From Candidatus Moraniibacteriota bacterium (lineage in GTDB: Bacteria; Patescibacteriota; Minisyncoccia; Moranbacterales; UBA1568): DNA of 64,000 bases. The stretch covers positions 23,527-87,526 of the forward strand of contig JBPOHW010000004.1 of NCBI GenBank assembly GCA_052035095.1, in the 5' to 3' direction. Below are positions 1-64,000 of the stretch, in pieces. A program made the position numbers and the translations under genes. How positions within the stretch are numbered: the first letter of the stretch is position 1; every line of letters starts with the position of its first letter. The notes beneath the pieces were generated by a model. That model was not told where the DNA came from, searched no databases, and was given only the letters and a program-made list of their open reading frames with translations.

Positions 1-1894
1 TTATTTTGCGATTCCGATAAGCGTTCTCGTTTCGGCGTTTGCTTCGTTTCTTTTTATTCCCTCGGCGCTTCCGTCTCTCGCCAATCCCAAGCCGTCAAAG
101 GCGTTTCCGGTCGAATTTTTTTCCGCGGCGATTCTCGTGACGATATCGACCGCTCTCTTTACCACGGTAGACGTGCTTTTGGCGAAGCACTTTATGTTCG
201 AGCGGAATGCCGGGGAATACGCGCTTCTGTCCTTGGTCGGCAAGGTGATTTTCTTTCTCGGCATTATGCCGAATATGTTCATGGTGACCTTTGTCGGACG
301 AAACCGAGGATTGGGAAAGGGAACGAAGAGCGTGTTTCGAATTATTTACTCGATTTCGGCGATTATAGTCACGGGAAGCGTGCTCGTGTTCGGATTTTTC
401 GGAGAGACGTTTGCCACATTGCTGTTCGGCGAAAAAATTCTCCAAATCGCATCTTTCCTTCCGATGTATACCGCGGCGATCGCTTTCTTCACACTCTCGA
501 CCATTATTGTGACGTATCATCTCGCGCGCAAACGGTATGTGTTCGTCTTTGCGGCGCTTTGTATGTCGCTTGCGGAAGCGGTGGGTATCTATCGGCTTCA
601 TTGGTCGCTCGACGGTGTCGTGTGGGTAGTCTTCCTCTCGAGTTTTTTTGGGTGGGTGCTTCTCGAATTCTTGCATTTTTCGGAACCGTCTTTTCAGTTC
701 TTCGGTCGGGCGTATCGGGATTTCCTCGGCGCCTTTCGGGGGCGTTCTCCGGAAGGAAAATTATCTTCAATCGGCAAGCGCGTACTCATTTTTAACTGGC
801 GCGATACGCGACACGCCTATAGCGGCGGCGCGGAAGTGTATGTCGAGGAAATCGCGAAGCGGTGGGTATCGGAAGGGCATACGGTTACGTTGTTCTGCGG
901 CAATGACGGGAAGTCTCCTCGGCACGAGACGCGAGACGGTATCCGCATTGTGCGTCGAGGCGGGTTTTACCTGGTCTACGCATGGGCGTTCGTGTATTAT
1001 TTCACTCGGTTTCGCGGGAAGTACGATGTGATTCTCGATTGCGAAAACGGCATCCCGTTTTTTACGCCATTCTATGTCAAGGAACCGGTCGTTTGCCTGT
1101 TGCATCACGTGCATCAAGACGTGTTCTTCCGATTTTTGCCGAAGCCCTTGGCGATGTTCGCGAGCTTTCTCGAGAAAACGCTGATGCCCTTGGTGTACGC
1201 GCGGGTTCCGTTCGTGACGGTGTCGCAGTCGAGTCGGAAAGATATGGAAGCGCTCGGTATCGGGAAAGCGGGCATTCGTATCGTCCACCCCGGAGTTCAT
1301 CTCGATGAGTTTGTTCCGTCCGAGCGGAAAACCGATCGACCGACTATTCTGTATCTCGGGAGGTTAAAAGCATACAAGTCGATCGATGTGTTACTTCGCG
1401 CGTTTCGATCAGTCATCGCCGAGCGACCGGAGGCTGAACTCATTATTGCCGGAGACGGCGATGAAGAATCCGCGTTGAAACGCTTGGCGTTTGAGGAGCT
1501 CCGCCTTGGGAGCGAGCGTGTTCGGTTTGTCGGTCACGTGTCGGAAGAAAAGAAGAAAGCGCTTCTTCAGGATGCATGGATGCTGATCAATCCGTCGATG
1601 ATGGAGGGGTGGGGCATTGTCGCGATCGAGGCGAACGCGTGCGGGACGCCGGTTGTCGCTTCCGATGTGCCGGGATTGCGCGATTCGGTAAAGAATCCGC
1701 ACTCCGGTTTTCTCGTTCCCTATGGCGACGCGGACGCGTTTGCCGAGAAAATGCTGCTTCTCATTCGCGATCGCGAGCTCCGGCTCGGTATGAATCGCGG
1801 CGCGCGCGAATGGGCGGAGCGGTTTGATTGGAATGTGTCGAGTAAATTGATGTTTGAGGCGATCTCTGTTTCAAATGATGAACGAGTGATATGA
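1..1894 (+). CDS. Fusion protein (5' partial at window edge): polytopic membrane domain (MOP/flippase-like) fused to a C-terminal GT4-family glycosyltransferase
   Basis: The frame is open from position 2 with no stop, so the N-terminus lies upstream of the window. The N-terminal ~190 aa are hydrophobic multi-TM. The C-terminal half carries the GT4/GT1 signature (EGWGIVAIEANACGTPVVASDVPGLRDSV, E-x7-E-like). It overlaps the next gene by 4 nt (ATGA). Confidence 0.7.
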   Translation, partial: YFAIPISVLVSAFASFLFIPSALPSLANPKPSKAFPVEFFSAAILVTISTALFTTVDVLLAKHFMFERNAGEYALLSLVGKVIFFLGIMPNMFMVTFVGRNRGLGKGTKSVFRIIYSISAIIVTGSVLVFGFFGETFATLLFGEKILQIASFLPMYTAAIAFFTLSTIIVTYHLARKRYVFVFAALCMSLAEAVGIYRLHWSLDGVVWVVFLSSFFGWVLLEFLHFSEPSFQFFGRAYRDFLGAFRGRSPEGKLSSIGKRVLIFNWRDTRHAYSGGAEVYVEEIAKRWVSEGHTVTLFCGNDGKSPRHETRDGIRIVRRGGFYLVYAWAFVYYFTRFRGKYDVILDCENGIPFFTPFYVKEPVVCLLHHVHQDVFFRFLPKPLAMFASFLEKTLMPLVYARVPFVTVSQSSRKDMEALGIGKAGIRIVHPGVHLDEFVPSERKTDRPTILYLGRLKAYKSIDVLLRAFRSVIAERPEAELIIAGDGDEESALKRLAFEELRLGSERVRFVGHVSEEKKKALLQDAWMLINPSMMEGWGIVAIEANACGTPVVASDVPGLRDSVKNPHSGFLVPYGDADAFAEKMLLLIRDRELRLGMNRGAREWAERFDWNVSSKLMFEAISVSNDERVI

Positions 1895-2793
1895 AACCAT
1901 TTACCGTTATCGTGGGCGTACCGGCATACAACGAGGAAGCGAATATCGCTTTCTTGCTTGAAGATATCCTGAGACAACGGTGTGAGAGTTTTGTCTTGAA
2001 AGAAATCGTGATCGTGTCGGATGGAAGCACGGATGAAACGTCGGATATCGCGAAGCGATATGAGTTTCGCGCGGTTTCGGTTCGAGGTGACGGAAAGCGA
2101 AAAGGAAAGGCGACAAGACTGAATGAAATTTTTGATGCCGCCCGGGGTCGCGCGGACGCGGTGGTACTCTTCGATGCCGATATCGCGCTTGTCGGAGACG
2201 AGGTGCTCGAGAAAATGGTCGGCGCGGTTCGTTCCGGCGCGGACCTGGTATCTTCGGAACTTTTGGCACTTCCGCCGAAGACGATGACCGGTCGGGCGAT
2301 TTTTGCGAGTCATGAATTGAAGCGACGGATGTTTGCCGAGTGGAGGCGGGGAGAGAATATCTATGCGTGCCATGGCGCGGCCCGCGCGTTTTCAAGTCGC
2401 CTTTTCCCCATCCTTCGGTTCAAAGAAAGTGTCGGCGAGGATGCGTATTCGTATCTTTTTGCCAAACAGCGAGGGTTTCGATATGCTCGCGTGTCGACCG
2501 CGGCGGTTCGCATTCGCGTGCCGGAAACGCTGCGGGATCACGAGAAACAGAGCCGGAGATTTACGGATTCGCAAGCGCTTTTTTTTCGCGAATTCGGACG
2601 AATTGCGGTTTCGGAAGAATACCGGTATCCGAAGTCATTGTTGGTGAGGTATTTCTCGAAATTTTTTCTAATACACCCCTTTGCACTCTCGTGGTATGTG
2701 GGTATTATGTTATATCTCCGCTTTTTCTCTCGGTTTCGCGAACAACAAGGAACATGGTCACCCGCATCGAGCTCCAAGGTTCTCCACTCATAA
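1891..2793 (+). CDS. GT2-family glycosyltransferase
   Basis: N-terminal GT-A fold motifs (VIVGVPAYNEEANIAFLLEDIL; IVIVSDGSTDETSDIA; DAD acceptor motif). ATG overlaps the upstream stop (ATGA), indicating translational coupling. Confidence 0.75.
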   Translation: MKPFTVIVGVPAYNEEANIAFLLEDILRQRCESFVLKEIVIVSDGSTDETSDIAKRYEFRAVSVRGDGKRKGKATRLNEIFDAARGRADAVVLFDADIALVGDEVLEKMVGAVRSGADLVSSELLALPPKTMTGRAIFASHELKRRMFAEWRRGENIYACHGAARAFSSRLFPILRFKESVGEDAYSYLFAKQRGFRYARVSTAAVRIRVPETLRDHEKQSRRFTDSQALFFREFGRIAVSEEYRYPKSLLVRYFSKFFLIHPFALSWYVGIMLYLRFFSRFREQQGTWSPASSSKVLHS

Positions 2794-2806
2794 TAATCGC
2801 GTCGAT

Positions 2807-3619
2807 ATGTTTTCTTTCGGATCTTCCATGTCACTTCGTGTTCGTCGAATTGTATATACATTTCTTCGGATTTCGGATGTTTTTTTCCCGCGCCGTCGAG
2901 ACAAGCTGGTGATTTTTTCCTACCACAGCATTGCAAAAGACGCGTGGCGTTTCAGTATCGATCCGGAACTGTTTCGAGTCCAGATCGAGGCGCTTCTCTC
3001 GACATACCGACCCATCTCTCTTTCGGAGGCGGTTGAGTTTCTTTACGGAAAACGTGTGATTGAACAACCTTCGTTTGTTTTGACTTTTGATGATGGCTAT
3101 CGAGATATTCTCGACGTGAAGGAATTTCTCGCGGAAAAGAAGATTCGTCCGACGTGTTTCATCCTTTCCGATTCTCCGCGCGCGGATCTCGCGGAATTGG
3201 GGACGCGACGAGAATTTCTGAATGTCGCCGATATCCGAGAGTTGATGTCCTCGGGATGGGAAGTCGGGTGTCATAGCGCGACGCACGGAGATTTTTGGGC
3301 GATGACGCCGGAGAGGATTTTCGAGGAGACGGCAAACGCCAAGAAAAAACTCGAAGCCGAACTCGGCGTTCCCGTCCGATATTTCGCCTATCCGCGGGGA
3401 CGGTATACGGACGCGGCGAAGCGCATCATACGGGACGCTGGGTATGATTTGGCGCTCTCTATGGATGACGGATTTCTTTCGACCAAGACCGATCTTCTCG
3501 CCGTGCCGCGTATCGGCGTCGATCGGACGCACACATTGAAAGAATTCGGCGCGATTCACACGGACGCGGCGATACTCTTTCGAAGACTGGTAAAAAAAAT
3601 TATTGGAAAATTTTTATGA
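2807..3619 (+). CDS. Polysaccharide deacetylase (NodB/CE4 family)
   Basis: NodB homology motifs TFDDGYRDI and HSATHGDF. The ORF track gives 2681, but that start overlaps the GT2 gene by 113 nt; the first ATG after the GT2 stop region (2807) is more likely. Confidence 0.7.
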   Translation: MFSFGSSMSLRVRRIVYTFLRISDVFFPRRRDKLVIFSYHSIAKDAWRFSIDPELFRVQIEALLSTYRPISLSEAVEFLYGKRVIEQPSFVLTFDDGYRDILDVKEFLAEKKIRPTCFILSDSPRADLAELGTRREFLNVADIRELMSSGWEVGCHSATHGDFWAMTPERIFEETANAKKKLEAELGVPVRYFAYPRGRYTDAAKRIIRDAGYDLALSMDDGFLSTKTDLLAVPRIGVDRTHTLKEFGAIHTDAAILFRRLVKKIIGKFL

Positions 3620-4350
3620 ATATGCGAAATACTCTTCTCAAAGTTCTCGGACCCGTTCGCGCTCGACTGATGCGAATGCTTCGACCGAAGTCCGGGTATT
3701 TTCTCTTTCCCGTTCCCATGCGAAAACTTGAGCCTATCAGTTCAAAATTCGGGTACGATCGGGGGACGCCTGTTGATCGGTACTATATCGAACGTTTTCT
3801 CGACGGAGTCAAACTCGATATTCGCGGGAAGTGTCTTGAGGTGACGGACAGCGCTTATACAAAACGATTCGGCGAAGATCGGGTGACAAAGAGCGAAGTG
3901 GTTGACATTGATCGAAATAACACAAACGCGACGATCCTTGCCGATCTCCGCGATATGCGAAAGGAAATACCCGATGATACGTTTGATACGATTATCGCGA
4001 CGCACACATTTGGCGTGATTGATGATTTTGAAGCGGCGATACGCGAATGTGTGAGAATTTTGAAGCCGGGTGGCACACTGATTGCGACCGTATCATCCCT
4101 CGGTGTCGCCGCTGAACCCGAGCTTGCGTATTGGAGATTCACGAAGGCGTCGGCGCGATATGTGTTTGGGAAATACTTTGATCGAGAGACGCTCCGCATT
4201 TCGACATTTGGCAATGTGCTTTCGGGTCAAGCGTTTTGGGTGGGACTTGCCGCCGAGGAACTTTCCACAGAAGAGCTTCGAAAAAATGATGATCGGTATC
4301 CGATCGTTATCGGTATTTCCGCAAAGAAAAGTCTTCACGATAATTCATAA
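3616..4350 (+). CDS. Class I SAM-dependent methyltransferase
   Basis: Methyltransf_11-like motifs (LEVTDSAY..; ILKPGGTLIAT post-I motif). ATG overlaps the upstream stop. Confidence 0.6.
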   Translation: MNMRNTLLKVLGPVRARLMRMLRPKSGYFLFPVPMRKLEPISSKFGYDRGTPVDRYYIERFLDGVKLDIRGKCLEVTDSAYTKRFGEDRVTKSEVVDIDRNNTNATILADLRDMRKEIPDDTFDTIIATHTFGVIDDFEAAIRECVRILKPGGTLIATVSSLGVAAEPELAYWRFTKASARYVFGKYFDRETLRISTFGNVLSGQAFWVGLAAEELSTEELRKNDDRYPIVIGISAKKSLHDNS

Positions 4351-4361
4351 GAGAAAGATGT

Positions 4362-5570
4362 ATGAACTCCAATGTGACCAAACTCTCGAAAGAAGAAAAG
4401 CGGCTTGATGTCGTGGTGAAGTTTTTTTATCCGGTCGTTGCCGGTATCGAAACGAATATCTTGAATATCTATTCCTATCTGGCGACACAGGGGTGGGAGG
4501 TGGTGATTCATACCTCGACGAGTACGCCGGACGCGCCTCATTCGCTACCGAGTACGGGGGAGATTCGCGGACTTTCCATTCGCCGATACCGATGGCGTTG
4601 GTACGGATTTGTTCCGGATATTGATTGGCGACGGTCGGGTTCGGTATGTCTTCACAACTTCAATGTGTTTCCGCACAGTTGGATGCTGTCACTCCTCCTG
4701 TTTTTGAAAATGATTCGCCGGACGCGCCGCGCCGTTTTTCTTATTCCTCACGGTGGATATACGCCCGGCTGGTGGACATTTACGCGATTTCAGAGAATAT
4801 CGAAGCGTCTGTATCAGAAATTTATCGGGACATTCTTGATTAACCGTTCGGTAGATGGTCTTCGATCCGTTTCGGAATGGGAAACCGAAGAAACGATCAA
4901 GAGCGGTGTTCGTCGCGATATCGTCGAGACGATTCCAAACGGCATCGAGAAGGAAGTGTATTCCGATATTGAGCGGTTGGCGAGCGATCGTATTCGAACG
5001 CTGGTGAAGGAGCTTGGCGAATATGTGGTTCAGGTCGGGCGTATCCATCCCATCAAGAATCAGTTGACAACGATTCGCGCCGTCGCGAAGGTTCCCGGTG
5101 TCGCGTTTGCGATTGCGGGTCCCGTTACCGATGAAGCGTACAAGAAAACACTCGACGAAGAAATCCGAAAGCTCGGCGTTGCCGATCGAATTCATTTTCT
5201 CGGTGTCGTTGACGGAGTTGACAAGTACTACCTTCTTCGTCATTCTTTGGCAAATACGCATATGGCGTCGTGGGAGAGCTACTGCAATGCCGTTCACGAG
5301 TCAATGAGTCAGGGTTGTATTTGTATTGTCGCCAAAGATACGGCATTGGAAGAACTTATTCGAGATGGCGTAAACGGATACGCGGTTCCCGTTTCGGATG
5401 CTGAGGGAGTCGCGGATAAAATACGCTTTGTTCTCCACAATAGAGAGAGCGAAACGATAGCGGCGATGCGGAAGCGAAATATTGATTTTACGGCAGGGCA
5501 CTCCTGGGATGATCTCGCGCGGCGAGTTGAGGCGTTTTATACGAAAATTCTTCTTGGGAAGCGGTCATAA
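4362..5570 (+). CDS. GT4-family glycosyltransferase
   Basis: GT-B fold C-terminal domain with GT4-like E-x7-E region (WESYCNAVHESMSQGCICIV) and typical length (~400 aa). Confidence 0.65.
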   Translation: MNSNVTKLSKEEKRLDVVVKFFYPVVAGIETNILNIYSYLATQGWEVVIHTSTSTPDAPHSLPSTGEIRGLSIRRYRWRWYGFVPDIDWRRSGSVCLHNFNVFPHSWMLSLLLFLKMIRRTRRAVFLIPHGGYTPGWWTFTRFQRISKRLYQKFIGTFLINRSVDGLRSVSEWETEETIKSGVRRDIVETIPNGIEKEVYSDIERLASDRIRTLVKELGEYVVQVGRIHPIKNQLTTIRAVAKVPGVAFAIAGPVTDEAYKKTLDEEIRKLGVADRIHFLGVVDGVDKYYLLRHSLANTHMASWESYCNAVHESMSQGCICIVAKDTALEELIRDGVNGYAVPVSDAEGVADKIRFVLHNRESETIAAMRKRNIDFTAGHSWDDLARRVEAFYTKILLGKRS

Positions 5571-5585
5571 ATCTCTCTTTATTGT

Positions 5586-7169
5586 ATGAATGTATTTTTG
5601 AAAGTATTCGGGTTCAGTAGAATTTCTTCTGGGTGGCTCCTTTTGTGTTTTTCGGCGCTTGTTTTTTTGTTCGCGCTTCGCGGGCTTCCGGGGAATCCGA
5701 CGGCGGAAGAAATGATGGCGACGGAAACGTGGCGATCCGAGGGTCCGCTTGAGCTGTCTCCAGAGCGGGGACGTTTCGCGCTCCTCTACTCTATCGTTGA
5801 AGATGAATCTCTCTTTTTTTCGCTTCCGGTTGCTCGTCTTGCGACGCCCGACCTCGCTCTCAATCCGGAGGGGAAATTCGTTTCGCTTTTCGCGCCGTTC
5901 CTCTCGTTTATCCTTATACCCGGGTACTTCACTGGGAAATTGTTGGGAGCATCCGTTGTCGGGGCGATTGCCATGATCGCGCTTTTCGCGGCGGGAAACG
6001 CTCTGTTTGTTCGAGCTATAGCGCTTCGTCTTGGCGCCGGAAGGAACGCGGCATCGCTTGGCGCGCTCACGTTTCTTTTCGGGACGCCAGCATTTGCCTA
6101 TGGGACGACACTCTACCAGCATCATGTTTCCGTGTTTTTACTTCTTTTTTCGGTGTACGCATTGCTTCGTTGGAATACTTTTTGGTCGCTTTCGCTGGTG
6201 TTTTTGTTGATCGGCATATCCGTACCGCTCGACAATCCGAATGCGTTTCTCTTCATCCCGATTGCTCTGTGGGCATTGGCGCGTATCGTATCGGTGAAGG
6301 CAGGGGAGTCCGGAGACGCTTTTTCGATGACGGCTCGTCCGCTCCTACTTTTTTCCGGATTGATTGTCGTGGTCCCGCTTCTGCTTTTTATGTGGTACAA
6401 CGTAACGGTAAACGGCGGGGTACTTCAGCTTTCCGGAACGCTCCCGAATGTTCCCGCGATTTCCGAGAATGGATTGGCTCTTGACTCCGATCCCAATCAA
6501 CACACGGAAAAAAAGCCGGAAGAGAGAGAAGAGAAAACAGCGATTGGTTTTTTTGAGACGAGAAATATTTTGAACGGACTCTATGTTCATCTCGTGAGTC
6601 CCGATCGCGGTACTCTTCGATATACTCCGGTTATACTGCTTGGAATTTTTGGATTTGTTTTACTGTATCGGAAGAAGAAGTTTCTTGTTTTGAATGTGCT
6701 CGCTGGCGTTTCTTTGGTGACGCTCCTCCTCTATTCACTCTGGGGTGATCCGTGGGGCGGGTGGGCGTTTGGGTCGCGATATCTTATCCCGGCATACGCG
6801 ATGCTTGGTATCGGTATCAGTATCGCGCTTGAGGAATGGAAGAAGTCTCGTGTTTTTCTCGGTGTTTTTTGCGCGCTTTTCGTTTATTCCGTCGGCGTGA
6901 ATACGCTCGGGGCGATCACGTCGAGCGCGAATCCGCCGCAAATACAGGTCTTGGAACTCGAAGCGCTTTCCGGAAAAGAGCAAAAGTACACCTTCGCGAG
7001 AAACTGGCAGTATCTCCACGAATCGGGATCGAAATCGCTTGCGTATCAAATTGGGATGAATCGACGTATGAGTGCCGAGGCGTACTATTGGTTTCTGGTC
7101 ACGCTTGTTGTCGCGGGGTCGTCGGGGTTTCTTGTTTCTCTCGCCCGTGAAAAAAATCGTACACTATGA
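5586..7169 (+). CDS. Polytopic integral membrane protein, putative GT-C-type glycosyltransferase (ArnT/PMT/YfhO-like)
   Basis: More than 10 predicted TM helices with a soluble-loop architecture, lying inside the glycosyltransferase cluster. The family assignment is tentative. Confidence 0.45.
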   Translation: MNVFLKVFGFSRISSGWLLLCFSALVFLFALRGLPGNPTAEEMMATETWRSEGPLELSPERGRFALLYSIVEDESLFFSLPVARLATPDLALNPEGKFVSLFAPFLSFILIPGYFTGKLLGASVVGAIAMIALFAAGNALFVRAIALRLGAGRNAASLGALTFLFGTPAFAYGTTLYQHHVSVFLLLFSVYALLRWNTFWSLSLVFLLIGISVPLDNPNAFLFIPIALWALARIVSVKAGESGDAFSMTARPLLLFSGLIVVVPLLLFMWYNVTVNGGVLQLSGTLPNVPAISENGLALDSDPNQHTEKKPEEREEKTAIGFFETRNILNGLYVHLVSPDRGTLRYTPVILLGIFGFVLLYRKKKFLVLNVLAGVSLVTLLLYSLWGDPWGGWAFGSRYLIPAYAMLGIGISIALEEWKKSRVFLGVFCALFVYSVGVNTLGAITSSANPPQIQVLELEALSGKEQKYTFARNWQYLHESGSKSLAYQIGMNRRMSAEAYYWFLVTLVVAGSSGFLVSLAREKNRTL

Positions 7170-8797
7170 AATTCTCCGGAAAACAATTCTTCGGATTCCA
7201 ATGGTCGATTTCGCGCGAACGGATTGATGGCGTTCGAGCTTTTTTTGAGCGGCACGGGACGGCGATTGTTATGAGCGTTCTCTCGGCGGTTTCCGTGTGG
7301 GCGTTTTTGCACTATTACTCGAACGGTTTGGGACTTGCTTATAACGACGCGCGGTCGCATCTCGATATCGGGCGGCGCGTGGTCGAGGGACTTCGACCCG
7401 GATTTGCGCAGTTGGGGAGTGTGTGGTTGCCTTTGACGCACCTCTTGATGACGCTCACGATCTGGAATGATTTTATGTGGCATTCGGGACTCGCGGGGGC
7501 GCTCTGGTCTATGGTCGCGTTTGTCGGGACCGGCGTTCTCATCTTTCTTTTTTTGCGCGAGCTTGGCGTGGGACTTTTGGGGCGATTCGTCGGCGTCGCT
7601 CTCTTTGCAACGAACCTCAACATTCTCTATCTTCAGTCAACCGCGATGACAGAGCTCGTGCTCTTGGGAACGATGACCGCCGCCGTCTATTTCCTGCTTC
7701 TCTGGTATACGCGGAAGAAGCTCCCGTTTTTGCTCCTCTCGGCTCTCTTCGTGATGTTCTCGACACTCGTTCGATATGACGGGTGGTTTCTCCTGTTCTT
7801 TCTCTCGATGATGATTGTCGTCTCGGTGTGGAAGTCCGGAGGGTACGTGAAGTCCGAGGGGACATTTGTGCTCTTTGCGACACTTGGCGGATTCGGGGTT
7901 TTTCTGTGGCTTCTGTGGAATCTTCTTATTTTCGGTGATCCGCTTTTCTTCGCCTTCGGTCCCTACTCGGCGCATACGCAACAACTGGATCTCGCGTCGG
8001 CGGGCGTCCTTCCGACCAAGGGCGATTGGTTGCTCTCGGCAAAGATGTATTTCTACGCGCTCGCGTACAATACAAACGCCTTCGCGCTCTTCTTGGGCGT
8101 GATCGGGTCGGCGCTTCTTTTCTTTGATCGACGTATCGCGCCTCGGGCGCGGTTTGCGACACTCGCGTTGTTCGCGCCGCTTTTCTTCAATATCTTGGCA
8201 CTCTATCTCGGACATTCGGTTCTCTTTATCCAGGGGCTCTCGGGAGATACGTGGTTCAATGTGCGCTATGGCATTATGATGATGCCGTCGGTCGCCATCT
8301 TTGTCGGGTATCTCGTTCATCGGGCGGCGGGACTTCGTCCCGTGCTCGTCGGGCTTTTGCTCTTTGTGCTCTTTTTCCAATTCTCAAGTCACGACGCGGT
8401 GACGATTGACGACGGACGCGTGGGATCGAGTCAGAAAAACGTGACGGAAGTTGCCGGATGGCTCGCGAAAAACGCGGGTCCGCGCGAGGGCTTCATCCTC
8501 ATCTCCGCCGCGTCGCATGACTCTATCATTTTCTCTTCGGGACTTCCGATGAGTCGATTCATCCACGAAGGAACGGGACCCTACTACGCGAGCGCGATTG
8601 AGAACCCCGATCGGTGGGCGCGCTGGATCGTCGTTCGGACAAACTCGGACAGTGACTCGACGTGGCGACTTCTCAAAGATAGTTTCGGATTTCTCGACCG
8701 CTACACCAAGGTGGACTCGTATCCCTTCGCGGACGTGTACGAGTTGAAACCCGAGTATTTCGGCGGACTTATCACGGAGCCGGTGAGTGGGTGGTGA
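7166..8797 (+). CDS. Polytopic integral membrane protein, putative GT-C-type glycosyltransferase (paralogous architecture to 5586..7169)
   Basis: Multi-TM protein with an N-terminal loop motif (YNDARSHLDIGRRVVEG) reminiscent of ArnT/PMT-type GT-C enzymes. Overlaps the upstream gene by 4 nt. Confidence 0.45.
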   Translation: MKFSGKQFFGFQWSISRERIDGVRAFFERHGTAIVMSVLSAVSVWAFLHYYSNGLGLAYNDARSHLDIGRRVVEGLRPGFAQLGSVWLPLTHLLMTLTIWNDFMWHSGLAGALWSMVAFVGTGVLIFLFLRELGVGLLGRFVGVALFATNLNILYLQSTAMTELVLLGTMTAAVYFLLLWYTRKKLPFLLLSALFVMFSTLVRYDGWFLLFFLSMMIVVSVWKSGGYVKSEGTFVLFATLGGFGVFLWLLWNLLIFGDPLFFAFGPYSAHTQQLDLASAGVLPTKGDWLLSAKMYFYALAYNTNAFALFLGVIGSALLFFDRRIAPRARFATLALFAPLFFNILALYLGHSVLFIQGLSGDTWFNVRYGIMMMPSVAIFVGYLVHRAAGLRPVLVGLLLFVLFFQFSSHDAVTIDDGRVGSSQKNVTEVAGWLAKNAGPREGFILISAASHDSIIFSSGLPMSRFIHEGTGPYYASAIENPDRWARWIVVRTNSDSDSTWRLLKDSFGFLDRYTKVDSYPFADVYELKPEYFGGLITEPVSGW

Positions 8798-8844
8798 ATT
8801 TTTGATATTATACCAGCTTATTTTTAATCTCTGCTATCTTGTGA

Positions 8845-8939
8845 GTTGCCGAAACTGCAAAAAATATTTTTTCTCACATGCTCCTCGTTGGGCTCGGAGC
8901 AAGCTTTCGAAAAATTATTTTTTGCAGTTTCGGCGTGCA
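8845..8939 (+). repeat. Intergenic long-hairpin repeat element, copy 1 of 4 (GTTGCC-stem-loop-stem-GGCGTGCA)
   Basis: A ~25-bp stem (gccgaaactgcaaaaaatatttttt / aaaattattttttgcagtttcggc) with the conserved flanks GTTGCC...GGCGTGCA shared by the elements at 17482, 18542 and 21008. Located directly after a + strand gene stop. Confidence 0.8.
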
Positions 8940-9017
8940 CGGTAGAAGTCTTTAGAGTAATTTAGTATCATTCGAAAAACTTTTTGTTATACGACTGCTC
9001 CGTGATATTGTAGATTC

Positions 9018-10292
9018 ATGAAGTGGATATTTTTTGGTTTTGGTGTTTTTGCGGTGCTTGGCGCGGGAGGGATGTTGCTTCTCGGAGTGCTTTCATCCGG
9101 AAGCGGGAAGCTTATGGTGTACCCCAAGCCGGAGGCGAGCTTTTGGGCGTTTCGGTCGATTGATACGATGAAACACTCGCGGGATTTGGCGCGGGAGAAG
9201 CTTCATGACGCGTCGTATGACGCAGTGATTGAGCGAGAGGTGAAGGCTATCGCCGAGACGGGCGCTTCGCACATCGCGATTGCGACGCCGTATGATGAGG
9301 AATTTATTCCGTATCTTTCGCGGTGGGTTGAGGCGGCGAGGCGACACGATTTGCGCGTTTGGTTTCGCGGAAACTTCTCGGGATGGGAAGAGTGGTTCGG
9401 GTATTCGCGTATTTCACGCGAGGAACATCTTCAAAAAATGAAATCTTTTCTTCTGAAACACCCGGATCTTTTCCAAGACGGCGATGCGTTTTCGTCGTGT
9501 CCGGAATGTGAAAACGGCGGTCCGGGGGATCCGCGGCAGACGGGTGACGTGTCGGGATATCGAAACTTTTTGGTCGAAGAGTACGAGGCGGCGAACGAGT
9601 CGTTCGAGAAAACAGGGAAGCGGGTTATGACACATTTCTTTTCGATGAACGGCGATGTGGCGCGGCTCGTGATGGACAAAGACACGACGAAAAAGTTGGG
9701 CGGCGCGGTGACGGTGGACCACTATGTAAAGACACCCGAGACGCTCGCGCGCGACGCGGAGGATTTCATCGGACGAAGCGGTGGGAAGCTCGTTCTCGGG
9801 GAATTTGGCGCGCCGATCCCGGATATTCACGGGGCGATGAGCGAGGGTGAACAGGCAGAGTGGCTCGAAGATTCGCTCTACCGGCTCGCGCGCGTTCCGG
9901 ATGTGTTTGGCGTGAGCTACTGGACGCACGCGGGGAGTTCGACCGCGCTCTGGGATGAGAAAGGAAATGCTCGGGAGGCGGTCGGAATTCTTTCCAAATT
10001 CTATCGTCCCAAAGTGTTCTACGGCGTGGTGTCGGATGAATTGGGGACGCCGATTCGAGACGCGCGCGTGTCAATCGGCGGTGATGAGACCGAGACAAAT
10101 AACGAGGGCTACTTTGAGCTTCGCGCGCCGATCGGCGCCGGTGAAAAAACAATGATTTCCGTTTTCGCCCCGGGATTTCTCTCGGCCGACAATTCGGGCG
10201 AGGAATCACAAATGCGAATCATTCTCCGACGCGAACACGAAACAAAATGGTTCAAATTACAAAAATGGTTGAAAGAACGAGCGGGGAATTGA
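9018..10292 (+). CDS. Secreted/membrane-anchored putative glycoside hydrolase (TIM-barrel-like) with C-terminal carboxypeptidase-regulatory-like beta-sandwich domain
   Basis: N-terminal signal/TM segment. Central region carries glycosyl-hydrolase-like motifs (HIAIATPYDEEF..., EFGAP, SYWTH). The C-terminus resembles a CarbopepD_reg domain (GVVSDELGTPIRDARVSIGG...EGYFEL). The exact GH family cannot be assigned. Confidence 0.4.
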   Translation: MKWIFFGFGVFAVLGAGGMLLLGVLSSGSGKLMVYPKPEASFWAFRSIDTMKHSRDLAREKLHDASYDAVIEREVKAIAETGASHIAIATPYDEEFIPYLSRWVEAARRHDLRVWFRGNFSGWEEWFGYSRISREEHLQKMKSFLLKHPDLFQDGDAFSSCPECENGGPGDPRQTGDVSGYRNFLVEEYEAANESFEKTGKRVMTHFFSMNGDVARLVMDKDTTKKLGGAVTVDHYVKTPETLARDAEDFIGRSGGKLVLGEFGAPIPDIHGAMSEGEQAEWLEDSLYRLARVPDVFGVSYWTHAGSSTALWDEKGNAREAVGILSKFYRPKVFYGVVSDELGTPIRDARVSIGGDETETNNEGYFELRAPIGAGEKTMISVFAPGFLSADNSGEESQMRIILRREHETKWFKLQKWLKERAGN

Positions 10293-10308
10293 GAATGGGG
10301 AATGGAGA

Positions 10309-10977
10309 ATGAAGAACAATGAATGGAACACTATGAATCAAAAAGCTCGAGCGCGGGAAATTTTGGGGCGGATTAAAAAAATGTATTCCGAGCCGGGGCC
10401 GTTTGTCGCGTGGTCGAATCCTTTGGAATTGGTCGCGGGGACGGTACTCTCGGCGCAGTGTACGGACGAGCGGGTGAATCGCGTGACGGAGAAGTTATTC
10501 AAGAAATATCGGACGGCGCAAGATTACGCGAACGCGAAATCGGAAGAACTCGAGCGCGATATTTATCAAACGGGATTCTACAAATCAAAAGCGAAGTATC
10601 TCAAGGGGATCGGAAAGCTCTTGGTTGAAAAGTTTGACGGGGAGGTGCCGAATGATTTCGACGCGCTCCTCACGTTTCCCGGCGTCGCGAGGAAAACCGC
10701 GCATATCGTGATGGCGAAGGCGTTTGGGAGATTTACGGGCGTCGCGGTCGATACGCACGTCTTGCGCCTCGCGCCGCGCATGGGACTCACGAAAGAAAAA
10801 GAACAGGAAAAAATCGCGCGCGATTTGGAACAACTCTTTCCTCGCGAAGAATATCTTCACGTGAACGAATACCTCATCACGCACGGTCGCGCGGTCTGTG
10901 TCCCGCGGAAGCCGAAATGCGGGGAATGTGAATTGGTGGAGCTCTGCTTGTTTGGAAGGAAATTATTAGGTCGATAA
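10309..10977 (+). CDS. nth: Endonuclease III (DNA-(apurinic or apyrimidinic site) lyase)
   Basis: HhH-GPD motif with catalytic Lys (LLTFPGVARKTAHIVM), VDTHV Asp motif, and a C-terminal [4Fe-4S] C-x6-C-x2-C-x5-C cluster loop. Confidence 0.85.
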   Translation: MKNNEWNTMNQKARAREILGRIKKMYSEPGPFVAWSNPLELVAGTVLSAQCTDERVNRVTEKLFKKYRTAQDYANAKSEELERDIYQTGFYKSKAKYLKGIGKLLVEKFDGEVPNDFDALLTFPGVARKTAHIVMAKAFGRFTGVAVDTHVLRLAPRMGLTKEKEQEKIARDLEQLFPREEYLHVNEYLITHGRAVCVPRKPKCGECELVELCLFGRKLLGR

Positions 10978-11161
10978 AACGTGAGCGTCATAGAGAGGAA
11001 GAATGAGGAATAAAGAATTAAGAATAAGGCAAAAATCGGAAACGAAAACGATTTTGTTTGAGGCTTAATTCCTGATTCCTTATTCCTGATTCCTTTTCAT
11101 CAATTCGCCGTCACGATGAAGATTCGGGCGGTGCGGAGTTTTTACAATCCATTGGGACTTT

Positions 11162-14100
11162 TTGGTTTTTTGGTGTATACTTTTGGAAGGCGAGAATTTT
11201 TTGGACGCTCGTGTGGGAGGGTATATATCAAAACACAATTCATTTCGTTCGCGACGGGCTCGCCGATATTTTTCGTGGCGGTCTGTTCGTCATTTGAAAC
11301 CGAAATATGTCGGATTTTCTTTGGTGTGCGCGCTTCTCGTTTCCGGCGCGTATTTGTTGTTCTCGGGGCAGATCCGGAGCATTTTTGCCGATGGAGAAAT
11401 TACCGAAACCTGGAACTTCGCGACGCCTGCGGAATACACGGCGTCTTCGGGGGTGACGGTTGACGGATCGAATACCGAGTCGCGGCTTTCGATAATGAAT
11501 TACGCAAGCGATACCGACACGATGGCGCTCTATCATTTCGATGAATCAAGCGGCGATACGGCGAGCGACGCTTCTTCCTATACCAATAACGCGTCAATCG
11601 CGACGGGAACGGGGAGCTTCGGCTCGGGGAGCCTCAATAATGCATTGACACTGAATGGCGCGACGACATTTGTCTCGGCGCCGGATATCGATGCAACGTC
11701 TCTGACGGGCAATTTTACGATAGAAGCGTGGACGAAATTTCCTTCGGGATTCTCGGATACGACGAGCCGGGTGCGAGAGGGGATACTCGATAAAGGCGCG
11801 TACAAGCTCTACTATGACAATGAAACCGGGAAGGTCGTCTTTGAACTCGAGCCGAATACGGTGGCGGCGGTGAACTGGACGCAGGTTGGCGGTCCGGATC
11901 TTCTCAATCAAAATGGCGCATCGCAAAATGTTGAGTTTAACCAAAGCTGGGACGCGAACAGCAAAAACTTCGTGTGGCGACAGGTGGTTGTCGGGAGTGA
12001 TATTTATGTGGCTCTGGGAAGTATAACGACGGGAGTGACCGTGACGGGTGACGCGGAAGTATGGAAGTGTACGGACTGCGCGACGAGCCCGGTGTGGTCC
12101 AAAATCGGTGGTGACGGGATCAATAGCAGTTGGGAAGACGGCACCTACGAAGATGCCTCGTCGCTCGTCTCGGATGGAACCAATCTCTATGCCGGTCTCG
12201 GGAATCGCTCCGCCGAGGCGGAAGTGTGGCGGTTCAAAAGCGGGTCGTGGTCCAAGATAGGTGGCGACGGCACGAACTCGAGTTGGCTTACAACGACACC
12301 GGGTCCCTATGAGCGCGTGACGAGCATGGTGGCGGATGGAACGACGGTGTACGCGGGGCTTGGAACGACGGCGGGCGATGCCGAAGTCTGGAAATGTACA
12401 AGTTGCGATGGCGGGAGCCCGTCGTGGTCCAAGGTGGGCGGTGATGGAACGGGATCGGGCGGGCAGAGCTGGACGACATCGACCTATGAAGAGGTAGCGG
12501 CGCTTGCGATTGTGAATGGGACGACGCTTGCGGTGGGACTTGGGACGGGCGGTGGCGACGGCGAACTTTGGACCTGCGCAACCTCGAGTTGTACCGTGAC
12601 GTCGGGCTGGACGAAGCGTGGTGGCGACGCGTCCGGTTCGGGCGGGCAGTCATGGACCAATGCCTATGATGAGGTTCGCGCGATTACCTCGAACGGAACC
12701 GTGATATATGTCGGTATCGGCGTTTCAACAACGGAAGCGGAAGTGTGGCGGTGTGATATTGGCGGGACATGCACGACGACCTCGGGATGGACTAAGGTAG
12801 GCGGTGACGGAACGGGATCGAGTTGGAATACGAATTATGAGCGTGTCTGGTCGCTCCTTGCGAACGGAACCACGGTCTATGCCGGTATCGGCGATGGTGC
12901 GGGCGATGCCGAAGTCTGGAAATGTACAAGTTGCGATGGCGGGAGTCCGTCGTGGTCGCAGATTGGCGGCGATGGAAATGGAAATCCGCCGCAGTCATGG
13001 GGAAATCAGACCGGAGCGTCGTTTTATTACGCCTCAAGTCTCGCTCTTATCGGAACGAATATCTTCATCGGGGCGTCGAGTGCGGCCGGGACGAGCGGCG
13101 CCGAAGTGTGGCGGTGCGATACGAGTGGGACCTGCAGTAATACCGCTGGGTGGACGCGGATTGCCGGGCAATACCTCAACAAAAGTTGGGGCGCGTTCAA
13201 TCTCAATAGCATCGAATCCATGGCGGTTTCAGATGGGAAACTTTATGCGGGTATGGGGTATGATACGGGAGCGGCGACATCAAACGGCAATGCGATGGTG
13301 TGGGAATTCGATGGGACGAATTGGACGATGATCGGCGGGCAAGGGATAAATAGCTCGTGGACGTATGGACATCCGTCGATTTCGACCTCTACCTATCGAG
13401 CGGTAACGTCGATGACGGGGTATAAAGGAGGTCTCTTCGTCGGTTTGGGCGGATCAACCAATGGCGATGCGGAAGTGTGGCGTTGGAACGGGACGGTCTG
13501 GTCCAAGGTGGGCGGGGATAGCGATGCGTCGGGCGACAATTCGTGGGCGGCAGGGACGAAGCGGTCGGTGCCCGCAATGATCACGATCGGCGATAAGCTC
13601 TATATCGGACTCCAGGGAACGGCGGCGGGCGATGGCGAGCTTTGGTCGTGCGATCTTTCGGGCACCTGTGATACGACGAATGGCTGGACATTTTTGGGTG
13701 GCGACGCGACTGGTGCCGGCGGGCAGTCATGGGCGACGACGGGGCACGCGGCAGTGTGGAGCATGACGTCTCGTGGGACGAATATTTATGTCGGGTTGGG
13801 ATCGAGTACGAATTATGCCGATGTGTGGACCGCCGATACGGCGACGTGTACGCGAACGACCGGTTGGACAAAAATCGGCGGTGGCGGAACGAATTCAAGT
13901 TGGAATACGAGTTACGAAGAGGTGACGGCGCTCACCTGGTATCGCAATGAACTTTATGCGGGACTTGGCGCGAGCGCGGGCGACGCGGAGGTGTGGAAGT
14001 GGAATGGGGCGAGCTGGGGTGGGACGGCAATTGCCGGCGATGGGTTGAATGATAGCTGGGAAGATCTTCTGTATGAACGAGTCCGTTCGCTCAAGAGTTT

Positions 14101-17100
14101 TAACGGTAATCTTATTGTCGGGCTGGGCGATAGCGCCGGTGAGGGCGAGGTGTGGCAGTATGACACGAGTACCTGGACCAAAATCGGCGGTGATGGCGCT
14201 CGTTCCGGATGGACGAATGTGATTGAACGGCTCGGGGCGCTCGCGGCGTATCGCGGGAAGCTCTATGCCGGCGTCGGACTTACGGCAAATAGCGACGCGA
14301 CCGTGTGGGCGTATGGAAACAATGAAATCGTCGAGTCGTCGGCGACGAGTCAGGATTCCGACTGGCATCATATCGCCGTGACCTCGAACGGCTCGACGCT
14401 TCGAATGTATATTGACGGGACCGAAGTGGATAGCGAGAGTCTCTCCGGGTCTCTCGCTAACACGGCGCACCCCTTGGTTCTTGGAGGACTTGCGGGCGGC
14501 GGGCAATATACCGGCGCGGCGCCGGGAATATTAAACGGGAGTATCGATGAAATTCGTATCAGTGATACGGTGCGCGCGTCGTTTCAGACAACGCCGTATT
14601 CGAGTAGCTACGAAACCGTCGAGCTTTCAGATCCGGTACATACCTCCGGGGTTGAGAAGTGGGATTCGTTTGCGGCGAACGAAGACGCGCCGGGGGATAT
14701 CACCTATCGTCTCTCGGATAATGGGGGCTCAACCTGGAAATATTGGAACAGTTCCGCGTGGGTAGCTTCGTCGGGCTTCGGGGAAGCGAATCCGGTCGCG
14801 ACGGTGAATACGAATATCCCGACCTTTCCGGTCTCAACGGGTGGACTGGTGTGGCAGGCAATTCTCCTTGGAAATGGCGATGAGGTCGTGAAGCTTAACT
14901 CGGTGGATCTCGTCGCGACCGAGGATCTTGTGGCGCCCGCATGGCCCGGGAGCCCGACACTCATTGCGAAGAATCAGTCCGGCGGGACGACCGATCTCAC
15001 GACGGCGACGTGGTACACCTATTCGGCGCCCTACTTCGAGTGGTCGGCGGCGACGGATACGGACGGATCGGGAGTGATCGGATACTATGTATGCTTCAGT
15101 TCTCCGGCGTGCTCCGATCCGGTGACCGATGGCGATTTCCAAGTGGGGAATAGCTACACGGCGACGACCGACACGAGTGGCGCGGCGCTGGTCTCGGGAC
15201 AGAAGTACACGCTCTCGGTCAAAGCGAAAGACAACGCGCAGAACACGAGTGTGCTTTTTACCATCCCCTTTGTCTACTGGCTCGATTCGACGGTGCCCAC
15301 TGATCCCGTGGGTGGTGTCACGGCGGCGCCCGCGGTGTATTCTCCCGACGACGACTTTTCTTTTCTCTGGAATGCGGCGGTTGACGGGAATGGCAATCCG
15401 GCGACCAACTCGATGATTGCCGGCTATCAGTATCAGATTGCCGATACCCCGGTCGTCGACGGGTGGTCGGCGACCATCACCGAAACGCAGATTGATATTG
15501 TTGACGCCGCATATCGAACCGGCGAGAACTCTTTCTATCTCCGGACGATTGACAATGCCGGCAATGTCACGGACGGTACGGAGCGAGTCAGGTTTTATTA
15601 TGCCGGTTCGGGACCGACGGAGCCGCGGAATTTGCAGGCGATACCGGAGAGTAATACCGCAAACTCCTTCGCTTTCAGTTGGGATCCGCCGTCTTCTTTT
15701 TCGGGTGATCCGGAGGATCTCACGTATTGCTATACCGTGAACACCGTTCCGACCGAAGATGCCTGCACCTTTACGACCGCCGGTATCGAATCGATCGCCG
15801 CTTCCGCCTTTGCGACCCAGCATGACAATCTTTTCTACGTGGTCGCGAAGAATCCGGAGGATTTGGGCGGGACCATCAACTATGGCGCGTACACGAGTGT
15901 TCCATTTACCGCCAATACGAGCGCACCTGGCATTCCGCTCAATATCGATATCGCCGATGTGTCGGTCAAGAATACCGAATCGTGGAAACTCGCGATCTCA
16001 TGGGAAGAGCCGTCCGATATCGGCTCCGGCGTCGACTCGTATCAGATCTATCACGCCGAGAGCGAGGGCGGGACCTATTCCAAAGTCGCGTCGACGAGCG
16101 GTATCGCGTTTGTCGACACGGGACTTGAGCAGATCACGCACTACTATAAGGTGCGCGCCTGCGATGATGTCAATAACTGCGGTGCCTACAGCGAAGTGGT
16201 ATCGCTCTATCCGACGGGGAAGTACACGGAGCCGGCGACGATTGGCTCGGGTCCCACGGTTTCTCTCATTACCACCAAGAGTGCGACGATCAGTTGGTCT
16301 ACGAATCGCACGTCCGACAGTAAGGTACAGTACGGGAAGAGTTCCGGAACCTATTATTCGGAAGAGCCGAGCAATTCGGAACAGGTGACGGATCACGTGA
16401 TCAAACTCTCAAACCTTTCGCCCGGCACGACCTATCACTATCGCGCGCGTTGGACGGATGAGGATGGGAATACGGGTGTCTCGGGCGAGAAATCGTTTAA
16501 GACTGATCCCGCGCCGACCGTTGTCGACCCCAAGGCGAAGAGTGTGGGGCTTTCGAGCGCCATTCTCGAGTTTACCGCGAAGGGCGCGAGCAAAGTGAAA
16601 ATTTATTACGGCCTCACGGAAGCCTTCGGACTTGTGAAAGAAGTCGCGACCTCCGAAGCCGAGACGACCTATACGACGAGTATTGAGGACCTGCTCGACG
16701 GGACGAAATATTTCTACAAAATCAACACCGTGGACAGCGAGGCGGAAGAATATGAGGGGAATACACTTTCTTTCGAGACGCTCCCGCGTCCCAAAATCGA
16801 AGAGGTGAAGATACAACAGGTGAAGGGAACGGCGCAAACGGTACTCCTCATTTCGTGGAAAACCAATACCGAGACGTCGTCCATCGTCTCCTATGTTCCC
16901 GATGGGAATACCGGCGAGGCGAAAGACGAAGTGGACGTGAAGATGGTGAAGGGCGAGCACAAGATGTTGATCAAAAATCTCTTGCCGCAGACGGGATATA
17001 CGTTGACCGTGAAGGGTCGGGATAATTTCGGGAATGAAGCGAGTTCCGAGCCGCTACGCTTTACCACGGCGACCGATACGCGCGCGCCGCAAATTATCGA

Positions 17101-17455
17101 CGCCAATGTCGAAGGACTTATCGTAAAAACGAATGAAGGAAGCGAGGGCGAGCCGGAGGCACAGCTCATTGTGACGTGGACGACGGATGAGTCGGCGACG
17201 GCGCAGGTCGAGTATGGCGAGGGAACCGGCTCTTCCTATCCGCAGAAGACGCAGGAAGACGCCGCGCTCGTATCGAATCATACGGTCGTCATTTCCAAAC
17301 TCTCGCCGTCAAAAGTTTATCATCTCCGTATTCTCTCCAAGGACAAGGCGGGCAATGTGGGGCAGTCCATCGATATCGTTTCCATTACGCCCAAAGCGAC
17401 CGAAAACGCGCTCGACATCGTATTCTCAAGTCTCAAATCCATTTTTGGAAAGTAG
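11162..17455 (+). CDS. Giant (~2100 aa) membrane-anchored cell-surface protein: N-terminal signal-anchor, ~15 tandem ~50-aa propeller-like repeats, LamG/concanavalin-like domain, multiple FN3-like domains
   Basis: Single uninterrupted ORF. The track start at 11162 is a TTG; the in-frame TTG at 11294 gives a classic KPK-hydrophobic signal-anchor and is more plausible. Repeats match W-x-K-[IV]-G-G-D-G...Y-E-x-V...G-T-x-[LV]-Y-[AV]-G-[LI]-G...G-D-A-E-V-W (Kelch/propeller-like). LamG-like segment: DWHHIAVTSNGSTLRMYIDGTEVDS. The C-terminal half is FN3-like beta-sandwiches (e.g. ATISWSTNRTSDSKVQYGKSSG...TTYHYRARWTDEDGN). Confidence 0.7.
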   Translation: MVFWCILLEGENFLDARVGGYISKHNSFRSRRARRYFSWRSVRHLKPKYVGFSLVCALLVSGAYLLFSGQIRSIFADGEITETWNFATPAEYTASSGVTVDGSNTESRLSIMNYASDTDTMALYHFDESSGDTASDASSYTNNASIATGTGSFGSGSLNNALTLNGATTFVSAPDIDATSLTGNFTIEAWTKFPSGFSDTTSRVREGILDKGAYKLYYDNETGKVVFELEPNTVAAVNWTQVGGPDLLNQNGASQNVEFNQSWDANSKNFVWRQVVVGSDIYVALGSITTGVTVTGDAEVWKCTDCATSPVWSKIGGDGINSSWEDGTYEDASSLVSDGTNLYAGLGNRSAEAEVWRFKSGSWSKIGGDGTNSSWLTTTPGPYERVTSMVADGTTVYAGLGTTAGDAEVWKCTSCDGGSPSWSKVGGDGTGSGGQSWTTSTYEEVAALAIVNGTTLAVGLGTGGGDGELWTCATSSCTVTSGWTKRGGDASGSGGQSWTNAYDEVRAITSNGTVIYVGIGVSTTEAEVWRCDIGGTCTTTSGWTKVGGDGTGSSWNTNYERVWSLLANGTTVYAGIGDGAGDAEVWKCTSCDGGSPSWSQIGGDGNGNPPQSWGNQTGASFYYASSLALIGTNIFIGASSAAGTSGAEVWRCDTSGTCSNTAGWTRIAGQYLNKSWGAFNLNSIESMAVSDGKLYAGMGYDTGAATSNGNAMVWEFDGTNWTMIGGQGINSSWTYGHPSISTSTYRAVTSMTGYKGGLFVGLGGSTNGDAEVWRWNGTVWSKVGGDSDASGDNSWAAGTKRSVPAMITIGDKLYIGLQGTAAGDGELWSCDLSGTCDTTNGWTFLGGDATGAGGQSWATTGHAAVWSMTSRGTNIYVGLGSSTNYADVWTADTATCTRTTGWTKIGGGGTNSSWNTSYEEVTALTWYRNELYAGLGASAGDAEVWKWNGASWGGTAIAGDGLNDSWEDLLYERVRSLKSFNGNLIVGLGDSAGEGEVWQYDTSTWTKIGGDGARSGWTNVIERLGALAAYRGKLYAGVGLTANSDATVWAYGNNEIVESSATSQDSDWHHIAVTSNGSTLRMYIDGTEVDSESLSGSLANTAHPLVLGGLAGGGQYTGAAPGILNGSIDEIRISDTVRASFQTTPYSSSYETVELSDPVHTSGVEKWDSFAANEDAPGDITYRLSDNGGSTWKYWNSSAWVASSGFGEANPVATVNTNIPTFPVSTGGLVWQAILLGNGDEVVKLNSVDLVATEDLVAPAWPGSPTLIAKNQSGGTTDLTTATWYTYSAPYFEWSAATDTDGSGVIGYYVCFSSPACSDPVTDGDFQVGNSYTATTDTSGAALVSGQKYTLSVKAKDNAQNTSVLFTIPFVYWLDSTVPTDPVGGVTAAPAVYSPDDDFSFLWNAAVDGNGNPATNSMIAGYQYQIADTPVVDGWSATITETQIDIVDAAYRTGENSFYLRTIDNAGNVTDGTERVRFYYAGSGPTEPRNLQAIPESNTANSFAFSWDPPSSFSGDPEDLTYCYTVNTVPTEDACTFTTAGIESIAASAFATQHDNLFYVVAKNPEDLGGTINYGAYTSVPFTANTSAPGIPLNIDIADVSVKNTESWKLAISWEEPSDIGSGVDSYQIYHAESEGGTYSKVASTSGIAFVDTGLEQITHYYKVRACDDVNNCGAYSEVVSLYPTGKYTEPATIGSGPTVSLITTKSATISWSTNRTSDSKVQYGKSSGTYYSEEPSNSEQVTDHVIKLSNLSPGTTYHYRARWTDEDGNTGVSGEKSFKTDPAPTVVDPKAKSVGLSSAILEFTAKGASKVKIYYGLTEAFGLVKEVATSEAETTYTTSIEDLLDGTKYFYKINTVDSEAEEYEGNTLSFETLPRPKIEEVKIQQVKGTAQTVLLISWKTNTETSSIVSYVPDGNTGEAKDEVDVKMVKGEHKMLIKNLLPQTGYTLTVKGRDNFGNEASSEPLRFTTATDTRAPQIIDANVEGLIVKTNEGSEGEPEAQLIVTWTTDESATAQVEYGEGTGSSYPQKTQEDAALVSNHTVVISKLSPSKVYHLRILSKDKAGNVGQSIDIVSITPKATENALDIVFSSLKSIFGK

Positions 17456-17481
17456 TGTTTGTCGGTTCCAGCCTCGTGAGC

Positions 17482-17565
17482 GTTGCCTCGACCGAGAAAA
17501 AGAATTTTTCTCATATACGATTACGTAAGATTTCGAAAGATTCTTTTTCTCGGTCTCGGCGTGCA
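17482..17565 (+). repeat. Intergenic long-hairpin repeat element, copy 2 of 4
   Basis: Stem: gcctcgaccgagaaaaagaat / attctttttctcggtctcggc. Loop tcatatacgattacgtaagatttcgaaa, identical to copy 3. Ends with GGCGTGCA followed by a TAAAAAAT -10-like box. Confidence 0.8.
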
Positions 17566-17603
17566 TAAAAAATGTTTTAGGATATTTTAAGTAGTGAGGG
17601 TCT

Positions 17604-18506
17604 ATGTCTGAAATCATCACTCCTCTGTCAAATACGCCCGCTCCCAATCCGCGTACGCCGGCATATGACGCGCCGGGAAACGCGGGAGAGGCGATTATCA
17701 CCGTGACCGATGTGTACAAATCGTTCCATCTCGGGACGCAGATCATCGATGTCTTGAAGGGCATTACGTTTACCGTGGAGCGGGCGGATTTCTTGATCGT
17801 CTTCGGCCCTTCGGGGTGCGGGAAGTCAACGCTGCTTCACATTATTCTTGGACTCGAAGGTCCTTCGAAAGGCACGATGACGTTTCTTGGGAAAAATCTT
17901 TATGAACCGGGCATTCCCGAGGACTATCGGTCCGAATTTCGGAAAAAGCATATCGGTATGGTGTACCAGCAGTCGAATTGGGTGAAGTCGCTCAGTGTGC
18001 TCGAGAATATCGCGTTTCCGCTCTACCTCTTGGGATGGGATCGACTGCGCGCTTTTGAGCGAGCGTACAAAGCGCTCGACGAGGTGGAGCTCTCGGCGTG
18101 GGCGGATTATCACCCGATGGATCTTTCGAGCGGACAGCAACAGCGTATCGCGGTCGCGCGAGCGCTCATTACCGATCCGGAAGTGATTATCGCCGACGAG
18201 CCGACCGGCAACCTCGATTATGACGCCGGCGAGATGCTCCTCAAGCTTTTGCGCTCATTGAATGAACGCGGGAAAACCCTTATTATGGTGACACATGACC
18301 TTGAATATTTGGCGTACGCGAAGACGGCGCTCTCGATGCGCGACGGACATCTCCTTGGCATTTATCGCGGCGAAGAAAAGGCGAATTTGGAAAAAGAATT
18401 GAAATACAAGCGCGGCGTGAGCATTCAGCAGGGAGCGGGTATCGAGGAGGATCCAAACGCGGCACCGGTCGTGTTTTCCTACGGCGCCGCAAGCGCCGCG
18501 AAGTGA
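17604..18506 (+). CDS. ABC transporter ATP-binding protein (MacB/LolD/FtsE-like)
   Basis: Walker A GPSGCGKST, ABC signature LSSGQQQRIAVARAL, Walker B IIADEPTGNLD. Shine-Dalgarno GTGAGGG lies upstream. Confidence 0.85.
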   Translation: MSEIITPLSNTPAPNPRTPAYDAPGNAGEAIITVTDVYKSFHLGTQIIDVLKGITFTVERADFLIVFGPSGCGKSTLLHIILGLEGPSKGTMTFLGKNLYEPGIPEDYRSEFRKKHIGMVYQQSNWVKSLSVLENIAFPLYLLGWDRLRAFERAYKALDEVELSAWADYHPMDLSSGQQQRIAVARALITDPEVIIADEPTGNLDYDAGEMLLKLLRSLNERGKTLIMVTHDLEYLAYAKTALSMRDGHLLGIYRGEEKANLEKELKYKRGVSIQQGAGIEEDPNAAPVVFSYGAASAAK

Positions 18507-18541
18507 AAAATTCCCGTCGTCAGGTACCAGTTTCTCTGAAG

Positions 18542-18625
18542 GTTGCCGAGACTGCAAAAAAGAATTTTTCTCATATACGATTACGTAAGATTTCGAAAAA
18601 TTCTTTTTTGCAGTCTCGGCGTGCA
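18542..18625 (+). repeat. Intergenic long-hairpin repeat element, copy 3 of 4
   Basis: Perfect 25-bp stem (ccgagactgcaaaaaagaatttttc / gaaaaattcttttttgcagtctcgg) with the same loop as copy 2. Confidence 0.85.
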
Positions 18626-18660
18626 AGGTTGTAAGTCGTCAGTCGTCTGTTGCTTTCTCT

Positions 18661-20958
18661 ATGCGATTTCTTTTCTTCGGAAAAAAGAAAAAAACGGAAG
18701 ACGTGCAGGATGCCGCGGCGCATGGTGTTGCGGTTATGGAGGCGTCGAATGTTCCCGCGAAAGCGTTTTTCCTCGTTCGCATGTGGCGGGGGATTATCGG
18801 TATCCCGAGATTTTTCAAAGAAACGTTTCTCCGCCTCTTTCTTTTCGTAGTTCTTCTCCTTTTCTACATTATCGTTCGCGGGTCGTTTTCGCTCTATTGT
18901 CGGGTGCTCAAAATTTTTCGCTCAAAGAGTGAGCAGTCAAGCGAGGTGATGTTTGCCAAGCTCTCGAGTAGGATCGAGCGGTTGTTTCGTATCGAACGGC
19001 GCGAGTCTATTGATCGTATCAGCCTGATCGGTATCGCGATTCGGAATATGAAGGTAAAGAAAACGCGAACGGCGATTACGATCGGCGGTATGGCGATGGG
19101 GATCGCGTCCATTGTGTTTCTCGTGTCGCTCGGGTATGGCGTCCAACGCCTCGTCATTTCGCAGGTGGCGCGACTCGAAGAAATGAAGCAAGTAGATGTG
19201 TCGCCGCAGGCGGGCGGCAAGGTAAAAATCAACGATGAGACACTTGCGACAATGAAAGAAATTCCGAATGTCGCCTCGGTCGCGCCACAGGTCGCGGTTG
19301 TCGGAAAAGTGAATTATCAGGGGTCGGTTTCGGATATGGCGGTCTATGCGGTGACGTCCGACTACCTCCGTCAGTCGGCGATACAACCGTCATCGGGAAC
19401 CATATTCGAGAGCAATGATCTCTCGGCGAGTCTTCCCGACCGAGAAACGGTTGCGGGCGTGAGCGATGTCGTCGAACGCGCGCCACTCGGGTTTGGGGAC
19501 ATACTCGAGACGGTGTCGGTGCGTTCGCTTTCGGAGTCGTGGGTGCGCTTGCGGGAATCGCCGGATCCGAAGTCGAGACTCCTTGGTCTTGTTCCCGTTA
19601 CGGAAGTGGGATTTCCGGGGGCGCTGGTCGTCGGGAAATCCTATGGGAGCACGGTTCCCGATACGGGAGAAGCGTACGCGGATGATCGTGGCGGGACTTT
19701 CGGGAAGTGGGTATCGGTCGAGGCGGCGGTGTGGGAGAAGTCGTCCGAGTGTTTTCCTTCAAATGGTTGTAAGAATGGATTTTCCCCACTCAAACGGCAA
19801 AGTGGCGACCCGAAAGTCGAGCAGGGATATTTCGCGCTCGTAGATGAGGATATTACCGTGTATCCGGTCGCGCAAGAGCAGTTTGCTCAGGATATCGAAG
19901 GCGCGGAAGCGATTGAGGCGGGAACGGTTCTCGGGGAGAGTACGGAAGTGGCGGTGGCTGATACAGTGACGCCGACTGATCCGACTGTGGCGGTCGCGGA
20001 GACTTCTTCGGAAACATCCGAATCGAGCGCCACTCCGGAAGCGCCTTCGGAGGCGGGTGGAATACAGGTTTCCGGCTCTGATGGCGATTGGGTGGAAATT
20101 GATCTGGGTGACAACGCGGACGGGAACGACGAGGTGGAGCGGGTGGCGCTCGGAGCGGCGGCGAAGAAAGAAGCGGTCGTCAATCGCGCGATGCTTCGGG
20201 TCTTGGGGCTTCCGGAGGGGGAGGCGCTCGGGAAGAAATTCAACGTGTCATTTGTGGTGACGGGGAGTCTTTTGGGCGAGGGAAAGGCGAAGAAGCTCGA
20301 GTCGACGGATGCCGAGTATACGATACTCGGTGTCATACCCGAAGACAAAACACCTATTTTTTATGTGCCGTTTCTCGATGTTCGGACGCTCGGCGTGACG
20401 AATTACTCGCAGGTCAAAGTTACTACGGCGACACAGGAAGCGCTTCCCAATGTTCGTCGGCAGATCGAGGGGATGGGGTATGTGACGACGTCCGTTTCGG
20501 ACACGGTCGAACAGATCAATAATTTTTTCGGGACGGCGCGCATCGTCTTGGCGCTCCTCGGTATGGCGGCCTTGGGTGTCGCGGCGCTCGGGATGTTTAA
20601 TACGCTCACCGTGTCACTCCTTGAGCGGACGCGCGAAGTGGGACTTATGAAAGCAATGGGGATGAAGGCGTCCGAAGTGCAGGAACTTTTCTTGACCGAG
20701 TCTATGGTGATGGCGTTTTTTGGAGGCATTTTCGGTTTGTTGATCGGGTTTCTCTCGGGGAAAGGCTTGGGACTCATTATTTCCACGGTTGCGTTTTTGC
20801 GCGAGAAGCATATGGGCGTTCTCGATGTGTCCTATATTCCCACGATGTTCATCGTCACCATCCTCCTTTTTTCGCTCGCGGTCGGTGTGTTGACCGGACT
20901 TTATCCGGCGCGCCGCGCGACGAAAATTTCCGCCCTGAACGCTCTCCGATACGAGTAG
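18661..20958 (+). CDS. ABC transporter permease, FtsX/MacB family, with an unusually large and low-complexity extracytoplasmic insert
   Basis: C-terminal 4-TM FtsX domain (…LLGMAALGVAALGMFNTLTVSLLERTREVGLMKAMGM…). Typical MacB N-terminus at MFAKLSS...KVKKTRTAITIGGMAMGIASIV, so the true start may be the ATG at 18949. The ~450-aa periplasmic region includes a Thr/Ser/Glu/Pro-rich linker. Confidence 0.75.
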   Translation: MRFLFFGKKKKTEDVQDAAAHGVAVMEASNVPAKAFFLVRMWRGIIGIPRFFKETFLRLFLFVVLLLFYIIVRGSFSLYCRVLKIFRSKSEQSSEVMFAKLSSRIERLFRIERRESIDRISLIGIAIRNMKVKKTRTAITIGGMAMGIASIVFLVSLGYGVQRLVISQVARLEEMKQVDVSPQAGGKVKINDETLATMKEIPNVASVAPQVAVVGKVNYQGSVSDMAVYAVTSDYLRQSAIQPSSGTIFESNDLSASLPDRETVAGVSDVVERAPLGFGDILETVSVRSLSESWVRLRESPDPKSRLLGLVPVTEVGFPGALVVGKSYGSTVPDTGEAYADDRGGTFGKWVSVEAAVWEKSSECFPSNGCKNGFSPLKRQSGDPKVEQGYFALVDEDITVYPVAQEQFAQDIEGAEAIEAGTVLGESTEVAVADTVTPTDPTVAVAETSSETSESSATPEAPSEAGGIQVSGSDGDWVEIDLGDNADGNDEVERVALGAAAKKEAVVNRAMLRVLGLPEGEALGKKFNVSFVVTGSLLGEGKAKKLESTDAEYTILGVIPEDKTPIFYVPFLDVRTLGVTNYSQVKVTTATQEALPNVRRQIEGMGYVTTSVSDTVEQINNFFGTARIVLALLGMAALGVAALGMFNTLTVSLLERTREVGLMKAMGMKASEVQELFLTESMVMAFFGGIFGLLIGFLSGKGLGLIISTVAFLREKHMGVLDVSYIPTMFIVTILLFSLAVGVLTGLYPARRATKISALNALRYE

Positions 20959-21007
20959 TTTCACGAGTAGTTTCAATTTATTTTTCTTAAGTTCTCCTCC
21001 CTTGAAA

Positions 21008-21101
21008 GTTGCCTCGACCAAGAAAAAGAATTTTTCTCACACACTCCTCCCGGGCTCGGAGCGAAGTTTCGAAAAATTCTTTTTCTTGGTCTCGGCGTGC
21101 A
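21008..21101 (+). repeat. Intergenic long-hairpin repeat element, copy 4 of 4
   Basis: Stem: cgaccaagaaaaagaatttttc / gaaaaattctttttcttggtctcg. Loop is similar to copy 1 (cactcctcccgggctcggagcg). Followed immediately by a TGATAGAAT extended -10-like box. Confidence 0.8.
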
Positions 21102-21167
21102 TGATAGAATCATCGGGGTAATTTCGTATCATTCTCCATTCTCCATTCTCCATTCTACATTCTCCTT

Positions 21168-22715
21168 ATGACTCTTCGAAAAAAAATATTTTTTATCGTC
21201 GCGTACGCGGTGGAAGGAACGATGATTGTGCTCTACGCGGGGATCAGCTTCTTCTTTCTTGGGAATCTTATCGATAACGAGCAAGAAGATGTGCGGCGAA
21301 ATGTCGAGTGGGTCGGGCGAGCGATACGACAGGATATCGCGGATATGAATCGTCAGATTCTCGATTGGTCGCATTGGGATGATATGTACGCGTTTGCCGA
21401 CGCGCCGACGGAATCGTTTATCGAATCAAACTTGCCGGTTGAATCACTTGATATTCTCGATCTGAGTTTTATCGTGATTGCCGATCGGGACGGGAAGATA
21501 CTTGCCGGGCAGGGCATGGATCGGAAAACTCGCGAGAAGCTCGCTGTGCCGAGTGAGGTTGAAAAGCAGGTCGCGCTGGGAAATATTCTTTCGACATTCG
21601 CGTCGCCATCCGATGGGCACTCGGGTATCATTTTGTTTGCTTCGGGACCCGCGCTTATCGCGACGAGACCGATCGTGACCTCGCTCGGTGAGGGACCGCC
21701 TCGAGGGGCGATTGCTTTTGTGCGAATGCTTGATGACGGATATCGTCGAGGGCTTTCGGATTTTCTCGGGTATCCGCTTGCGTTTTCGTTTGTCGGTTCC
21801 AATAATTTTTCGTCCGACTTTTCTGAGGCGGCGAAAGAACTGCGGTCTCCCGAGGATGTAAAAACAAGCGTGGGTGAAACTTCGATTTCTGGGTACGGAT
21901 TTCTTCCGGATGTGTTCGGGAGTCCGCTTCTTTTTTACCGATTGGAGAAGGCGATTCCGACATCGTTTGGAACGTCGAAATTGATGGCGGCGCTTTCACT
22001 TATCGGTTTCCTCCTTGTCGCGACGCTCCTCATTTTCTTTCTTTTACACTGGACAGTGCTATCACGCGTCAACTTCTTGAGTCGCTCGCTCGCCCATGCC
22101 AGGCGGAAGGGATTATCCAAAGAAGGTATTGATTTCTCCGGAAGCGACGAGATTGCCGACTTGGCGAAAGAGATAAACGCGCTTCTCTCGGCGTTTCTCT
22201 CGGTTCGCGAGCGGGGCGATGTCGCCGAACGGCGATTTGAAACGATTGCCGATACGATTCCGGCGTTTCTCTGGATGATTGGAACGAATCAACAGTGTCT
22301 CTACGTGAATAAACAGGCATCCTCATGTATTGGGGCGATTGCGGCGGAGGAGTTTATGGAAGCGTGGCGGAAACATATTCATCCGGATGATGTCGCGGGG
22401 TGCCTTGCTCGTTGCGCGAGCGCCTTTGAAAGGCGGAAACCACTCACGATGGAATATCGGGTGGTGTGTTCGGGCGGGGGATACCGGTGGGTGCTTGATA
22501 GTAGCGTCCCGTTTTCGAGTTCGGTTGGGGTTTTTCTCGGATTTCTCCATGTGGCGGTTGATATTACCGATCGAAAGGACTCCGAAGAAAAAGAGGTTTC
22601 GAAGCGCAAAGAGGCGGAGCGCTTGAACGCGATTATGGTGAGTCGCGAGCTTCGTATGATTGAACTCAAGAAGGAAATCAAGGAATTGCGCGGAAAGAAA
22701 GAATCTCATTCCTAA
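21168..22715 (+). CDS. Membrane sensor protein: TM – periplasmic sensor domain – TM – PAS domain – C-terminal coiled coil, with no kinase domain
   Basis: Two TM segments flank a ~240-aa extracytoplasmic domain. The cytoplasmic PAS fold is ...IADTIPAFLWMIGTNQQCLYVNK...MEYRVVCSGGGYRWVLDSSVPF. It ends in a charged coiled coil and has no HisKA/HATPase motifs. Confidence 0.6.
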   Translation: MTLRKKIFFIVAYAVEGTMIVLYAGISFFFLGNLIDNEQEDVRRNVEWVGRAIRQDIADMNRQILDWSHWDDMYAFADAPTESFIESNLPVESLDILDLSFIVIADRDGKILAGQGMDRKTREKLAVPSEVEKQVALGNILSTFASPSDGHSGIILFASGPALIATRPIVTSLGEGPPRGAIAFVRMLDDGYRRGLSDFLGYPLAFSFVGSNNFSSDFSEAAKELRSPEDVKTSVGETSISGYGFLPDVFGSPLLFYRLEKAIPTSFGTSKLMAALSLIGFLLVATLLIFFLLHWTVLSRVNFLSRSLAHARRKGLSKEGIDFSGSDEIADLAKEINALLSAFLSVRERGDVAERRFETIADTIPAFLWMIGTNQQCLYVNKQASSCIGAIAAEEFMEAWRKHIHPDDVAGCLARCASAFERRKPLTMEYRVVCSGGGYRWVLDSSVPFSSSVGVFLGFLHVAVDITDRKDSEEKEVSKRKEAERLNAIMVSRELRMIELKKEIKELRGKKESHS

Positions 22716-22726
22716 TCTTTTGATTT

Positions 22727-24007
22727 ATGACATCAACGAAACAGAGCGTAGTCGCGCATGGAGAATCCGAAGGCGCTTCGGTATCGCCGGAATACGTGAA
22801 AGAATTGGAAAAGAAAGTGCATCAACTCGAAGATACCGAGAAGGCGATTTTGAACGTGCTCGAAGATGCGAGACTTCTCGAAGATCAACTGCATCGGCAA
22901 ACCGAAGAGCGCGAATCGATTCTGCGGTTTCTCCGCTCGATCGGAGACGGGGTTATCGCGGTTGATCTCGGGGGAAATATACTCTTTGTCAACGAAACCG
23001 CCGCGCGCCTTTTGGTTCCCGATGGAAATTCTTCGGAGATATCGGAAGCGATGAAGGGGGCTCGGTGTCCGGAGGTGTTTTCGCTCGAGTCCGAAAAGGC
23101 GCCGCATATGTCTGTGGATTTTCTCGAGCGCGTGATTCAGGAAGGAAAAGTCTTTGAAGACACTCGGGGTGTTTTGGCGCGAAAGAGCGGCGGTCAAATT
23201 CCGGTGGCGTATTCCGTGAGTCCGATTCATGGCGAAGGCGATCGGCTTTTGGGATGTATGATTGTTCTCAAGGATATGACCGAAGAGCGCGAGGTAGACA
23301 ATGCGAAAGATCGCTTCTTGTCGGTCGCGGCGCATCAGCTTCGAACTCCGCTTTCCGGTATGCGCTGGAGTATGGAAATGGTTTTGAACGGAGATTCCGG
23401 AGATGTTTCAGCGGAAGTGAAGCAGACGGTCGCGCGAATACATGAGAATACGATCCGAATGATCGCGCTCATCAATGATCTTTTGAACGTGGCGCTTCTT
23501 GACGCCGGGCAAGATCCCGAATCCGCGGAGCCGGTCGCGGTTAAGGAAACGCTCGCGGATGTCTTTCAAGAACTCAAGCCATATGCCGACAAATCAAATA
23601 TCGTACTCGAGTTTTCCGCTCCGCGAGAGGCTTCCGAGTGGCACGTGCTTTCTTTGCCACGTCGCCTCTATGAGGTGTGTGAGAACTTGGTACACAATGC
23701 CGTGAAGTATAGTCGGACGAATTCATCGGTTACGGTTGCTCTCGAATCTGTCACCAGCGACCGATGCCGGATTTCCGTGAAGGATAACGGTATCGGTATT
23801 CCGAAGGGCGATTGTGACAAGATTTTTGGGAAGTTTTTTCGCGCTTCGAACGCATTTCGATGGAAAACGGAGGGGTCCGGTTTGGGACTTGCCGTTGTCA
23901 AGAGTTTTGTCGAAGAAATGGGCGGACACGTTTCTTTTGAGAGCGAGGAAGAAAAGGGAACGGTCTTTATCGTTGAGCTTCCTCTCGTAAAGTCTTGTAA
24001 AAAGTAG
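22727..24007 (+). CDS. Cytoplasmic PAS-domain sensor histidine kinase (HisKA + HATPase_c)
   Basis: N-terminal coiled coil, PAS, H-box FLSVAAHQLRTPLSGM, N/G1/G2 boxes (VKDNGIGIP; GSGLGLAVVKSF). Starts 11 nt after the preceding sensor gene. Confidence 0.8.
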   Translation: MTSTKQSVVAHGESEGASVSPEYVKELEKKVHQLEDTEKAILNVLEDARLLEDQLHRQTEERESILRFLRSIGDGVIAVDLGGNILFVNETAARLLVPDGNSSEISEAMKGARCPEVFSLESEKAPHMSVDFLERVIQEGKVFEDTRGVLARKSGGQIPVAYSVSPIHGEGDRLLGCMIVLKDMTEEREVDNAKDRFLSVAAHQLRTPLSGMRWSMEMVLNGDSGDVSAEVKQTVARIHENTIRMIALINDLLNVALLDAGQDPESAEPVAVKETLADVFQELKPYADKSNIVLEFSAPREASEWHVLSLPRRLYEVCENLVHNAVKYSRTNSSVTVALESVTSDRCRISVKDNGIGIPKGDCDKIFGKFFRASNAFRWKTEGSGLGLAVVKSFVEEMGGHVSFESEEEKGTVFIVELPLVKSCKK

Positions 24008-24060
24008 CGTCGTCTATTTACTCGGCGCGGGTATCAAATAATAAAAATTTTTTGAGTGTT

Positions 24061-24459
24061 ATGAACGATGAGAAAAACAAAAATGCAACGAAATACATTC
24101 TCGTCATCGAAGATGATGAATATATTTCCGACGTGTACCAGAAAAAACTTTCGCTGGAAGGTTTTGAGACCGCGCTTGCCCGAGATGGCGAGGAGGCGCT
24201 TCGGATGATTCGCGAGCGGAAACCCGATCTCGTGCTTCTTGATATTGTGATTCCCTTGAAAGACGGCTTTCAGGTCCTCTCGGAAATTCGAAACGACGCG
24301 AGTCTCAAGGGAGTTCGCGTACTGGTTATGTCCAATCTGAGTCAGGGAAAGGATATCGCTCGCGCCAAGGAGTTGGGCGCTGTCGACTATATCGTGAAAT
24401 CGAATGTTGGGCTCCCCGATATGGTGGAACGGATACGAAAAGCCGTGTTTTCGGAATGA
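24061..24459 (+). CDS. Stand-alone response regulator receiver (CheY-like REC) domain protein
   Basis: The track start is a TTG; the first ATG is at 24061. REC motifs: ILVIEDDE (acidic pocket), LVLLDIVIP (phospho-Asp), conserved K in MSNLSQGKD. Confidence 0.75.
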   Translation: MNDEKNKNATKYILVIEDDEYISDVYQKKLSLEGFETALARDGEEALRMIRERKPDLVLLDIVIPLKDGFQVLSEIRNDASLKGVRVLVMSNLSQGKDIARAKELGAVDYIVKSNVGLPDMVERIRKAVFSE

Positions 24460-24511
24460 AGCGGATTTTGTCGTATAGGGTGTCTCGATCCGGACAGGTG
24501 TCGGAATTTTT

Positions 24512-24540
24512 TTGACATATCGCTTTTTCCTTGCTATTCT
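24512..24540 (+). promoter_or_regulatory. Candidate sigma70-type promoter for typA (TTGACA-17-TATTCT)
   Basis: Consensus -35 TTGACA, a 17-nt spacer, and -10 TATTCT about 60 nt upstream of the typA start. The leader contains a small hairpin (AACGGCGCTTGCCGTTTTTTG). Confidence 0.45.
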
Positions 24541-24599
24541 GTCAAGACCATAACGGCGCTTGCCGTTTTTTGTTCGCCTTTCGTTTTTCGGCAATTTCT

Positions 24600-26390
24600 A
24601 TGGACATTCGAAATATCGCCATTATCGCGCATGTGGACCACGGGAAGACCACACTGACTGATGCTTTGATGCGCCAAACCGGCATGATCGAGGAAGGGGT
24701 CAGTATGGACTCGAACGCTCTCGAACAGGAGCGCGGCATTACGATCTATTCCAAGAACGCGGCGCTTTTTTACAAGGATACCAAGATTAATATCGTGGAC
24801 ACACCCGGGCACGCGGATTTCGGGAGCGAGGTGGAGCGAGTGCTTCGCTCGATTGATTCAGTGCTCCTCGTGGTCGATGCGCAGGAGGGTCCGATGCCGC
24901 AGACGCGGTTTGTGCTTAAGAAATCACTGGAGTTGGGGCTCAAACCGATTGTGGTTATCAACAAAATAGACAAACCGGCGGCGCGCGTCGAATGGGTGCT
25001 TGATCAAATATTCGAGCTCTTCCTTGATCTGGGCGCGACCGATGAACAGCTTGAATTCAAAACTGTGTACGCGATCGCGAAGCAGGGTATCGCGAAGCGT
25101 CGTATGGAGGATGAGTCGAGCGACCTCTCACCGCTTCTTGATATGGTGCTCGAGGCGGTCCCCGCGGCGGGGCAGGATACCGAGTCGCTCTTTCGCGCGC
25201 AACCGTTCAACTTGGGCTATGATAATTTTCTCGGGCGTCTCGCCGTGTGTCGCGTGTATGAAGGAAGCGCCAAAGTGGGCGACACCGTTTTTGCCAAGAA
25301 GCCTTCGGGAGAAATTTCTTCGGGGCGCATTACCAAGATCTTCACCTTTCGCGGGTTGACGCGCGTCGAAACGAATGAGGTGTCCGCCGGTGATATCGCG
25401 CTCATTGCCGGTATCGCGGACGTGTACATTGGCGATACGATCGCGCACACCAAGGACGTGAAGAATTTGCCGTCGATCGCGATCGATGAACCGACGATCA
25501 CGCTTCACTTTCTCGTAAATGATTCACCCTTTGCGGGACGCGAAGGGAAATTTGTGACGCGCGAGCAATTGCGCGAACGCCTTCGTCGCGAACTGGAAAT
25601 AAACGTGGGACTCAAAATCGATTTTGATTCGGGGGAAAACTTCCTTGTCTCGGGACGCGGCGAACTACATATCGCGATTCTTTTGGAAACGATGCGTCGC
25701 GAAGGCTATGAGTGCCAGGTGTCGCAACCGAAGGTGATTATGAAAGAAGTGGACGGCGTGAGGTGCGAGCCCTTCGAAGAAGTGATCGTCGATGTGCCGA
25801 CGGAATATACGGGCGCGGTCATTGAGCGAATGGGGCGACGAAAAGGCATTATGACCAATATGAAACAGGGGCAGGGCAATGACTCGCGACTGCTCTTTGA
25901 AATTCCGACACGCGGACTCTTGGGCTATCGCGGGCAGTTCACCGTCGACACTAAGGGCGAGGGAATTCTCTCGTCGCGCTTCCTTGAGTTTCGTCCGTAT
26001 GTCGGTGATATCGAACACCGAAGCGTCGGCTCGATGATCTCGATGGCGACGGGGAAGGCGCTCGGCTTCTCGCTCTGGAATTTGCAGGATCGCGGGACGC
26101 TCTATATCGGCGCCGCGACCGATGTCTATGAGGGACAGGTCATCGGCAATGCCTCCAAAGGCGACGATATGGCGGTGAATCCTACCAAGGGGAAACAGCT
26201 CACCAATATGCGCGCCTCGGGTTCCGACGACGCGATTCAACTCACACCGCCGTGGACGCTCTCGATTGAACGCGGTCTCGAGGTAATGGCGGAAGACGAA
26301 TACCTCGAAATCACGCCAGAGAGCGTCCGCCTCAGGAAGCAATACCTTACCGAGAACGAACGGGTGAAAATGGGGAGAAAGGGGAAGTAA
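24600..26390 (+). CDS. typA: Translational GTPase TypA/BipA
   Basis: G1 [11 protein letters not shown]3 DTPGHADF, and EF-G-like domains. The conserved start [18 protein letters not shown] is at 24600. Confidence 0.9.
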
Positions 26391-26445
26391 AGTAGTGAGG
26401 AGCGAGGAGTTAGTAGTCAGCAGTGAGGAGAAAAAGGGAGTAGAA

Positions 26446-26476
26446 AACAGCCGTGTCCGGCTGTTTTCTTGCTTTT
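26446..26476 (+). terminator. Rho-independent terminator downstream of typA
   Basis: Hairpin acagccg-tgtc-cggctgt followed by TTTCTTGCTTTT. Confidence 0.55.
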
Positions 26477-26520
26477 CTCTCGAGAAAATCCCACCGATAC
26501 GCCGCTTTTGTCGGTTTTCA

Positions 26521-26549
26521 TTGACAAAATGTCGGTCTTGTGCTAGGAT
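26521..26549 (+). promoter_or_regulatory. Candidate sigma70-type promoter (TTGACA-17-TAGGAT) driving a structured ~130-nt leader plus small gene
   Basis: Perfect -35 TTGACA, a 17-nt spacer, and -10 TAGGAT. The downstream leader has nested hairpins (cttgag..ctcaag; aagtggtcg..gtcgtcagaagacgac..cgaccactt) before SD GGAGGAAAG. Confidence 0.5.
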
Positions 26550-26683
26550 GGCAAACGTGTAGTTCTTTTTCCTGATTTTTGAGAGCTTGAGTTGAGTGGC
26601 TCGAGATTCTCAAGTGGTCGGAAATTGAAGTTTTTTACCAACAAAGGTCGTCAGAAGACGACCACTTTCGGAGGAAAGAGAAG

Positions 26684-26923
26684 ATGTGTACTGCGAGTAT
26701 CTGTAGAACGTCGGATGGAGATTTCTGTACGATGTCATGGACGATGCGGGAGCCTGCCATGGCTCACCCATCGGAAGTGATGACGGCAAAGGACTTTGTC
26801 TCAATGCTTTCGTGGTTTATTCGCCACGATCGCGAAAAAGCGGAGGAGTTTGCTTTCGCATGGTACCATGACAACACGGCTACCGTGAGAAAGATGGTGG
26901 TGGCGGCGGGGATTCGGCACTGA
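26684..26923 (+). CDS. Small hypothetical protein (79 aa), Cys-rich N-terminus
   Basis: ATG preceded by a GGAGGAAAGAG Shine-Dalgarno. Flanked by its own promoter and terminator. No recognisable family. Confidence 0.45.
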   Translation: MCTASICRTSDGDFCTMSWTMREPAMAHPSEVMTAKDFVSMLSWFIRHDREKAEEFAFAWYHDNTATVRKMVVAAGIRH

Positions 26924-26933
26924 ATTATGCTTT

Positions 26934-26980
26934 GGGGCGGATGTGGAAATAGATTTCCCTCCGCCCCTTGAATTTTTTTT
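26934..26980 (+). terminator. Rho-independent terminator
   Basis: Stem ggggcgg/ccgcccc plus an inner ggaaat/atttcc stem, followed by TTGAATTTTTTTT. Confidence 0.6.
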
Positions 26981-27075
26981 GGCGTCTCTTTGGAGGCGTT
27001 TTTTCGTTCTCTTTCTTTTCCCACTTCCTTCGTTCTCTCTTCCATCTTTTGCGCTTCAGGTGCTATGCTTTCGGT

Positions 27076-28590
27076 ATGATGGAAAGAATGCAAAATCTTC
27101 TGTGGTACGCCTTTGTGTTTCTCTTGCCGTGGCAGATGGTGTGGATTGTTCGGGAGACATTCGTCGGCGGGGAGAAGTGGCAGTACGCGACGATGGGGCT
27201 TTATGTGTCGGATGTGGCGCTTCTCGCGTGTGCTGTTTTCTTGTGTCTCGGCGCGTCGCGCGACGTGTGGCGGGGAATGTTTCGTGACGCGATTGTGTGG
27301 ATTTTTGTAGCGCTTCTTGCGTGGTTGCTTCTCTCGATAGCGTGGGCGATGGAAAAAAATATGGCGCTTCTCTCGGCGTGGCGTGTTTTTCTTGTGATGC
27401 TTACGTATGCGTGCGCGCGGTATGGCGGGGTTTCTTTTCGGAAGACACTTCTCGTGTTTCTCATTTCGATGACGCTTCAGGCGGGACTCGCGATTTCGCA
27501 GTGGGTTTCGCAATTTGTCTCCGCGTCGAGCCTTTTCGGTATCGCCGAGCATGATCCGTCGCGATGGGGGAGTTTTGTTTTGAAAACCGAGAGTGGACGG
27601 TTTCTGCGTGCCTACGGCGGATTCGAACATCCCAATGTCTTGGGCGGCGCGCTTGCGATTGCGACGCTTTTTGGTGTGTGGCTCTCCGCGACGGCGAAGG
27701 GTATTGTTGCGAGGATTGGCTTTCTGGGGATGACCATTATGTCGAGCTTCACCCTCGTGTTCACTTTTTCACGGAGCGCGTGGATGGGATTTGGTATCGG
27801 GATGAGCGTGTTGTCTCTTGGTTCGATATGGCGTTTGTGTGAGGTGTGTGTTTCGTCATTCCCGCGAAGGCGGGAATCCAGGCTCCACAAAATGAAAGAA
27901 TTTTTGAAGGGAAATTTTATTGAAACAATTCTCCGAAAAACTGACGCTCCCGGAAATCTTTCGAAGAAAGTTCGTTTCGATATGTCGGTAGTCCTGTGGT
28001 ACCTGGATTCCCGCCTTCGCGGGAATGACGGAAAGAAAGATTGGAATTGCTTGGAAAATTCTCAAAGGCTTGTTCGATATGTGGGCGCAGTATTTCTTAT
28101 ACTCCTCTCTTTCTGTATCGGATTTTTTCTCGTTCGCGATATCGCGATGAGTCGGTTTTCGGAAGAGACGCTCGCGCGCGAAGGGTCGCTCTCGGATCGC
28201 GCGGCATATATGCAACAGGCATTGGCTGTCATACGCGAACATCCGATACTCGGTGTCGGCGGCGGGAATTTTACGGCGTTTACGCAAGCTCGTTTTCCTG
28301 AGAGCGGAAAATTCGTCGGCGATTTTCAACCGGTGCATACGGTGCCGATATTGGTCTTTGCCGAGCTTGGCGCGGTCGGGTTTGTTCTTTTTGCGTCGCT
28401 TTTCGTTTTTGCCTTTCTTTGCGCGTGGCGAGAAAAAAATATGTTTGCCGGCATGATACTCTGCGCGCTTCTCTCGATGCTTTTTCTTGATCACTGGCTC
28501 TGGAGCGGACATTTCGGCGCGGTGTTTCTCGGGTTTGTGTTGGGAATGTGTAGCCGAAAAGTTTCAAATCTCGAATTTTTTGAAAAATAG
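27076..28590 (+). CDS. O-antigen ligase/polymerase-like (Wzy_C / WaaL family) membrane protein, interrupted in-frame by a palindromic element
   Basis: Multi-TM protein with Wzy_C-like core (FTFSRSAWMGFGIGMSV...) and a typical C-terminal region. The track start at 26968 is TTG; the ATG at 27076 (MMERMQNLLWYAF...) is more plausible. It contains the 178-bp inverted-repeat insertion at 27854..28031, translated without a stop. Confidence 0.65.
   Translation: MMERMQNLLWYAFVFLLPWQMVWIVRETFVGGEKWQYATMGLYVSDVALLACAVFLCLGASRDVWRGMFRDAIVWIFVALLAWLLLSIAWAMEKNMALLSAWRVFLVMLTYACARYGGVSFRKTLLVFLISMTLQAGLAISQWVSQFVSASSLFGIAEHDPSRWGSFVLKTESGRFLRAYGGFEHPNVLGGALAIATLFGVWLSATAKGIVARIGFLGMTIMSSFTLVFTFSRSAWMGFGIGMSVLSLGSIWRLCEVCVSSFPRRRESRLHKMKEFLKGNFIETILRKTDAPGNLSKKVRFDMSVVLWYLDSRLRGNDGKKDWNCLENSQRLVRYVGAVFLILLSFCIGFFLVRDIAMSRFSEETLAREGSLSDRAAYMQQALAVIREHPILGVGGGNFTAFTQARFPESGKFVGDFQPVHTVPILVFAELGAVGFVLFASLFVFAFLCAWREKNMFAGMILCALLSMLFLDHWLWSGHFGAVFLGFVLGMCSRKVSNLEFFEK
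27854..28031. mobile_element. MITE-like palindromic element (178 bp) with perfect 29-bp terminal inverted repeats, inserted in-frame in the O-antigen ligase gene
   Basis: Left TIR cgtcattcccgcgaaggcgggaatccagg equals the reverse complement of the right TIR cctggattcccgccttcgcgggaatgacg. Each TIR contains an ATTCCC-N8-GGGAAT sub-palindrome. The AT-rich ~120-bp core contrasts with the flanking GC content. Confidence 0.7.
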
Positions 28591-28670
28591 TGAGAGGCGA
28601 GATGTCTTTGACAGAAAGACTTTTCCATGAAAGACTTTGATTGATTTCAACCGCAAGAGGTACATTAACA

Positions 28671-29138
28671 ATGGACGAAATGAATGAAGTTCGGATTTCG
28701 GTAATATCCGAAAAAGGAAAGTTTTGGTTCAGCTATGGCGATCTTAAATTTGATCGCTTCAGCTGCCGTGGAGAATATCATCTTGGAACCTTAACCTTGC
28801 TTCGGGAAGGAGAGGATGACAAAAAAGCTATCGTTTTGTGGCATGGCACGCACGCCGCATGCCCTTGCTTTGTAGGAGATGGTCTTATTCCGGATGCTTA
28901 TGCCCTTAGTTCTTTGGCCGCAGAACGGCTTAAAGTGGGAGACTCGCTTATTTTGCGTGTTCCCAAACAAGAAAATTTCGACTTTGAGCGTCTCATCCGA
29001 CAAGATTGGACTATTCGTAAAGCATGTGAGAATTTGGAGCCTGGAAAACCGTACACGTCAGAGGAATTTTTTGAAACGATGCTCAACGGAATTTCCTCAT
29101 GTAAAGCAGAAGCAGAGAAAGATACTCTGAGCTTCTAA
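28671..29138 (+). CDS. Hypothetical protein (156 aa) in a lower-GC patch
   Basis: The track start at 28641 is TTG; the ATG at 28671 has an AAGAGG Shine-Dalgarno 10 nt upstream. No recognisable domain. Followed by a clean terminator. Confidence 0.45.
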   Translation: MDEMNEVRISVISEKGKFWFSYGDLKFDRFSCRGEYHLGTLTLLREGEDDKKAIVLWHGTHAACPCFVGDGLIPDAYALSSLAAERLKVGDSLILRVPKQENFDFERLIRQDWTIRKACENLEPGKPYTSEEFFETMLNGISSCKAEAEKDTLSF

Positions 29139-29154
29139 AATAAGTAACTCACAA

Positions 29155-29178
29155 GGTCCCTCTATCGGGACCTTTTGA
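29155..29178 (+). terminator. Rho-independent terminator
   Basis: ggtccc-tctatc-gggacc hairpin followed by TTTTG. Confidence 0.6.
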
Positions 29179-29345
29179 ATTTGAGGCGGAAGTATCTTCT
29201 TTGCGATAATGTGAATGCACTCTCGACATCATCGAAACAAGAATCAGGATAACGATGACGATGAAAAGGGACAAAAAAAGTAGCGAGCAAACGCGACCGC
29301 GCAAGCTCGCGCGGTCGCGCGTGGAGGCTATTCTTGCGGAGAGGG

Positions 29346-32300
29346 CTATGATGATGAAGAATTTCGATTTTTTCTCTTTATCATCGAAACGAGAATCGGG
29401 ATGATGAGGAGGGTGAAGAAGGAGGAGACGGCGAGGCCGAAGATGATGGCGGTGCCGAGGGCGCGCCAGAGCGCGTCGGAGAGGGTGATGGGGACGAGAC
29501 CGAGAATGGTGGAGAAGGACGTGATGAAGATTGCCTCGATGCGGGATTTTCCGGCATCGATGATGCCTTCGGTATATTCGAGACCACTTTCCCAGTTGAG
29601 GTTTATTTTGTCAATGAGGATGATCGCGTTTTTGACGACGATGCCGAAGAGGGCGAGGATGCCGATGAGTCCCGGGAAGGAGAGGGGGACGCCGAAGATT
29701 GCCATCCCGACAAAGACGCCGATCATGGCGAGGGGGAGTGTGGCGAGGACGATCACTGCTTGCGTGACGGAATTGAATTGGATGATGAGGGTTGCCACGA
29801 TGAGGATGATCGCGATGACGAGCGCGTTCAGGATAGATTGCACGGATTCTTGATTTTGCTCGTTCTCGCCGCCGTAGGTGATTGAATAGCCGTCGGGGAG
29901 TCGGTATTCTCCCGCTACTTTCTCTTGGAAAGCGGAGAGGACTTCGTTGGGGCGCGTGCCGGTTTCGACGCCGGAAGAGAGGAGGACGGATCGTTTCTGG
30001 TCGATGCGTGTGATCGATTCGAGCGAGGGCTTGAGCTCGATCGTGGCGAGCTCGCCGAGTCGGACGGTAGCTCCTCTGGCGTTTTTGAATTCGATATTTC
30101 GCACCTCGTCGAGGGTCGGGATTGTGGCGTCATCGAAACGAGCGACGACACTGATTTCGTCGTTGTCGCGGAGGACGGTAGTGATTTCGGTGCCGGAAAT
30201 CGCCATACGAAGCGCGCTTCCGATACCGGTCGCGTCGAGTCCGAAGTAGGCGAGGCGGTTATGGTCGAGGGAGAAGGTATAGTCGGCGGGCGCATTCTTG
30301 AGCGAGGTGCTGATGTTCGTCGTTCCGGGGATATTCGCGAGAATTTGTTTGAGATCGCCGGCGATGCGTTCTATTTCTCGGAGGTCGTCTCCGGAAATTC
30401 GCGCTTCGAAGGATGCGCCTGACGGAGGACCGCCCGCCAAACTGGCAACTCGAATATCGGCGCCGGAAATGGTTTTGAAATCTTCGCGCATTCTGTCGGC
30501 GAGCTCGAAGGAGGTGCGGTTCCGATCGTGTTTGTCGGAGAGCTTGACGGTGATTCCGGCGAGGTGTGAGGCGTTCCCGCCGACGCCTCCCGTTCCATCT
30601 TGGGACGCGCCGGCATTGCCGACTACGGTGGAAAAGTCCACGATTTCCGGATAGCCCAAGAGTCTTTCCTCGACTTTTTGAATGAGGCGGTTGGTTTCTT
30701 CGAGCTTCAAACCCGTCGGCGCTTCGAGGTTGACGAAGATGAGTTCTTCATCGGAGGGCGGGAAGAATTCGGTTGGCACGATACCGAAAACGGGAAGGAG
30801 TACGGCGCCAATGAAAAGCGCGAACGTCCCAAGAAGCACGGTCCATTTCCGTCGCGCGCTCGCAAGGACGCCTCGGAGGAACTTTTCGTAGGGTGGGATG
30901 ATGTGATCGAAGTGAATGACGCCGTGAATGAGGCGATCCTTCCAGGCTGTGTCTTCGCGATTTCCCGCCTCTTTGAGGCGCGCCTTGATGAGTGCGTCGC
31001 TTTCCCATTCGCGCTCGACCAAGGATGTGTTGTTGGTAAGAATGCGATTTCCGTTTTTGAAAAAGAACCAGAGCGCGAGACGAACAATGAGGATAAGCGC
31101 GACTCCCGCAAGCGACGCGCCCCAGATATTTTTTAAGAAAATGCCGTACGCGATAATTCCCGCCAGAGTCGCCAGCGAAATGAAGAACCAGTTTCGCGTG
31201 AAGCGAACGCGCTCGAGGGCGGCGGCGAGCGGATGATTGATCATAAGCGCGATACCGAGCGAGGCGATGAGGGTGACCGTGACGGTGATCGGGATGGATT
31301 TGATGAATTGCCCGATGATGCCGGTCGCGAGAAGGAGCGGCAGGAACGCCCACACGGTGGTGAGGGTTGTCGTTGTGAGGACGACCTTGAAATCACGCAG
31401 AACGAGGAGGACGGCTTCTTCCGGTGTGAATTTGCCGGTACGGAGATATTGCTTGGTCGCGGAGACGACGACGATCGCGTCATCTACAAGGAGTCCCATC
31501 GAGAGGAGGAGGGAAAAGAGCGAGAGGAAGTTCAAGGAAATGCCCGAGAGGAGCATGGTGCCAAATGTAACGAAGAAGACGAGTGGAATGGTCATACCGG
31601 CGATGATCGCCTCTTTGAGTCCCACGACCAAGAACAGTGTCGTCATCACGAGTCCCACGGTGATAAAGAAGTCGCGCGTGAGTTCATCGAAATTCTTGCG
31701 AATCTCTTTGGCGAAATCGACGGTGACGGTCCACTGTGTTTCCGGGGGGAAATTTTCCGACAGGCGTTCCATGGTGCGATTTGCCTCATCAACCGTTTCG
31801 ATGATGTTGCCGCCGGTTCGTTTCACGATGTCGAGGGTGACGGCGTTTTCGGGAGCGGAGCCGTTGATCGAAAGCCTCGAAAGAATCGTGCGTTTTCTGG
31901 CAATTTCTTCAACTTCCGCGATGTCTCGAAGGAGTACGGCGCCGCCGTTTTCGTAGAATCGAATGGGAATATTTCCGAGTTCTTCGGCGGTGAAGAAGCG
32001 GGCGTCGGTACGGAGGGGGTAGGAGAATCGCGCGCCGTCCTTGGCGCCCGCGGGAATGGCGCGATTGGTCGCGGCGATCGCGCGGTTTGCTTCGTCGGCG
32101 GAGATGCCGAGCGCGGAGAGTTTCGCCGGGTCGTAGGAAACGGAAATTTCCCGTTCGTCGCCGCCGGAGACGCGCACTTCGCGGACGCCCTGAATTTTTT
32201 CAAGCTCGTCTTTGGCGCTATCGGCGAGGTCGCGAAGAGCGAGTCCGTTGAGCGAACCCGAGAGGGCGATGGTAAGAATCGGTTGATCATCGAAAGAAAT

Positions 32301-32765
32301 TTCTTTGACGGATGGATCCTCAGCGTCATCCGGCAATTCGCTTTTGATTTCCGAAACGGCATCGCGGAGGCGGCGGATGGCGTCGTCGAGGGGTTCGCTC
32401 GCTTCGTATTCGACCGTGATCGCGGAGAGGGAATTCGCGGAATTCGAAGTGATTTTCTTGATGCCGGAGAGTCCGGCTATTTTCGTCTCTATTTTTTTGG
32501 TGACGAGCTCCTCGACGTCTCCCGGAGAAGCGCCCGGGAAGGGGGTCGCGACAATGGCGATCGGAATTTTGACTTCCGGATTGGATTCGCGCGGGAGCTT
32601 TCCAAACGACCAGAGTCCCCAGAGGGAAATGCCGGCAATGAGGAGGAGGACGACGCGCGGGCGCGTGACGAAAAAGTTGAACGCGCTTTTCCTGAGCTTC
32701 GGATCGAATTCGAGCTTTTCCAAATATTCGGAATCGGAAGAGGGATTGTTGGATTTTGGATTCAT
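29346..32765 (-). CDS. RND-family efflux transporter permease (AcrB/HAE1-like, 12 TM)
   Basis: 1139 aa with the characteristic AcrB architecture, two large periplasmic loops, and conserved TM4/TM10 regions. The ATG is at 32765. Confidence 0.85.
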   Translation of the reverse strand: MNPKSNNPSSDSEYLEKLEFDPKLRKSAFNFFVTRPRVVLLLIAGISLWGLWSFGKLPRESNPEVKIPIAIVATPFPGASPGDVEELVTKKIETKIAGLSGIKKITSNSANSLSAITVEYEASEPLDDAIRRLRDAVSEIKSELPDDAEDPSVKEISFDDQPILTIALSGSLNGLALRDLADSAKDELEKIQGVREVRVSGGDEREISVSYDPAKLSALGISADEANRAIAATNRAIPAGAKDGARFSYPLRTDARFFTAEELGNIPIRFYENGGAVLLRDIAEVEEIARKRTILSRLSINGSAPENAVTLDIVKRTGGNIIETVDEANRTMERLSENFPPETQWTVTVDFAKEIRKNFDELTRDFFITVGLVMTTLFLVVGLKEAIIAGMTIPLVFFVTFGTMLLSGISLNFLSLFSLLLSMGLLVDDAIVVVSATKQYLRTGKFTPEEAVLLVLRDFKVVLTTTTLTTVWAFLPLLLATGIIGQFIKSIPITVTVTLIASLGIALMINHPLAAALERVRFTRNWFFISLATLAGIIAYGIFLKNIWGASLAGVALILIVRLALWFFFKNGNRILTNNTSLVEREWESDALIKARLKEAGNREDTAWKDRLIHGVIHFDHIIPPYEKFLRGVLASARRKWTVLLGTFALFIGAVLLPVFGIVPTEFFPPSDEELIFVNLEAPTGLKLEETNRLIQKVEERLLGYPEIVDFSTVVGNAGASQDGTGGVGGNASHLAGITVKLSDKHDRNRTSFELADRMREDFKTISGADIRVASLAGGPPSGASFEARISGDDLREIERIAGDLKQILANIPGTTNISTSLKNAPADYTFSLDHNRLAYFGLDATGIGSALRMAISGTEITTVLRDNDEISVVARFDDATIPTLDEVRNIEFKNARGATVRLGELATIELKPSLESITRIDQKRSVLLSSGVETGTRPNEVLSAFQEKVAGEYRLPDGYSITYGGENEQNQESVQSILNALVIAIILIVATLIIQFNSVTQAVIVLATLPLAMIGVFVGMAIFGVPLSFPGLIGILALFGIVVKNAIILIDKINLNWESGLEYTEGIIDAGKSRIEAIFITSFSTILGLVPITLSDALWRALGTAIIFGLAVSSFFTLLIIPILVSMIKRKNRNSSSS

Positions 32766-32792
32766 GGGAAATTGTTACTTGTTTGATCTACA

Positions 32793-32979
32793 AAGAAATT
32801 TTGTATTCGGCACGTTCAAGAAATGCTCCGGGGCTTGGTAGTAGCGTCTGTTGGTTTTGGATGGAAATAACCTCCCAAAGAAGCTTTCGTTTGTGGTTTT
32901 CGTAGGTCTGCCCGCCGCTGCGTTAATTTCTTTCTCCCTGCCTTGCCGGCAGACAGGTTAGCCGAATACAAAATTTCTT
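32793..32979. ncRNA. Candidate structured RNA / non-autonomous element, copy A (conserved core closed by a 19-bp perfect stem)
   Basis: Arms aagaaattttgtattcggc / gccgaatacaaaatttctt enclose a core (acgttcaagaaatgctccggggcttggtag...tgatggaaataacctcccaaagaagctttcg) that is ~85% identical to 40316..40400. The arms differ from those of copy B yet remain perfectly complementary (covariation). Strand undetermined. Confidence 0.4.
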
Positions 32980-32992
32980 CTTTTGTACTTCT

Positions 32993-34075
32993 TTATTCTT
33001 CGGATATCTTCATTCCATCCTCGAGTGTCCCCGTGCTTTCTATGATGACAGCGGCGTTTTCCGGAATATCGGCGGAGACGATGCCGGTTTCGCCGGAGAC
33101 GATGATGGAGGTGGCGGATATTTTCTTGGCTTTTTCGTTTTCCGCTACGAAGAAGAACGAGCCCTCTTGGTTGGTGGTGATGGCGGAGAGGGGGAGGAAG
33201 AATGAGGAGGCTTCAGATGCGATTTGGCGAATTTCTATGATGGCGCTCCCGATGGTGCCGGAGGGGATGGAGTCTTTTTCGAGGCGCGCCTCAATGGGGA
33301 ATTTGCCGGTTGCCGGATCGGCGTGCGCGGCGATTGAGGTGACGTGTGCCGTTTTCTCCCGGTTTTCTTGGAGGAGGATTCGCACGGAATCACCAATCGC
33401 GAGCGAGTCGCGAACGCGTTCCGATACTTGGAAGCGCGCCTTTGGAGCGCTTCCTGTGGCGATCTTCGCGAGCATGGTGCCCGGCGTGACGGAGCTTCCG
33501 ACGTTGACGTATTTTTCCGAGATGATGCCGGAGAGAGGCGCGCGGACGGTGGAAGCATCGAGCGCATTGGCGAGGGCTATCTCGGCTTCTTCGAGACGGA
33601 GTCGCGCGAGGTCGCGGTCGAGATAACTCTCTTTGTTGGTGTTCTTCTCGGCGAGGCGTTTCGCTTCTTTGTAGGATTTCCGCGCGGAAGAGACGGCGAT
33701 TTCGGCTTGTCGAATCGCTTCCGATCGGATGCCGCTCTTTGAGAGTATGGAACCGTTGGGATCGGTGATGCGGACGAGTGTGGCGCCCTGCCTGATAGAA
33801 CTTCCCACCTCGAAGCTTGCCGAGGCTATCGTGCCGGAAGTTTCCGCCGTGATCACGGTTTCATTGTCGGCGACAATGACGACGGGGAGACGTTCTTCGG
33901 ACGTTATGCTTTTCAAATCGCCCGCTTTTTTGACCGAGACTTCGAGGGCACGCTCGTCCGCTCCCGCTTCACTCGGTGTTTGTGCGGATTCGTTTTTCCT
34001 TGCGGCAAAGTACCAAAGACCGAAGAGTCCGAGGAGTATAGCCGCGAGAATGAGCGCTGTTTTGGTGCGTATCAT
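32993..34075 (-). CDS. RND efflux periplasmic adaptor (membrane fusion protein, HlyD/AcrA-like)
   Basis: N-terminal TM anchor, coiled-coil hairpin region (RLRLEEAEIALANA...), and beta-barrel/MP domains. Lies upstream of the RND permease on the same strand. Confidence 0.8.
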   Translation of the reverse strand: MIRTKTALILAAILLGLFGLWYFAARKNESAQTPSEAGADERALEVSVKKAGDLKSITSEERLPVVIVADNETVITAETSGTIASASFEVGSSIRQGATLVRITDPNGSILSKSGIRSEAIRQAEIAVSSARKSYKEAKRLAEKNTNKESYLDRDLARLRLEEAEIALANALDASTVRAPLSGIISEKYVNVGSSVTPGTMLAKIATGSAPKARFQVSERVRDSLAIGDSVRILLQENREKTAHVTSIAAHADPATGKFPIEARLEKDSIPSGTIGSAIIEIRQIASEASSFFLPLSAITTNQEGSFFFVAENEKAKKISATSIIVSGETGIVSADIPENAAVIIESTGTLEDGMKISEE

Positions 34076-34171
34076 AGGGAATTGTATTCAAATGAGCAAT
34101 TCGTCAATTTTCCTTGAAAAAGAGAGAGATGTCAAGGCTTGTGGGAAGGATTTTTCTGTGTCAACATTGAA

Positions 34172-37024
34172 ATGTTTCCTGATTTGGTACAAATAGAGCA
34201 TTTTATGGGGATGTTGTGGAAGTTTCTTCGGATGTATTGGGAAGAATGCGCCCTTCTGGTGGCGCTTGTTTTTGCTGTGGGAATTCTTTTGATTCCACAA
34301 AGAACTATTCTTTATTTCTCTTGGCTGTACGTGTCTTTTGTGGCCATTGGTATTGTTTATTCTGTGCGGAAGAAGTTTCAAGAAAGCGTGAAAGAAGCAG
34401 AATGGGGAGAACAAAAAAGACGAAAAGATTCGCCAACATCAATTTTTCTTGATGATAAAGAAATAGAGGATGAAAAACATGATGTTCTTGGCATTGCGGA
34501 AGATGCCAAGCATTTCGGGGAACAGGTTTTGAATGGCGGCGCCGATAATGCCATGATTTTTGGTTTGGATGCGGCGTGGGGGAGTGGGAAGTCGAGTTTT
34601 CTCAACCTCTCTAAGAAACAGGTTTGGGAAACAAAAGAAAACAAAGAAAAGGTTGCGGTCTTTACTTTTCGACCGATACTTTTTGACGCGCGCAAACAGG
34701 ATATTGCGGAGATTTTTATTCGCGAGTTTTTTTCTTTTCTCAAGGAGGAAAGAATGCTTTCCAGAAGGTTGGAAAGCGATAGATGGAAACTTGTGCGCTT
34801 AATAAGTGATGTTTCGATGGGAGGCGATCTTTTTGGTATACGATTTCGCGTTCCTCAAGAATCTTTGGATGAAGTACTCGAGCGAATTCGAAATGAAATC
34901 AAAAAGCTTCCCAAGAAGATCATTGTCATTGTTGACGATCTCGACCGATTGTATGTGGAAGAAGTGAAGGCGATTCTCGGTGTGGTGCGAAATATCTTTT
35001 TTATTCCAAAGATTACTTTTGTTCTGTGCTACGACACGAGCAATATCAATAGTTTTGAATTTCAGAAAAAAGTGGTTCACACCGAATCCGAATCATACGC
35101 CACCTCAAAAGATGATGATGTCAAAAGAAAATTGTATTCTCGTGCTGATCACGAACCCGATAGCCAAAGAATAAACGCCTATCTCGAGAAAATTGTGCAG
35201 GTCAAAAAAACGCTCATTCCCGATAGGGATAAGCTATGGAATTTTTTCGAAAAGAAAGTGAGGGACTATTTTTCCGATGCAGACCTCGTGAATTGCGAGA
35301 CTTTTATTGAAGGAATCAAACCTTTTTTTCAAGAGGAATGCTATCCAAAGTATGCCCCCTACTTGGGGGATATCCGGAAAATAAAAAGAATTCTCAACTT
35401 TATTCGTATTTCCAGATTTCTCAAGTTAATGAAAAAAGACATGCGTGGTCGAGATATTAGTTCGAAATATCTTTTTCAGTTTATTTTGATATATATCAAT
35501 TACCCGCACATTTTTCGAAAAATTTATATTGAGGAAACAAGCGGATCCTCGGGATTCTTTTCTGTTATTTATTGTGATAAGGATAAAGAAGATTGTACTC
35601 CTGCGGGTTTCAAGAATTCGTCACAGTTTCTTGATTTTCTCAAGACGGTTTCTGAAGAACAGAGATTTTTGCTTGAAGAATTATTTCGTGTGCCGATATT
35701 TGATAAATCTGAAATTTTTGAGAGAAGGCAATACGAGGAAGAAATGGAGAAGCCTAAATTTCAGAGATATTCCCCCCTTTTTAATGGGGGATACTTTTCT
35801 CGGATAAACCTGAGGGATTATCTCGAGATTGTTTATGAGGGAAAGTCTATTGACATTTGGTTGCATGATAATTTTCATATCAATAAAATTAAGGAATTGG
35901 AAAATCGGAGTGTTCAAGACATATTTAATGCAACGCCGGAGTATGGTGCGGATATTGGTGAAAAATCTCGCGATATGTTTTTTGGAAAATTGCGGACTAA
36001 AGACGTTCCATTTTCTTCCGCTGAAAAGGTCATCGAATATATCACTCACAATTTGTCTCATTATTCGATGATCAGCGAATTTTCGGGAGTGTATGAGGGA
36101 ATTCGCGCTGGGCTGGTATATCGATTGCTATGGATGCTCGAGCTTCGAGGGTGGGAGGATGAAAAGAGGGAATCATACGAAAATACCGATGAGAATATCC
36201 GAGTTCTCGCGGAGAAAATTTTGGGGAATGAGCAATATCCATCACTGGTGAATACACTTTTTGATTCTGGCGGCAACCCGATTCTCGCGGTCAATGATGC
36301 GACCAAACTCATATACGCGTGCACTGGTACAAGATCAAGTTCTCTTTTCAATGTTCGCCGATCACTTGAAAACTATGCCAAAGAACATTCGATCGATGTG
36401 ATGGAGGCTCTGTCGCGAAAAGCATTTTTGTTTTTCCATAAGCGCATCATTTCCGAGAAGAAGAATTTTCTTCGGGATATCGCCGATATGGACGAGGCGC
36501 TTCTCTTGGGTGATTTCTCGGAGGCTATTTGGAAAAAATTTGAGGAAAAGAAAGATGGTCTTGAAGAGGAGGTGGCAAAAATAAAAAACAGCCTTGCTTC
36601 CGCGCTCTTGTTTCGGTTTGCGCGCGATGAGGAGCGATCAATGGGGAAGTATCTCTTTGATGATACGAAGAAAATATCGGAAGTTATGCGAGAGTATCTT
36701 CTTGAGATATGTTTCAACGTTGATGCGGATATGCGAAACGCGGAACTTTTTCTGAATTTCGCACTAGCGTCTTTCGGCGATGAATCAACCGGGTTTCAAG
36801 AGTGGGTTCCGGATGTTTCTCTTTTGGAAAAAACCCTCGGTCCTGATCGTTTGCGGAGCTATTGGCTGGAGAGGGGCGAAGTCATCAAAAAATGCGGGCG
36901 CTCGCTCGCACTCGCCTCGCCGGATAAAAAAGTGGTGACGTATAACTATGTCGCCACCTACCGGAAAGACATGGAGAAACTTTTTGAGAAACTCGATGAG
37001 CGGTTTTTGAAGGAAGGAGAGTAG
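34172..37024 (+). CDS. KAP-family P-loop NTPase with N-terminal transmembrane segment and long C-terminal region (~950 aa); AT-rich gene
   Basis: KAP-type Walker A GLDAAWGSGKSSFLN. Walker B hhhhDDLDR (IIVIVDDLDRL). Two TM helices precede the P-loop. The start is uncertain: the track gives TTG 34139; ATGs occur at 34172, 34205 and 34211. GC is markedly lower than in the surrounding genes. Confidence 0.65.
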   Translation: MFPDLVQIEHFMGMLWKFLRMYWEECALLVALVFAVGILLIPQRTILYFSWLYVSFVAIGIVYSVRKKFQESVKEAEWGEQKRRKDSPTSIFLDDKEIEDEKHDVLGIAEDAKHFGEQVLNGGADNAMIFGLDAAWGSGKSSFLNLSKKQVWETKENKEKVAVFTFRPILFDARKQDIAEIFIREFFSFLKEERMLSRRLESDRWKLVRLISDVSMGGDLFGIRFRVPQESLDEVLERIRNEIKKLPKKIIVIVDDLDRLYVEEVKAILGVVRNIFFIPKITFVLCYDTSNINSFEFQKKVVHTESESYATSKDDDVKRKLYSRADHEPDSQRINAYLEKIVQVKKTLIPDRDKLWNFFEKKVRDYFSDADLVNCETFIEGIKPFFQEECYPKYAPYLGDIRKIKRILNFIRISRFLKLMKKDMRGRDISSKYLFQFILIYINYPHIFRKIYIEETSGSSGFFSVIYCDKDKEDCTPAGFKNSSQFLDFLKTVSEEQRFLLEELFRVPIFDKSEIFERRQYEEEMEKPKFQRYSPLFNGGYFSRINLRDYLEIVYEGKSIDIWLHDNFHINKIKELENRSVQDIFNATPEYGADIGEKSRDMFFGKLRTKDVPFSSAEKVIEYITHNLSHYSMISEFSGVYEGIRAGLVYRLLWMLELRGWEDEKRESYENTDENIRVLAEKILGNEQYPSLVNTLFDSGGNPILAVNDATKLIYACTGTRSSSLFNVRRSLENYAKEHSIDVMEALSRKAFLFFHKRIISEKKNFLRDIADMDEALLLGDFSEAIWKKFEEKKDGLEEEVAKIKNSLASALLFRFARDEERSMGKYLFDDTKKISEVMREYLLEICFNVDADMRNAELFLNFALASFGDESTGFQEWVPDVSLLEKTLGPDRLRSYWLERGEVIKKCGRSLALASPDKKVVTYNYVATYRKDMEKLFEKLDERFLKEGE

Positions 37025-37147
37025 TCAACTTTCTAATTTTTCGAAGTATAGGGGTACTTTCTCATGTTGAGAACGGAGCGGGTTTCCATTGACATTCAAT
37101 TGGCTTTTGTTTTAGTATCGTTTCAGGTAAAGAGGAGGTGAAGTGTC

Positions 37148-37468
37148 ATGTCGAAACAAGAAGATGTGCGTGTGCGGGTTAAGATAGATGGCGATATCAG
37201 AGAGGCTCTTGAAAATATTTGCGGAGAGGAGTTCACGCGAGTATTTGAAAAGACCGCTTCGGATGCGGCCGCAGTGTTCGTCCGCGGGTTAATTGCGTCT
37301 CTTTTGGAAAGCGCTCTTGCTCACAGGAGGGAGGGTTCGGACTCGGACATAGTTCAAGGTATGATTGATAGATATCGTTTAGTTGCGCTTGCGATGACAA
37401 CTTCATCGGAGTCTGTCACTCCTCATGGGGCAGTATCGGGACGCGAGTATGATCGTCGACTTTCTTGA
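37148..37468 (+). CDS. Small acidic hypothetical protein (106 aa)
   Basis: Strong SD AGAGGAGGTGAAG before the ATG. No recognisable family. Confidence 0.5.
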   Translation: MSKQEDVRVRVKIDGDIREALENICGEEFTRVFEKTASDAAAVFVRGLIASLLESALAHRREGSDSDIVQGMIDRYRLVALAMTTSSESVTPHGAVSGREYDRRLS

Positions 37469-37547
37469 AATTCGAACTTTCAATGGGATCAAAGAGATAA
37501 AAAGAAACTGACATTTCCCTCCACAGAAAATTGCGGAGGGAATTTTA

Positions 37548-37883
37548 TTGTCAGAATGTCGTTATCTTTTAGAAAGGAATATGCCTTCCAAACAATTTCA
37601 AAAGCGCGTTGAGGATTTTGTGTGTGGGCACTGCGGAGCGACGGTTTCCGGGAATGGCTATACCAATCACTGCTCGAAGTGTCTCTGGAGTCTCCACGTG
37701 GATATTTTCCCGGGCGATCGCGCCGCGCGGTGCGGGGGATTGATGGAACCGGTCGGGGCGTTTCTCGATCATGGGGAATGGCGCCTCACACACCGGTGCG
37801 TCACCTGTGGACACGCGAAAAAAAATCGCCTCTCAAATGAGGACGATATGGAGATGCTTTCGAAACTATTCGAAGGGAAATAA
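37548..37883 (+). CDS. RNHCP-domain zinc-ribbon protein (111 aa)
   Basis: Cys clusters CGHCG...NHCSKC...RCGG...CVTCGH; the YTNHCSKC motif matches the R-N-H-C-P family signature. The TTG start has a GGAGGG SD 8 nt upstream. A terminator-like hairpin (ccctcaaagaaaag/cttttctttgaggg) follows. Confidence 0.5.
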   Translation: MSECRYLLERNMPSKQFQKRVEDFVCGHCGATVSGNGYTNHCSKCLWSLHVDIFPGDRAARCGGLMEPVGAFLDHGEWRLTHRCVTCGHAKKNRLSNEDDMEMLSKLFEGK

Positions 37884-38611
37884 AAAGCCCTCAAAGAAAA
37901 GTATGGCTTGGGGAAGCTTTTCTTTGAGGGAGGAGGTCACGGTGCTGCGGCCTCTTGCTTGGTGGCTTCACGAGCTCTTCAGTGATTGCCGGTTTGGCGA
38001 TGTGAAGTTTATGCTCATGAAGCCAGTGTGAATAACAACGTCTCGGAGACTTTCCAAGAGAAGGGGGATTTTTTTAATCCATTTTCCCCATCCTTCTTTG
38101 GAGAGTTTTTCTATGAAAATAACCTGTATCTCCGAGACGTATCCCTTTTGGGTTTCCGAAGTTTCGAAAACCCGGAATTGGTCGGGCGGTTATGAGCCAC
38201 GCTTCGCGCTTTTGGCTGCGTGGTATTGCGAATCCATAACCGCCCTTAATACTGCGCGAGGAATATGTCGTTGGGGTTGGGAACCCCGTTCCTCGTTTAT
38301 CGATCGAGTTTCTGTTACCAGAGTTTTTATTTTGAGTCGCTACCCTGGCGAGCGACTGATCCGGCCAAATTATGTCGTGCCGTTGTAACGCTTCATAAAG
38401 GGGATCCTTTGCGTCGTTTGACGACGAAGTAGATCGTGTTTTTCGAACTCGACAAACAAGTTATGCTATATCGAGGTATCGAAATTCCTTGTGCCGTCGG
38501 CTTTCCTAAATCGTTCGCATGTTGTCATGCAAACTTTTCTGTTTTCGCTCGCCGCTACTTACAGGATTCAGACTTTCTTTCGGCATTGTTAAGGAACCTC
38601 TTAAACATTTT

Positions 38612-39880
38612 CTACACTTCTTTTGTTTCCGTGTCAAGCGGGAGGGGATTTCGCCACTGCCAGGGGTGATTTGGCACTTTGAAAAATTCGGCGTTGTCGG
38701 GTGCGCTTTTTTCGAGTTTGTAGCGGAGAGACTGAACCGTTTTCCCTCGGGGGTCGCGGAGTTCGAGGTATTGGCGAGTGTTACCGAGAGTGAAGGCAGC
38801 GTATTTCGCGGTGAGTTTTTTTGAGGCGCCGGGTTTGATGACGAAGTCTTTGGTGATGGTGTGATTGACGAATTTCTTGGTCGTGCGTTTGGATTTGGTC
38901 GCGATTTTCCAGCCTTTCAAATTCACTTCTTTTTTGGAGCGATTTTCGATAACGAGGTATTCGTTTTTCGTGTCTTTTCCTTCGGGATTGGGGACGAGGG
39001 AAGTGACGCGGACTTTTGGCGCTTCATATTTTTTAATCTCGACGCGAAAGGTTTTGGTAATATCGGCGATGCCGTCGGTCGCGGTTAGGGTCACCGTGTA
39101 GCGTCCCTTCTTCGTGAAGGTGTGCGAAGTTTCTTTTATGTAGCTTCTGTGCCCATCGCCGAAATTCCAAGTAACCTTGGTTGGGTCGCGATCAAGGTCG
39201 GTGACTTTGGTCGAGAAGGAGAGGGGGATGCCGACGAAGCCTTGTTTTGGAATCTTGGTTTTCGTCGACGGGTCATTGCCGAAACGATTGATCTCGCCGG
39301 GTGTGAGGAATTTGGTGTTGCGCCACCGCGTGCCGTCTCGGGCGAGAGTGATGTTTTCGCGCGCGGTTTTCCAAGAAACGGAGTCTCTTGCGGCGTCGCA
39401 TGAATCTTCGAGCGTGACGGTTTCCGCGGTATTGTTCATCGCAAAAGTAAATTCGGTACGAAAGATGACCAGGAACGCGCCGGCGGAGATGGTTGTCCGC
39501 GTCGGAAACGAAAATTTTCCGGTTTTGGAGGCGTCACGAAGCGTCCATCCGGAGATATCGATGTCGTTTTCGCTTGTATTTTCGAGCTCGATGAACTCGC
39601 CTCGCGACTCATCTCCCGTTGGATTCGCCAGTACTTCGGAGAGGAGGATACGATGAATGGTGTTTCCGCACCGCTCTTGGTTATCTTGATTCTCTGCCCG
39701 GGATATTGCCGGGGACGCAAGTGCGATCGTTCCGAGGAGAAGGAATGCGGTCGCTCGTATTTGAATGTGTCGTACCAATTGTATGGAGAATTTCGGTTGG
39801 TGAGGCTGAGACATAGGAGAGTTCGGTGAAATGCGGATGATTCGGGACTTCGGCATTTTTACTGTGCGGGATAGTAGCAC
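38612..39880 (-). CDS. Secreted LTD–PKD–LTD protein (two lamin-tail domains flanking a PKD domain)
   Basis: Signal peptide (RATAFLLLGTIALASPAISRA). LTD motif ILLSEVLANPTGDESRGEFIELENTSENDIDISGWTL. PKD VTWNFGDGHRSYIKETSHTFTKKGRYTVTLTATDG. Second LTD VTSLVPNPEGKDTKNEYLVIENRS...LKGWKI. The start is uncertain (GTG 39880, or ATG 39856 / 39814). Confidence 0.65.
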   Translation of the reverse strand: MLLSRTVKMPKSRIIRISPNSPMSQPHQPKFSIQLVRHIQIRATAFLLLGTIALASPAISRAENQDNQERCGNTIHRILLSEVLANPTGDESRGEFIELENTSENDIDISGWTLRDASKTGKFSFPTRTTISAGAFLVIFRTEFTFAMNNTAETVTLEDSCDAARDSVSWKTARENITLARDGTRWRNTKFLTPGEINRFGNDPSTKTKIPKQGFVGIPLSFSTKVTDLDRDPTKVTWNFGDGHRSYIKETSHTFTKKGRYTVTLTATDGIADITKTFRVEIKKYEAPKVRVTSLVPNPEGKDTKNEYLVIENRSKKEVNLKGWKIATKSKRTTKKFVNHTITKDFVIKPGASKKLTAKYAAFTLGNTRQYLELRDPRGKTVQSLRYKLEKSAPDNAEFFKVPNHPWQWRNPLPLDTETKEV

Positions 39881-39949
39881 TCATTTCGGGTTTGTCAATA
39901 AGCGTGCTATACTGCGAGTTGCATCGATGTAACGCGAAATATTTTTTGT

Positions 39950-40285
39950 ATGACTGAAACGCAAAAGGAATCAAAGAAAGAAGCGAGGTCGTCGTGGCTG
40001 TCGATTGTGCTCGATCTCGCGTTTCGGCACGCGCGGGAGATTGTAGGGGGCGCGCTCGCGATCGCGGGGACGATCGAGAACGACGTGCGCGCGTTTGTAG
40101 TCAAGTTTGTGCGGGATATGGTCTTGGGCATCGTGCTTCTCTTTATCGGGCTCGGGTTTATCGTGTTTGGTGTCGGCGTGATGCTGGTTGAGGTGCTTCA
40201 CTTGGGACCGTCCGCGGGACCGGTGGTGGTGGGCGTGTTTTTTGTCGCGATGGGTGCCATTGTTTTTTTGTTTTCTCGACGATAA
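39950..40285 (+). CDS. Small membrane protein, putative holin-X-like (Phage_holin_3_6 / DUF1469-like)
   Basis: 111 aa with an amphipathic N-terminus and two TM helices (VLGIVLLFIGLGFIVFGVGVMLV; VVVGVFFVAMGAIVFLF). Adjacent to a DUF883 gene, as is typical for this family. Confidence 0.4.
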   Translation: MTETQKESKKEARSSWLSIVLDLAFRHAREIVGGALAIAGTIENDVRAFVVKFVRDMVLGIVLLFIGLGFIVFGVGVMLVEVLHLGPSAGPVVVGVFFVAMGAIVFLFSRR

Positions 40286-40295
40286 TTTTTTTGCA

Positions 40296-40464
40296 TCCGA
40301 ACTTTCGTATTTGTCACGTTCAGGAAATAGCTTCGGAGCTTGGTAGGTGAGTTTTTTCGTTACTGATGGAAATAACCTCCCAAAGAAACTTTCGCTTCAA
40401 GTATATTTGAGTTTGCTCGCTCCTCCGTGTATTTCCTTCTCTTAGACAAATACGAAAGTTCGGA
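40296..40464. ncRNA. Candidate structured RNA / non-autonomous element, copy B (conserved core closed by a 20-bp perfect stem)
   Basis: Arms tccgaactttcgtatttgtc / gacaaatacgaaagttcgga. Core shares acgttcaRgaaatRgcttcggRgcttggtag...tgatggaaataacctcccaaagaaRctttcg with copy A. Confidence 0.4.
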
Positions 40465-40497
40465 CTGTTCTAATTTTTAATTTTTTAAAAAAATCAT

Positions 40498-40734
40498 ATG
40501 AATGATTTTATGGATCGGGCGAAAAAGGAAGTGGATGAGGTGACTCGGCGGGCGAATGAGGCGAAGGAAGCCATCATCGAGAAGGCGGGAGACGTGAAGG
40601 ACGCGACGATGAAAAAGGTGGAAGAAGGCCGGGAATATGTGCAGAAGAATCCCGAGAAATCCGCCGGCATCGCGCTCGGTGTGGGCGCGCTTATCGGTGC
40701 TATTGTCGGGTTTTTCACAGGGAGAAGGAAGTGA
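40498..40734 (+). CDS. DUF883 (ElaB/YqjD-like) C-tail-anchored membrane protein
   Basis: 78 aa with a charged helical N-terminus and a C-terminal TM ending KSAGIALGVGALIGAIVGFFTGRRK, characteristic of YqjD/ElaB. Confidence 0.6.
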   Translation: MNDFMDRAKKEVDEVTRRANEAKEAIIEKAGDVKDATMKKVEEGREYVQKNPEKSAGIALGVGALIGAIVGFFTGRRK

Positions 40735-40848
40735 GGAGAGAATGAAGAATGGAGAATGGGGGATGGGTTTGTGAGGCGCGATGGGTCTTTTTCTTGATGT
40801 TTTCTAAAACCTTCTCTTCGGGGAAGGTTTTTGCTATGGTGGGAGTAT

Positions 40849-41763
40849 ATGGCGACTCTTTTCAAGAATCCGTGGGCGTGGCTTCTCGTATTGTTTTTGG
40901 TCATTGTGGCGGGGATGGGGCTGTGGCTGTTTGGAGGGAGATTTGAATCGGCGGAGCAGACAATATTCAATGAACAGGGAGCAATGAATAATGAACAGGG
41001 AGCAATGAACGATGGGCAGAAAGAGAGGAAGGAAGAAAAACAAGAGAAGCTTTCGGAGGAAATTTCGGAGGAGATTGTGAGGCAATTGGAAGAGGGAAAC
41101 GGGGTGCCGGGAGAGGATGGGGGGCAAAATGATCAATTACCAATTACCAATGATCAATCGGGAACGAAGAATGAGCGGGAAGTAGAGAGCAATGAACAGG
41201 GAATAGAGAACAATGAACAGGGAACGGTGGACAGGGAGAAGAATAATGAGGAAGGAGGGTTGGAAATTGAAAATCGAACATTGAAAATTCAGGATGTCAT
41301 TGTAAACCGATTGGTGTCGTGGGGGTTTGCGGAGATGAGTGGGAGAAAGATTGATACTATTGTGATCCACTCGACCTACAATGCGCTTGGGGGCGATCCG
41401 TTTTCGGTGGAGAAAATTATCGGTATCTACAAAAGCTATGGCGTGTCGCCACATTATTTGATAGCACGGGACGGGATGGTGTATCGATTGGTCGAGGAAA
41501 AGAGTGTCGCGTATCATGCTGGGGACTCCGTGATGTTGGATGGGCGAAAGAATGTGAACGATTTTTCAATCGGGATTGAAATTATCGGGAAAGATGATGG
41601 GAGTCCGAGCGACGAACAGTATGTGTCGCTCGAAAAGTTGATTGCTGATATTAAAAGTCGAAACGATATCAATCATGTTGTGGGTCACAGCGATATCGCG
41701 CCGGGACGGAAAACCGATCCGTGGGGATTTAAGTGGAAGGAAATTGGGGGGAAAGAGTTGTAA
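40849..41763 (+). CDS. Membrane-anchored N-acetylmuramoyl-L-alanine amidase (Amidase_2/PGRP fold, AmpD-like)
   Basis: N-terminal TM, a low-complexity NEQG-repeat linker, and a catalytic domain with zinc-ligand motifs (IDTIVIHSTY...; AYHAG; VGHSDIAPGRKTDP). The track start at 40831 is TTG; ATG is at 40849. Confidence 0.7.
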   Translation: MATLFKNPWAWLLVLFLVIVAGMGLWLFGGRFESAEQTIFNEQGAMNNEQGAMNDGQKERKEEKQEKLSEEISEEIVRQLEEGNGVPGEDGGQNDQLPITNDQSGTKNEREVESNEQGIENNEQGTVDREKNNEEGGLEIENRTLKIQDVIVNRLVSWGFAEMSGRKIDTIVIHSTYNALGGDPFSVEKIIGIYKSYGVSPHYLIARDGMVYRLVEEKSVAYHAGDSVMLDGRKNVNDFSIGIEIIGKDDGSPSDEQYVSLEKLIADIKSRNDINHVVGHSDIAPGRKTDPWGFKWKEIGGKEL

Positions 41764-41794
41764 GGGCGAATGATGATTCGCCCGTACCCGTTTT

Positions 41795-42103
41795 ATGGAT
41801 ACACAACAAAAATTTACTCTTCTTTTTCATGTCGAAGAAACAGCGACGGACGTTGTTTTGTCGCGTGGCGGAGAAGAAGTTGAGCGCGTGCGCATCGAGT
41901 CGAATCGGGAATTGCTGGAGAGAATTTTGCCGGCGATCGACGGGCTTCTTTTGAGGTGGAAGATTGCGCCGAGAGATGTTTCAGACATTCGTGTCGAATC
42001 GGAACTTCCGGACGGCTACTCGTCGCGGCGCATCGCCGAGACGGTCGCGAAGGCGTGGAAACTGGGACGCAATGAACAAGGAAAAATGAAGAATGTGGAA
42101 TGA
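41795..42103 (+). CDS. Hypothetical protein (102 aa)
   Basis: ATG ORF directly downstream of the amidase. No family recognised. The C-terminus is encoded by GAATGAA-type heptamer repeats. Confidence 0.3.
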   Translation: MDTQQKFTLLFHVEETATDVVLSRGGEEVERVRIESNRELLERILPAIDGLLLRWKIAPRDVSDIRVESELPDGYSSRRIAETVAKAWKLGRNEQGKMKNVE

Positions 42104-42196
42104 AGAATTGAGAATGTAGGGGAGTGGTATTGACAAGAAAAAGTTTTTCGGTTATTATTTTTTTAGTTTTCTTAACATAGGTCGGAGGAATTTCCA

Positions 42197-42502
42197 ATGA
42201 GCGATGCTTTCGTTGCGAATGACTTTGGAGAAATATCCTGGGTAGATACTCAGAACACTCCAGAGGTGCCTGTCGATGAAGTTCGTCTGTTCGAGGTTCT
42301 TTTTTCATGGAAGGGTGAAGATCATTGGCGGGAGATTCGCGCGCCGGACTTCAAACGGGCGATGGAAGAAGTGAAAAAGACAGTTGAGTTTCCGAAAGGA
42401 CTTGATTTTTATTCGTTGCACCGTGTTTCCGAGGATGGAGCATCTTATGATATGGGTGTTTCCATTCTGGTTGAGAGAAAAGAAGCTGATTATGATTCCT
42501 AG
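42197..42502 (+). CDS. Hypothetical protein (101 aa)
   Basis: A GGAGG Shine-Dalgarno lies 8 nt before the ATG. No family recognised. Confidence 0.4.
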   Translation: MSDAFVANDFGEISWVDTQNTPEVPVDEVRLFEVLFSWKGEDHWREIRAPDFKRAMEEVKKTVEFPKGLDFYSLHRVSEDGASYDMGVSILVERKEADYDS

Positions 42503-42877
42503 TAACGGCGACTTGCCGTGATGAAGGAGATGATGGCGATGCCTCATAAGGTGAATGTTCAACAGCGTCGAAGATATTTTCGTGGCGTAGAGAATAAGAG
42601 AAAGAAGGGTGAGCGGAAGCTTGCGGAAAAATACACCACGCTTCCGGAAGTTTGTATTTCTCCTACCCATGCCCAAGAAAGATGGGAGCGCCAACAAGAG
42701 AACAAGGAAGAATAATTTTCGAAACGGATTTTTCCAAAACGCCTAGCAGAGATGTCGGGCGTTTTTATTTTGGAATATTCCGGAAGGCCGTTTGCGGATG
42801 GCTGAATGCCGGTTTCCTTTTGACACTTCGCGGGCGAAACGATAGGATGAGAGCAGATAAAAAATGTGAAAAATCCT

Positions 42878-44386
42878 ATGGACAAGGCGAAAATCACCAT
42901 GGACAAGATTGTGTCTCTCGCGAAGCGGCGGGGGTTTGTGTTTCCCGGGAGCGATATCTACGGGGGGCTTGCCAATTCGTGGGACTACGGTCCCTATGGG
43001 GCACAACTCAAGAAGAACATCAAGGACCACTGGTGGAAGACCTTTGTGGAGAGTCGCGATGATATGGTCGGGCTCGACGCGGCCATCATTATGAACCCGA
43101 AAGTGTGGGAAGCGAGCGGGCATATTTCGGGCTTCAATGACTTCCTCGTCGAGTGCAAAGAATGTCACGAGCGCATTCGTCCCGACCAGCACCTCGACGC
43201 GATCAATCAAAACGCGTTTATGCTCTCGTTTTCGGAGATGACCTTCAAAAGAATGGAAGTTGACAAAATGAAGCGCGAGGCGACGCCCGAATCGCCCGCC
43301 AATGAAGGAATGGTCCAAAAGTACGAGCATGATATCGAGAAGCTGGCGACTAAGGTTTTCGGGGCGCTTCGAACGATTCCGTGCCCTCATTGCGGCAAGA
43401 ACGAATGGTCGCATCCGACCCTCTTCAACCTTATGTTCAAGACGTTTATCGGGCCCGCCGAGGAGAGCGCCAATATCGCCTACCTTCGTCCCGAGACGGC
43501 GCAGGCGATGTTTGTTGATTTTCCGCTTGTCGCCGGTGTCGCGCGGAAACGCCTCCCCTTTGGTATCGCGCAGATCGGGAAGGCGTTCCGGAATGAAATT
43601 ACGCCGGGCAATTTCATTTTTCGCACGCGCGAATTCGAACAAATGGAAATAGAGTATTTCTTCGATTCCAAGAAAAAAGAATGGAACGAAGTTTTCGATT
43701 ACTGGCAGGGCGAAATGGAGTCGTGGATGCGGTCGGTCGGGATGGATATGGAGCGGGTGCATAAAACGGAAATTCCCGAAGCGGAACGCGCGCACTATTC
43801 GAGTCGAACGGTGGACTTTGAGTTTGACTACCCCTTTGGTCAAAAAGAATTGTTCGGACTCGCGTGTCGGACGGATTATGACCTCGGGCGTCACGCGAAG
43901 TTTTCGGGACGCGATATGTCATGGCAGGATCCGGAGACGAAGGAGAACGTCACGCCGTTTGTTGTTGAGCCGACCTTTGGTGTTGACCGCGGACTCCTGG
44001 CGATTTTGTTGTCGGCATATGATGAAGAGGTTGTTTCAAATGAACCGGGGAAAGAAGAGACTCGCACGGTGCTTCATCTCGCGAAGGCGATCGCGCCGGT
44101 CAAGGTGGCGGTCTTTCCGCTTATGAAGAATAGGCCGGAGCTTGTCGCCAAAGCGCGCGAGGTGTTTGATATCTTAAAGAAAGATGTCGTGTGCGAATTT
44201 GATGATAACGGCAATGTGGGGAAACGCTATCGCCGGCAAGACGAAATCGGGACGCCGTACTGCGTGACGATCGACTTTCAAACGCTTGACGATGGCACGG
44301 TGACGGTGCGCGACCGCGACACAATGAAACAAGATCGCGTCTCACTTGCCGATTTGGGAGACTACTTGTGGGAACATTTGAAGTAG
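42878..44386 (+). CDS. glyQS: Glycine--tRNA ligase (dimeric alpha2 type)
   Basis: N-terminus MDKAKITMDKIVSLAKRRGFVFPGSDIYGGLANSWDYGPYG and class II motifs, with an anticodon-binding C-terminal domain. The track start at 42866 is GTG; ATG is at 42878. Confidence 0.9.
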   Translation: MDKAKITMDKIVSLAKRRGFVFPGSDIYGGLANSWDYGPYGAQLKKNIKDHWWKTFVESRDDMVGLDAAIIMNPKVWEASGHISGFNDFLVECKECHERIRPDQHLDAINQNAFMLSFSEMTFKRMEVDKMKREATPESPANEGMVQKYEHDIEKLATKVFGALRTIPCPHCGKNEWSHPTLFNLMFKTFIGPAEESANIAYLRPETAQAMFVDFPLVAGVARKRLPFGIAQIGKAFRNEITPGNFIFRTREFEQMEIEYFFDSKKKEWNEVFDYWQGEMESWMRSVGMDMERVHKTEIPEAERAHYSSRTVDFEFDYPFGQKELFGLACRTDYDLGRHAKFSGRDMSWQDPETKENVTPFVVEPTFGVDRGLLAILLSAYDEEVVSNEPGKEETRTVLHLAKAIAPVKVAVFPLMKNRPELVAKAREVFDILKKDVVCEFDDNGNVGKRYRRQDEIGTPYCVTIDFQTLDDGTVTVRDRDTMKQDRVSLADLGDYLWEHLK

Positions 44387-44478
44387 TTTTTTCAGTAGGG
44401 CTATTTCTTGTTGTTTACAAAATATATACGAGAGAGTAAACTTGTATTGTTGGATTGATTATCCTGATATAGCGCCGT

Positions 44479-45309
44479 ATGGAAACAACGCAAGTCGCGA
44501 TCTTCAAGGAAAAGAAAGTTCGGAAAGTTCTCCATGGTGGCGAGTGGTGGTTTTCGGTGGTTGATGTTTGCGGGGTTTTGACGGACAGTATTGATGCCGG
44601 CTCGTACTGGCGGAAACTTAAGCAAAGACTTGAGGAAGAGGGGAGTGAAGTCGTGACATTTTGTCACAGGTTGAAGTTACTGGCACCGGACGATAAGATG
44701 CGTGAAACTGACTGCGCTGACCCGGAAGGGATTTTCCGTATTATCCAGTCCATTCCGTCGCCGAAAGCTGAGCCGTTCAAGCGGTGGCTTGCCAAAGTTG
44801 GCTATGAACGGGTGCAAGAAATAGAAAATCCGGAACTCGCGACCAAGCGAACTCGCATGCTCTACAAGTTGAAAGGCTATTCGGAAGATTGGATCGAGAA
44901 ACGCATGCGTGGCATCGCGATTCGCGAGGAGCTCACGGATGAATGGAAGAAGCGCGGCGCGCAGGAGCGGAGAGATTATGAAATTTTGACCGCGGAAATT
45001 TCCAAAGCGACGTTTGGCGTGACGCCGGGGCAGTACAAGAAATTGAAAGGTCTGAAACGCGAAAATTTACGCGATCACATGGATGATTTCGAATTGATTT
45101 TTTCCATGCTGGGAGAGCGATCGACGACGGAAATTCATCGAACGGAAAATTCTCGCGGTTTACCGAAATTGAAAGACGATGCTAGAGCCGGTGGCGCGAT
45201 CGCTGGCGGCGCGCGGAAACAACTCGAAAAGCGCCTCGGTCGCTCGGTAGTGTCGGAAAAGAATTTCAAACAGCTTCATAGAAGCCGAACAGAAAAGCTT
45301 CATTCCTGA
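44479..45309 (+). CDS. Bro-N domain protein (DinD / phage antirepressor-like)
   Basis: N-terminal Bro-N motif (VRKVLHGGEWWFSVVDVCGVLTD). The C-terminal region is similar to DNA-damage-inducible protein D-like proteins. Confidence 0.6.
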   Translation: METTQVAIFKEKKVRKVLHGGEWWFSVVDVCGVLTDSIDAGSYWRKLKQRLEEEGSEVVTFCHRLKLLAPDDKMRETDCADPEGIFRIIQSIPSPKAEPFKRWLAKVGYERVQEIENPELATKRTRMLYKLKGYSEDWIEKRMRGIAIREELTDEWKKRGAQERRDYEILTAEISKATFGVTPGQYKKLKGLKRENLRDHMDDFELIFSMLGERSTTEIHRTENSRGLPKLKDDARAGGAIAGGARKQLEKRLGRSVVSEKNFKQLHRSRTEKLHS

Positions 45310-45335
45310 TTCTTCATTCTTAATTCTGGTTTGTT

Positions 45336-46604
45336 ATGCACTACGAAAAAATTGTTTTGTCGAATGGGTTGCGGGTGATTTTGGCGCCGATGAAGGAAGC
45401 GCAGACGGTGACGGTGCTCATCACGACGGCGACGGGGTCGCGGTATGAGACCAAGAAAGAGAGCGGGCTTTCCCACTTTTTGGAGCATATGTTTTTTAAG
45501 GGGACGAAGAGGCGACCGACGGCGCTTTCGATTAGCGAGGAGCTTGACGGCGTGGGTGGGGAATACAATGCCTTTACCTCCAAGGATCGCACGGCGTACT
45601 ATGCCAAAGTCGACAAGAAGCATGCTGAAATGGCGCTCGATATCGTGAGTGACATTTTTCTCAACTCGACGCTTCCCGCGGAAGAGATCGATCGCGAGCG
45701 CGGCCCCATTTTGCAAGAGCTCAATATGTATGAGGATACACCGGTTCGGCATATCGGGGATGTATTCGAGATGCTCCTCTATGGAGAGCATCCTCTGGGA
45801 CGAGATATTATCGGGACGCGCGAAAATATCAAGCGATTCAAGCGCGCGGATTTTCTCCGCTATCTCAATCGCGCCTATGTCGCGTCCAATGTCGTGGTCG
45901 GTATCGCGGGGAATTTCGATGTCGCGTGGGCAAAGGAAATGATTGAGCGCGACTTTGCCGGAATGCGGACGGGAGAGAATCCGGAGCGGAAAGGAATTGT
46001 CGAGAAACAGACGTCACCCTCGGTATTTCTCCAGAACAAGAAAACCGATCAGACCCATTTCATCTTGGGAGTGCGCGCGTTTGATTTTTATCACGAGGAT
46101 CGGTACGCACTCGCGGTACTTTCCACTATCCTCGGGGGTGGTATGTCGAGCCGACTCTTTATGGCGGTTCGAGAGCGTCGCGGGCTTGCCTATAGCGTCC
46201 ACACGGGGACGGACGCGTATCACGATGCCGGGTACTTGGCGACCCAGTGCGGGGTCGAGCACGGAAATCTCGAGAAGACGGTCGCGGTTATTCTCGATGA
46301 GTATCGGCGCATTCGCGACGAGCTTGTTCCGGACAAGGAACTCCTCAAGGCGAAGGAACATATCAAAGGAAGTATGGCGATGCATCTTGAATCATCGGAT
46401 GATATCGTGGGGTACCTCGTGGACCAAGAAGCGCTCAAGAATGAAGTCGTACTGCCGGAAGAACGATTTGCAAAGATAGACGCGGTTTCGGTTCAAGATA
46501 TTCAGAGGGTCGCCCGTATGATTTTCCGTCCCGAACGACTCAATCTCGCCATTATCGGTCCGCAAAAGTCCGCGAAAAAGTTGGAGAAGATGCTTTCACT
46601 ATGA
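45336..46604 (+). CDS. M16-family zinc metallopeptidase (pitrilysin/insulinase-like)
   Basis: Inverted zinc-binding motif HxxEH (SHFLEHMFFKGT) and a downstream Glu. Length is typical at ~420 aa. Confidence 0.8.
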   Translation: MHYEKIVLSNGLRVILAPMKEAQTVTVLITTATGSRYETKKESGLSHFLEHMFFKGTKRRPTALSISEELDGVGGEYNAFTSKDRTAYYAKVDKKHAEMALDIVSDIFLNSTLPAEEIDRERGPILQELNMYEDTPVRHIGDVFEMLLYGEHPLGRDIIGTRENIKRFKRADFLRYLNRAYVASNVVVGIAGNFDVAWAKEMIERDFAGMRTGENPERKGIVEKQTSPSVFLQNKKTDQTHFILGVRAFDFYHEDRYALAVLSTILGGGMSSRLFMAVRERRGLAYSVHTGTDAYHDAGYLATQCGVEHGNLEKTVAVILDEYRRIRDELVPDKELLKAKEHIKGSMAMHLESSDDIVGYLVDQEALKNEVVLPEERFAKIDAVSVQDIQRVARMIFRPERLNLAIIGPQKSAKKLEKMLSL

Positions 46605-47629
46605 CCAAAGAGCAGTATATCGAAGCGTGGACGAAGATTTTGTTTCATGGCGTGATCGCGGTACTCGCGCTCTTTTTTGCGTACCTCATTCGCGATATTA
46701 TCGTGATCTTTTTCGTGGCGATTATCATTACGGCGTCGGTCGCGCCCGCGATCGAACGACTCGAGGCGCTTCGCATTCCTCGGACCCTTGCGGTTTTGGG
46801 AGTATACGCGCTTATAGTCGGTGTCTTGGCGACGATTATTTCCTTGATGGTTCCCGTGCTTTCGGCGCAGGTTCGAGAGTTCTCGGAAAATGTGCCGAAG
46901 TATCTCAATCAAACCTCAATCTTTATGAATGGTATCGAGTCGTATCTCGAGTTGCATGATGTGTCGATCGATACCGAATCGCTTTCGGGGAATGGAGAAT
47001 CGTCCGGCGCTCTCTCGGGGTTTTTCTCGACGACGGTGGGAGTGTTTCGCGCGATTTTTTCGACGGTTGCCATCTTTTTCCTATCGCTCTATATGTCTTT
47101 CGAACGGCGCGGTATCGACAAAGTGCTTCGAACGGTGACGCCGGCCGAATACGAAGAGCGCGTCCTCTATTTTTCTCGTCGTATTCAGGACAAGATCGGA
47201 CAGTGGATGTTCGGGCAACTGCTTCTTATGATAATCGTCTTTTCTTTTTACTTTATCGGTCTTACGGTGCTCGGCATTCCCTACGCGCTTCTCCTTGCAC
47301 TCTTTGGCGGGCTTCTTGAAATGGTGCCCTACGCGGGCCCCACGATGGCGGCGGTGCCGGCAGTGATTCTCGGGTTTCTCATCTCGCCATGGCTCGGAGT
47401 CGCCGTTACCCTCCTCTATATTGTGATTCAGCAGATACAAAACCATATTGTCATTCCGCAGGTAATGCGTCGGGCGGTGGGACTCAATCCGGTCGCGGTC
47501 ATTCTCGCGCTCCTCATCGGTGCGAAACTCGCGGGAGTCGCCGGCATCTTGGTTGCCGTGCCGTCGGCCGCCGCGCTCTCGGTCTTTACGGAAGAGTTTT
47601 TGGGGAACCGGAAACAGAATGGAGAATAA
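46601..47629 (+). CDS. AI-2E family transporter (PerM/UPF0118-like permease)
   Basis: Eight predicted TM helices with conserved ...LLEMVPYAGPTMAAVPAV... region. Overlaps the upstream gene by 4 nt. Confidence 0.7.
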   Translation: MTKEQYIEAWTKILFHGVIAVLALFFAYLIRDIIVIFFVAIIITASVAPAIERLEALRIPRTLAVLGVYALIVGVLATIISLMVPVLSAQVREFSENVPKYLNQTSIFMNGIESYLELHDVSIDTESLSGNGESSGALSGFFSTTVGVFRAIFSTVAIFFLSLYMSFERRGIDKVLRTVTPAEYEERVLYFSRRIQDKIGQWMFGQLLLMIIVFSFYFIGLTVLGIPYALLLALFGGLLEMVPYAGPTMAAVPAVILGFLISPWLGVAVTLLYIVIQQIQNHIVIPQVMRRAVGLNPVAVILALLIGAKLAGVAGILVAVPSAAALSVFTEEFLGNRKQNGE

Positions 47630-47646
47630 AGAATGAAGAATGAAGA

Positions 47647-48405
47647 ATGAAGAATGAAGAATGGAGAATGGAGATTACATCGCATTCATCTATGAACGAT
47701 CAAGAAGCAATTCAAATTGACACCGAAGAAAATTCCGAAACGGGGACGCTTTTCGTGGTGGCGACGCCGATTGGGAATATGGAGGATATCACGCTTCGCG
47801 CGCTTCGGGTGTTGAATGAATGCGAGCTCATTGTGTGTGAGGATACGCGGGTTGCCAAGAAGTTGTTCTTTCGGCACGAAATTTCGAAGCCCCTCCTCGC
47901 CATTCCGCAACGGGCGGCGGACGAGAAAATTCGTCGGGTGCTCGATGTATTGCGCGAGGGGAAAAATGTGGCGCTCACAACCGATGCGGGGACGCCAGGT
48001 GTCTCCGATCCGGGGAATGAGGTGGTGGCGAGAGTGATCGAGGCGGGATTTGCCGTTTCGCCCGTGCCGGGACCGTCGGCTTTGGGTGCGCTCCTCTCGG
48101 TTGCCGGCATGAATACGCAGGAGTTTCTCTTCAAAGGATTCCCGCCGCACAAGAAGGGGAGAGAGACGTTTTTTCGAAGTGTCGCCGAATCAAAGATTCC
48201 GGTCGTCTATTATGAGTCGCCGTACCGCGTCGTCAAAAATTTGGAACTCCTCTCGACATTTTCACCGGAAAAGCGTATCATCATCGGACGCGAGCTCACC
48301 AAAGTGTTTGAAGAAGTTCGCAGAGGAACCGTTCTCGAGGTGTTGGACTATTACACAAACAATTCCGGAAAAGTGAAAGGAGAATTTGTGGTTTTGGTTG
48401 TCTAG
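47647..48405 (+). CDS. rsmI: 16S rRNA (cytidine1402-2'-O)-methyltransferase RsmI
   Basis: Tetrapyrrole-methylase fold with GTLFVVATPIGNMEDITLRALRVLNECELIVCEDTR. The first ~40 codons lie within GAATGAA heptamer repeats, so the real start may be the ATG at 47692. Confidence 0.8.
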   Translation: MKNEEWRMEITSHSSMNDQEAIQIDTEENSETGTLFVVATPIGNMEDITLRALRVLNECELIVCEDTRVAKKLFFRHEISKPLLAIPQRAADEKIRRVLDVLREGKNVALTTDAGTPGVSDPGNEVVARVIEAGFAVSPVPGPSALGALLSVAGMNTQEFLFKGFPPHKKGRETFFRSVAESKIPVVYYESPYRVVKNLELLSTFSPEKRIIIGRELTKVFEEVRRGTVLEVLDYYTNNSGKVKGEFVVLVV

Positions 48406-48466
48406 TGTTTTGGTTGTCTCGTTATTTGGTTTTCTTGTTGTTTGGTTGGATGATTGGGAATAAAAA

Positions 48467-48516
48467 ACGGAGCAAGGTTTTATGATTGCTCCGTGTCCTG
48501 GTTTTATTTATTTTTT
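48467..48516. terminator. Bidirectional rho-independent terminator between rsmI (+) and the small secreted protein gene (-)
   Basis: Hairpin cggagcaa-ggttttatga-ttgctccg with an A-run upstream and a T-run downstream. Confidence 0.55.
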
Positions 48517-48756
48517 CAGTACTTGAATTCCGCCGGTTTCTCCACTTAGGGTTACCAGCTTTCCATCTTTGCATGTTACCACAATGGTTTTGATCGAGTC
48601 CTTGTTTGGAAGGTTGGCTTCGCACTCGAATGCGTTGGCAAGGTTGGTAACCATTCTTACGGTCAAGTCTTTTTGGTTTTGAATCTCCGACTTGAATTCT
48701 TGGTTGAGAAAAAACACACCTAAAATCAAAATACACGATGTAATAACATTCATCAT
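48508..48756 (-). CDS. Small secreted/signal-anchored hypothetical protein (82 aa)
   Basis: AGGAGAGG Shine-Dalgarno 11 nt before the ATG at 48756. Hydrophobic N-terminus MMNVITSCILILGVFFL. Confidence 0.45.
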   Translation of the reverse strand: MMNVITSCILILGVFFLNQEFKSEIQNQKDLTVRMVTNLANAFECEANLPNKDSIKTIVVTCKDGKLVTLSGETGGIQVLKK

Positions 48757-48863
48757 AATTTTCACGCCTCTCCTGAGTTGTTAAGGTTGCTTGGAAAATT
48801 TTTTCAATTCCTCAAACTTGCTTCAAGCAAGATGAGTTTGGAGGGTATCACTAAGGAATATTT

Positions 48864-50288
48864 ATGTCAAGATTCTACATCACGACTGCTATTGATTATG
48901 TGAATGCCAAGCCGCATGTGGGGCATGCGCTGGAGAAAGTGCTGACCGATACGGTGGCGCGGTTTCGGCGGCTTCGGGGGGAGGAAACGTATTTTCTCAC
49001 GGGGACGGATGAGAATAGCTTGAAGAATGTGCAGGGCGCGGAGAAGGCGGGGAAGCCGGTCGGAGAATTTGTTGCAGAAAACGCGGAAACATTTCGCGAT
49101 TTGGGGAAGCTTCTCAATCTTTCTTTTGATGGCTTTATTCGAACGACGGAGGCGCGGCATTTCGCGGGAGCGGAGAAATTGTGGCGCGCGTTCAAAGCGG
49201 AGGATGTGTATACCAAAAAATATTCCGGGCTCTATTGTGTCGGGTGCGAGGAATACAAATTGCCGAAAGATTTGGTGGACGGGAAATGTCCGGACCATCA
49301 GAAAGAACCGGAGGTTGTCGAAGAAGGGAATTACTTTTTTCGTCTCTCGGCGTACGCGGATATTTTGAAGCAAAAAATAGAGGGCGGAGAACTTCGCATT
49401 GTGCCGGAATTTCGGAAGAATGAAGTGCTGTCGTTTATTTCGATGGGGCTTGAGGATTTTTCCATTTCACGGTCGGTCGCGCGCGCGAAGGGTTGGGGCG
49501 TGCCGGTACCCGACGATTCGTCACAGATTATGTACGTGTGGGTGGACGCGCTCTCAAACTATATTACGGCCATTGATTACGCGAATGACGGCGAACTTTA
49601 CAAAAAATTCTGGGCGAGCGAGAGCGAGCGAACGCACGTGATCGGGAAGGGAATACTTCGTTTCCACGCGGTCTACTGGCCGGCGATGCTTCTCTCCGCA
49701 CGGCTTCCTCTTCCGACGACTATCTACGCGCATGAATATCTCACGGTGGACGGACAGAAGATGTCGAAGTCGCTTGGGAATATCATCGATCCCGCGGATG
49801 TGGTTGCAAAATACGGTGTTGACGGCGCGCGATATATTCTCTTGTCCTCACTTCCATTTTCAAATGACGGCGATGTGTCGTGGAAAAAATTCACCGAGAA
49901 ATACAATGCCGACCTCGCGAATGGGCTTGGGAATTTGGTTTCGAGAGTGATGAAGCTGGGGGAGAAAATTACGAATTACGAATTACGAATTACGAATGAA
50001 GAATTTCCGAAGGAATTTTCGGAGTTGTTGGGAAGTTATCGGTTGAGCGAGGGGCTCGAATATATTTGGAATCTTATTCGCGAAGACAATAAGTATATCG
50101 AAGACGAGAAACCGTGGGAACTCGTGAGAACGAACTCGGAGAAGTTTGAAGCCGTAATGAAAAAATTGCTGGAAGATCTGGGAAACATCGCGGTTCTTCT
50201 TGCGCCGTTTTTGCCGGAAACATCAGAGAAAATTCAAGGGATGCTCGCGGAGCGAAAGGGCGGAATTTTGTTTCAAAGGATTGTGTAA
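48864..50288 (+). CDS. metG: Methionine--tRNA ligase (short form)
   Basis: Class I HIGH motif (KPHVGHALE), KMSKS motif (GQKMSKSLGN), and zinc knuckle CVGCEEY...CPDH. An AAGGAAT SD is upstream. Confidence 0.9.
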   Translation: MSRFYITTAIDYVNAKPHVGHALEKVLTDTVARFRRLRGEETYFLTGTDENSLKNVQGAEKAGKPVGEFVAENAETFRDLGKLLNLSFDGFIRTTEARHFAGAEKLWRAFKAEDVYTKKYSGLYCVGCEEYKLPKDLVDGKCPDHQKEPEVVEEGNYFFRLSAYADILKQKIEGGELRIVPEFRKNEVLSFISMGLEDFSISRSVARAKGWGVPVPDDSSQIMYVWVDALSNYITAIDYANDGELYKKFWASESERTHVIGKGILRFHAVYWPAMLLSARLPLPTTIYAHEYLTVDGQKMSKSLGNIIDPADVVAKYGVDGARYILLSSLPFSNDGDVSWKKFTEKYNADLANGLGNLVSRVMKLGEKITNYELRITNEEFPKEFSELLGSYRLSEGLEYIWNLIREDNKYIEDEKPWELVRTNSEKFEAVMKKLLEDLGNIAVLLAPFLPETSEKIQGMLAERKGGILFQRIV

Positions 50289-50296
50289 ATTTTTGT

Positions 50297-50839
50297 ATGT
50301 CCGCCGGAATTTTTTTGAAAGAACTCGCGAAGAATTGGCGGGGGGTTGGGGCGGTGGCGCCCAGCTCCCGGTTTTTGACAGAAAAGATGCTTTCAAAAAT
50401 AGATTTCTCATCGGCGCGACTTGTGGTGGAGTTGGGACCGGGAACGGGTCCAATGACAAGAGAAATTCTCACGAGACTTCGTCCGGACGCGCGGCTCGTG
50501 GTGATCGAATCAAATGAAACGTTTTGCGAGATGCTTCGCGCTATTGACGATTCGCGGTTGTCTGTCGAGTGCGCCTCCGCTGAAAATCTTCCTGCCTTAC
50601 TTGATGGAGAGAGGGTGGACGTGATTCTCTCCGGCATCCCGCTCGCGTCGGTCGGGAGGGGCGTTGCCGGTCGAGTGCTTGATGTTGTTAAGGACATGCT
50701 TTTGCCGGGAGGCGTTTTTGTGCAGTTTCAGTATTCGAAGCTCTCGTGTAAGATGATCGCTGAGCGGTTTACTTCGGTGGAGATTGACTTTGTTCCCGTG
50801 AATATGCCGCCGGCATTTGTGTATACGGCGCGGGTTTGA
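50297..50839 (+). CDS. Small class I SAM-dependent methyltransferase
   Basis: Motif I VVELGPGTGPMT plus acidic motif II. Specificity unknown. Confidence 0.5.
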   Translation: MSAGIFLKELAKNWRGVGAVAPSSRFLTEKMLSKIDFSSARLVVELGPGTGPMTREILTRLRPDARLVVIESNETFCEMLRAIDDSRLSVECASAENLPALLDGERVDVILSGIPLASVGRGVAGRVLDVVKDMLLPGGVFVQFQYSKLSCKMIAERFTSVEIDFVPVNMPPAFVYTARV

Positions 50840-50855
50840 AATTTTTTGAAACAAG

Positions 50856-51698
50856 ATGATCGATACGCACGCCCATATTCATGATTCGCAGTTTGACGTC
50901 GATCGCGAGATGATGCTTCGGCGCGCGAGTGAGGCGGGGGTTTCGAGAATTATTACCGTCGGGACGAGCGTTGCGGAAAGTGTCTTGGCGGTTGAAGCGG
51001 CGAAAAAATACGAGAATGTTTTTGCAACGGTGGCAGTGCACCCGCAGGAGTTCAATAGGAAAGAATTGGGAATGAAGAATAAGGAATTAGTCGGGGAAAT
51101 GATGCGGGAGCTTCGAGAGCTTGTTGTGAAAAATAGGGAAAGAATAGTGGCGGTTGGGGAATGCGGATTAGATTACCATACCTTTGACGGTGTCGCGGTG
51201 ACGGAGGAACAGAAGGTGTTTCAAAGAGAAGGGTTTCTGATGCACATCGAAATGGCGCGGGAGTTTTCTCTGCCGATTGTAATTCACTGTCGCGATGCGT
51301 ATGATGGCGTGTTTGAAATTCTCGAAGCGGAGAGCAGTGAGTTAAAAGCGTGTATTCTTCATTGCTATCAGGGGGATCTTGATATGACACAGAAGTTGCT
51401 CGCGTTTGGTGAAAAGGTATTCTTCTCTTTTGCCGGAAACATTACTTATCCGGTAAAGAAAAAATTGGAGGGAACGAAAGAGGATATTCGCGAGAGTGTC
51501 AAGATCGTTCCGCCTGATCGAATCCTCACCGAAACCGATTGTCCGTATCTCGCGCCGCAAAAATATCGCGGCACGCGGAATGAGCCGGCGTATGTTGTTG
51601 AGGTTGCTCAAAAGATTGCAGAAATAAAAAACACTTCTCTTGAGGAAGTTGAGCGCGTGACGGAAGAAAACGCGAGGCGATGCTTCTCGTTTTGCTAA
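50856..51698 (+). CDS. tatD: TatD-family metal-dependent hydrolase/DNase
   Basis: N-terminal MIDTHAHI metal-binding motif and TIM-barrel TatD conserved residues (ECGLDYH; HCYQGD). Confidence 0.8.
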   Translation: MIDTHAHIHDSQFDVDREMMLRRASEAGVSRIITVGTSVAESVLAVEAAKKYENVFATVAVHPQEFNRKELGMKNKELVGEMMRELRELVVKNRERIVAVGECGLDYHTFDGVAVTEEQKVFQREGFLMHIEMAREFSLPIVIHCRDAYDGVFEILEAESSELKACILHCYQGDLDMTQKLLAFGEKVFFSFAGNITYPVKKKLEGTKEDIRESVKIVPPDRILTETDCPYLAPQKYRGTRNEPAYVVEVAQKIAEIKNTSLEEVERVTEENARRCFSFC

Positions 51699-51880
51699 AG
51701 AGGGTTATAGCGAGAGTGATATTTCTTTTGCTTCTCTCTATCGGAGCAACCTTTTGTCCCGCCAAGGTGGGGTTGCGGTCTCGGTGTGCATTATAGAGAC
51801 CTTTAGCGTAATTTGGTGTTACCAAAAAAATTCCGATATGCGCAGTTGCGCGTATCAGCAGAGTTTTTTTGAAGGGATTT

Positions 51881-52588
51881 CTATCGCCGTATTTCTATGT
51901 ATTCAACAAAAGGGAGGAGGCGGGTGCGGATGTTTTCGAGATCGAGGGTTTTGCCGCGGGTTTTTTCGACAAGGGAGGAGTCGAGGATTTTGATATCGCG
52001 AAATTCTTGGAGTGCGAAACTTCGCGCGTCTTTGAGCCACTTTCCAATTTCGTCAAAATCACGCTCCTCGTGAATGCCTGGGACGACGGTGGTGCGGAAT
52101 TCGTACGGGGCGCCACTCTCCATAATGATCCGGACGCTTTCTTGGAAGTTTTCAATCGGGATATCGGCATTTCCAGAGGCAAGCGAATATTTCTCGGGCG
52201 TATGCTTGATGTCCATCGCCCAGAAGTCCACGAGTCCGGTTTTGGCGAGTTTTCTGACAATGTCAGGGAAGGCGCCGTTGGTATCGAGCTTCACGAGGAA
52301 GCCCATATTTTTTATCTTCCGAATGAAATCGAGAAGGTCGCCGTGAAGTGTCGGCTCGCCGCCCGTGATACAGACGCCGTCGAGTTTTCCTTTGCGGCGA
52401 ACGAGGAAGGTGAGAAATTCTTCCGTTTTGTCGCCGCCCGTTTGCTTCAAATATCCTTTGCTCGGCTCAATGAGCTCGGGATTGTGACAAAACGGACATC
52501 GAAGTACGCACCCCAATGTAAACACGGTCGCCGCGAGTTTCCCGGGATAATCCAAAAGGGTAAGTGGCTGGTATCCCGCAATATACAT
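51881..52588 (-). CDS. nrdG: Anaerobic ribonucleoside-triphosphate reductase activating protein (radical SAM)
   Basis: CxxxCxxC radical-SAM cluster motif (GCVLRCPFCHNPEL). The conserved start MYIAGYQPLTLLDYPGK is at 52588; the track's longer 315-aa ORF begins far upstream without homology. Confidence 0.8.
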   Translation of the reverse strand: MYIAGYQPLTLLDYPGKLAATVFTLGCVLRCPFCHNPELIEPSKGYLKQTGGDKTEEFLTFLVRRKGKLDGVCITGGEPTLHGDLLDFIRKIKNMGFLVKLDTNGAFPDIVRKLAKTGLVDFWAMDIKHTPEKYSLASGNADIPIENFQESVRIIMESGAPYEFRTTVVPGIHEERDFDEIGKWLKDARSFALQEFRDIKILDSSLVEKTRGKTLDLENIRTRLLPFVEYIEIRR

Positions 52589-52595
52589 ACTGGTT

Positions 52596-52847
52596 TTATG
52601 CTCCTTGCGGCGCGTATTCGAGGCGGTCGCAGAATTCTTGGCGTTTGCCTTTGTTCCACTGCTCGACCGGGCGGATATAACCAACGACGCGCGAATAGAC
52701 TTCCGTTTTTCGGAAATCGGCGAGCTCCGGTTTTGCCTCATAGCACGCGCGGCACTTCGCTTTCGTTTCCCCGTCAACCTCATAGGGCATATACTCCGCC
52801 CCTTTCTCGAGCGTCTTCCCGCAATCATGACAGGTTATCGTTTGCAT
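52596..52847 (-). CDS. Stand-alone zinc-ribbon + glycyl-radical domain protein (NrdD C-terminal domain encoded as a separate ORF)
   Basis: CHDCG-x22-CRAC zinc ribbon followed by the glycyl-radical motif EVYSRVVGYIRPVEQWNKGKRQEF (RxxGY). In frame with nrdD but separated from it by two TAA codons. Confidence 0.6.
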   Translation of the reverse strand: MQTITCHDCGKTLEKGAEYMPYEVDGETKAKCRACYEAKPELADFRKTEVYSRVVGYIRPVEQWNKGKRQEFCDRLEYAPQGA

Positions 52848-52871
52848 ACCGTTTTCTTTAACAAATTATTT

Positions 52872-54950
52872 TTACACTTTTTGATATTCTTTTGCGGATG
52901 ATGTGACGACGCATTGCGGACAGGTTTTGTGTTCGCCGGGGAGGTAGCCATGAGTGGGGCAGATGCTGAAGGTGGGAGTGAGGGTGAAGTAGGGGAGGTG
53001 GTATTTCTCGGCGATTTTCTTTACCAGCATACGGGCGGAAGCGGGATCGGTGATGCGTTCTCCAAGGAAACCGTGGAGGACGGTGCCGCCGGTGTATTGT
53101 GTTTGCAGATTGTCCTGGAGATCGAGGGCTTCAAAGATGTCGTCGGTGAAGCCGACGGGGAGATGGGAGGAATTGGTGTAGTAGGGATCGGCATGTTTGG
53201 TTTTGACATCGGACTCGTTTGCGACCGCGATATCGGGGTATTTTTTGGTATCGAGGAGCGCGAGGCGATAGGCGGTGCCTTCGGCGGGGGTGGCTTCCAA
53301 ATTGTAGAGGTTATTGGTTTTTTCTTGGTAGCTACTGATACGCTCGCGCATATGAGTGAGCATTTTTGCGGCGAAGGCTTGCCCTTTTTCGGTGGTGATG
53401 TCGGTTTTCAGTAAGTTCTTGATTGCTTCATTGGTGCCGACCAGACCGATTGTGGAGAAATGATTTTTCCAGTACTGGTGAAAACGTTTTTTGATATTTC
53501 CGAGATAAAATTTCGTATAGGGATAGAGGCCTTTTTCGGTGAGAGCTTCCACGATTTTTCGTTTCGTCTCGAGGCTTTCCTGGGCGATATCCATCAGGCG
53601 GTCGAGGCGGGTGAAGAAATCCTTTTCGTTTTTGGCGACATAGCCGATGCGCGGCAGGTTAACGGTGACGACACCAATCGAGCCGGTCAGGGGATTGGCG
53701 CCGAAGAGTCCGCCACCGCGCTTCCGGAGCTCTCTATTATCCAGACGTAACCTACAACACATACTTCGTGCGTCGTCGGGGCTCATATCGGAGTTGACGA
53801 AGTTGGCGAAGTAGGGGATGCCGTACTTGGCGGTCATCTCCCAAAGAGGGAGATACGCGGGATTCTCCCAGTCGAAGTTCTTGGTGATATTGTAGGTTGG
53901 GATGGGGAAAGTGAAGATGCGTCCCGAGGCATCGCCCTCGCACATCACTTCCGCGAAGGCGCGATTGATCATCGCCATTTCCGGCGCGAAATCGCCATAG
54001 GTTTCCGGTTGCGGCTCGCCGCCGATGATCGCATGCTCCTTGGCGAGAATTTTGGGCGGGATAATATCCATCGTAATATTGGAGAACGGCGTTTGGAAAC
54101 CGACCCTGGTCGAGACATTCATATTGAAGACGAAGGACTGGATTTCCTGCTTCACTTGCGCGTAGGTGAGTCTGTCTTTCCTTACAAAGGGCGCGAGGAG
54201 CGTGTCGAAATTGGAGAAGGCTTGGGCGCCGGCGACTTCGCCTTGGAGGGTGTAGATGAAGTTGACCATTTGTCCGAGGATTGAGCCCAAGTGTTTGGCG
54301 GGTTTGCAGGAAACCTTGCCGGGGACGCCGGTAAAACCGCGCCGCAAGAGATCCTCCAGATCCCACCCGCAACAATAGGCGGAGATGAGTTGGAGATCGT
54401 GAATGTGAAGATCGCCGGATTCATGCGCATCGCGGACTTCTTTGGAATAGATTTTGTTCATCCAGTACTTGGTACTGATTGCCGAGGAAACGTAGTTGTT
54501 GAGTCCTTGGAGCGAGTACGCCATATTGGCGTTTTCTTTGACGAGCCAGTCGAGGTTGCCGATGTACTTGTCGACCAAATGCACGGCTTTGACGAGGGAC
54601 TCCTCCGTTTCTCGGACTTCGCGGTGTTGCTCGCGGTAGAGGATATAGGCCTTCGCGGTGTCGTGATAGCCCTCCGACATAAGGACGGTTTCGACAAGGT
54701 CTTGGATCTCCTCGATTTTTGGGACAAAGTTTCCCAGTTTTTGTTTCGCGTATTGGCGAGCTTTTCGTTCGAGAATGGCAATCACTTTTTTACCGACGCG
54801 CGTCGCATCCTTGTCGCTCCCCGTGGCGGTTGCCGCAAAGGCCTTTTCGACGGCGCCGATTATTTTATACGGATTGAACGAGGTGGTTCGCCCGCTTCGC
54901 TTCCGCACCGATTCGATCGTCACCGCCGTTCTTTTCTTCGTGTTTTTCAT
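52872..54950 (-). CDS. nrdD: Anaerobic ribonucleoside-triphosphate reductase (class III) large protein, lacking the glycyl-radical motif
   Basis: N-terminal ATP-cone, class III RNR barrel, and a C-terminal CPTH...CPQC metal site. No RxxGY motif before the stop. Confidence 0.85.
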   Translation of the reverse strand: MKNTKKRTAVTIESVRKRSGRTTSFNPYKIIGAVEKAFAATATGSDKDATRVGKKVIAILERKARQYAKQKLGNFVPKIEEIQDLVETVLMSEGYHDTAKAYILYREQHREVRETEESLVKAVHLVDKYIGNLDWLVKENANMAYSLQGLNNYVSSAISTKYWMNKIYSKEVRDAHESGDLHIHDLQLISAYCCGWDLEDLLRRGFTGVPGKVSCKPAKHLGSILGQMVNFIYTLQGEVAGAQAFSNFDTLLAPFVRKDRLTYAQVKQEIQSFVFNMNVSTRVGFQTPFSNITMDIIPPKILAKEHAIIGGEPQPETYGDFAPEMAMINRAFAEVMCEGDASGRIFTFPIPTYNITKNFDWENPAYLPLWEMTAKYGIPYFANFVNSDMSPDDARSMCCRLRLDNRELRKRGGGLFGANPLTGSIGVVTVNLPRIGYVAKNEKDFFTRLDRLMDIAQESLETKRKIVEALTEKGLYPYTKFYLGNIKKRFHQYWKNHFSTIGLVGTNEAIKNLLKTDITTEKGQAFAAKMLTHMRERISSYQEKTNNLYNLEATPAEGTAYRLALLDTKKYPDIAVANESDVKTKHADPYYTNSSHLPVGFTDDIFEALDLQDNLQTQYTGGTVLHGFLGERITDPASARMLVKKIAEKYHLPYFTLTPTFSICPTHGYLPGEHKTCPQCVVTSSAKEYQKV

Positions 54951-54971
54951 AGCTGTTTGTTCGATAAAATC

Positions 54972-55090
54972 AGGACGTACGCGTTTGGCGCAGTTCGAGG
55001 AAAACGCGAGGAACGGAGTAAGCTGTATACGCCATACAGCGTCAAGTACCGGAGCATTTGACGAAGAAATGCGCCAAACGCGTACGTCCT
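54972..55090. promoter_or_regulatory. Long inverted repeat (21-bp perfect arms, 77-nt interior with a nested hairpin) in the nrdD upstream/leader region
   Basis: aggacgtacgcgtttggcgca ... tgcgccaaacgcgtacgtcct, with an internal gctgtatacgccatacagc hairpin. Lies 22–140 nt upstream of the nrdD start, between divergent genes. Confidence 0.5.
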
Positions 55091-55339
55091 AAAAACTTGA
55101 TTTTTGGGGAAAAGAAAAACCGTGGATATAGTGCTCCCCCACGGAGTGCGCGTTTCCGTTTCGCGCCTTCTCATTATCTTCCAAAGTTTCGAACTCGTAA
55201 AGTTTCCTTTGGTGGAGGGAAAAGTGGTATACTATTTTCCAGTATCGAGTAGTCAGTAGCGAGTAGTTGGTAAAGAGTGCCAATTGAAAGTTATCACGCT
55301 CTCTATCATCTCCAGTCTAAATTTTTTATTCCTTTTCTT

Positions 55340-57466
55340 ATGAATATTCAATCCTTATTTGAGCCGATGTCGATCGCGGTGGTGGGGGCGTCGACGGAGG
55401 TGGGGAGCGTCGGGAATGATGTCGTGAAAAATTTGGTGGAGCAGAAATTTTCCGGCGCGATTTTCCCGGTGAATCCCAAGACGAATGAGCTCTATAGTAT
55501 TCGGTGTTATCCGAATCTCGCGGCAATCGAGGGGGACGTGGAGTGCGCGGTTATCGTGGTGCCGGCGAAAATCGTGCCGCAAGTATTGCGTGAGGCGGTT
55601 CTCAAAAAAGTGAAGGCGGCTATTGTCATTTCCGCTGGGTTTGGTGAGGCGGGGAATGCCGATCTCGAAACGGAAATCGCAGAGATTGCGCGCGCTGGGG
55701 ATGTGGCGCTTCTTGGTCCCAATTGCCTCGGGGTGGTGAATCCGCACCGTTCGATGAATGCGTCTTTTGCGCGGACGCTTCCCAAGAAGGGAAATGTCGC
55801 ATTTCTCTCGCAGAGCGGCGCCCTCGGGACGGCCGTTTTGGATATGATGGGGGGATTTGGTATCGGTCTTTCAAAGTTTGTGAGCCTCGGCAATAAGGCG
55901 ATGCTTGATGAGTCGGCGCTTCTTGAGTATTTCGCGCGCGACAAGAAAACCAAAGTGATCGCGATCTACGCCGAAGATCTTCGGAATCCCGACCGTATCA
56001 AAAAAGCAGCGAAAGAGATGGCGACTGCCAAGAAGTCGAAGCCGATCATTATCCTCAAGTCAGGGAAGACGGCGGCGGGAGCGGCGGCGCTTGCCTCGCA
56101 TACGGGGTCACTCGCTGGGAATGACGCGAGCTACGAGGCGCTTTTTGAAGAGGCGGGAATTATGCGTGCCGAGACATCGGAAGAGTTGTTTCTGCTCGCT
56201 CGCGCGTTTTCGCTCTCGCCGCTTCCCGCGGGAAGGAATCTCGCGATTGTGACCAATGCCGGCGGTCCGGGGGTACTGTCGGCGGACGTGGCGATTGGCG
56301 CGGGACTCGGGCTCTCGCCGCTCTCCGATGCGACCGCGAGTGAACTTCGAGCGTTTCTTCCGAGTGCCGCGAGCGTCAAAAATCCGATCGATATTTTGGG
56401 TGATGCTAAGAGTGATCGGTATGCTCGGGCGCTCGATCTCGTGCTTGCCGATCCATCTGTGCATATGGTGCTCGCGGTTCTCACGCCGCAATCGATGACG
56501 GATGTTGAAACGATAGCCGAGAAAATTTCCGAGAGCGTTGAAAAATCAGGCAAGCCCGTCGTTGCCGTGTTTATGGGCGGGAAGCTTGTTGCGGGCGGTT
56601 TGAAAATGCTTCTCAAAAAGAAAATAGCGGTCGCGAATTTTCCCGAAGACGGGATTCGAATGCTTGCGGCGCTTGCGGATTTTGCCGAGTCGAGAGAAAA
56701 AGAAGTCGTAATGAAGTATTCTTACAAAACGCTTCCCGCGCCGGAAAAGAATGATATTGAAAGAGCGAAAGAAATTTTCCAAGTAGTGAAATCGTCGGGA
56801 CGGAATCTTTTGTCGCCCATTGAAACACTCGATCTTTTTGTGGCGTACGGGTTTCCGATTCCAAAATACGCAAAAGCCACGACTTCGGAAGAAGCGGCTC
56901 GCGCGGCGCGCGACATTGCGGGACCCTGCGTGATAAAAATTCTCTCGAACGATATCACGCACAAGAGCGATGCCGGCGGCATTCTCCTCAATGTTGCGCC
57001 GGAACGCGCCGGAGAAGCCTTTGAAAGAGTGCTGGAGCGGGTGAAACTCTCGGCGCCCGAGGCACGGATTGACGGCGCGCTCCTGATGGAGATGGCGCCA
57101 AAGGGCGGGATCGAGCTTATCGCGGGAAGTTTCCGCGATCCCAATCTGGGGCAGACGGTGATGCTGGGGAGTGGCGGGATTTATGTGGAAATTTTGAAAG
57201 ATGCAGCGTTCGGGCTTTCGCCCGTCGCGAGAAGTCGTGCGGAGACGATGCTTGCGAAGCTTCGCATCTTTCCCTTGTTGAATGGCGCCAGGGGCGGCGC
57301 GAAATATGATATCGACGCGGTCGTCGAATGTGTCGGGCGTCTCTCGCAATTGCTCACTGATTTCCCCGATATTCGCGAACTCGACGTGAACCCGCTTATC
57401 GTCTACCCCGACACGCCCGAAGGCGGAGGGGTTTTGATCGTGGATGGGAGAGTGGTAGTAAATTAA
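55340..57466 (+). CDS. Acetate--CoA ligase (ADP-forming) / acyl-CoA synthetase (NDP-forming), fused alpha–beta
   Basis: CoA-binding N-terminal domain (SIAVVGASTEVGSVGNDVVKNL), succinyl-CoA-synthetase-like ligase domain, and a C-terminal ATP-grasp. ATG is at 55340. Confidence 0.8.
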   Translation: MNIQSLFEPMSIAVVGASTEVGSVGNDVVKNLVEQKFSGAIFPVNPKTNELYSIRCYPNLAAIEGDVECAVIVVPAKIVPQVLREAVLKKVKAAIVISAGFGEAGNADLETEIAEIARAGDVALLGPNCLGVVNPHRSMNASFARTLPKKGNVAFLSQSGALGTAVLDMMGGFGIGLSKFVSLGNKAMLDESALLEYFARDKKTKVIAIYAEDLRNPDRIKKAAKEMATAKKSKPIIILKSGKTAAGAAALASHTGSLAGNDASYEALFEEAGIMRAETSEELFLLARAFSLSPLPAGRNLAIVTNAGGPGVLSADVAIGAGLGLSPLSDATASELRAFLPSAASVKNPIDILGDAKSDRYARALDLVLADPSVHMVLAVLTPQSMTDVETIAEKISESVEKSGKPVVAVFMGGKLVAGGLKMLLKKKIAVANFPEDGIRMLAALADFAESREKEVVMKYSYKTLPAPEKNDIERAKEIFQVVKSSGRNLLSPIETLDLFVAYGFPIPKYAKATTSEEAARAARDIAGPCVIKILSNDITHKSDAGGILLNVAPERAGEAFERVLERVKLSAPEARIDGALLMEMAPKGGIELIAGSFRDPNLGQTVMLGSGGIYVEILKDAAFGLSPVARSRAETMLAKLRIFPLLNGARGGAKYDIDAVVECVGRLSQLLTDFPDIRELDVNPLIVYPDTPEGGGVLIVDGRVVVN

Positions 57467-57504
57467 AAATGAAAAATTAAAAATGAAAAATTCTGGAGAA
57501 GAAC

Positions 57505-58344
57505 CTATTTCTTTTCCAGGAATTTCACGCTCTTAATTTCGATATTTTCTTTGGGGTGGTCATTTGCGTCTGTGTCTGTCTTCTCGATTTTCCGGACTAC
57601 GTCCATGCCACCTCTCACTTCGCCGAAGTTGGTGTATTTGCCATCGAGGAGGGGAGTGGATTTGGCGGTCACGATGAAGAACTGCGAGCCGTTGGTGTTG
57701 GGGCCCGAGTTTGCCATGGCGACGGAGCCTTCGACGAGTTTCTTTGAATTGATTTCGTCTTCGAAGGTATAGCCGGGACCGCCAGTCCCGTCATCGCTCC
57801 AGTTGTCGTCTTTGGAATTGGGGTCGCCCGCTTGGATGATGAAGCCTTCGATCACGCGGTGGAAACGGATGCCATCGTAGAAGTCTTTCCCGGCGAGTTT
57901 GAAAAAATTGTTGACGGTTTTGGGCGCGTCGTCATTGTAAAATTTCACGGTGATGTCGCCTTTACTTGTTTTGATAACGGCGCCGTCGTATTTTTTGATA
58001 AAGGAAAGATCATCATCTTTGCCAGGTCCGGTTTCCGGTTTTTTTGCTTCGGTCGGCGCGGGGTCCGGTTGTTTTTCGATTGGCGCGGGCGTGTTTTTTT
58101 CGGTTTGCTCCCCGGCGACTTGGGGAGAAACGGGTGGTGTCGGTGGCGCAATCGCGGGTTTCTTGGCGGTCGGCGCGGCGGGTGAGGCGCTTTCCGCTTG
58201 GTCGCCTTGAATAGCGCGGGAGAGATAGCTATAATCTCCCGGCTTTCGATTTTGCACGGTCTCCTGCGCCGGCTCCTGCGAACATCCGGAAAGGGTGAGG
58301 ATGACAAAAAGAATCGGAAAAACGGAAAGAGTTTTTTTGATCAT
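57505..58344 (-). CDS. Lipoprotein peptidyl-prolyl cis-trans isomerase (cyclophilin type) with Pro-rich linker
   Basis: Lipobox LTLSGC, an ~100-aa Pro/Ala/Thr-rich linker, and a cyclophilin domain (FHRVIEGFIIQAGDP; GSQFFIV). Confidence 0.8.
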   Translation of the reverse strand: MIKKTLSVFPILFVILTLSGCSQEPAQETVQNRKPGDYSYLSRAIQGDQAESASPAAPTAKKPAIAPPTPPVSPQVAGEQTEKNTPAPIEKQPDPAPTEAKKPETGPGKDDDLSFIKKYDGAVIKTSKGDITVKFYNDDAPKTVNNFFKLAGKDFYDGIRFHRVIEGFIIQAGDPNSKDDNWSDDGTGGPGYTFEDEINSKKLVEGSVAMANSGPNTNGSQFFIVTAKSTPLLDGKYTNFGEVRGGMDVVRKIEKTDTDANDHPKENIEIKSVKFLEKK

Positions 58345-58396
58345 ATGGTTTTTAACGCGGCACTTCTATTGTACGGGAAAATATTTTCTCGCTCAA

Positions 58397-58464
58397 GGCA
58401 CGTCGCTCGCGAGCGACGTGCCAAGGCTGAATGTTCGCCACGGTCGTTCGTGCAACGACGTGGC
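58397..58464. promoter_or_regulatory. Pair of related palindromic operator-like sites between divergent genes
   Basis: Site 1 ggcacgtcgctcgcgagcgacgtgcc (26-bp perfect palindrome). Site 2 gccacggtcgttcgtgcaacgacgtggc (imperfect). Shared half-site GSCACG(G)TCG…CGACGTGSC, each followed by AAG. Confidence 0.5.
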
Positions 58465-58611
58465 AAGCGAGCAGTATGCTCGGGGAACGAACTCTAGAAT
58501 TCAGGCTTCATATTGACGTTTGTTATTTTTTCTGTTTCAATCGATGCATCTCATTCCAAATGTCGCGAATGGGATATTTTCTTTAATAATTTGAAGCCTT
58601 TGGAGGTCTTC

Positions 58612-59673
58612 ATGAATATTGTGCGAGATCGGGTGATTGCGTCGTTTCTTGGAACGGCGATTGGCGATGCGCTTGGGGCGCCGATTGAGGGGCTCTCTCG
58701 GAAAGAAAGAAGGGAGTGTGGTAGAATCGAAAGCTATCGCGCCAATCCTTATCATGCGTGGAACAGTCGGTTGGGGGCAGGTCGATGGACGGATGATACG
58801 CAGTTGACGCTTGTCGTGGCAGAGTCGCTGATTGCCAGTGGCGGCACGATCAATATGGATGATATGGCGGCTCGGCATGTGGCGGCGCTTGAGGAAGCGC
58901 GAAGAGCTGATGTTGGTTGGGGTCGGACAACGACGCTTGCCGTAGATCAGCTCAAGACTGGTGTTCACTGGAGCGAGTCCGGGAAGAATCTTGGAGAAGG
59001 GTGTGGCGCGGGGAACGGCGTTGCGATGAAGATGGTTCCGATCGCAGCGATGCTTCTTGCGGACGGTACGCCAGTGAAAAAAATGAAAACTTTGTTGGAG
59101 CCGGTTCTCCAGCTAGCCTGCATGACGCATGCGACAGCGGCAGGCATTTCTGCTGGGCTGGCTCAAGCGTTAGCCATTAGACATTGCTTTTATACGGGCT
59201 TTTCTCTGTTTGACATGTACGGGGCATATCGATCGCTGTCTGAAGAAATGTTGTTTGGTCTTTTTTCGGGATATGAATTTTCCGATGAGAGGGGTCTTCC
59301 TGCCGCCGATTGGGATAGTCTTGTAATTTCTACCGATCACGACTTTATTCGCAGAACAATCCTCTTCTTTTCGCCGAGAGATATTTCCTGTGAGACTATA
59401 GCTCGAATTTTTCGAGCAAACGGGTTTCATGTGGCGGATTCCCTCCCAACGGTTCTCGCATTTTTTCTCCGCAATCCATATTCTATTGAAACACTGTACG
59501 ATGTGGTTTACTGGAGCGGGGATGCGGATTCGAATGGCGCCATGGTAGGAGCGCTTCTCGGGGCGCTCAATGGGACGAGAATTTTTCCGCAACATCTCAT
59601 TGATGGACTCTTCCAACGGGAGCGGATTGTCGATACAGCGAATCGCCTCTGTGATGTGCTCGGGATTGAATAA
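58612..59673 (+). CDS. ADP-ribosylglycohydrolase family protein (DraG-like)
   Basis: N-terminal motif RVIASFLGTAIGDALGAPIEG and C-terminal metal-binding region (WSGDADSNGAMVGALLGA). A GGAGG SD precedes the ATG at 58612. Confidence 0.75.
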   Translation: MNIVRDRVIASFLGTAIGDALGAPIEGLSRKERRECGRIESYRANPYHAWNSRLGAGRWTDDTQLTLVVAESLIASGGTINMDDMAARHVAALEEARRADVGWGRTTTLAVDQLKTGVHWSESGKNLGEGCGAGNGVAMKMVPIAAMLLADGTPVKKMKTLLEPVLQLACMTHATAAGISAGLAQALAIRHCFYTGFSLFDMYGAYRSLSEEMLFGLFSGYEFSDERGLPAADWDSLVISTDHDFIRRTILFFSPRDISCETIARIFRANGFHVADSLPTVLAFFLRNPYSIETLYDVVYWSGDADSNGAMVGALLGALNGTRIFPQHLIDGLFQRERIVDTANRLCDVLGIE

Positions 59674-59795
59674 TTCCGGAGTAGTTGCAATAGTTTCCCC
59701 TGCGGCATAGAACGCGGGGGATTTTTTTATGATCGATCTGGACGGTTGATGGGGTTCGTGATATATTTCTTGGTACTTTTTGCTTTTTTGGTTGT

Positions 59796-60476
59796 ATGAA
59801 TATTGCTCGGAATGCACTGTTTCTGTCGATACTCCGCCTCGCGTGCGCGATGAGCTTTGCGTTGCTCTCGATTCGGGTATTCGTTTCCGGAGGAGGCGGG
59901 TACTTGTTTCTGCTTTGGAATTTGTTTCTCGCCGCCGTGCCGTACGCGCTTTCGACGTTGTATGAACGAGCCGCTTCCCGGTCGTCGGCGTTTTCATGGC
60001 GGGCGGGAATAGTATTCGCTCTCTGGCTTTTTTTCTTTCCCAACGCGCCGTATATCGTGACGGATTTCATTCATCTTCCGTGGGAATTTTCGAGGTCGTT
60101 TCGTTTTGCGTATGACTTCATCCTTGTTGCCGTTTTCACGTTTGCGGGACTTCTTTTTGGGATGGCGTCGCTCTTTCGGGTACACCGAACCCTCCGAAAA
60201 TTCATTGGAACCTTTTGGGCGAATGCGGGAGTGGTTTTCGTTCTTCTTCTTTCGGGCATCGGCATTTACCTCGGGCGATTTTTGCGGTGGAACAGTTGGG
60301 ATATGTTGCTGAATCCGCTCGCGGTGCTTCAGGACGCATTTTCACACTACGGCGATCCCGCGTGGTTTGCGCGCGCGGTTTTTCTCTCGATGCTTTTTGC
60401 TTTCTTTACGGGAATTTCATATGCGATTTTTCTTGTCGCGTATCGGCTTGTGCAGGGAGAACGGGCAACTGAATGA
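59796..60476 (+). CDS. Integral membrane protein (DUF1361-like)
   Basis: Six TM helices. The N-terminus NIARNALFLSILRL...LLWNLFLAAVPYALS resembles DUF1361. Tentative. Confidence 0.4.
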   Translation: MNIARNALFLSILRLACAMSFALLSIRVFVSGGGGYLFLLWNLFLAAVPYALSTLYERAASRSSAFSWRAGIVFALWLFFFPNAPYIVTDFIHLPWEFSRSFRFAYDFILVAVFTFAGLLFGMASLFRVHRTLRKFIGTFWANAGVVFVLLLSGIGIYLGRFLRWNSWDMLLNPLAVLQDAFSHYGDPAWFARAVFLSMLFAFFTGISYAIFLVAYRLVQGERATE

Positions 60477-60488
60477 AGTATGCGTAAT

Positions 60489-60537
60489 CAAAACACGTCA
60501 ACTTTGCGCGACCGCGCAAAGTTGACGTGTTTTTTTG
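60489..60537. terminator. Bidirectional rho-independent terminator (perfect 18-bp stem)
   Basis: AAAACACGTCAACTTTGCGCG-ACC-GCGCAAAGTTGACGTGTTTTTTT between convergent genes. Confidence 0.7.
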
Positions 60538-60582
60538 TGGCAAAAAAATTTTTCGAGAAGGGCTTGGGGGCGCTTTGGTTTT

Positions 60583-61734
60583 TTATTCCTCTTCGTCTTC
60601 CGCGAGGGTTTTTTTGACGCGGAGGGTGACGGTGGTTTTTCCGGGGGTTTTGGTTTCGGCTTCTATTTTTTTGCGCGTGTCCAGAGGAAGTGAGGCGAGC
60701 GCGTTTTTGACGAGGGTTTGATTGACCGCGAGGACGCTCTCCCATTTGCCGAGCGGTTCGAGAAGGTCGCGGAGCTTGCCGGCGTCGTAGCCGTATTTCA
60801 CCGTTCGGGCGCGCTCGATCACGCCCACATCGCCAAAGAGTCGCTCGACGTCTTCGGCGTCCATATATTCGAGTATGGTTTCCTGGAGTTTCATGAGTTT
60901 CTGTTTGTCGAGTTCGATGGCTCGCTTCACGGCGAGGTAGTCGTTCACGGCTTTTTCTTTTTCTTCGCTCGTTGCCGTGCGGAGTTCGCGGAACTTGTGT
61001 TTCCACATCGGGCAGATTTTTTGGAAGCCGCACCAGTCGCAGAGGGGATTGACGCGTGGTTCGAAATGTCCGGCTTCGATGTCCGCTATCGTTTCGAGAA
61101 AGAGGTCGTCCACTTTTCGCAGGTCTTCCGAGGTTCTCGTTGAGGAGAGCTTCACGCCGTGCTTGAGGAAATAGAGGCTCACGGTGAGATTCTCGAGGCG
61201 CTCAGATTCTTTGGGATAGCGGGCGAGGAAGGCTTTGGCGTAGACGGAGAGCTGGAGATTGTGATCGACATCCGCTTGCGAGGGGAGTTTTCTCCCGGTT
61301 TTGTAGTCGATGATTTCGTAGCCGGTCGGTGTTTTGTCGATGCGGTCGATGATGCCCTTCACGGTATGGGTCGTACCGGTTGCGTCCGCGATTTCTATTT
61401 GAAACGGACTTTCGAGCGCCACGATGGTGAAGTCTTTGGGATTGTTTTTCTCCACATAGCGACGGATCATATCGACGCCGGCGGAGAAGGCGGCGCGTTC
61501 TTCGTCGGGGTTGTCATAGACGGCGTCGTTCCAGTTTTTGGAGAAATGATTGAGCGCGTCTTCGAGCGTGGGCGGGAGGAGCGCCGGCTCATGAATGAAT
61601 TTCAAGGTCGAATGAACAAGCGTGCCGAAGACGGCCTCTTTGGATTTCGGTTCTTTCAATCGATCGATTTCCTTGAACTTGTATTTCAAGGGACATGTCT
61701 GGTAGGTGCCGAGGGTGGAGTAGGAGAGACGCAT
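60583..61734 (-). CDS. PD-(D/E)xK nuclease family protein with Cas4-like C-terminal 4-Cys cluster (RecB-family nuclease domain)
   Basis: N-terminal LSYSTLGTYQTCPLKYKF (conserved Cys), nuclease core (IIDRIDK...EIIDYKTG), and C-terminal CDWCGFQKIC. The track start is TTG 61794; ATG is at 61734. Confidence 0.7.
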   Translation of the reverse strand: MRLSYSTLGTYQTCPLKYKFKEIDRLKEPKSKEAVFGTLVHSTLKFIHEPALLPPTLEDALNHFSKNWNDAVYDNPDEERAAFSAGVDMIRRYVEKNNPKDFTIVALESPFQIEIADATGTTHTVKGIIDRIDKTPTGYEIIDYKTGRKLPSQADVDHNLQLSVYAKAFLARYPKESERLENLTVSLYFLKHGVKLSSTRTSEDLRKVDDLFLETIADIEAGHFEPRVNPLCDWCGFQKICPMWKHKFRELRTATSEEKEKAVNDYLAVKRAIELDKQKLMKLQETILEYMDAEDVERLFGDVGVIERARTVKYGYDAGKLRDLLEPLGKWESVLAVNQTLVKNALASLPLDTRKKIEAETKTPGKTTVTLRVKKTLAEDEEE

Positions 61735-61892
61735 AATGTATTCGAAAAATTTCAAATTCAAAATTTCAAGCTCCAAATAGAGAACAAATTCCAAATCTTA
61801 AGTCCGAGACTACTGTAGCAGGAAAAAAAGAAAAGAAAAAACCAGCCTGCTGTGTGGGCGAGGCTGGATATCGTGACGGCGCTTTTCTAGGC

Positions 61893-62297
61893 TTATCTTC
61901 TCAGGAGTATCTGCTGGGTTCCTAATTCCCCTTGAATTTCATATGTTTTCCAGAGAAGAAGCCACGCAGCTTGATACCAGACCACTTTGTCAACCGGGTA
62001 AACTTGGTTGATCTGGCCAACATGGATTCGCATAAGCTCCATTGCTATTCCGAGTTGAGAATTTGCTTCCGGATCCACGAAGGATAGGAGGTTAATAAGT
62101 GTTTCCTGTATGAAAGCTAGAATCGGTTTTTCCGGTTCCCCGTGAAGCTCCTTACGCGTTTCCTCGTAAGTGGCAATTATTTGGAAACAGTTTCTCACTC
62201 TCATCTTAAGATTTCTTTCCCTATCGTCCCTTTCGGGAAGGTCGTTTAGCTCACTTGTGCGAATGGAAGTGGATGTGTGTATTGTCTTTGCCTGCAT
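61893..62297 (-). CDS. Hypothetical protein (134 aa), low-GC
   Basis: ATG with a GGAGAG SD. No family recognised. Divergent from uvrB. Confidence 0.4.
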   Translation of the reverse strand: MQAKTIHTSTSIRTSELNDLPERDDRERNLKMRVRNCFQIIATYEETRKELHGEPEKPILAFIQETLINLLSFVDPEANSQLGIAMELMRIHVGQINQVYPVDKVVWYQAAWLLLWKTYEIQGELGTQQILLRR

Positions 62298-62357
62298 CGC
62301 TACTCTCCGGGTTGTGAAAAAACTGATTTCCTGCTAGAGTAGCAAGAAATTCAAATT

Positions 62358-64000
62358 ATGTCAAGAGAAAACAACGCCTTTCATCTTGTGGCACCATATA
62401 ATCCGGCGGGGGATCAGCCGAAGGCGATTGAGGCGCTTGTTTCGGGATTGGAAGTGGGGATGGATCGACAGACACTCCTCGGAGTGACCGGCTCGGGGAA
62501 GACGTTCACGATGGCGAATGTTATCCAACAGATCGGCAAACCGACCTTGGTGATCGCGCACAATAAAACTTTGGCGGCGCAGCTCGCGCAGGAGTATCAG
62601 AGCTTTTTCCCCGAGGCGGCGGTACACTACTTCGTCTCCTACTATGACTTCTATCAGCCGGAGGCGTATATTCCCGCAAGCGATACGTATATCGAGAAAG
62701 ACTCTGCGATCAATGTCGAGATCGAGCGATTGCGGCACGCTTCGACGCAGGCGCTCCTTACACGGCGCGACGTGATCATTGTGGCGTCGGTCTCGTGCAT
62801 CTATGGTTTGGGGTCGCCCGAGGAATATGAGCGCGAGAATCTCCGTGTCGAAGTCGGGATGAAAATCTCGCGCTGGGAATTGTTGCGCGCGCTCGTTGAT
62901 CGCCACTTCGAGCGGACCAATGTCGACCTCACGCCTGGGCAATTTCGCGCGATGGGGAATCGGGTCGAGGTGATGCCGGTACAGGAAAAAACGATCTACG
63001 CGATCGAACTCGCGCATGATGGTATCGAGCGAATTCGGAAAATAGATCCGGTGTCGCAGACCATTCTCGATGAGCCGAAGACATTTTTTCTTTTCCCGGC
63101 AAAGCACTTCGTGACGACCGAAGAGGATCAGAAGCGCGCGCTCCTTTCCATTCGTCTCGAACTCGAAGAGCAGCTGAAAACATTGAATGCCGCGGGGAAA
63201 CTTCTCGAAGCCGAGCGGCTCAAGCGTCGGACGAATTATGACCTCGCGATGATCGAGGAAATTGGCTATACCAACGGCATCGAAAATTATTCGCGCCACC
63301 TCTCGGGGAAAGCGTCCGGCGAGCCGCCCGAGACGCTTCTTTCATATTTCCCAAAAACCCATGACGGGAAGCCGGATTTTTTGACGATTATCGACGAGTC
63401 GCACGTGACGCTCCCGCAACTTCGCGGGATGTACGCGGGCGACCAGTCGCGTAAGCGAACGCTCGTCGAGCACGGCTTTCGATTGCCATCCGCTTTGGAC
63501 AACCGTCCGCTTCGAGGCGAAGAATTTGCGGCGCGTGTGGGGCAGATGATTTTTACGTCCGCGACCCCGGGCGAGGAGGAACGGAAAACGAGTGGTAAAA
63601 TTGTCGAGCAAGTGATTCGCCCGACGGGACTGGTGGATCCGCTCCTTACGATTCGCCCCGTTCGCGCCGATGGAGAATATCTCGGGCAAATTCAAGATTT
63701 TATCACCGAAGCCGAAAAAGAAATTGCGCAAGGCGGACGTGTTATCGCGACAACGCTGACCAAGAAAATGGCGGAAGATCTCTCGACATTTCTCAAAGAA
63801 AAAAACATCAAAGCCGAATATCTTCACAGCGATGTGAAAACGATCGATCGGATTCGAATTCTCACCAATTTTCGCAAAGGAAATTTCGACTGTTTGGTAG
63901 GTGTGAACCTCCTGCGCGAGGGACTCGATCTCCCGGAAGTGACGTTTATCGGAGTGCTCGATGCCGACAAGGAGGGCTTTCTCCGTTCCGAAACCTCGCT
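62358..64000 (+). CDS. uvrB: Excinuclease ABC subunit B (3' partial at window edge)
   Basis: MSRENNAFHLVAPYNPAGDQPKAIEAL..., Walker A GVTGSGKTFTMAN, FVSYYDFYQPEAYIP, and the beta-hairpin region. Co-linear with E. coli UvrB. The ORF runs off the window end. Confidence 0.9.
   Translation, partial: MSRENNAFHLVAPYNPAGDQPKAIEALVSGLEVGMDRQTLLGVTGSGKTFTMANVIQQIGKPTLVIAHNKTLAAQLAQEYQSFFPEAAVHYFVSYYDFYQPEAYIPASDTYIEKDSAINVEIERLRHASTQALLTRRDVIIVASVSCIYGLGSPEEYERENLRVEVGMKISRWELLRALVDRHFERTNVDLTPGQFRAMGNRVEVMPVQEKTIYAIELAHDGIERIRKIDPVSQTILDEPKTFFLFPAKHFVTTEEDQKRALLSIRLELEEQLKTLNAAGKLLEAERLKRRTNYDLAMIEEIGYTNGIENYSRHLSGKASGEPPETLLSYFPKTHDGKPDFLTIIDESHVTLPQLRGMYAGDQSRKRTLVEHGFRLPSALDNRPLRGEEFAARVGQMIFTSATPGEEERKTSGKIVEQVIRPTGLVDPLLTIRPVRADGEYLGQIQDFITEAEKEIAQGGRVIATTLTKKMAEDLSTFLKEKNIKAEYLHSDVKTIDRIRILTNFRKGNFDCLVGVNLLREGLDLPEVTFIGVLDADKEGFLRSETS

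What the first reader, a model, noticed from the sequence alone, without database searches (positions are those of the whole stretch)
32793..40464. Two copies of a ~170–190-nt element with a conserved core and copy-specific, perfectly complementary ~20-bp terminal arms (stem covariation)
Copy A (32793..32979) and copy B (40296..40464) share a core (acgttcaRgaaatRgcttcggRgcttggtag…tgatggaaataacctcccaaagaaRctttcg). Their terminal arms are completely different in sequence, yet each pair is perfectly self-complementary (aagaaattttgtattcggc/gccgaatacaaaatttctt versus tccgaactttcgtatttgtc/gacaaatacgaaagttcgga). Classical MITEs conserve their TIR sequence; here only the pairing is conserved. That pattern is the hallmark of selection on an RNA closing stem (6S-like rod, or another structured ncRNA). 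Copy A sits oddly between the membrane-fusion and RND pump genes of what should be one operon.
Basis: seen in the sequence. Interest (0 to 1): 0.7.

Follow-up and report, generated by a model that had tools for sequence, protein, structure and literature searches.

The report
Mobile hairpin repeat with covarying arms
The two copies belong to a previously undescribed family of ~170-190-nt hairpin-forming repeats scattered between the genes of Moranbacteria (tiny uncultured CPR bacteria). The ends of each copy keep pairing through matched double mutations, and the middle stays more conserved than silent sites of neighbouring genes, so this is a mobile-element-like repeat that is kept by selection, not a 6S-type RNA gene.

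Summary
The arms pair perfectly, 19 bp in copy A and 20 bp in copy B. They are homologous (about 65% identical) rather than "completely different", and all six differences are compensated.

I recovered 12 full copies from this window and from related Candidatus Moraniibacteriota contigs. 97% of predicted pairs form. 13 of 19 arm pairs and 5 inner pairs show double changes, which none of 500 shuffles matched.

No Rfam family matches, 6S included. The element is multi-copy and breaks short-read assemblies. It is present or absent at orthologous gene junctions: the MFP-RND junction is occupied in relatives with 95%, 64% and 62% MFP identity, and empty (4-40 bp) in relatives with 82%, 55% and 53%.

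At three orthologous sites the core is 85-94% identical while four-fold synonymous sites of the flanking genes are only 52-79% identical. That indicates purifying selection in place.

Best reading: a MITE/REPIN-like non-autonomous hairpin repeat, now mostly inherited vertically. Its rod structure, most likely in co-transcribed RNA of the G/T-rich strand, is under selection. Whether selection acts on RNA or on single-stranded DNA, and what the element does, remain unresolved. It is a new variant of a known kind, of moderate interest.

The parts
32789..32983 (+). Copy A of the type-1 element (covariance-model hit, 185 bits). It lies antisense to the MFP-RND operon that it interrupts.
32793..32811 (+). 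Copy A 5' arm, AAGAAATTTTGTATTCGGC.
   Evidence: I11, 100% complementary
32961..32979 (+). Copy A 3' arm, GCCGAATACAAAATTTCTT.
32812..32936 (+). Copy A conserved asymmetric core. It holds the inner helices AAGAAAU/AUUUCUU and GGGGC/GCCSC, the GGUAG/CUGCY helix, and the invariant GAAAUAACCUCCCAAAGAA block.
32937..32957 (+). Optional 21-nt GC-rich mini-hairpin module (CCTGCCTTGCCGGCAGACAGG) nested just before the 3' arm. It is absent from the 95%-related orthologous copy L024 and from L002, but present in L010, L013b, L039 and L041.
40293..40467 (+). Copy B of the type-1 element (175.6 bits). It is in sense orientation between a 111-aa membrane protein gene and a DUF883 gene.
40296..40315 (+). 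Copy B 5' arm, TCCGAACTTTCGTATTTGTC.
   Evidence: I10
40445..40464 (+). Copy B 3' arm, GACAAATACGAAAGTTCGGA.
54967..55095 (-). Shorter type-2 relative, 129 nt. It has 25-bp arms and the same basal layout (…TTTGGC / AAATGCTCCGG / CTCCGTT / GCCAAA…) but a different apical part. It lies 17 nt upstream of nrdD.
   Evidence: (38.4 bits, E 2e-7)
29346..32765 (-). RND pump gene, immediately downstream of copy A on the operon strand.
32993..34075 (-). Membrane-fusion protein gene, immediately upstream of copy A on the operon strand.

Best explanation
The two copies belong to a family of non-autonomous, hairpin-forming intergenic repeats of Candidatus Moraniibacteriota. In origin the family resembles MITEs or REPINs.

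A unit of about 170-195 nt has at some time been inserted into very short gene spacers. Most copies have since been inherited vertically.

Each copy folds into a rod. The rod has a 17-23-bp terminal stem formed by the two ends, an internal loop, two short inner helices, and an asymmetric, sequence-conserved apical part.

What is shown:
- The stems are kept by compensatory double substitutions.
- Core and pairing are conserved in place far beyond neutral expectation.
- The element is gained or lost as a discrete unit.

What is inferred:
- Nearly every copy fills a spacer of 200-330 bp that leaves little room for a promoter of its own, so the element is co-transcribed with its neighbours.
- The selected molecule is mainly the RNA of the G/T-rich strand. 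That strand forms extra G.U-rich helices and is followed by a U-rich tail.
- In the mRNA the ~20-bp perfect duplex would act as a cis processing, stability or insulation module. A double-strand-specific RNase such as RNase III needs about two helical turns, which matches the constant stem length.

The precise cellular role is not established.
For: - Family and structure. 12 full copies were found, from this window and from L002, L009, L010, L013 (two copies), L028, L033, L036, L039 and L041. 97.0% of 624 pair cells form a standard pair. 19 of 52 pairs have double changes, against a shuffled mean of 8.6, and 0 of 500 shuffles reached that. Slid controls gave 41-55% pairing.
- Compensation at orthologous sites. 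Copy B and L036 share locus-specific arms that differ by one compensated pair. An A.C intermediate in L036 is resolved to A-U in copy B. L002/L010 and L009 differ by several compensated pairs between the same mreB and glycosyltransferase genes.
- Constraint in place. Core/arm identity compared with four-fold synonymous identity of the flanking genes: window-L036 94/95% against 61-79%; L010-L009 87/75% against 62-66%; window-L028 85/65% against 52-56%.
- Mobility. The MFP-RND junction is occupied in relatives with 95%, 64% and 62% MFP identity. It is only 4, 29 and 40 bp long in relatives with 82%, 55% and 53% identity. The second site is empty in L033 (a 17-bp spacer with conserved flanks) and in L035. 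Short-read contigs end inside the element.
- Strand. Helices 54-58/126-130 and 107-113/119-125 are 96.7% paired on the + strand, mostly through G.U, against 32-54% in slid controls. By my count they would be about 43% paired on the other strand.
- Precedents. MITEs fold into long RNA stem-loops, are co-transcribed and affect mRNA stability (PMC3184786). REPINs show compensatory changes across their hairpin (PMC3116915).
Against: - There is no transcript evidence.
- Mismatches in the terminal stem show no strand preference. On the + strand there are about 3-4 G.U against 4-5 A.C, so the arms alone fit DNA-level pairing or pairing on both strands.
- The + strand of the whole window is G- and T-rich, the leading-strand skew. 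That could produce G.T pairs on this strand without RNA selection.
- With the arms removed, the interior folds no better than shuffled sequence (z from +0.9 to -3.1). Its strong sequence conservation is therefore not explained by structure.
- The copy at the MFP-RND junction is antisense to the operon in all three lineages. There the G.U helices could not form in the mRNA.
- No target-site duplication, no matching autonomous element and no transposase were found.
Confidence: 0.5

Rival explanations
1. A purely selfish DNA-level element. A single-stranded DNA hairpin of the G/T-rich strand, which is exposed on the lagging-strand template, would be the substrate of a tyrosine HUH transposase (RAYT or IS200/IS605-like) encoded elsewhere in the genome. 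Arm complementarity would then be kept because only hairpin-forming copies transpose, or by template switching at quasi-palindromes during replication, which copies one arm onto the other.
For: - The arms are almost perfectly Watson-Crick, and their mismatches show no G.U bias.
- Both type-1 copies in the window have their structured strand on the leading-strand sequence, including copy A, which opposes the local genes.
- Sites are present or absent as discrete units and no target-site duplication is seen, as in the IS200/IS605 and REPIN families.
- Small GC hairpins are nested inside copies.
- REPINs show the same kind of compensation.
Against: - Copies at orthologous loci are far more conserved than synonymous sites, including locus-specific arms. 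Selection for transposability does not preserve individual resident copies.
- The outermost arm positions, where a transposase would cut, are the least conserved.
- No transposase was found among the 40 window ORFs scanned against Pfam.
- Mismatch intermediates persist in several lineages, so correction is not instantaneous.
Confidence: 0.25
2. A family of genes for a free-standing structured RNA. Candidates are a trans-acting small RNA, an RNA-protein scaffold, or a new self-cleaving ribozyme. The closing stem would define the ends of the molecule, and the invariant unpaired blocks would form the active or binding surface.
For: - The core has a conserved sequence, with many invariant nucleotides in predicted loops, and variable but compensated stems.
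- Some helices are strand-specific and G.U-rich.
- Every copy is followed by a U-rich tail on the same strand.
- The element is more conserved than synonymous sites.
Against: - No Rfam family matches, and in particular no 6S, ribozyme or sRNA model, at E<=10.
- The repeated unit contains no promoter-like site and the flanks are locus-specific.
- Copies sit 9-33 nt from the next start codon, and the stop codon of the preceding same-strand gene, where there is one, lies about 9-19 nt before the hairpin. This packing suits co-transcription better than independent genes.
- The CCUCCC block cannot be an anti-Shine-Dalgarno seed, because this genome hardly uses Shine-Dalgarno sites. The block also varies (CCACCC, CCUCGC).
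- The type-2 relatives lack the whole apical block.
Confidence: 0.15
3. A small hydrophobic protein gene, for example a type I toxin whose mRNA 5' and 3' ends pair. One + strand frame (…DGNNLPKKLSFVVFVSLLAPPLISFS…) is open in most copies.
For: The frame is open in 11 of 12 copies, and the variable stretch before it has a constant length. Amino-acid replacements are slightly more conservative than in column-permuted controls (31 of 500).
Against: - There is no conserved start codon or ribosome-binding site, and the stop position varies.
- A 1-nt insertion breaks the frame in L036.
- Minimum changes per codon position are 30/18/24, so third positions are not the most variable. The synonymous count does not exceed the null (280 of 500).
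- Two frames of the opposite strand are also open, because of strand composition.
- The other candidate ORF, MEITSQR…, loses its ATG in four copies.
- The type-2 relatives lack the region.
Confidence: 0.04

Closest known systems
REPINs (REP doublets forming hairpins, mobilised by RAYT transposases)
   Same: Both are short non-coding repeats in extragenic space that form a long hairpin. Both show compensatory changes on the two sides of the hairpin (PMC3116915). Both persist for a long time with largely vertical inheritance, and neither shows an obvious target-site duplication.
   Different: REPINs have invariant 16-mers at both ends and a variable spacer. Here the outer ends vary and the asymmetric centre is conserved. 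This element is about twice as long. No RAYT was found, though only 64 kb of this genome could be searched. There is no sequence similarity to E. coli repeats.
ERIC / IRU and Correia (NEMIS) type bacterial MITEs
   Same: Both are imperfect palindromes of 100-200 bp in transcribed intergenic regions, in either orientation, folding into long RNA stem-loops. Length variants arise from internal insertions or deletions. Both show presence/absence between relatives. These MITEs are reported to affect mRNA processing and stability (PMC3184786).
   Different: Those families keep a recognisable terminal-repeat sequence across copies, and Correia elements have TA duplications. Here only the inner ~9 bp of the arms are conserved, and no duplication is seen. 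No sequence similarity was detected to E. coli genomes, plasmids or phages. The host is a CPR bacterium, for which my literature searches returned no description of such repeats.
6S RNA
   Same: Both are about 180 nt and rod-like, with a long closing stem formed by the two ends.
   Different: 6S RNA is usually encoded by one gene, or two in some bacteria, has a large central bubble, and is recognised by Rfam models. This element is multi-copy and insertion-polymorphic, occurs in both orientations, and scores nothing against Rfam 6S models.

Membership tests
6S RNA | Match to the Rfam 6S covariance models (closing stem, central bubble, terminal loop). | tested here: not met
   No hit at gathering score in the window. 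No 6S hit at E<=10 in permissive scans of either copy.
6S RNA | One gene (rarely two) per genome at a conserved locus. | tested here: not met
   Three family members lie within 64 kb, and two within 7.7 kb of L013. The element is present or absent at orthologous junctions.
MITE (miniature inverted-repeat transposable element) | Short, non-coding and multi-copy. | tested here: met
   Copies are 169-213 nt. 12 full copies were found at 7 different loci. The coding tests were negative.
MITE (miniature inverted-repeat transposable element) | Terminal inverted repeats whose sequence is shared by all copies and by a parent insertion sequence. | tested here: not met
   Arms are 48-95% identical between copies and the outer ~10 bp are the most variable. 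No parent element or transposase was seen among 40 window ORFs.
MITE (miniature inverted-repeat transposable element) | Target-site duplication flanking each copy. | tested here: inconclusive
   No consistent direct repeat was found. At one site, T-runs lie on both sides of the insert when compared with the empty site of L033. At the MFP-RND site none is visible.
MITE (miniature inverted-repeat transposable element) | Insertion polymorphism between related genomes. | tested here: met
   Two orthologous junctions are occupied in some relatives and reduced to 4-50 bp in others.
REPIN / RAYT system | Hairpin with compensatory changes, in extragenic space. | tested here: met
   compare PMC3116915.
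REPIN / RAYT system | Two inverted REP units with invariant end sequences. | tested here: not met
   The ends are the least conserved part, and the centre is asymmetric and conserved.
REPIN / RAYT system | A single-copy RAYT (Y1 transposase) gene in the same genome, flanked by the repeat. | not testable with these tools
   Only 64 kb of this genome is available. None of the 40 ORFs scanned is a transposase.
Type I toxin-antitoxin locus | A conserved small ORF with start signal and coding-type substitution pattern. | tested here: not met
   and the frameshift in L036.

The most novel reading that the evidence does not exclude
The element is a new class of mobile structured RNA that has been domesticated in CPR bacteria. 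On this reading, the invariant unpaired blocks (ACGUUC, GCUCC, UUGGUAG, GAAAUAACCUCCCAAAGAA) form a catalytic or protein-binding core, for instance a new self-cleaving ribozyme or the RNA partner of an unknown protein. The long closing stem is then only the scaffold that every copy must keep. The high conservation in place would reflect a host function carried out at many loci.
Probability: 0.13. Interest if true: 0.8.

Novelty: new variant of a known kind. Interest (0 to 1): 0.5.

Why it matters
CPR bacteria have tiny, tightly packed genomes of about 1 Mb, and very little is known about their non-coding repertoire. This work documents a repeat family in which three things can be shown from sequence alone:

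- clear compensatory evolution of a 20-bp stem;
- a core more conserved than silent sites of the neighbouring genes;
- gain or loss of the element as a discrete unit.

The conservation pattern is inverted relative to classical MITEs and REPINs. Here the ends vary and the asymmetric centre is conserved. That makes the element a good test case for how hairpin repeats persist: by host benefit, by transposition competence, or by replication-driven palindrome correction.

In practice, the element breaks short-read assemblies of these organisms at predictable places. The covariance model built here can be used to map it.

At least one more hairpin family in the same genomes behaves in the same way, so the phenomenon may be general in this lineage.

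Tried and rejected
- Rfam at gathering score on the window, and at E<=10 on both copies. Nothing relevant was found; the best hits were 14-18 bits to unrelated snoRNA and miRNA models.
- tRNA/tmRNA scan: none.
- Sigma-70 promoter and intrinsic-terminator scans around both copies: nothing inside the element.
- The 14-codon ORF MEITSQR…. It looked attractive at first, because the stop codon sits at a conserved position. It was rejected because the ATG is lost in L013b, L028, L033 and L036.
- The longer + strand ORF: rejected on codon-position and synonymous-change tests and on a frameshift.
- An anti-Shine-Dalgarno role for CCUCCC: rejected because this genome almost never has a Shine-Dalgarno motif and the motif itself varies.
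- Arms derived from the target, that is, insertion into a pre-existing palindrome. This was rejected because all arms, including those of type 2, align to one ancestral arm, and the empty site of L033 holds nothing like them.
- An alternative apical hairpin (UUUUGGAUGG…CCUCCCAAAG): several copies break it.
- Similarity to plasmids, phages, E. coli genomes and viral contigs: none.
- Extending the source genome beyond the window by exact-protein look-up: two attempts, not on record.
- Of the 23 exact-match loci from the two big scans, 18 were chance or unrelated hits.
- Looking for further copies with filters off in 77 kb of related loci: none beyond those already known.
Full report
OBSERVATION

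Copy A has arms at 32793-32811 and 32961-32979 (19 nt). Copy B has arms at 40296-40315 and 40445-40464 (20 nt). Both arm pairs are 100% complementary.

The copies align end to end at 81% column identity. Core identity is 75% and arm identity 65%. The 20-mer GGAAATAACCTCCCAAAGAA occurs exactly twice in the window, against 0.01 expected.

The arms are not unrelated sequences. They align position for position and differ at six positions, and each difference is matched by the complementary change in the partner arm.

Either strand of either copy folds into a rod. The energies are -59 to -62 kcal/mol, with z-scores of -3.3 to -6.9.

MORE COPIES AND THE ORGANISM

No Rfam family reaches its threshold anywhere in the window. 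Permissive scans of both copies gave only noise.

An exact-word scan of species-representative genomes found one true copy, L002, in a metagenome-assembled genome (MAG) labelled Bdellovibrionales. A scan of metagenomes found three more loci: L009, L010 and L013. A second copy turned up 4.2 kb away in L013.

Homologues of the membrane-fusion protein are named Candidatus Moraniibacteriota by NCBI. The source is therefore a CPR (Candidate Phyla Radiation) bacterium.

A covariance model built from seven copies then found further copies:
- in contigs fetched through MFP homologues: L028, L033/L034 and L036;
- as truncated copies at the very ends of seven short-read contigs (L024, L026, L027, L029, L030), which means the assemblies break in the repeat;
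- as a weaker hit at 54967-55095 on the minus strand (38 bits).

That weaker hit is a 129-nt relative, here called type 2. It has the same basal layout and a different apical part.

Translating the A-rich strand and searching the protein collection recovered three ORFs that gene callers had placed over further copies. Two of these gave the new loci L039/L040 and L041.

In all there are 12 full type-1 copies at seven different loci. There are also two type-2 copies; one sits at a further locus and the other shares a junction with type 1.

STRUCTURE AND COVARIATION

On the 12-copy alignment, 97.0% of 624 pair cells form a standard pair. 19 of 52 pairs show changes on both sides. No shuffle out of 500 reached the observed values. 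Sliding the partners by 1-3 columns drops pairing to 41-55%.

- The terminal stem carries most of the signal: 13 of 19 pairs covary.
- The helix AAGAAAU/AUUUCUU has three covarying pairs. In L033 it is extended to 11 perfect pairs by further changes on both sides.
- The helix GGGGC/GCCCC has compensated changes too. Copy B has GGAGC/GCUCC, whereas its orthologue L036 still has the A.C intermediate.
- Two further helices (54-58/126-130 and 107-113/119-125) are built largely from G.U pairs. They are 96.7% paired on the + strand, against 32-54% in slid controls. By my count they would be only about 43% paired on the other strand.

There are caveats. The consensus structure was derived from these same sequences. 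With the arms removed, the interior is no more stable than shuffled sequence. The non-canonical pairs in the arms are split evenly between G.U and A.C. Finally, the + strand of the whole window is the G- and T-rich leading strand, which could by itself enrich G.T pairs.

The strand assignment is therefore suggestive, not proven.

MOBILE OR RESIDENT? BOTH

The MFP-RND junction (site 1) is occupied, always in the same antisense orientation, in the window and in relatives with 95%, 64% and 62% MFP identity.

The same junction is short or different in other relatives:
- 4 bp in the 82% relative L037 (TAA-ttcc-ATG);
- 29 bp in the 55% relative L035 (MFP P0009) and 40 bp in L036 (MFP P0011, 53-55% identical);
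- an unrelated 271-bp spacer in the 50% relative.

The junction between the 111-aa membrane protein gene and the DUF883 gene (site 2) also varies:
- type 1 in the window and in L036, with almost identical locus-specific arms;
- type 2 in L028;
- no element in L033, which has a 17-bp spacer with conserved flanks;
- no element in L035.

The element is thus gained or lost as a discrete unit. I could not find a consistent target-site duplication.

Small GC-rich hairpins are nested inside some copies. A 21-nt module is present in copy A but absent from its 95%-related orthologue. It is also present in L010 but absent from the otherwise identical L002, and it occurs nowhere outside the element. L036 carries a different 41-nt hairpin.

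Resident copies are nevertheless under constraint. In three orthologous comparisons the core, and in two of them the arms as well, are clearly more conserved than four-fold synonymous sites of the flanking genes:
- window against L036: core 94%, arms 95%, synonymous sites 61-79%;
- L010 against L009: core 87%, arms 75%, synonymous sites 62-66%;
- window against L028: core 85%, arms 65%, synonymous sites 52-56%.

Selection for transposability cannot preserve an individual resident copy. Either the host benefits from the copies, or the copies correct one another by gene conversion. Gene conversion could explain the cores, and the patchy distribution of the 21-nt module hints at it. It cannot explain the locus-specific arms shared by copy B and L036.

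CONTEXT

Copies nearly fill the spacer they occupy. Where a gene on the same strand precedes the copy, its stop codon lies about 9-19 nt before the hairpin. The next start codon lies 9-33 nt after it, and 70 nt after it in L041.

The neighbouring genes have nothing in common. They include mreB and a glycosyltransferase, an HlyD-type adaptor and an ABC ATPase, a GH130 enzyme, ubiA, nrdD, and the RND operon.

At co-directional sites the G/T-rich strand is sense at four sites and antisense at one, which is not significant. Divergent sites carry no information on orientation.

None of the 40 window ORFs scanned against Pfam is a transposase.

WHAT IT IS NOT

- It is not 6S RNA or any other Rfam family.
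- It is not a tRNA-like gene.
- It is not a protein gene. The short MEITSQR ORF loses its ATG in four copies. The longer open frame has no conserved start, shows 30/18/24 changes at codon positions 1/2/3, has no excess of synonymous changes, and is frameshifted in L036.
- The CCUCCC block is not an anti-Shine-Dalgarno element. This genome shows almost no Shine-Dalgarno motifs, and the block varies in L028 and L033.
- It is not related by sequence to anything in the plasmid, phage, E. coli or viral-contig collections.

INTERPRETATION

The best-supported picture is a hairpin-forming, non-autonomous repeat of MITE/REPIN type that has become a stable resident of Moranbacteria genomes. Its rod structure is maintained by compensatory evolution.

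I favour an RNA-level, cis-acting role in the operon transcripts that must run through it (confidence about 0.5). The reasons are these:
- the tight packing leaves no room for a separate promoter at most sites;
- the G.U-rich helices form on one strand only;
- every copy is followed by a U-rich tail on that strand;
- the stem length is constant at roughly two helical turns, which is what double-strand-specific RNases require;
- there are precedents in ERIC and Correia elements (PMC3184786).

The main rival (about 0.25) is a DNA-level hairpin serving single-strand transposition, or maintained by template switching. It is favoured by the strand-neutral arm mismatches and by the REPIN precedent (PMC3116915). 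It is disfavoured by the conservation of resident copies and by the fact that the outermost arm positions are the most variable.

A small-protein gene is unlikely (about 0.04).

NOVELTY

Hairpin repeats with compensatory changes are known. What is new here is a family in a CPR lineage with the reverse conservation pattern (variable compensated ends, conserved asymmetric centre) and demonstrable constraint in place.

My literature searches returned no description of it. I rate it a new variant of a known kind, with interest 0.5.

Noticed in passing
window 8848-8934, 17485-17560, 18545-18620, 21011-21096; also L013 582-618 and 2776-2859, L010 4808-4886, L036 14310-14393: A second, unrelated hairpin-repeat family. 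It has 26-bp A/T-rich arms framed by TTGCC…GGCGTGCA. One copy sits in each spacer of the gene row from the giant protein through the ABC ATPase and MacB permease to the CHASE4 sensor. Its arms also differ between copies by compensated changes, so the behaviour seen in the studied element may be general in these genomes.
   Followed up: partly
window 54967-55095 (minus strand); L028 about 1035-1160 (minus strand): Shorter type-2 relatives of the studied element, with 25-bp arms and a different apical part. The window copy sits 17 nt upstream of nrdD. The L028 copy occupies the very junction that holds a type-1 copy in the window.
   Followed up: partly
window 27851-28033: A 183-nt imperfect palindrome (81-nt arms, 74% complementary) with ends gtcattcccgcgaaggcgggaatcc. 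It lies inside the long ORF 26968-28590, whose Wzy_C domain starts just after it. It may be another inserted repeat, in or between genes.
   Followed up: no
window 10283-10316, 10999-11027, 11068-11095, 21130-21165, 42071-42116, 45298-45327, 47616-47674, 49967-50005, 51061-51087, 57460-57492: Tandem heptamer repeats (AGAATGA, GAATGGA, CATTCTC, AATTACG; 4-8 units) at many gene junctions, often directly before start codons. Related 21-nt repeats lie inside the amidase gene at 40969-41224. Their purpose is unknown.
   Followed up: no
window 32937-32957; L036 about 5156-5196: Small GC-rich hairpins nested inside copies of the element. The 21-nt module is present or absent between near-identical orthologous copies (copy A against L024; L010 against L002) and is never found outside the element. 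L036 has a different 41-nt hairpin inserted after ACGT.
   Followed up: partly
whole window: There is a strong strand asymmetry. GC skew is +0.10 to +0.22 and T exceeds A on the + strand throughout, including across the minus-strand RND operon. Almost none of 40 start codons is preceded by a Shine-Dalgarno-like motif.
   Followed up: partly
window 60490-60533 and 29276-29335; L035 13657-13793: At 60490-60533 there is a perfect 21-bp hairpin with an A-run before it and a T-run after it, which is the shape of a bidirectional terminator. A GC-rich palindrome lies directly after the RND gene, and it recurs after the RND gene of the distant relative L035.
   Followed up: no
L031 11096-11366 and L032 1412-1682: In the complete Moranbacteria genome CP064994.1 the MFP-RND spacer is 271 bp. 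It holds no copy of the element but contains about 20-nt tandem repeats (cattctcattcaatcgaata). In that record the RND gene is also called as two ORFs.
   Followed up: no
L036 8547-13152 compared with window 29346-34075: L036 shares near-identical flanks and element arms with the window at the DUF883 site. Its MFP, however, is only 53-55% identical, and its MFP-RND junction is empty. The efflux operon may have been replaced by a divergent copy in one lineage.
   Followed up: no
L003, L008, L018, L021, L022, L023: The 18-mer used for the metagenome scan also hits an unrelated, highly conserved sequence that recurs in six metagenome contigs (…acaagacGGAAATAACCTCCCAAAGggcgagccacaagtcag…). It was not identified.
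   Followed up: no

Follow-up and report, generated by a model that had tools for sequence, protein, structure and literature searches.

Proteins that combine transmembrane (TM) segments, a KAP-family P-loop NTPase and a C-terminal region were reported to protect E. faecalis from phages, and both the Walker B motif and the C-terminal region were required (PLoS Biol 2026, PMC13552941). PifA and Tmn are further precedents for defence by membrane P-loop NTPases (PMC13001434). KAP NTPases were originally proposed, as quoted in later work, to use NTP to assemble and disassemble membrane complexes on α-superhelical surfaces. Here, we describe a KAP NTPase gene in a window of 64 000 nucleotides (the whole stretch of DNA analysed, to which all positions refer). 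The gene lies in a segment (34144 to ~37550) that is a horizontally acquired insertion in a Patescibacteria (Moranbacteria-like) chromosome. This segment probably carries one functional unit, the KAP NTPase, most likely acting alone as an immune protein against phages or mobile elements.

We compared the window with three sister contigs (L084, L085 and L086), which are syntenic with it at 97–99.9% identity and lack positions 34144–37580. In blastn comparisons, the window matched these contigs at 98–99.9% identity up to position 34143 and again from 37581 and, together with junction alignment, this delimited a strain-specific inserted segment of ~3.4 kb (34144..37550, no strand assigned) that contains the KAP gene and a 106-aa ORF. 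The left junction is exact (34143/34144), and the right junction lies between ~37550, where the terminator of the insert ends, and 37580; the sister contigs contain 40 bp in place of 34144 to ~37550/37580. In these empty-site contigs, HlyD is directly followed, after ~105 bp, by a gene for an RNHCP zinc-ribbon protein (92% amino acid identity), and this adjacency was also observed in the more distant L087 and L088 (72%), which indicates that the empty state is ancestral. In the junction alignment, the last ~30 bp upstream of the RNHCP ATG in the window resemble the RNHCP leader of L087. Neither flanking direct or inverted repeats nor a recombinase was found at the insert. Elsewhere in the window, no defence gene or recombinase could be recognised; the surroundings are of a housekeeping kind, and the flanking genes (ORF list and Pfam) are HlyD/RND and LTD/PKD, both on the minus strand.

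The base composition of the KAP gene (41.0% GC; 43% at third codon positions, GC3) differs from that of its neighbours (52–57% GC; GC3 60–70%), with a z of –4.7 against all other window stretches of equal size, although part of the low GC reflects amino acid composition (GC2 31%). The GC trough is confined to this gene; the GC3 of the 106-aa ORF (43%) equals that of the KAP gene, unlike the 60–70% of the host. A preliminary description of this DNA had placed an AT-rich KAP gene between an RND operon and an LTD/PKD gene and suggested its horizontal acquisition; the composition and the position agree with these results, and the acquisition is shown directly by the empty site in sister genomes.

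The KAP gene (34211..37024, plus strand) encodes a membrane-anchored P-loop NTPase of 937 aa, as supported by Pfam, a protein database copy and an AF2 model. The corresponding ORF (34139–37024, plus strand) matched Pfam KAP_NTPase over residues 136–424 (E 5.2e-29; 101.9 bits, with a cut-off of 20 bits) and the PADLOC PifA model (E 4.9e-28). The database copy (P0001, NCBI-sourced, 937 aa) is 100% identical and starts at the ATG at 34211; alternative in-frame starts are present at 34205 and 34172. We rejected the TTG at 34139 as a start, since it falls in resident DNA to the left of the insertion junction, and the true start is inside the insert. At the N-terminus, a hydrophobic hairpin (34238..34360, plus strand) comprises two predicted TM helices (WEECALLVALVFAVGILLI / TILYFSWLYVSFVAIGIVY; Kyte–Doolittle peaks of 2.26 and 1.77) and is followed by a Lys/Arg-rich stretch; the AF2 model (pLDDT 81.8, pTM 0.68), which is confident along the full length, contains long helices at residues 2–27 and 29–72. 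The NTPase module (residues 81–443; 34451..35539, plus strand) contains, on the same strand, Walker A (GLDAAWGSGKS, 34562–34594) and Walker B (IIVIVDDLDRL, 34919–34951) motifs, the latter with the DDLDR signature, as well as a GDIRKIKRxxN helix motif. Its fold is closest to those of RdrA, Cdc6/ORC and the STAND NTPases. The remaining ~494 aa (residues 444–937; 35540..37021, plus strand) form an all-α, HEAT/ARM-like solenoid that is exclusive to this KAP subfamily, and structure comparison yielded no enzyme-like match for it. The KAP identity and the two TM helices ahead of the NTPase were thus correctly recognised in the preliminary description, whereas the C-terminal part is ~500 aa long instead of the ~650 unassigned residues given there.

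The subfamily, in which TM helices at the N-terminus are combined with a KAP NTPase module of RdrA/Cdc6-like fold and a ~500-aa HEAT-like α-solenoid, is rare and patchy in its distribution. We found 476 full-length homologues in Patescibacteria, Paenibacillus, Clostridia, Pseudomonas, Burkholderiales and Bdellovibrionales and on Burkholderia plasmids, with identities of 27–44% and 64% for the closest homologue. Walker A, Walker B (DDLDR) and an RKxKR motif are invariant. TM-like segments were present at the N-terminus of 115 of the 118 members examined, and a TM segment between Walker A and Walker B in none (0/118). Pairwise identity is 19% in the TM region, a low conservation that is more in keeping with an anchor than with a specific channel; at 34%, the C-terminal domain is not hypervariable, unlike many immune sensors. 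The KAP gene was more AT-rich than its flanks in all 73 loci compared (mean difference of 9 points, P = 1e-13). Large serine recombinases were found in 15 of 83 KAP loci, four of them converging on the KAP 3' end, and ParB-methylase, terminase and type III restriction-modification genes were also recurrent. Recombinase or restriction-modification proteins accounted for ~19 of 137 immediate neighbours, compared with at least 3 of 102 ORFs located >6.5 kb away, although these are small numbers from crude ORF calling and the control count is a lower bound; for recombinases alone, the enrichment was not significant (P = 0.04–0.24). No conserved partner gene was found at the loci examined, many of which sit in ordinary housekeeping contexts. 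The viral contigs of IMG/VR (2.9 million) contained only one full-length member and cultured phages contained none, so that the link with prophages rests on approximately nine CPR loci.

Downstream of the KAP gene, the insert contains the orphan 106-aa ORF (37148..37468, plus strand; pI 5.4), whose acidic product and strong Shine–Dalgarno sequence (AAGAGGAGGTGA) had been noted previously. A σ70-like promoter (TTGACA-18-TAGTAT, 37089..37118, plus strand; 10/12 consensus positions, a pattern match only) lies upstream. The inserted transcription unit ends at an intrinsic terminator predicted by RNA folding (37515..37549, plus strand), an 8-bp GC-rich stem followed by TTTTATT (ΔG –20.8 kcal/mol, z –4.78), and 0 of 200 shuffled sequences were equally stable. 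The sole match of the 106-aa protein among 5.8 billion proteins was itself; searches of Pfam, PADLOC, NCBIfam, PHROG and PDB gave no match, and tblastn detected no homologue in the 83 KAP loci. The RNHCP gene (37581..37883, plus strand; 100 aa) is a resident neighbour outside the island and marks its boundary. The ORF ending at 37883 matched Pfam RNHCP (E 2.8e-28), as previously proposed, although its product contains 7 Cys and 6 His, with three CxxC pairs, and not the four Cys stated. A perfect 14-bp hairpin follows (37888–37930); it corresponds to the terminator previously described, while the stronger one at 37515–37549 had been missed.

The KAP NTPase, the acidic 106-aa protein and RNHCP had been interpreted as one self-contained, low-GC conflict cassette. 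The three genes are indeed adjacent and co-directional, with a hairpin after RNHCP, but this reading deserves scarcely any credence, because the empty-site contigs, with RNHCP at the same place in genomes lacking the other two genes, already refute it. Low GC holds for the KAP gene, whereas RNHCP is host-like (53.8% GC, GC3 60%), is parted from the 106-aa ORF by the strong terminator and is highly conserved (957 homologues with 55–92% identity, mostly in Patescibacteria), compared with 27–44% for the KAP family. The preliminary description had itself proposed that the cassette would fall if the small genes never co-occurred with KAP homologues, and neither had a homologue within 10 kb of any KAP homologue examined (0/83) or beside the 64% homologue. 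RNHCP is a resident gene that predates the insertion and is unrelated to the KAP island. We also consider it quite unlikely that the KAP protein requires the 106-aa protein as a partner (an antitoxin or inhibitor, a transcriptional regulator or an adaptor). Both genes share one insert and a GC3 of 43%, the 106-aa ORF has its own strong Shine–Dalgarno sequence, promoter-like site and terminator, its N-terminus shows a strand-helix-helix-like pattern that would suit a regulator, and pifA of the F plasmid is paired with the regulator pifC. However, the 106-aa protein lacks any homologue and matches no family, fold or PDB entry, a conserved small gene downstream is missing from all KAP family members, the 64% homologue among them, and the ORFs downstream of KAP homologues are heterogeneous, often with an opposite-strand gene directly next.

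That the KAP gene is a decaying, non-functional hitch-hiker left by a degraded mobile element is very improbable: the lack of a recombinase and terminal repeats and the orphan status of the accompanying ORF would fit such a remnant, but the 937-aa frame is intact, with every invariant family residue, including the Walker A/B and C-terminal motifs, and the structure model is confident over its full length. An unlikely alternative is that the gene travels as mobile cargo without an immune function; the NTPase would then assemble or remodel a membrane complex (e.g. to maintain a mobile element, to exclude competing elements, or to interact at the cell surface or between episymbiont and host in CPR bacteria) and restrict phages incidentally. 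This agrees with the original KAP proposal, with the suggestion that phage restriction may not be the primary function of PifA (PMC13552941), with a solenoid lacking an enzymatic fold and with the many loci in housekeeping contexts. On the other hand, defence genes are typically marked by the features observed here (presence or absence at strain level, a patchy phylogeny, AT-richness throughout the family and neighbouring recombinase or restriction-modification genes), and all four different KAP fusion proteins assayed protected against phage (PMC13552941).

A conflict or defence role, as the preliminary description had proposed for all three genes, is plausible for the KAP gene, but not for a three-gene module, because of the family-wide low GC, the patchiness, the recombinase, restriction-modification and prophage neighbours and the published validation of the architecture. 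In the immune reading, the solenoid may provide the surface, as sensor or scaffold, to which a phage (or host) protein binds; this event would switch the NTPase and lead to oligomerisation, and the TM segments or a recruited partner would exert the output at the membrane. The output might resemble that of PifA, by which the membrane is depolarised and nucleotides leak, that of Tmn, with export of ions and plasmolysis, or that of the non-abortive EF_KAP proteins; the model is weakest at this effector step.

Among the known systems, QatA, the KAP-like ATPase of QatABCD, is weakly similar around Walker A/B (PADLOC E 1e-7; NCBIfam 29.8 bits, far below the equivalog cut-off of 600 bits), and no QatB, QatC or QatD gene was found near the KAP gene. 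Compared with the STAND/NLR NTPases (Avs, bNACHT, Apaf-1/CED-4), the protein belongs to the KAP clade, nearer to RdrA and Cdc6/ORC, and its N-terminal module is a TM hairpin only; a sensor role is here a proposal. RdrA, the RADAR ATPase that forms heptameric rings (PDB 8fnt, 8fnu, 8hr8), has a close NTPase fold, but its overall TM-score is only ~0.25, it is soluble whereas the KAP protein is membrane-anchored, and neither an RdrB adenosine deaminase gene near the KAP gene nor a PADLOC RdrA match at E ≤ 0.1 was found. Tmn is likewise a lone membrane-anchored P-loop NTPase, which detects a phage protein and has its effect at the membrane (PMC13001434); however, its two TM helices are inserted inside the P-loop domain, an arrangement seen in 0 of 118 members here, it lacks accessory domains such as the 500-aa solenoid, and the KAP protein gave no PADLOC tmn match.

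PifA, the KAP archetype responsible for T7 exclusion by the F plasmid, acts at the membrane as one large protein too, although it has no TM helices (PMC13001434), in contrast to the N-terminal pair here. The NTPase modules are homologous (hhalign probability 98.8 over PifA 14–367, 25% identity), and the homology ends there, as the C-terminal half of PifA (367–741) showed no similarity to residues 444–937; the repressor pifC accompanies pifA, whereas the KAP gene has no such neighbour. The protein is best read as a member of the class with TM segments, a KAP NTPase and an unknown C-terminus, represented by EF_KAP and three gut-metagenome proteins (PMC13552941), a likeness seen in the published architecture. 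EF_KAP has one TM segment inside the NTPase, whereas both helices are N-terminal here and none is inside; the C-terminal region comprises 322 aa in EF_KAP and ~494 aa, as a HEAT-like solenoid, here; and the recombinases are small in the EF_KAP class and of the large serine type near this family. Both share the arrangement of one or more membrane helices, a KAP NTPase whose Walker B contains DD, and a sizeable C-terminal part without a known domain; both are stand-alone genes, with links to serine recombinases and mobile DNA in part of the family.

We translated the open reading frame at positions 34139–37024 of the window (+ strand) and compared the product with Pfam, where it matched KAP_NTPase (PF07693) with an E value of 5.2e-29 and a score of 101.9 bits (curated threshold, 20 bits), over residues 136–424 and profile positions 18–288 of 293. 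Both nucleotide-binding motifs reported in a preliminary description of this DNA were recovered by translation, namely Walker A, GLDAAWGSGKS (34562–34594, + strand), and Walker B, IIVIVDDLDRL, of the KAP type hhhhDDLDR (34919–34951, + strand). In an alignment of 17 diverse homologues, G124, G126, K127 and D242–R246 were invariant, as were a CYD strand, the patterns EK...K and GDxRKxKRxxN and about 25 positions in the C-terminal half, and sequence conservation ran along the full length of the protein. The encoded product is a genuine member of the KAP NTPase family.

The KAP gene has a GC content of 41.0% (GC3 43%), compared with 52–57% (GC3 60–70%) for its neighbours, and lies 4.7 standard deviations below other windows of equal size, in agreement with the reported AT-richness. 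The low-GC island that had been proposed for 34139–37900 was only partly upheld: the KAP gene is AT-rich, but the trough is limited to it, and the RNHCP gene downstream has 53.8% GC and a GC3 of 60%. The flanks of the locus were as described, with an RND/HlyD pair on one side and an LTD/PKD protein on the other, both on the minus strand, and the window is an ordinary chromosomal region around the island. The names carried by its best homologues place it in a Moranbacteria-like member of the Patescibacteria.

We compared the window with three near-identical sister metagenome contigs (L084–L086), which encode a homologue of the RNHCP protein (P0121, 92% identical) within a gene order common to the window, namely BipA, Wzy-like, RND, HlyD, RNHCP, LTD/PKD, amidase, tRNA synthetase, Bro-N and M16 peptidase. 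Neither the KAP gene nor the 106-aa ORF downstream of it was present on these contigs. The DNA sequences were 98–99.9% identical up to position 34143, and similarity was resumed at 37581, such that 40 bp stand at the empty site where the window has 3,437 bp. A more distant relative, L087, has an RNHCP leader similar to the final ~30 bp that precede the RNHCP start in the window, and the insert therefore probably ends at ~37550, directly past its own terminator. At the left end, the TTG at 34139 falls outside the junction, and the true start codon of the KAP gene must therefore be within the insert; the 937-aa database copy of the protein (P0001, NCBI-sourced) corresponds to ATG 34211. In L087 and L088, HlyD is followed directly by RNHCP (72% identical, in DNA of ~74% identity), and therefore the empty state is ancestral and the segment was gained by the lineage of the window.

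No target-site duplication, terminal inverted repeat, nearby integrase or nearby tRNA was found at the island, and Rfam and tRNA scans of the whole window gave no matches. Likewise, searches of JGI metagenome contigs with a 24-mer of the 106-aa ORF and by a scan for close-relative proteins recovered no further copies of the island. The KAP gene was horizontally acquired as a naked ~3.4-kb segment, and the horizontal origin previously suggested from base composition is confirmed by the empty site.

The identity between the window and L084 is mosaic throughout the region, ranging from 84 to 100% in 500-bp bins; it is 100% just left of the insert (33000–33999) and only ~95% over ~2 kb to its right (37581–39500). 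Such a pattern is consistent with recombination breakpoints, and the island was possibly delivered along with the right-flank DNA of a diverged conspecific donor. Two other differences between strains were observed nearby. Between the RNHCP and LTD/PKD genes, ~420 bp in the window (38190–38610) correspond to ~94 bp in L084 and L085; ~38370–38450 of this stretch is 79% similar to L087/L088, and the ORFs within it showed no recognisable family. In addition, the gene for the RND transporter is intact in the window and in L085 and L086, whereas its 5' portion lacks ~800 bp in L084 (window 32003–32798). The called proteins have 1,139 aa in the window and 826 aa in L084, which may reflect either another strain-level indel or an assembly difference.

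The preliminary description had treated the KAP gene, the 106-aa ORF and the RNHCP gene as a self-contained conflict cassette closed by one terminator. We found a further terminator, overlooked at that time, at 37515–37549 between the 106-aa ORF and the RNHCP gene (–20.8 kcal/mol, z –4.8, followed by TTTTATT). The RNHCP gene (37581–37883) was correctly identified (Pfam RNHCP, E 2.8e-28), and its product contains seven cysteines, rather than four, together with six histidines and three CxxC pairs. It belongs to a family of highly conserved small proteins (957 matches at 55–92% identity, mostly from Patescibacteria), and in the relatives it is a resident gene syntenic with the HlyD/RND pair. We further used tblastn (E ≤ 0.01) to look for homologues of either small gene in 83 loci that encode KAP homologues and include 10 kb on either side (1.4 Mb altogether). 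None of the 83 contained one, contrary to the co-conservation expected of a cassette, and neither gene was present at the loci of the closest KAP homologue (64% identity, L090–L094). A cassette of three genes is excluded by this absence of co-occurrence and by the empty-site contigs, which keep RNHCP without KAP, and the RNHCP gene is rejected as a member, being resident, of host-like composition and behind a separate terminator. We are almost certain that the locus represents a single-gene, strain-specific insertion to which RNHCP is unrelated. This finding corrects an attractive but wrong operon inference. RNHCP is a conserved resident gene of the lineage, for which this locus provides no ground for a defence annotation; in a full-text search, no biological papers about the RNHCP domain came up.

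The 106-aa ORF (37148–37468, + strand) lies inside the insert and has the same GC3 as the KAP gene (43%), and it probably came in together with that gene. As described previously, its product is acidic, if mildly so (pI 5.4), and a Shine-Dalgarno sequence, AAGAGGAGGTGA, is located upstream; pattern matching also detected a promoter-like TTGACA-18-TAGTAT site. The ORF is an orphan, since its only match among 5.8 billion proteins was itself, and no match was obtained in Pfam, PADLOC, NCBIfam, PHROGs or PDB. On visual impression, its N-terminus might form a ribbon-helix-helix. Nothing points to a conserved functional partnership of this ORF with the KAP gene.

The domain organization of the KAP protein was examined by hydropathy, database searches and structure prediction. 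Ahead of the NTPase lie two 19-residue windows of strong hydrophobicity, supporting the two transmembrane (TM) helices proposed earlier, and the only other such window is a beta-strand directly after Walker B. N-terminal TM-like segments were predicted from hydropathy in 115 of 118 full-length family members, mostly three or four per protein compared with two in the protein of the window, and none of the 118 carries a hydrophobic stretch between its two Walker motifs. The predicted TM placement is N-terminal only; secondary sources disagree on the TM position of canonical KAP proteins, and PifA has no TM segment. The C-terminal part, previously estimated at ~650 aa, is in fact ~500 aa. A search of 1.84 billion cluster representatives with these 494 residues by themselves matched only 167 proteins. 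The full-length matches were the C-terminal ends of proteins of ~900–1,100 aa, and the short matches were fragment-like, indicating that this domain is exclusive to the present KAP subfamily. Within the subfamily, any two NTPase modules were on average 41% identical, the solenoids 34% and the TM regions 19%. Structure prediction was confident, yielding a pLDDT of 81.8 and a pTM of 0.68 for the full-length model, and values of 88.6 and 0.82 for the C-terminal domain; the model is similar in fold to a solved KAP NTPase. These analyses show a protein that is predicted to be membrane-anchored, retains its NTPase motifs intact and carries a sensor-like alpha-solenoid.

A total of 476 full-length KAP homologues of ~900–1,070 aa, covering ~90% of the query, were detected at E ≤ 1e-3. 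Their hosts include Patescibacteria of many classes, Paenibacillus, Clostridium, Vallitalea, Pseudomonas, Burkholderiales, Methylophilaceae, Bdellovibrionales, Ignavibacteria and Spirochaetales, and homologues also occur on four Burkholderia glumae plasmids. In all 73 loci with enough flanking DNA, the GC content of the homologue was below that of its ±10-kb flanks (mean –9 points, largest –24; Wilcoxon P = 1e-13). All-against-all clustering of the ORFs in the 83 loci and inspection of the downstream ORFs revealed no conserved partner gene. Neighbours of mobile-element and defence type did recur: large serine recombinases were present in 15 of the 83 loci, a ParB-N6/N4 methylase in 9, and a terminase large subunit and type III Mod and Res in 4 each.

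We further counted the most frequent Pfam families among the 137 ORFs directly flanking KAP genes: Resolvase (6), Recombinase (5), Mrr_cat and ResIII (3 each), C5 methylase, N6/N4 methylase and the type I S subunit (2 each) and ApaLI (1). PADLOC analysis of the flanking ORFs concurred with this picture. In the control set of 102 ORFs, each 6.5 kb or more from the KAP gene, the families that recurred were generic (ABC transporters, EamA, Cupin and AAA), with ResIII in 2. Recombinase or restriction-modification neighbours therefore numbered ~19 of 137 flanking ORFs against at least 3 of 102 control ORFs, the latter being a lower bound (Fisher P ≈ 0.003), in statistics that are small and based on mechanical ORF calling in the comparative loci; for recombinases alone, the enrichment was not significant. 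The subfamily has no relative in cultured phages and only one full-length member in IMG/VR.

Several individual neighbourhoods were also recorded. In four Patescibacteria/Saccharibacteria loci (L011, L022, L025 and L055), the KAP homologue, whose 3' end lies at about 12.6 kb in each locus, is met directly at its stop codon by a convergent ORF of 431–443 aa, which falls into a cluster with large serine recombinases; ParB-methylase genes are a few kb off in all four, and terminase genes occur in L022 and L025. In this arrangement, the KAP gene resembles cargo carried at the border of an integrated phage-like element. At the closest homologue (64% identity; L090, 5512–11365), a four-gene block comprising Fic, uncharacterised genes for proteins of 305 aa and 269 aa, and then KAP sits between two MacB/FtsX paralogues. 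This block, with its Fic-domain protein, is a small island of another kind. Homologues at 41–44% identity are located downstream of rpoD/dnaG or amid unrelated genes.

Apart from the island, the window contains two like-oriented copies of an intergenic element of ~150 nt (32795–32940 and 40299–40445), which are ~75–80% identical to each other. Both copies are kept in the close relatives L084 (~8619–8760 and ~12526–12670) and L085, and one is kept in the ~74%-identical relative L087 (6595–6770). RNAalifold applied to three sequences gave –29.7 kcal/mol with six pairs changed on both sides, and no Rfam match was obtained; on this thin basis, the element could be an undescribed structured RNA or regulatory element. 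A giant ORF of 2,097 aa (11162–17455) with laminin-G/ConA-like and fibronectin-III domains probably encodes a surface protein, and the glycosyltransferase at the start of the window (137–1894) also matches the Pfam family 'GT4-conflict'.

To our knowledge, this CPR lineage has no cultured host. We consider a defence function of the KAP protein somewhat more probable than not. Proteins consisting of TM segments, a KAP NTPase and an unknown C-terminal region shield E. faecalis from phages; for this protection, the aspartates of Walker B and the C-terminal region are both needed, and EF_KAP is not abortive (PMC13552941). Upon T7 infection, PifA leads to membrane depolarisation and nucleotide leakage, and Tmn, an unrelated membrane NTPase, senses T2 RIIB and exports Mg2+ (PMC13001434). 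KAP NTPases have also been proposed to regulate complex assembly on their own alpha-superhelical domains. In the mechanism that we propose, the solenoid would bind a phage-derived or phage-altered protein, the binding would turn the NTPase into an oligomer by analogy with the RdrA heptamer, and the antiviral effect would arise at the membrane through the N-terminal helices or through a host factor that they or the oligomer recruit. This specific sequence of sensor, switch and membrane output is rather unlikely to hold as formulated. As a tentative and broader proposal, to which we give somewhat less than even weight, the ~170-cluster subfamily may constitute an undescribed, self-sufficient, membrane-resident NLR-like immune receptor, in which the solenoid would sense a phage protein, the KAP domain would oligomerise as RdrA does and the TM helices would provide the output, and which would spread as a single gene across distant phyla and be among the few innate defences of the tiny CPR/Patescibacteria genomes.

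If the defence function is true, the newly validated class of single-protein KAP-NTPase systems, proposed in 2004 and tested only in 2025–26, would gain a well-delimited, structurally modelled subfamily with a sensor-like solenoid, and transfer of such genes as bare islands of one gene would be documented, even into Patescibacteria. Patescibacteria have very small genomes and a sparse known immune repertoire. The KAP gene of this subfamily varies between strains that are 97–99.9% identical over this region, and the empty and filled sites would, if the protein is defensive, form an unusually clean natural 'knock-in' pair, usable in metagenomic time series of carriage versus phage pressure.

Finally, we compared the protein with known systems. 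The PADLOC PifA model was matched with an E value of 4.9e-28 (96 bits) in two stretches, the best covering profile positions 7–102 of 720. In BLASTP and hhalign comparisons (hhalign probability 98.8), only residues 82–443 of the query aligned with PifA (residues 14–367); the PADLOC match therefore reflects a shared NTPase module, and orthology is rejected, as homology stops at this module and the C-terminal half of PifA is unmatched. Moreover, pifC adjoins pifA on the F plasmid, whereas the sole neighbour in the insert is the orphan 106-aa ORF. QatABCD was dismissed because the QatA scores in PADLOC and NCBIfam were far too low (NCBIfam, 29.8 bits against a cut-off of 600) and no QueC-like or TatD-like neighbours were found. 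Neither the insert nor its flanks contain a deaminase gene, and no PADLOC RdrA match was obtained at E ≤ 0.1, which rejects RADAR; a likeness to RdrA was found at the level of the predicted fold only. The Tmn/YobI family, with its two TM helices inserted within the P-loop domain, was ruled out since 0 of 118 members had a hydrophobic stretch between Walker A and B and no PADLOC tmn match was obtained. The KAP protein is thus outside the PifA, QatA, RdrA/RADAR and Tmn families, whose defining features were checked and are absent. Compared by published description, its architecture matches the class composed of TM segments, a KAP NTPase and an unknown C-terminal region (PMC13552941). It can be placed in the class, defined recently, in which KAP NTPases are fused to diverse C-terminal regions. 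Three traits set it apart from the validated examples: the TM module is purely N-terminal, the C-terminal domain is HEAT-like and larger, and the protein occurs in CPR bacteria.

What the first reader, a model, noticed from the sequence alone, without database searches (positions are those of the whole stretch)
51881..54950. Class III ribonucleotide reductase with the glycyl-radical domain encoded as a separate 83-aa ORF, in-frame and separated by tandem TAA codons
The 692-aa NrdD ORF ends …CPTHGYLPGEHKTCPQCVVTSSAKEYQKV with no RxxGY glycyl-radical motif. Exactly in frame, after TAA-AAA-TAA and five sense codons, an ORF (52596..52847) encodes a complete CxxC-x22-CxxC zinc ribbon plus EVYSRVVGYIRPVEQWNKGKRQEF. 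This is the canonical NrdD C-terminal glycyl-radical loop. Either the radical domain is supplied in trans, as with the GrcA/YfiD 'spare part' for PFL, or this is a recent nonsense split or sequencing artefact. The activase nrdG follows directly.
Basis: seen in the sequence. Interest (0 to 1): 0.55.

Follow-up and report, generated by a model that had tools for sequence, protein, structure and literature searches.

The report
Class III RNR with detached radical subunit
In this Moranbacteria-like genome the anaerobic ribonucleotide reductase has lost its own radical-bearing tail and very probably borrows it from a separate, conserved 83-residue protein, which belongs to a large undescribed family that looks like the first "spare-part" radical protein for this enzyme class.

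Summary
On the minus strand there is a 692-aa NrdD without the RVxGY glycyl-radical motif, then TAA-AAA-TAA and six (not five) sense codons. An 83-aa ORF follows with a CxxC-x22-CxxC ribbon and SRVVG56Y, then nrdG.

It is not an artefact, a recent nonsense split or read-through. Four relatives carry the same truncation (…KEYQK/RV*) with spacers of 25, 168 and 1414 nt and either TAA or TGA stops. All three genes are under strong purifying selection (dN/dS 0.04-0.15, dS 0.4 to above 2).

The small ORF is not the cut-off end of NrdD. It is a separate paralogue with its own zinc ribbon. In many Patescibacteria it sits between a full-length NrdD, which keeps its own radical tail, and nrdG. At least seven NrdD lineages have independently lost the cis tail. 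Four truncated NrdDs chosen without reference to the small gene all have it downstream.

In other CPR lineages the small gene lies in Fur – small gene – superoxide dismutase or hemerythrin loci. It also occurs on viral contigs.

Best reading: a GrcA-like, NrdG-activated autonomous glycyl-radical protein for class III RNR, obligatory in this lineage. A 2026 review says spare parts are known only for formate-lyases. The evidence is comparative only. The complex could not be modelled, and no biochemistry exists.

The parts
52872..54950 (-). nrdD, class III RNR catalytic subunit, 692 aa. It is naturally truncated just before the glycyl-radical motif and ends ...KEYQKV.
   Evidence: It has an ATP-cone and the PF13597 barrel. 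Its tail aligns to ...TEVYSRV|VGY of full-length relatives and stops before VGY.
54618..54911 (-). ATP-cone domain of NrdD (aa 14-111).
   Evidence: PF03477, E 4.6e-20.
53751..53762 (-). Finger-loop motif M397-C398-C399-R400, the site of the thiyl-radical cysteine.
   Evidence: Invariant in all 120 closest NrdDs, truncated and full-length alike. It aligns to the MGCR loop of PDB 8p23. The motif class is described in PMC9669993.
52911..52961 (-). NrdD's own zinc site, C664-x2-H667...C677-x2-C680, retained despite the truncation.
   Evidence: Invariant columns; sequence.
52848..52874 (-). nrdD stop codon plus a 24-nt spacer: TAA AAA TAA TTT GTT AAA GAA AAC GGT.
   Evidence: Homologous spacers in relatives are 25, 168 and 1414 nt. 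No terminator-like site is predicted here.
52596..52847 (-). Stand-alone glycyl-radical protein, 83 aa: a zinc ribbon plus an NrdD-type Gly loop.
   Evidence: PF13597 positions 510-562. At least 120 clusters of 64-113 aa homologues were found. All 150 best 50%-identity representatives are 42-159 aa.
52743..52832 (-). Zinc ribbon of the small protein, C6xxC9-x22-C32xxC35.
   Evidence: All four Cys are invariant in alignment A2. AF2 pLDDT is about 75 for residues 1-40.
52677..52691 (-). Glycyl-radical motif R53-V-V-G56-Y57. G56 is the predicted radical site.
   Evidence: Invariant R53, V55, G56 and Y57. It is identical to the cis motif of full-length relatives.
51881..52588 (-). nrdG, the radical-SAM activase, 235 aa. 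The C27x3C31x2C34 cluster motif lies at 52487-52510.
   Evidence: TIGR02495, 200 bits. PF04055. dN/dS is 0.07-0.14.
55173..55201 (-). Promoter-like site (TTTACG-17-GATAAT) upstream of nrdD, conserved in relatives.
   Evidence: conservation shown.

Best explanation
The 83-aa ORF encodes an autonomous, NrdD-derived glycyl-radical protein made of a zinc ribbon and a Gly loop.

Inferred mechanism:
- NrdG abstracts the H atom from G56 of the free small protein.
- The activated Gly loop then inserts into the NrdD barrel, opposite the C398/C399 finger loop. That is where NrdD's own C-terminal tail sits in ordinary class III RNRs.
- This completes the active site.
- After oxygen damage, which cleaves the chain at the glycyl radical, only the 83-residue subunit has to be replaced.

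In most relatives this protein coexists with a full-length NrdD. There it is best read as a GrcA/YfiD-like spare part for class III RNR. In the window's lineage NrdD has lost its cis tail. It ends about where the known cleavage at the radical glycine would leave it. The small protein is therefore the only radical carrier, and the enzyme is an obligate NrdD + small-subunit + NrdG system.

Shown here: gene content, conservation, selection, repeated cis-tail loss, co-variation of the two tails, and the oxidative-stress neighbourhood.

Inferred only: activation by NrdG, docking, catalysis and repair.
For: 1. Real and old.
- Four relatives (L006, L007, L009, L010) have NrdD ending ...KEYQK[VA] or ...KEYQRV, plus an 83-84 aa small gene and nrdG.
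- Their spacers are 25 nt (out of frame), 168 nt (TGA stop) and 1414 nt (two inserted genes).

2. Purifying selection within that clade.
- dN/dS is 0.04-0.08 for NrdD, 0.12-0.15 for the small gene and 0.07-0.14 for nrdG, at dS 0.4 to above 2.
- C193, C194, M397-C398-C399-R400 and the zinc ligands are invariant in all 120 closest NrdDs.
- Core column entropy is similar in truncated and full-length NrdDs (0.57 against 0.44 bits), with no fixed differences.

3. Independent paralogue.
- Many loci have nrdR – full-length NrdD (own ...EVYSRVVGYIRPV... tail) – small GRD gene – nrdG. These include cultured Minisyncoccus archaeiphilus.
- Of 59 non-redundant loci, 37 have a full-length and 22 a truncated NrdD.

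4. Repeated loss of the cis tail.
- Truncated NrdDs fall in at least seven separate places on a neighbour-joining tree, with different residual tails.
- 41 of the 120 closest NrdD clusters lack RVxGY.
- Four truncated NrdDs, picked only for lacking the motif, all have a small PF13597 gene downstream.

5. Same partners as the cis tail.
- Within 41 genomes, the small protein's 28-residue Gly segment is on average 92% identical to that genome's own NrdD tail.
- It shares lineage-specific residues (WNGGK, WNAGK, WNEGK, SRIVGY, GYLRP).
- 28% of the identical-residue codons differ synonymously. This points to selection, with occasional gene conversion.

6. Oxygen link. In 12 other CPR loci the small gene directly follows a Fur-family gene. 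It is followed by Fe/Mn SOD in six loci. A hemerythrin gene follows it in two (L062, and L063 where no Fur gene was detected).

7. No terminator-like site lies between the three window genes.

8. The field expects such proteins but has none outside PFL. PMC8683613 says so. PMC13450708 states that formate-lyases are the only glycyl-radical enzyme (GRE) class with spare parts.
Against: - No biochemical, expression or read-level data are available.
- The complex could not be modelled.
- AF2 of the small protein alone is weak: pLDDT 63, with the Gly loop below 50. Its fold search gave only generic zinc-ribbon hits.
- NrdD keeps its own zinc ribbon, so the holoenzyme would have to accommodate two ribbons.
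- Most loci were fetched through the small gene, which is an ascertainment bias. relieve this only in part.
- Many small homologues have no NrdD within 4 kb (Fur/SOD loci, Desulfobacterales, 59 viral contigs). The family may therefore have roles I have not seen.
- The neighbour-joining tree is crude, so the count of independent losses is approximate.
- AF2 of the truncated NrdD has low confidence at the finger loop (396-422) and at 188-195. This is ambiguous, because double-Cys NrdDs are known to model poorly there (PMC9669993).
Confidence: 0.74

Rival explanations
1. Recent nonsense mutation, pseudogene or assembly error: the class III RNR of this genome is broken, and the small ORF is just the orphaned 3' end of nrdD.
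For: The two ORFs are in frame and separated only by TAA-AAA-TAA and six codons. One relative with a complete genome, L011 (CP064994.1), has nrdD broken into two ORFs.
Against: - The small ORF has its own zinc ribbon, while NrdD keeps its own as well. This is not a simple cut.
- The same truncation occurs in at least four other assemblies, with different spacers, frames and stop codons.
- dN/dS is 0.04-0.15 at saturating dS.
- Catalytic residues are invariant.
- The small gene also exists beside intact NrdDs.
Confidence: 0.03
2. Programmed stop-codon read-through, frameshifting or recoding fuses the two ORFs into one 780-aa NrdD with two ribbons.
For: The arrangement in the window is in frame.
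Against: - Two TAA codons would have to be bypassed.
- TAA is the commonest ordinary stop among the window's long ORFs (17 of 38).
- L006 has a 25-nt out-of-frame spacer. L007 has 168 nt with further stops and a TGA. L009 has 1414 nt with two genes. L171 has a 196-aa gene in between.
- In full-length relatives the spacers are 34, 46 and 49 nt.
- No natural fusion was found among 389 retrieved proteins.
Confidence: 0.02
3. The small protein is not a catalytic radical donor for NrdD. It could be a regulator or decoy, for example a competitive NrdG substrate that tunes activation, a radical store, or a cofactor for some other enzyme. The truncated NrdD would then have a non-canonical or no reductase function.
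For: - Many homologues lie far from any NrdD: Fur/SOD loci, Desulfobacterales next to an S1-domain gene, and viral contigs.
- Some of those loci encode a class I/II RNR nearby (L052, L060).
- AF2 gives no confident fold for the Gly loop alone.
Against: - Truncated NrdDs keep every catalytic residue and stay under strong constraint together with nrdG. That is hard to explain for an enzyme with no radical source.
- The small protein's Gly segment tracks the cis tail of its own genome's NrdD residue by residue. This is expected if both fill the same socket.
- Loss of the cis tail was seen only where the small gene is present.
Confidence: 0.15
4. A genes-in-pieces RNR created by a mobile element (homing endonuclease, intron or intein) inserting into nrdD. 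Known examples are phage Aeh1 nrdA and T4 nrdD (recalled from my own knowledge, not checked here), and the split P. aeruginosa NrdJa/b, which PMC9669993 cites.
For: L009 and L171 have extra genes between nrdD and the small gene. Split RNRs are a known phenomenon.
Against: - The window spacer is 24 nt with no mobile element.
- The ribbon duplication and the coexistence with intact NrdD show duplication followed by loss, not partition.
- No intein-sized extra domain is present at either junction.
Confidence: 0.04

Closest known systems
GrcA/YfiD of E. coli and Y06I of phage T4, the autonomous glycyl-radical cofactors that act as spare parts for pyruvate formate-lyase
   Same: - It is a small stand-alone protein carrying the glycyl-radical loop of a large glycyl-radical enzyme.
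- It coexists with the full-length enzyme (here, in relatives).
- It is presumably activated by the enzyme's own activase.
- It is linked to oxygen stress.
- Viral copies exist.
- The window's truncated NrdD resembles the oxygen-cleaved enzyme that GrcA rescues.
   Different: - It derives from NrdD (PF13597), not from PFL (PF01228 is not matched).
- It has an N-terminal zinc ribbon, where YfiD has a disordered N-terminal half (PMC8683613).
- It is encoded inside the nrdD-nrdG operon.
- In several lineages the enzyme has lost its own radical domain altogether. I know of no GrcA/PFL case of that; I did not search for one.
- No experimental data exist.
Canonical class III RNR, NrdD-NrdG (E. coli, phage T4, T. 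maritima, P. copri; PDB 1h79, 4coi, 8p23)
   Same: - ATP-cone, barrel, finger-loop cysteine(s) and a Cys/His zinc ribbon are all present.
- The RVxGY Gly loop sequence is present.
- The activase is of the NrdG2 type.
- nrdR lies upstream in most relatives.
   Different: - The Gly loop is on a separate polypeptide.
- NrdD ends one residue before VGY.
- A second zinc ribbon sits on the small subunit.
Split RNRs: P. aeruginosa class II NrdJa/NrdJb and phage Aeh1 NrdA-a/NrdA-b
   Same: An RNR catalytic function distributed over two adjacent genes.
   Different: - Those are simple partitions of one ORF with no duplicated segment.
- They have no relatives that keep both the intact gene and the extra piece.
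- Here the origin is duplication of the C-terminal domain, followed by repeated loss of the cis copy.
Class I RNR alpha/beta architecture
   Same: In logic only: the radical is generated and held on a separate small subunit and delivered to the catalytic barrel.
   Different: There is no homology. Class I beta is a ferritin-like metalloprotein that uses long-range radical transfer. Here the radical loop would insert physically into the barrel.

Membership tests
Class III RNR catalytic subunit NrdD (PF13597 / TIGR02487 / PRK08270) | NRDD barrel domain above the curated cut-off | tested here: met
   PF13597 scores 618 bits (cut-off 26), TIGR02487 532 bits (cut-off 326) and PRK08270 1042 bits (cut-off 548).
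Class III RNR catalytic subunit NrdD (PF13597 / TIGR02487 / PRK08270) | Finger-loop radical cysteine (MGCR or MCCR motif) | tested here: met
   M397-C398-C399-R400 is invariant and aligns to the MGCR loop of 8p23.
Class III RNR catalytic subunit NrdD (PF13597 / TIGR02487 / PRK08270) | C-terminal zinc ribbon | tested here: met
   C664, H667, C677 and C680 are invariant.
Class III RNR catalytic subunit NrdD (PF13597 / TIGR02487 / PRK08270) | Glycyl-radical motif RVxGY on the same polypeptide | tested here: not met
   The large ORF ends ...KEYQKV* and covers model positions 1-534 of 562 only. The motif is on the 83-aa ORF instead.
GrcA/YfiD autonomous glycyl-radical cofactor (PF01228 Gly_radical; IPR011140) | Small stand-alone protein containing a glycyl-radical loop | tested here: met
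   83 aa with SRVVG56Y. Stand-alone homologues of 42-159 aa are widespread.
GrcA/YfiD autonomous glycyl-radical cofactor (PF01228 Gly_radical; IPR011140) | Sequence membership in the PFL-type Gly_radical family | tested here: not met
   The Pfam and NCBIfam scans hit only NrdD models. There is no PF01228 or GrcA hit at E <= 0.01.
GrcA/YfiD autonomous glycyl-radical cofactor (PF01228 Gly_radical; IPR011140) | Coexists with a full-length cognate enzyme whose radical segment it duplicates | tested here: inconclusive
   Met in 37 of 59 related loci, with mean 92% identity to the cis tail. Not met in the window, where the enzyme lacks the segment.
GrcA/YfiD autonomous glycyl-radical cofactor (PF01228 Gly_radical; IPR011140) | Radical installed by the enzyme's activase, and activity restored to the oxygen-cleaved enzyme | not testable with these tools
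   Only context is available: nrdG lies immediately downstream, and some relatives have Fur/SOD/hemerythrin neighbours.
NrdG class III RNR activase (TIGR02495 NrdG2) | Radical-SAM CxxxCxxC motif and an equivalog score above the cut-off | tested here: met
   C27x3C31x2C34. TIGR02495 scores 200 bits against a cut-off of 131. PF04055 E is 1e-18.
Split ('genes in pieces') RNR | Two ORFs that together equal one ancestral ORF without duplicated segments | tested here: not met
   The zinc ribbon is present in both ORFs. The PF13597 model ranges overlap, 1-534 and 510-562. Intact NrdD plus the small gene occur together in relatives.
Translational read-through / recoding | Conserved in-frame arrangement with a single leaky stop | tested here: not met
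   There are two TAA codons. Relatives are out of frame or far apart. TAA, TGA and TAG are all used as stops in the window.

The most novel reading that the evidence does not exclude
A large, unnamed family of NrdD-derived autonomous glycyl-radical proteins serves as exchangeable radical subunits for class III ribonucleotide reductase. It occurs in CPR/Patescibacteria, in Desulfobacterales and on archaeal and bacterial virus contigs.

This would be the first spare-part system outside the formate-lyases. In at least seven lineages, including this one, evolution has gone a step further: the enzyme's own radical domain was discarded. The result is an obligately heteromeric class III RNR whose oxygen-labile part is a disposable 83-residue protein. 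Viruses may carry the same part to keep host or viral NrdD running.
Probability: 0.6. Interest if true: 0.85.

Novelty: new variant of a known kind. Interest (0 to 1): 0.74.

Why it matters
All glycyl-radical enzymes are destroyed by oxygen through chain cleavage at the radical glycine. The only known repair is GrcA/YfiD for pyruvate formate-lyase. The field has asked explicitly whether other glycyl-radical enzymes have spare parts (PMC8683613; PMC13450708 still says none are known).

This locus and its relatives give a concrete and abundant candidate for class III RNR, the enzyme that makes DNA precursors in anaerobes. They also offer a natural experiment: lineages with the cis tail plus the spare part, and lineages with the spare part only. 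That makes the hypothesis directly testable with three small recombinant proteins.

The idea could also help explain how ultra-small CPR bacteria tolerate fluctuating oxygen while relying on an oxygen-sensitive RNR. That is conjecture; I did not check which other RNRs these genomes carry.

There is a practical consequence for annotation. Pipelines label both the truncated enzyme and the 80-110 aa proteins as "anaerobic ribonucleoside-triphosphate reductase". Surveys that filter RNRs by length (for example 400-1100 aa in PMC9531940) discard the small ones.

Tried and rejected
- **Modelling the complex.** No natural fusion exists among the 389 proteins retrieved.
- **AF2 of the small protein alone.** pLDDT was 63 and the Gly loop was disordered. 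Foldseek against the PDB gave only generic zinc-ribbon matches with E above 0.1, which is uninformative.
- **AF2 of the truncated NrdD.** pLDDT was 75.6. The barrel was confident, but the finger loop, residues 188-195 and the tail scored below 50. This fits an empty socket but is not diagnostic.
- **Rfam scan of the window.** No hits.
- **Terminator scan.** Nothing between the three genes.
- **Consensus fold of the conserved nrdD leader.** No covariation with four sequences.
- **Literature.** Seven searches found no description of a stand-alone NrdD radical domain. The library lacks most subscription journals, so prior description cannot be excluded.
- **GenBank phage search.** A viral-type small GRD query gave only two records.
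- **Rejected readings.** Trans-splicing or a split intein (no intein-sized sequence at either junction); TAA recoding; an intron in nrdD (the spacer is 24 nt).


Full report
**1. What is in the window**

The minus strand carries three tightly packed genes.
- nrdD runs 54950..52872 and encodes 692 aa.
- A 24-nt spacer follows its stop codon. Stop plus spacer read TAA AAA TAA TTT GTT AAA GAA AAC GGT.
- An 83-aa ORF runs 52847..52596.
- Seven nucleotides later comes nrdG, 52588..51881, 235 aa.

The large protein has an ATP-cone and the NRDD barrel. It covers only positions 1-534 of the 562-position Pfam model. The small protein covers positions 510-562 (E 1.4e-11). nrdG is a clear NrdG2 equivalog.

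It misses one point: the large ORF keeps its own zinc site (C664xxH667...C677xxC680). The ribbon is therefore present in both proteins, which already argues against a simple cut.

**2. Not an artefact, not recent, not read-through**

The small protein has at least 120 clusters (90% identity) of stand-alone homologues, 64-113 aa long and 57-90% identical (one is 100% identical over 77% of the query). Source names point to Moranbacteria and Parcubacteria.

In the window's own clade NrdD is 686-692 aa (L006, L007, L009) and ends ...KEYQK[VA]/...KEYQRV (also L010).
- The spacer to the small gene is 25 nt and out of frame in L006.
- It is 168 nt with a TGA stop in L007.
- It is 1414 nt with two inserted genes in L009.

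Pairwise dN/dS within this clade is 0.04-0.08 for NrdD, 0.12-0.15 for the small gene and 0.07-0.14 for nrdG. Synonymous divergence runs from 0.4 to saturation.

TAA, TGA and TAG all serve as ordinary stops in the window. No terminator-like site separates the three genes.

**3. The twist: the small gene is an extra copy, and the window's NrdD lost its own tail**

In L001, L003 and L005 the locus is nrdR – NrdD – small gene – nrdG.
- NrdD there is 729-748 aa and ends ...CPKCVVEQKTEVYSRVVGYIRPVEQWNKGK..., which is a full radical tail.
- The small gene is 85-88 aa.
- The window's NrdD tail (...CPQCVVTSSAKEYQKV*) aligns to ...CPKCVVEQKTEVYSRV and stops just before VGY.

- Of the 80 best, 79 are short stand-alone ORFs, mostly flanked by nrdD and nrdG.
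- They span Moranbacteria, Komeili-, Staskawicz- and Nealsonbacteria, Paceibacterota, cultured Minisyncoccus archaeiphilus, Omnitrophota, a Pacearchaeota-labelled MAG and Desulfobacterales.
- Among 59 non-redundant loci with a near-complete NrdD, 37 keep the cis motif and 22 lack it.
- The residual tails are unrelated to one another: ...YLKVVMAD, ...EKYAKAG, ...VFLKVGEEELREK..., ...NKKINKFK, ...MAKARV and others.
- On a neighbour-joining tree of NrdD cores the truncated forms fall in at least seven separate places. One (L035) is nested among full-length sequences.

Independently, 41 of the 120 NrdD clusters closest to the window's protein lack RVxGY.

To reduce ascertainment bias I picked four of those only because they lack the motif: P0205, P0195, P0221 and P0138. 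All four have an 81-105 aa PF13597 gene downstream.

Truncated and full-length cores are about equally conserved, with no fixed differences. The βA cysteines, the MCCR finger loop and the zinc ligands are invariant in all 120.

**4. Evidence that the small protein uses the same socket and the same activase**

I compared the 28-residue Gly segment of the small protein with the cis tail of the NrdD in the same genome, for 41 genomes that have both.
- Mean amino-acid identity is 92%.
- Lineage-specific residues are shared: WNGGK, WNAGK, WNVGK, WNEGK, SRIVGY, GYLRP.
- Nucleotide identity averages 86% and ranges from 71% to 98%.
- 28% of codons with identical residues differ synonymously.

The match is therefore maintained by selection, with occasional gene conversion. 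That is expected if both segments must fit the same barrel and the same NrdG.

**5. Evidence for an oxygen-damage role in the wider family**

In twelve loci from other CPR lineages the small gene lies immediately downstream of a Fur-family (possibly PerR-like) gene. It is followed by Fe/Mn superoxide dismutase in six. Hemerythrin follows it in L062 and L063; in L063 no Fur gene was detected. Pfam confirms these assignments.

A profile search of 1.84 billion representatives found 3991 hits, 462 of them at E <= 1e-10.
- All 150 best representatives are 42-159 aa.
- 149 carry the R-x-x-G-Y/F motif and 114 carry a CxxC...CxxC ribbon.

On IMG/VR contigs, 59 of 80 loci have a stand-alone copy with no NrdD within 4 kb. 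The GenBank ANMV-1 archaeal virus encodes a 144-aa one, annotated only as "anaerobic ribonucleoside triphosphate reductase".

**6. Mechanism (inferred)**

NrdG generates the radical on G56 of the free small protein. Activation of any glycyl-radical enzyme needs the Gly loop to leave the barrel, so a free domain is an easy substrate. This is established knowledge for PFL and PFL-AE.

The loop then inserts next to C398/C399 of NrdD and starts thiyl-radical chemistry as in ordinary class III RNR. Oxygen cleaves glycyl-radical proteins at the glycine. With a detached subunit, only 83 residues are lost.

The window's NrdD ends about where such cleavage would leave a normal NrdD. It is, in effect, a genetically pre-cleaved enzyme that depends on the spare part.

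**7. Comparison with what is known**

The nearest analogue is GrcA/YfiD and T4 Y06I for pyruvate formate-lyase.
- By function the resemblance is close.
- By membership it fails: the protein matches NrdD models only, not PF01228, and it has a zinc ribbon.

It is not a genes-in-pieces RNR of the NrdJa/b kind (cited in PMC9669993) or the Aeh1 NrdA kind (my recollection). The ribbon is duplicated, and intact NrdD coexists with the small gene in relatives.

Literature searches found no description.
- PMC8683613 states that only the two PFL spare parts are validated and that others may exist.
- The library is incomplete, so prior description elsewhere cannot be excluded.

**8. Limits**

Everything here is comparative.
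- The complex could not be modelled.
- AF2 of the small protein alone is weak and its fold search is uninformative.
- AF2 of the truncated NrdD gives a confident barrel, with low confidence at the finger loop, at residues 188-195 and at the tail. This is compatible with an unfilled socket but is not diagnostic.
- It is unknown whether genomes with Fur/SOD-type or viral copies have an NrdD at all, so the family may hold further functions.

**9. Verdict**

The trans-supply reading is supported and the split-or-artefact reading is refuted. The finding is best filed as a new variant of a known kind: an NrdD-type autonomous glycyl-radical protein that has become the sole radical carrier in this lineage. 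Interest is high for RNR and glycyl-radical enzymology, pending biochemistry.

Noticed in passing
window 54970-55092 (minus strand), 20 nt upstream of the nrdD start codon: A ~123-nt element is closed by a 23-bp perfect inverted repeat (AGGACGTACGCGTTTGGCGCAUU...). As RNA it folds at -63.7 kcal/mol with z = -7.9. It is absent from the same position in L006, L007 and L010, so it is a window-specific palindromic, MITE-like insertion in the nrdD leader.
   Followed up: partly
window 55095-55201 (minus strand) and the homologous regions of L006, L007 and L010: A promoter-like TTTACG-17-GATAAT is conserved. A conserved leader follows, with a GCGC hairpin and a CCGTGG...CCACGG stem before TTTTTCTTTT, which looks like an attenuator. 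There is no Rfam hit and no covariation with four sequences. nrdR is not adjacent in this clade, unlike in most relatives.
   Followed up: partly
alignment A2; loci L012-L043 and others; P0146, L027: Most small GRD proteins outside the window's clade end in a Cys pair (...ACC...CSSC...CGC), and so do some full-length NrdD tails. This recalls the C-terminal redox-shuttle cysteines of class I/II RNRs. The window's protein ends ...APQGA with no such pair.
   Followed up: no
L052, L053, L056, L058, L060, L062, L064, L066, L067, L069, L072, L085 (L063: hemerythrin only): These show a Fur-family gene, then the small NrdD-type GRD gene. Fe/Mn SOD follows in six of them, and hemerythrin follows in L062 and L063. 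No NrdD lies within 4 kb. L052 and L060 carry a class I/II RNR gene nearby.
   Followed up: partly
L090-L169 (IMG/VR); L170 = KP703175.1 ANMV-1 virus, 25525-25959: 59 of 80 viral-contig loci encode a stand-alone NrdD-type GRD ORF without a nearby NrdD. The ANMV-1 archaeal virus has a 144-aa one. Whether the IMG/VR contigs are true viruses was not checked.
   Followed up: partly
L074-L078 (Desulfobacterales MAGs), L099, L100, L119: A longer form of about 114-135 aa has an N-terminal extension and a larger ribbon insert (...SGGA[VL][FY]EPEPE...). In the three Desulfobacterales loci examined (L074, L075, L078) it sits next to a multi-S1-domain protein gene on the opposite strand. There are no RNR or oxidative-stress genes within 4 kb.
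   Followed up: no
L009 2794-3982; L171 5108-5698: Extra genes sit between the truncated nrdD and the small GRD gene: 155 aa (PF27709) plus 138 aa in L009, and 196 aa in L171. Their nature is unknown.
   Followed up: no
L011 (CP064994.1, complete Moraniibacteriota genome) 1512-3825: nrdD of this window-clade relative is broken into two ORFs (449 and 288 codons of open frame), while the small gene is intact. nrdG lies about 1.8 kb further on. This could be a sequencing frameshift or real decay.
   Followed up: no
L084 2-4114; L086 1-3876: The NrdD-containing open frames are 1291-1370 codons long, about twice the normal size. An intein or a fused upstream ORF may be present.
   Followed up: no
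L007 3833-4000: The 168-nt spacer between nrdD and the small gene contains a near-perfect long palindrome (...CTGTTTTTCAGAAAAAATTGTTTTT.../...AAAAACAATTTTTTCTGAAAAACAG...). It could be a hairpin or terminator that uncouples expression of the two genes.
   Followed up: no
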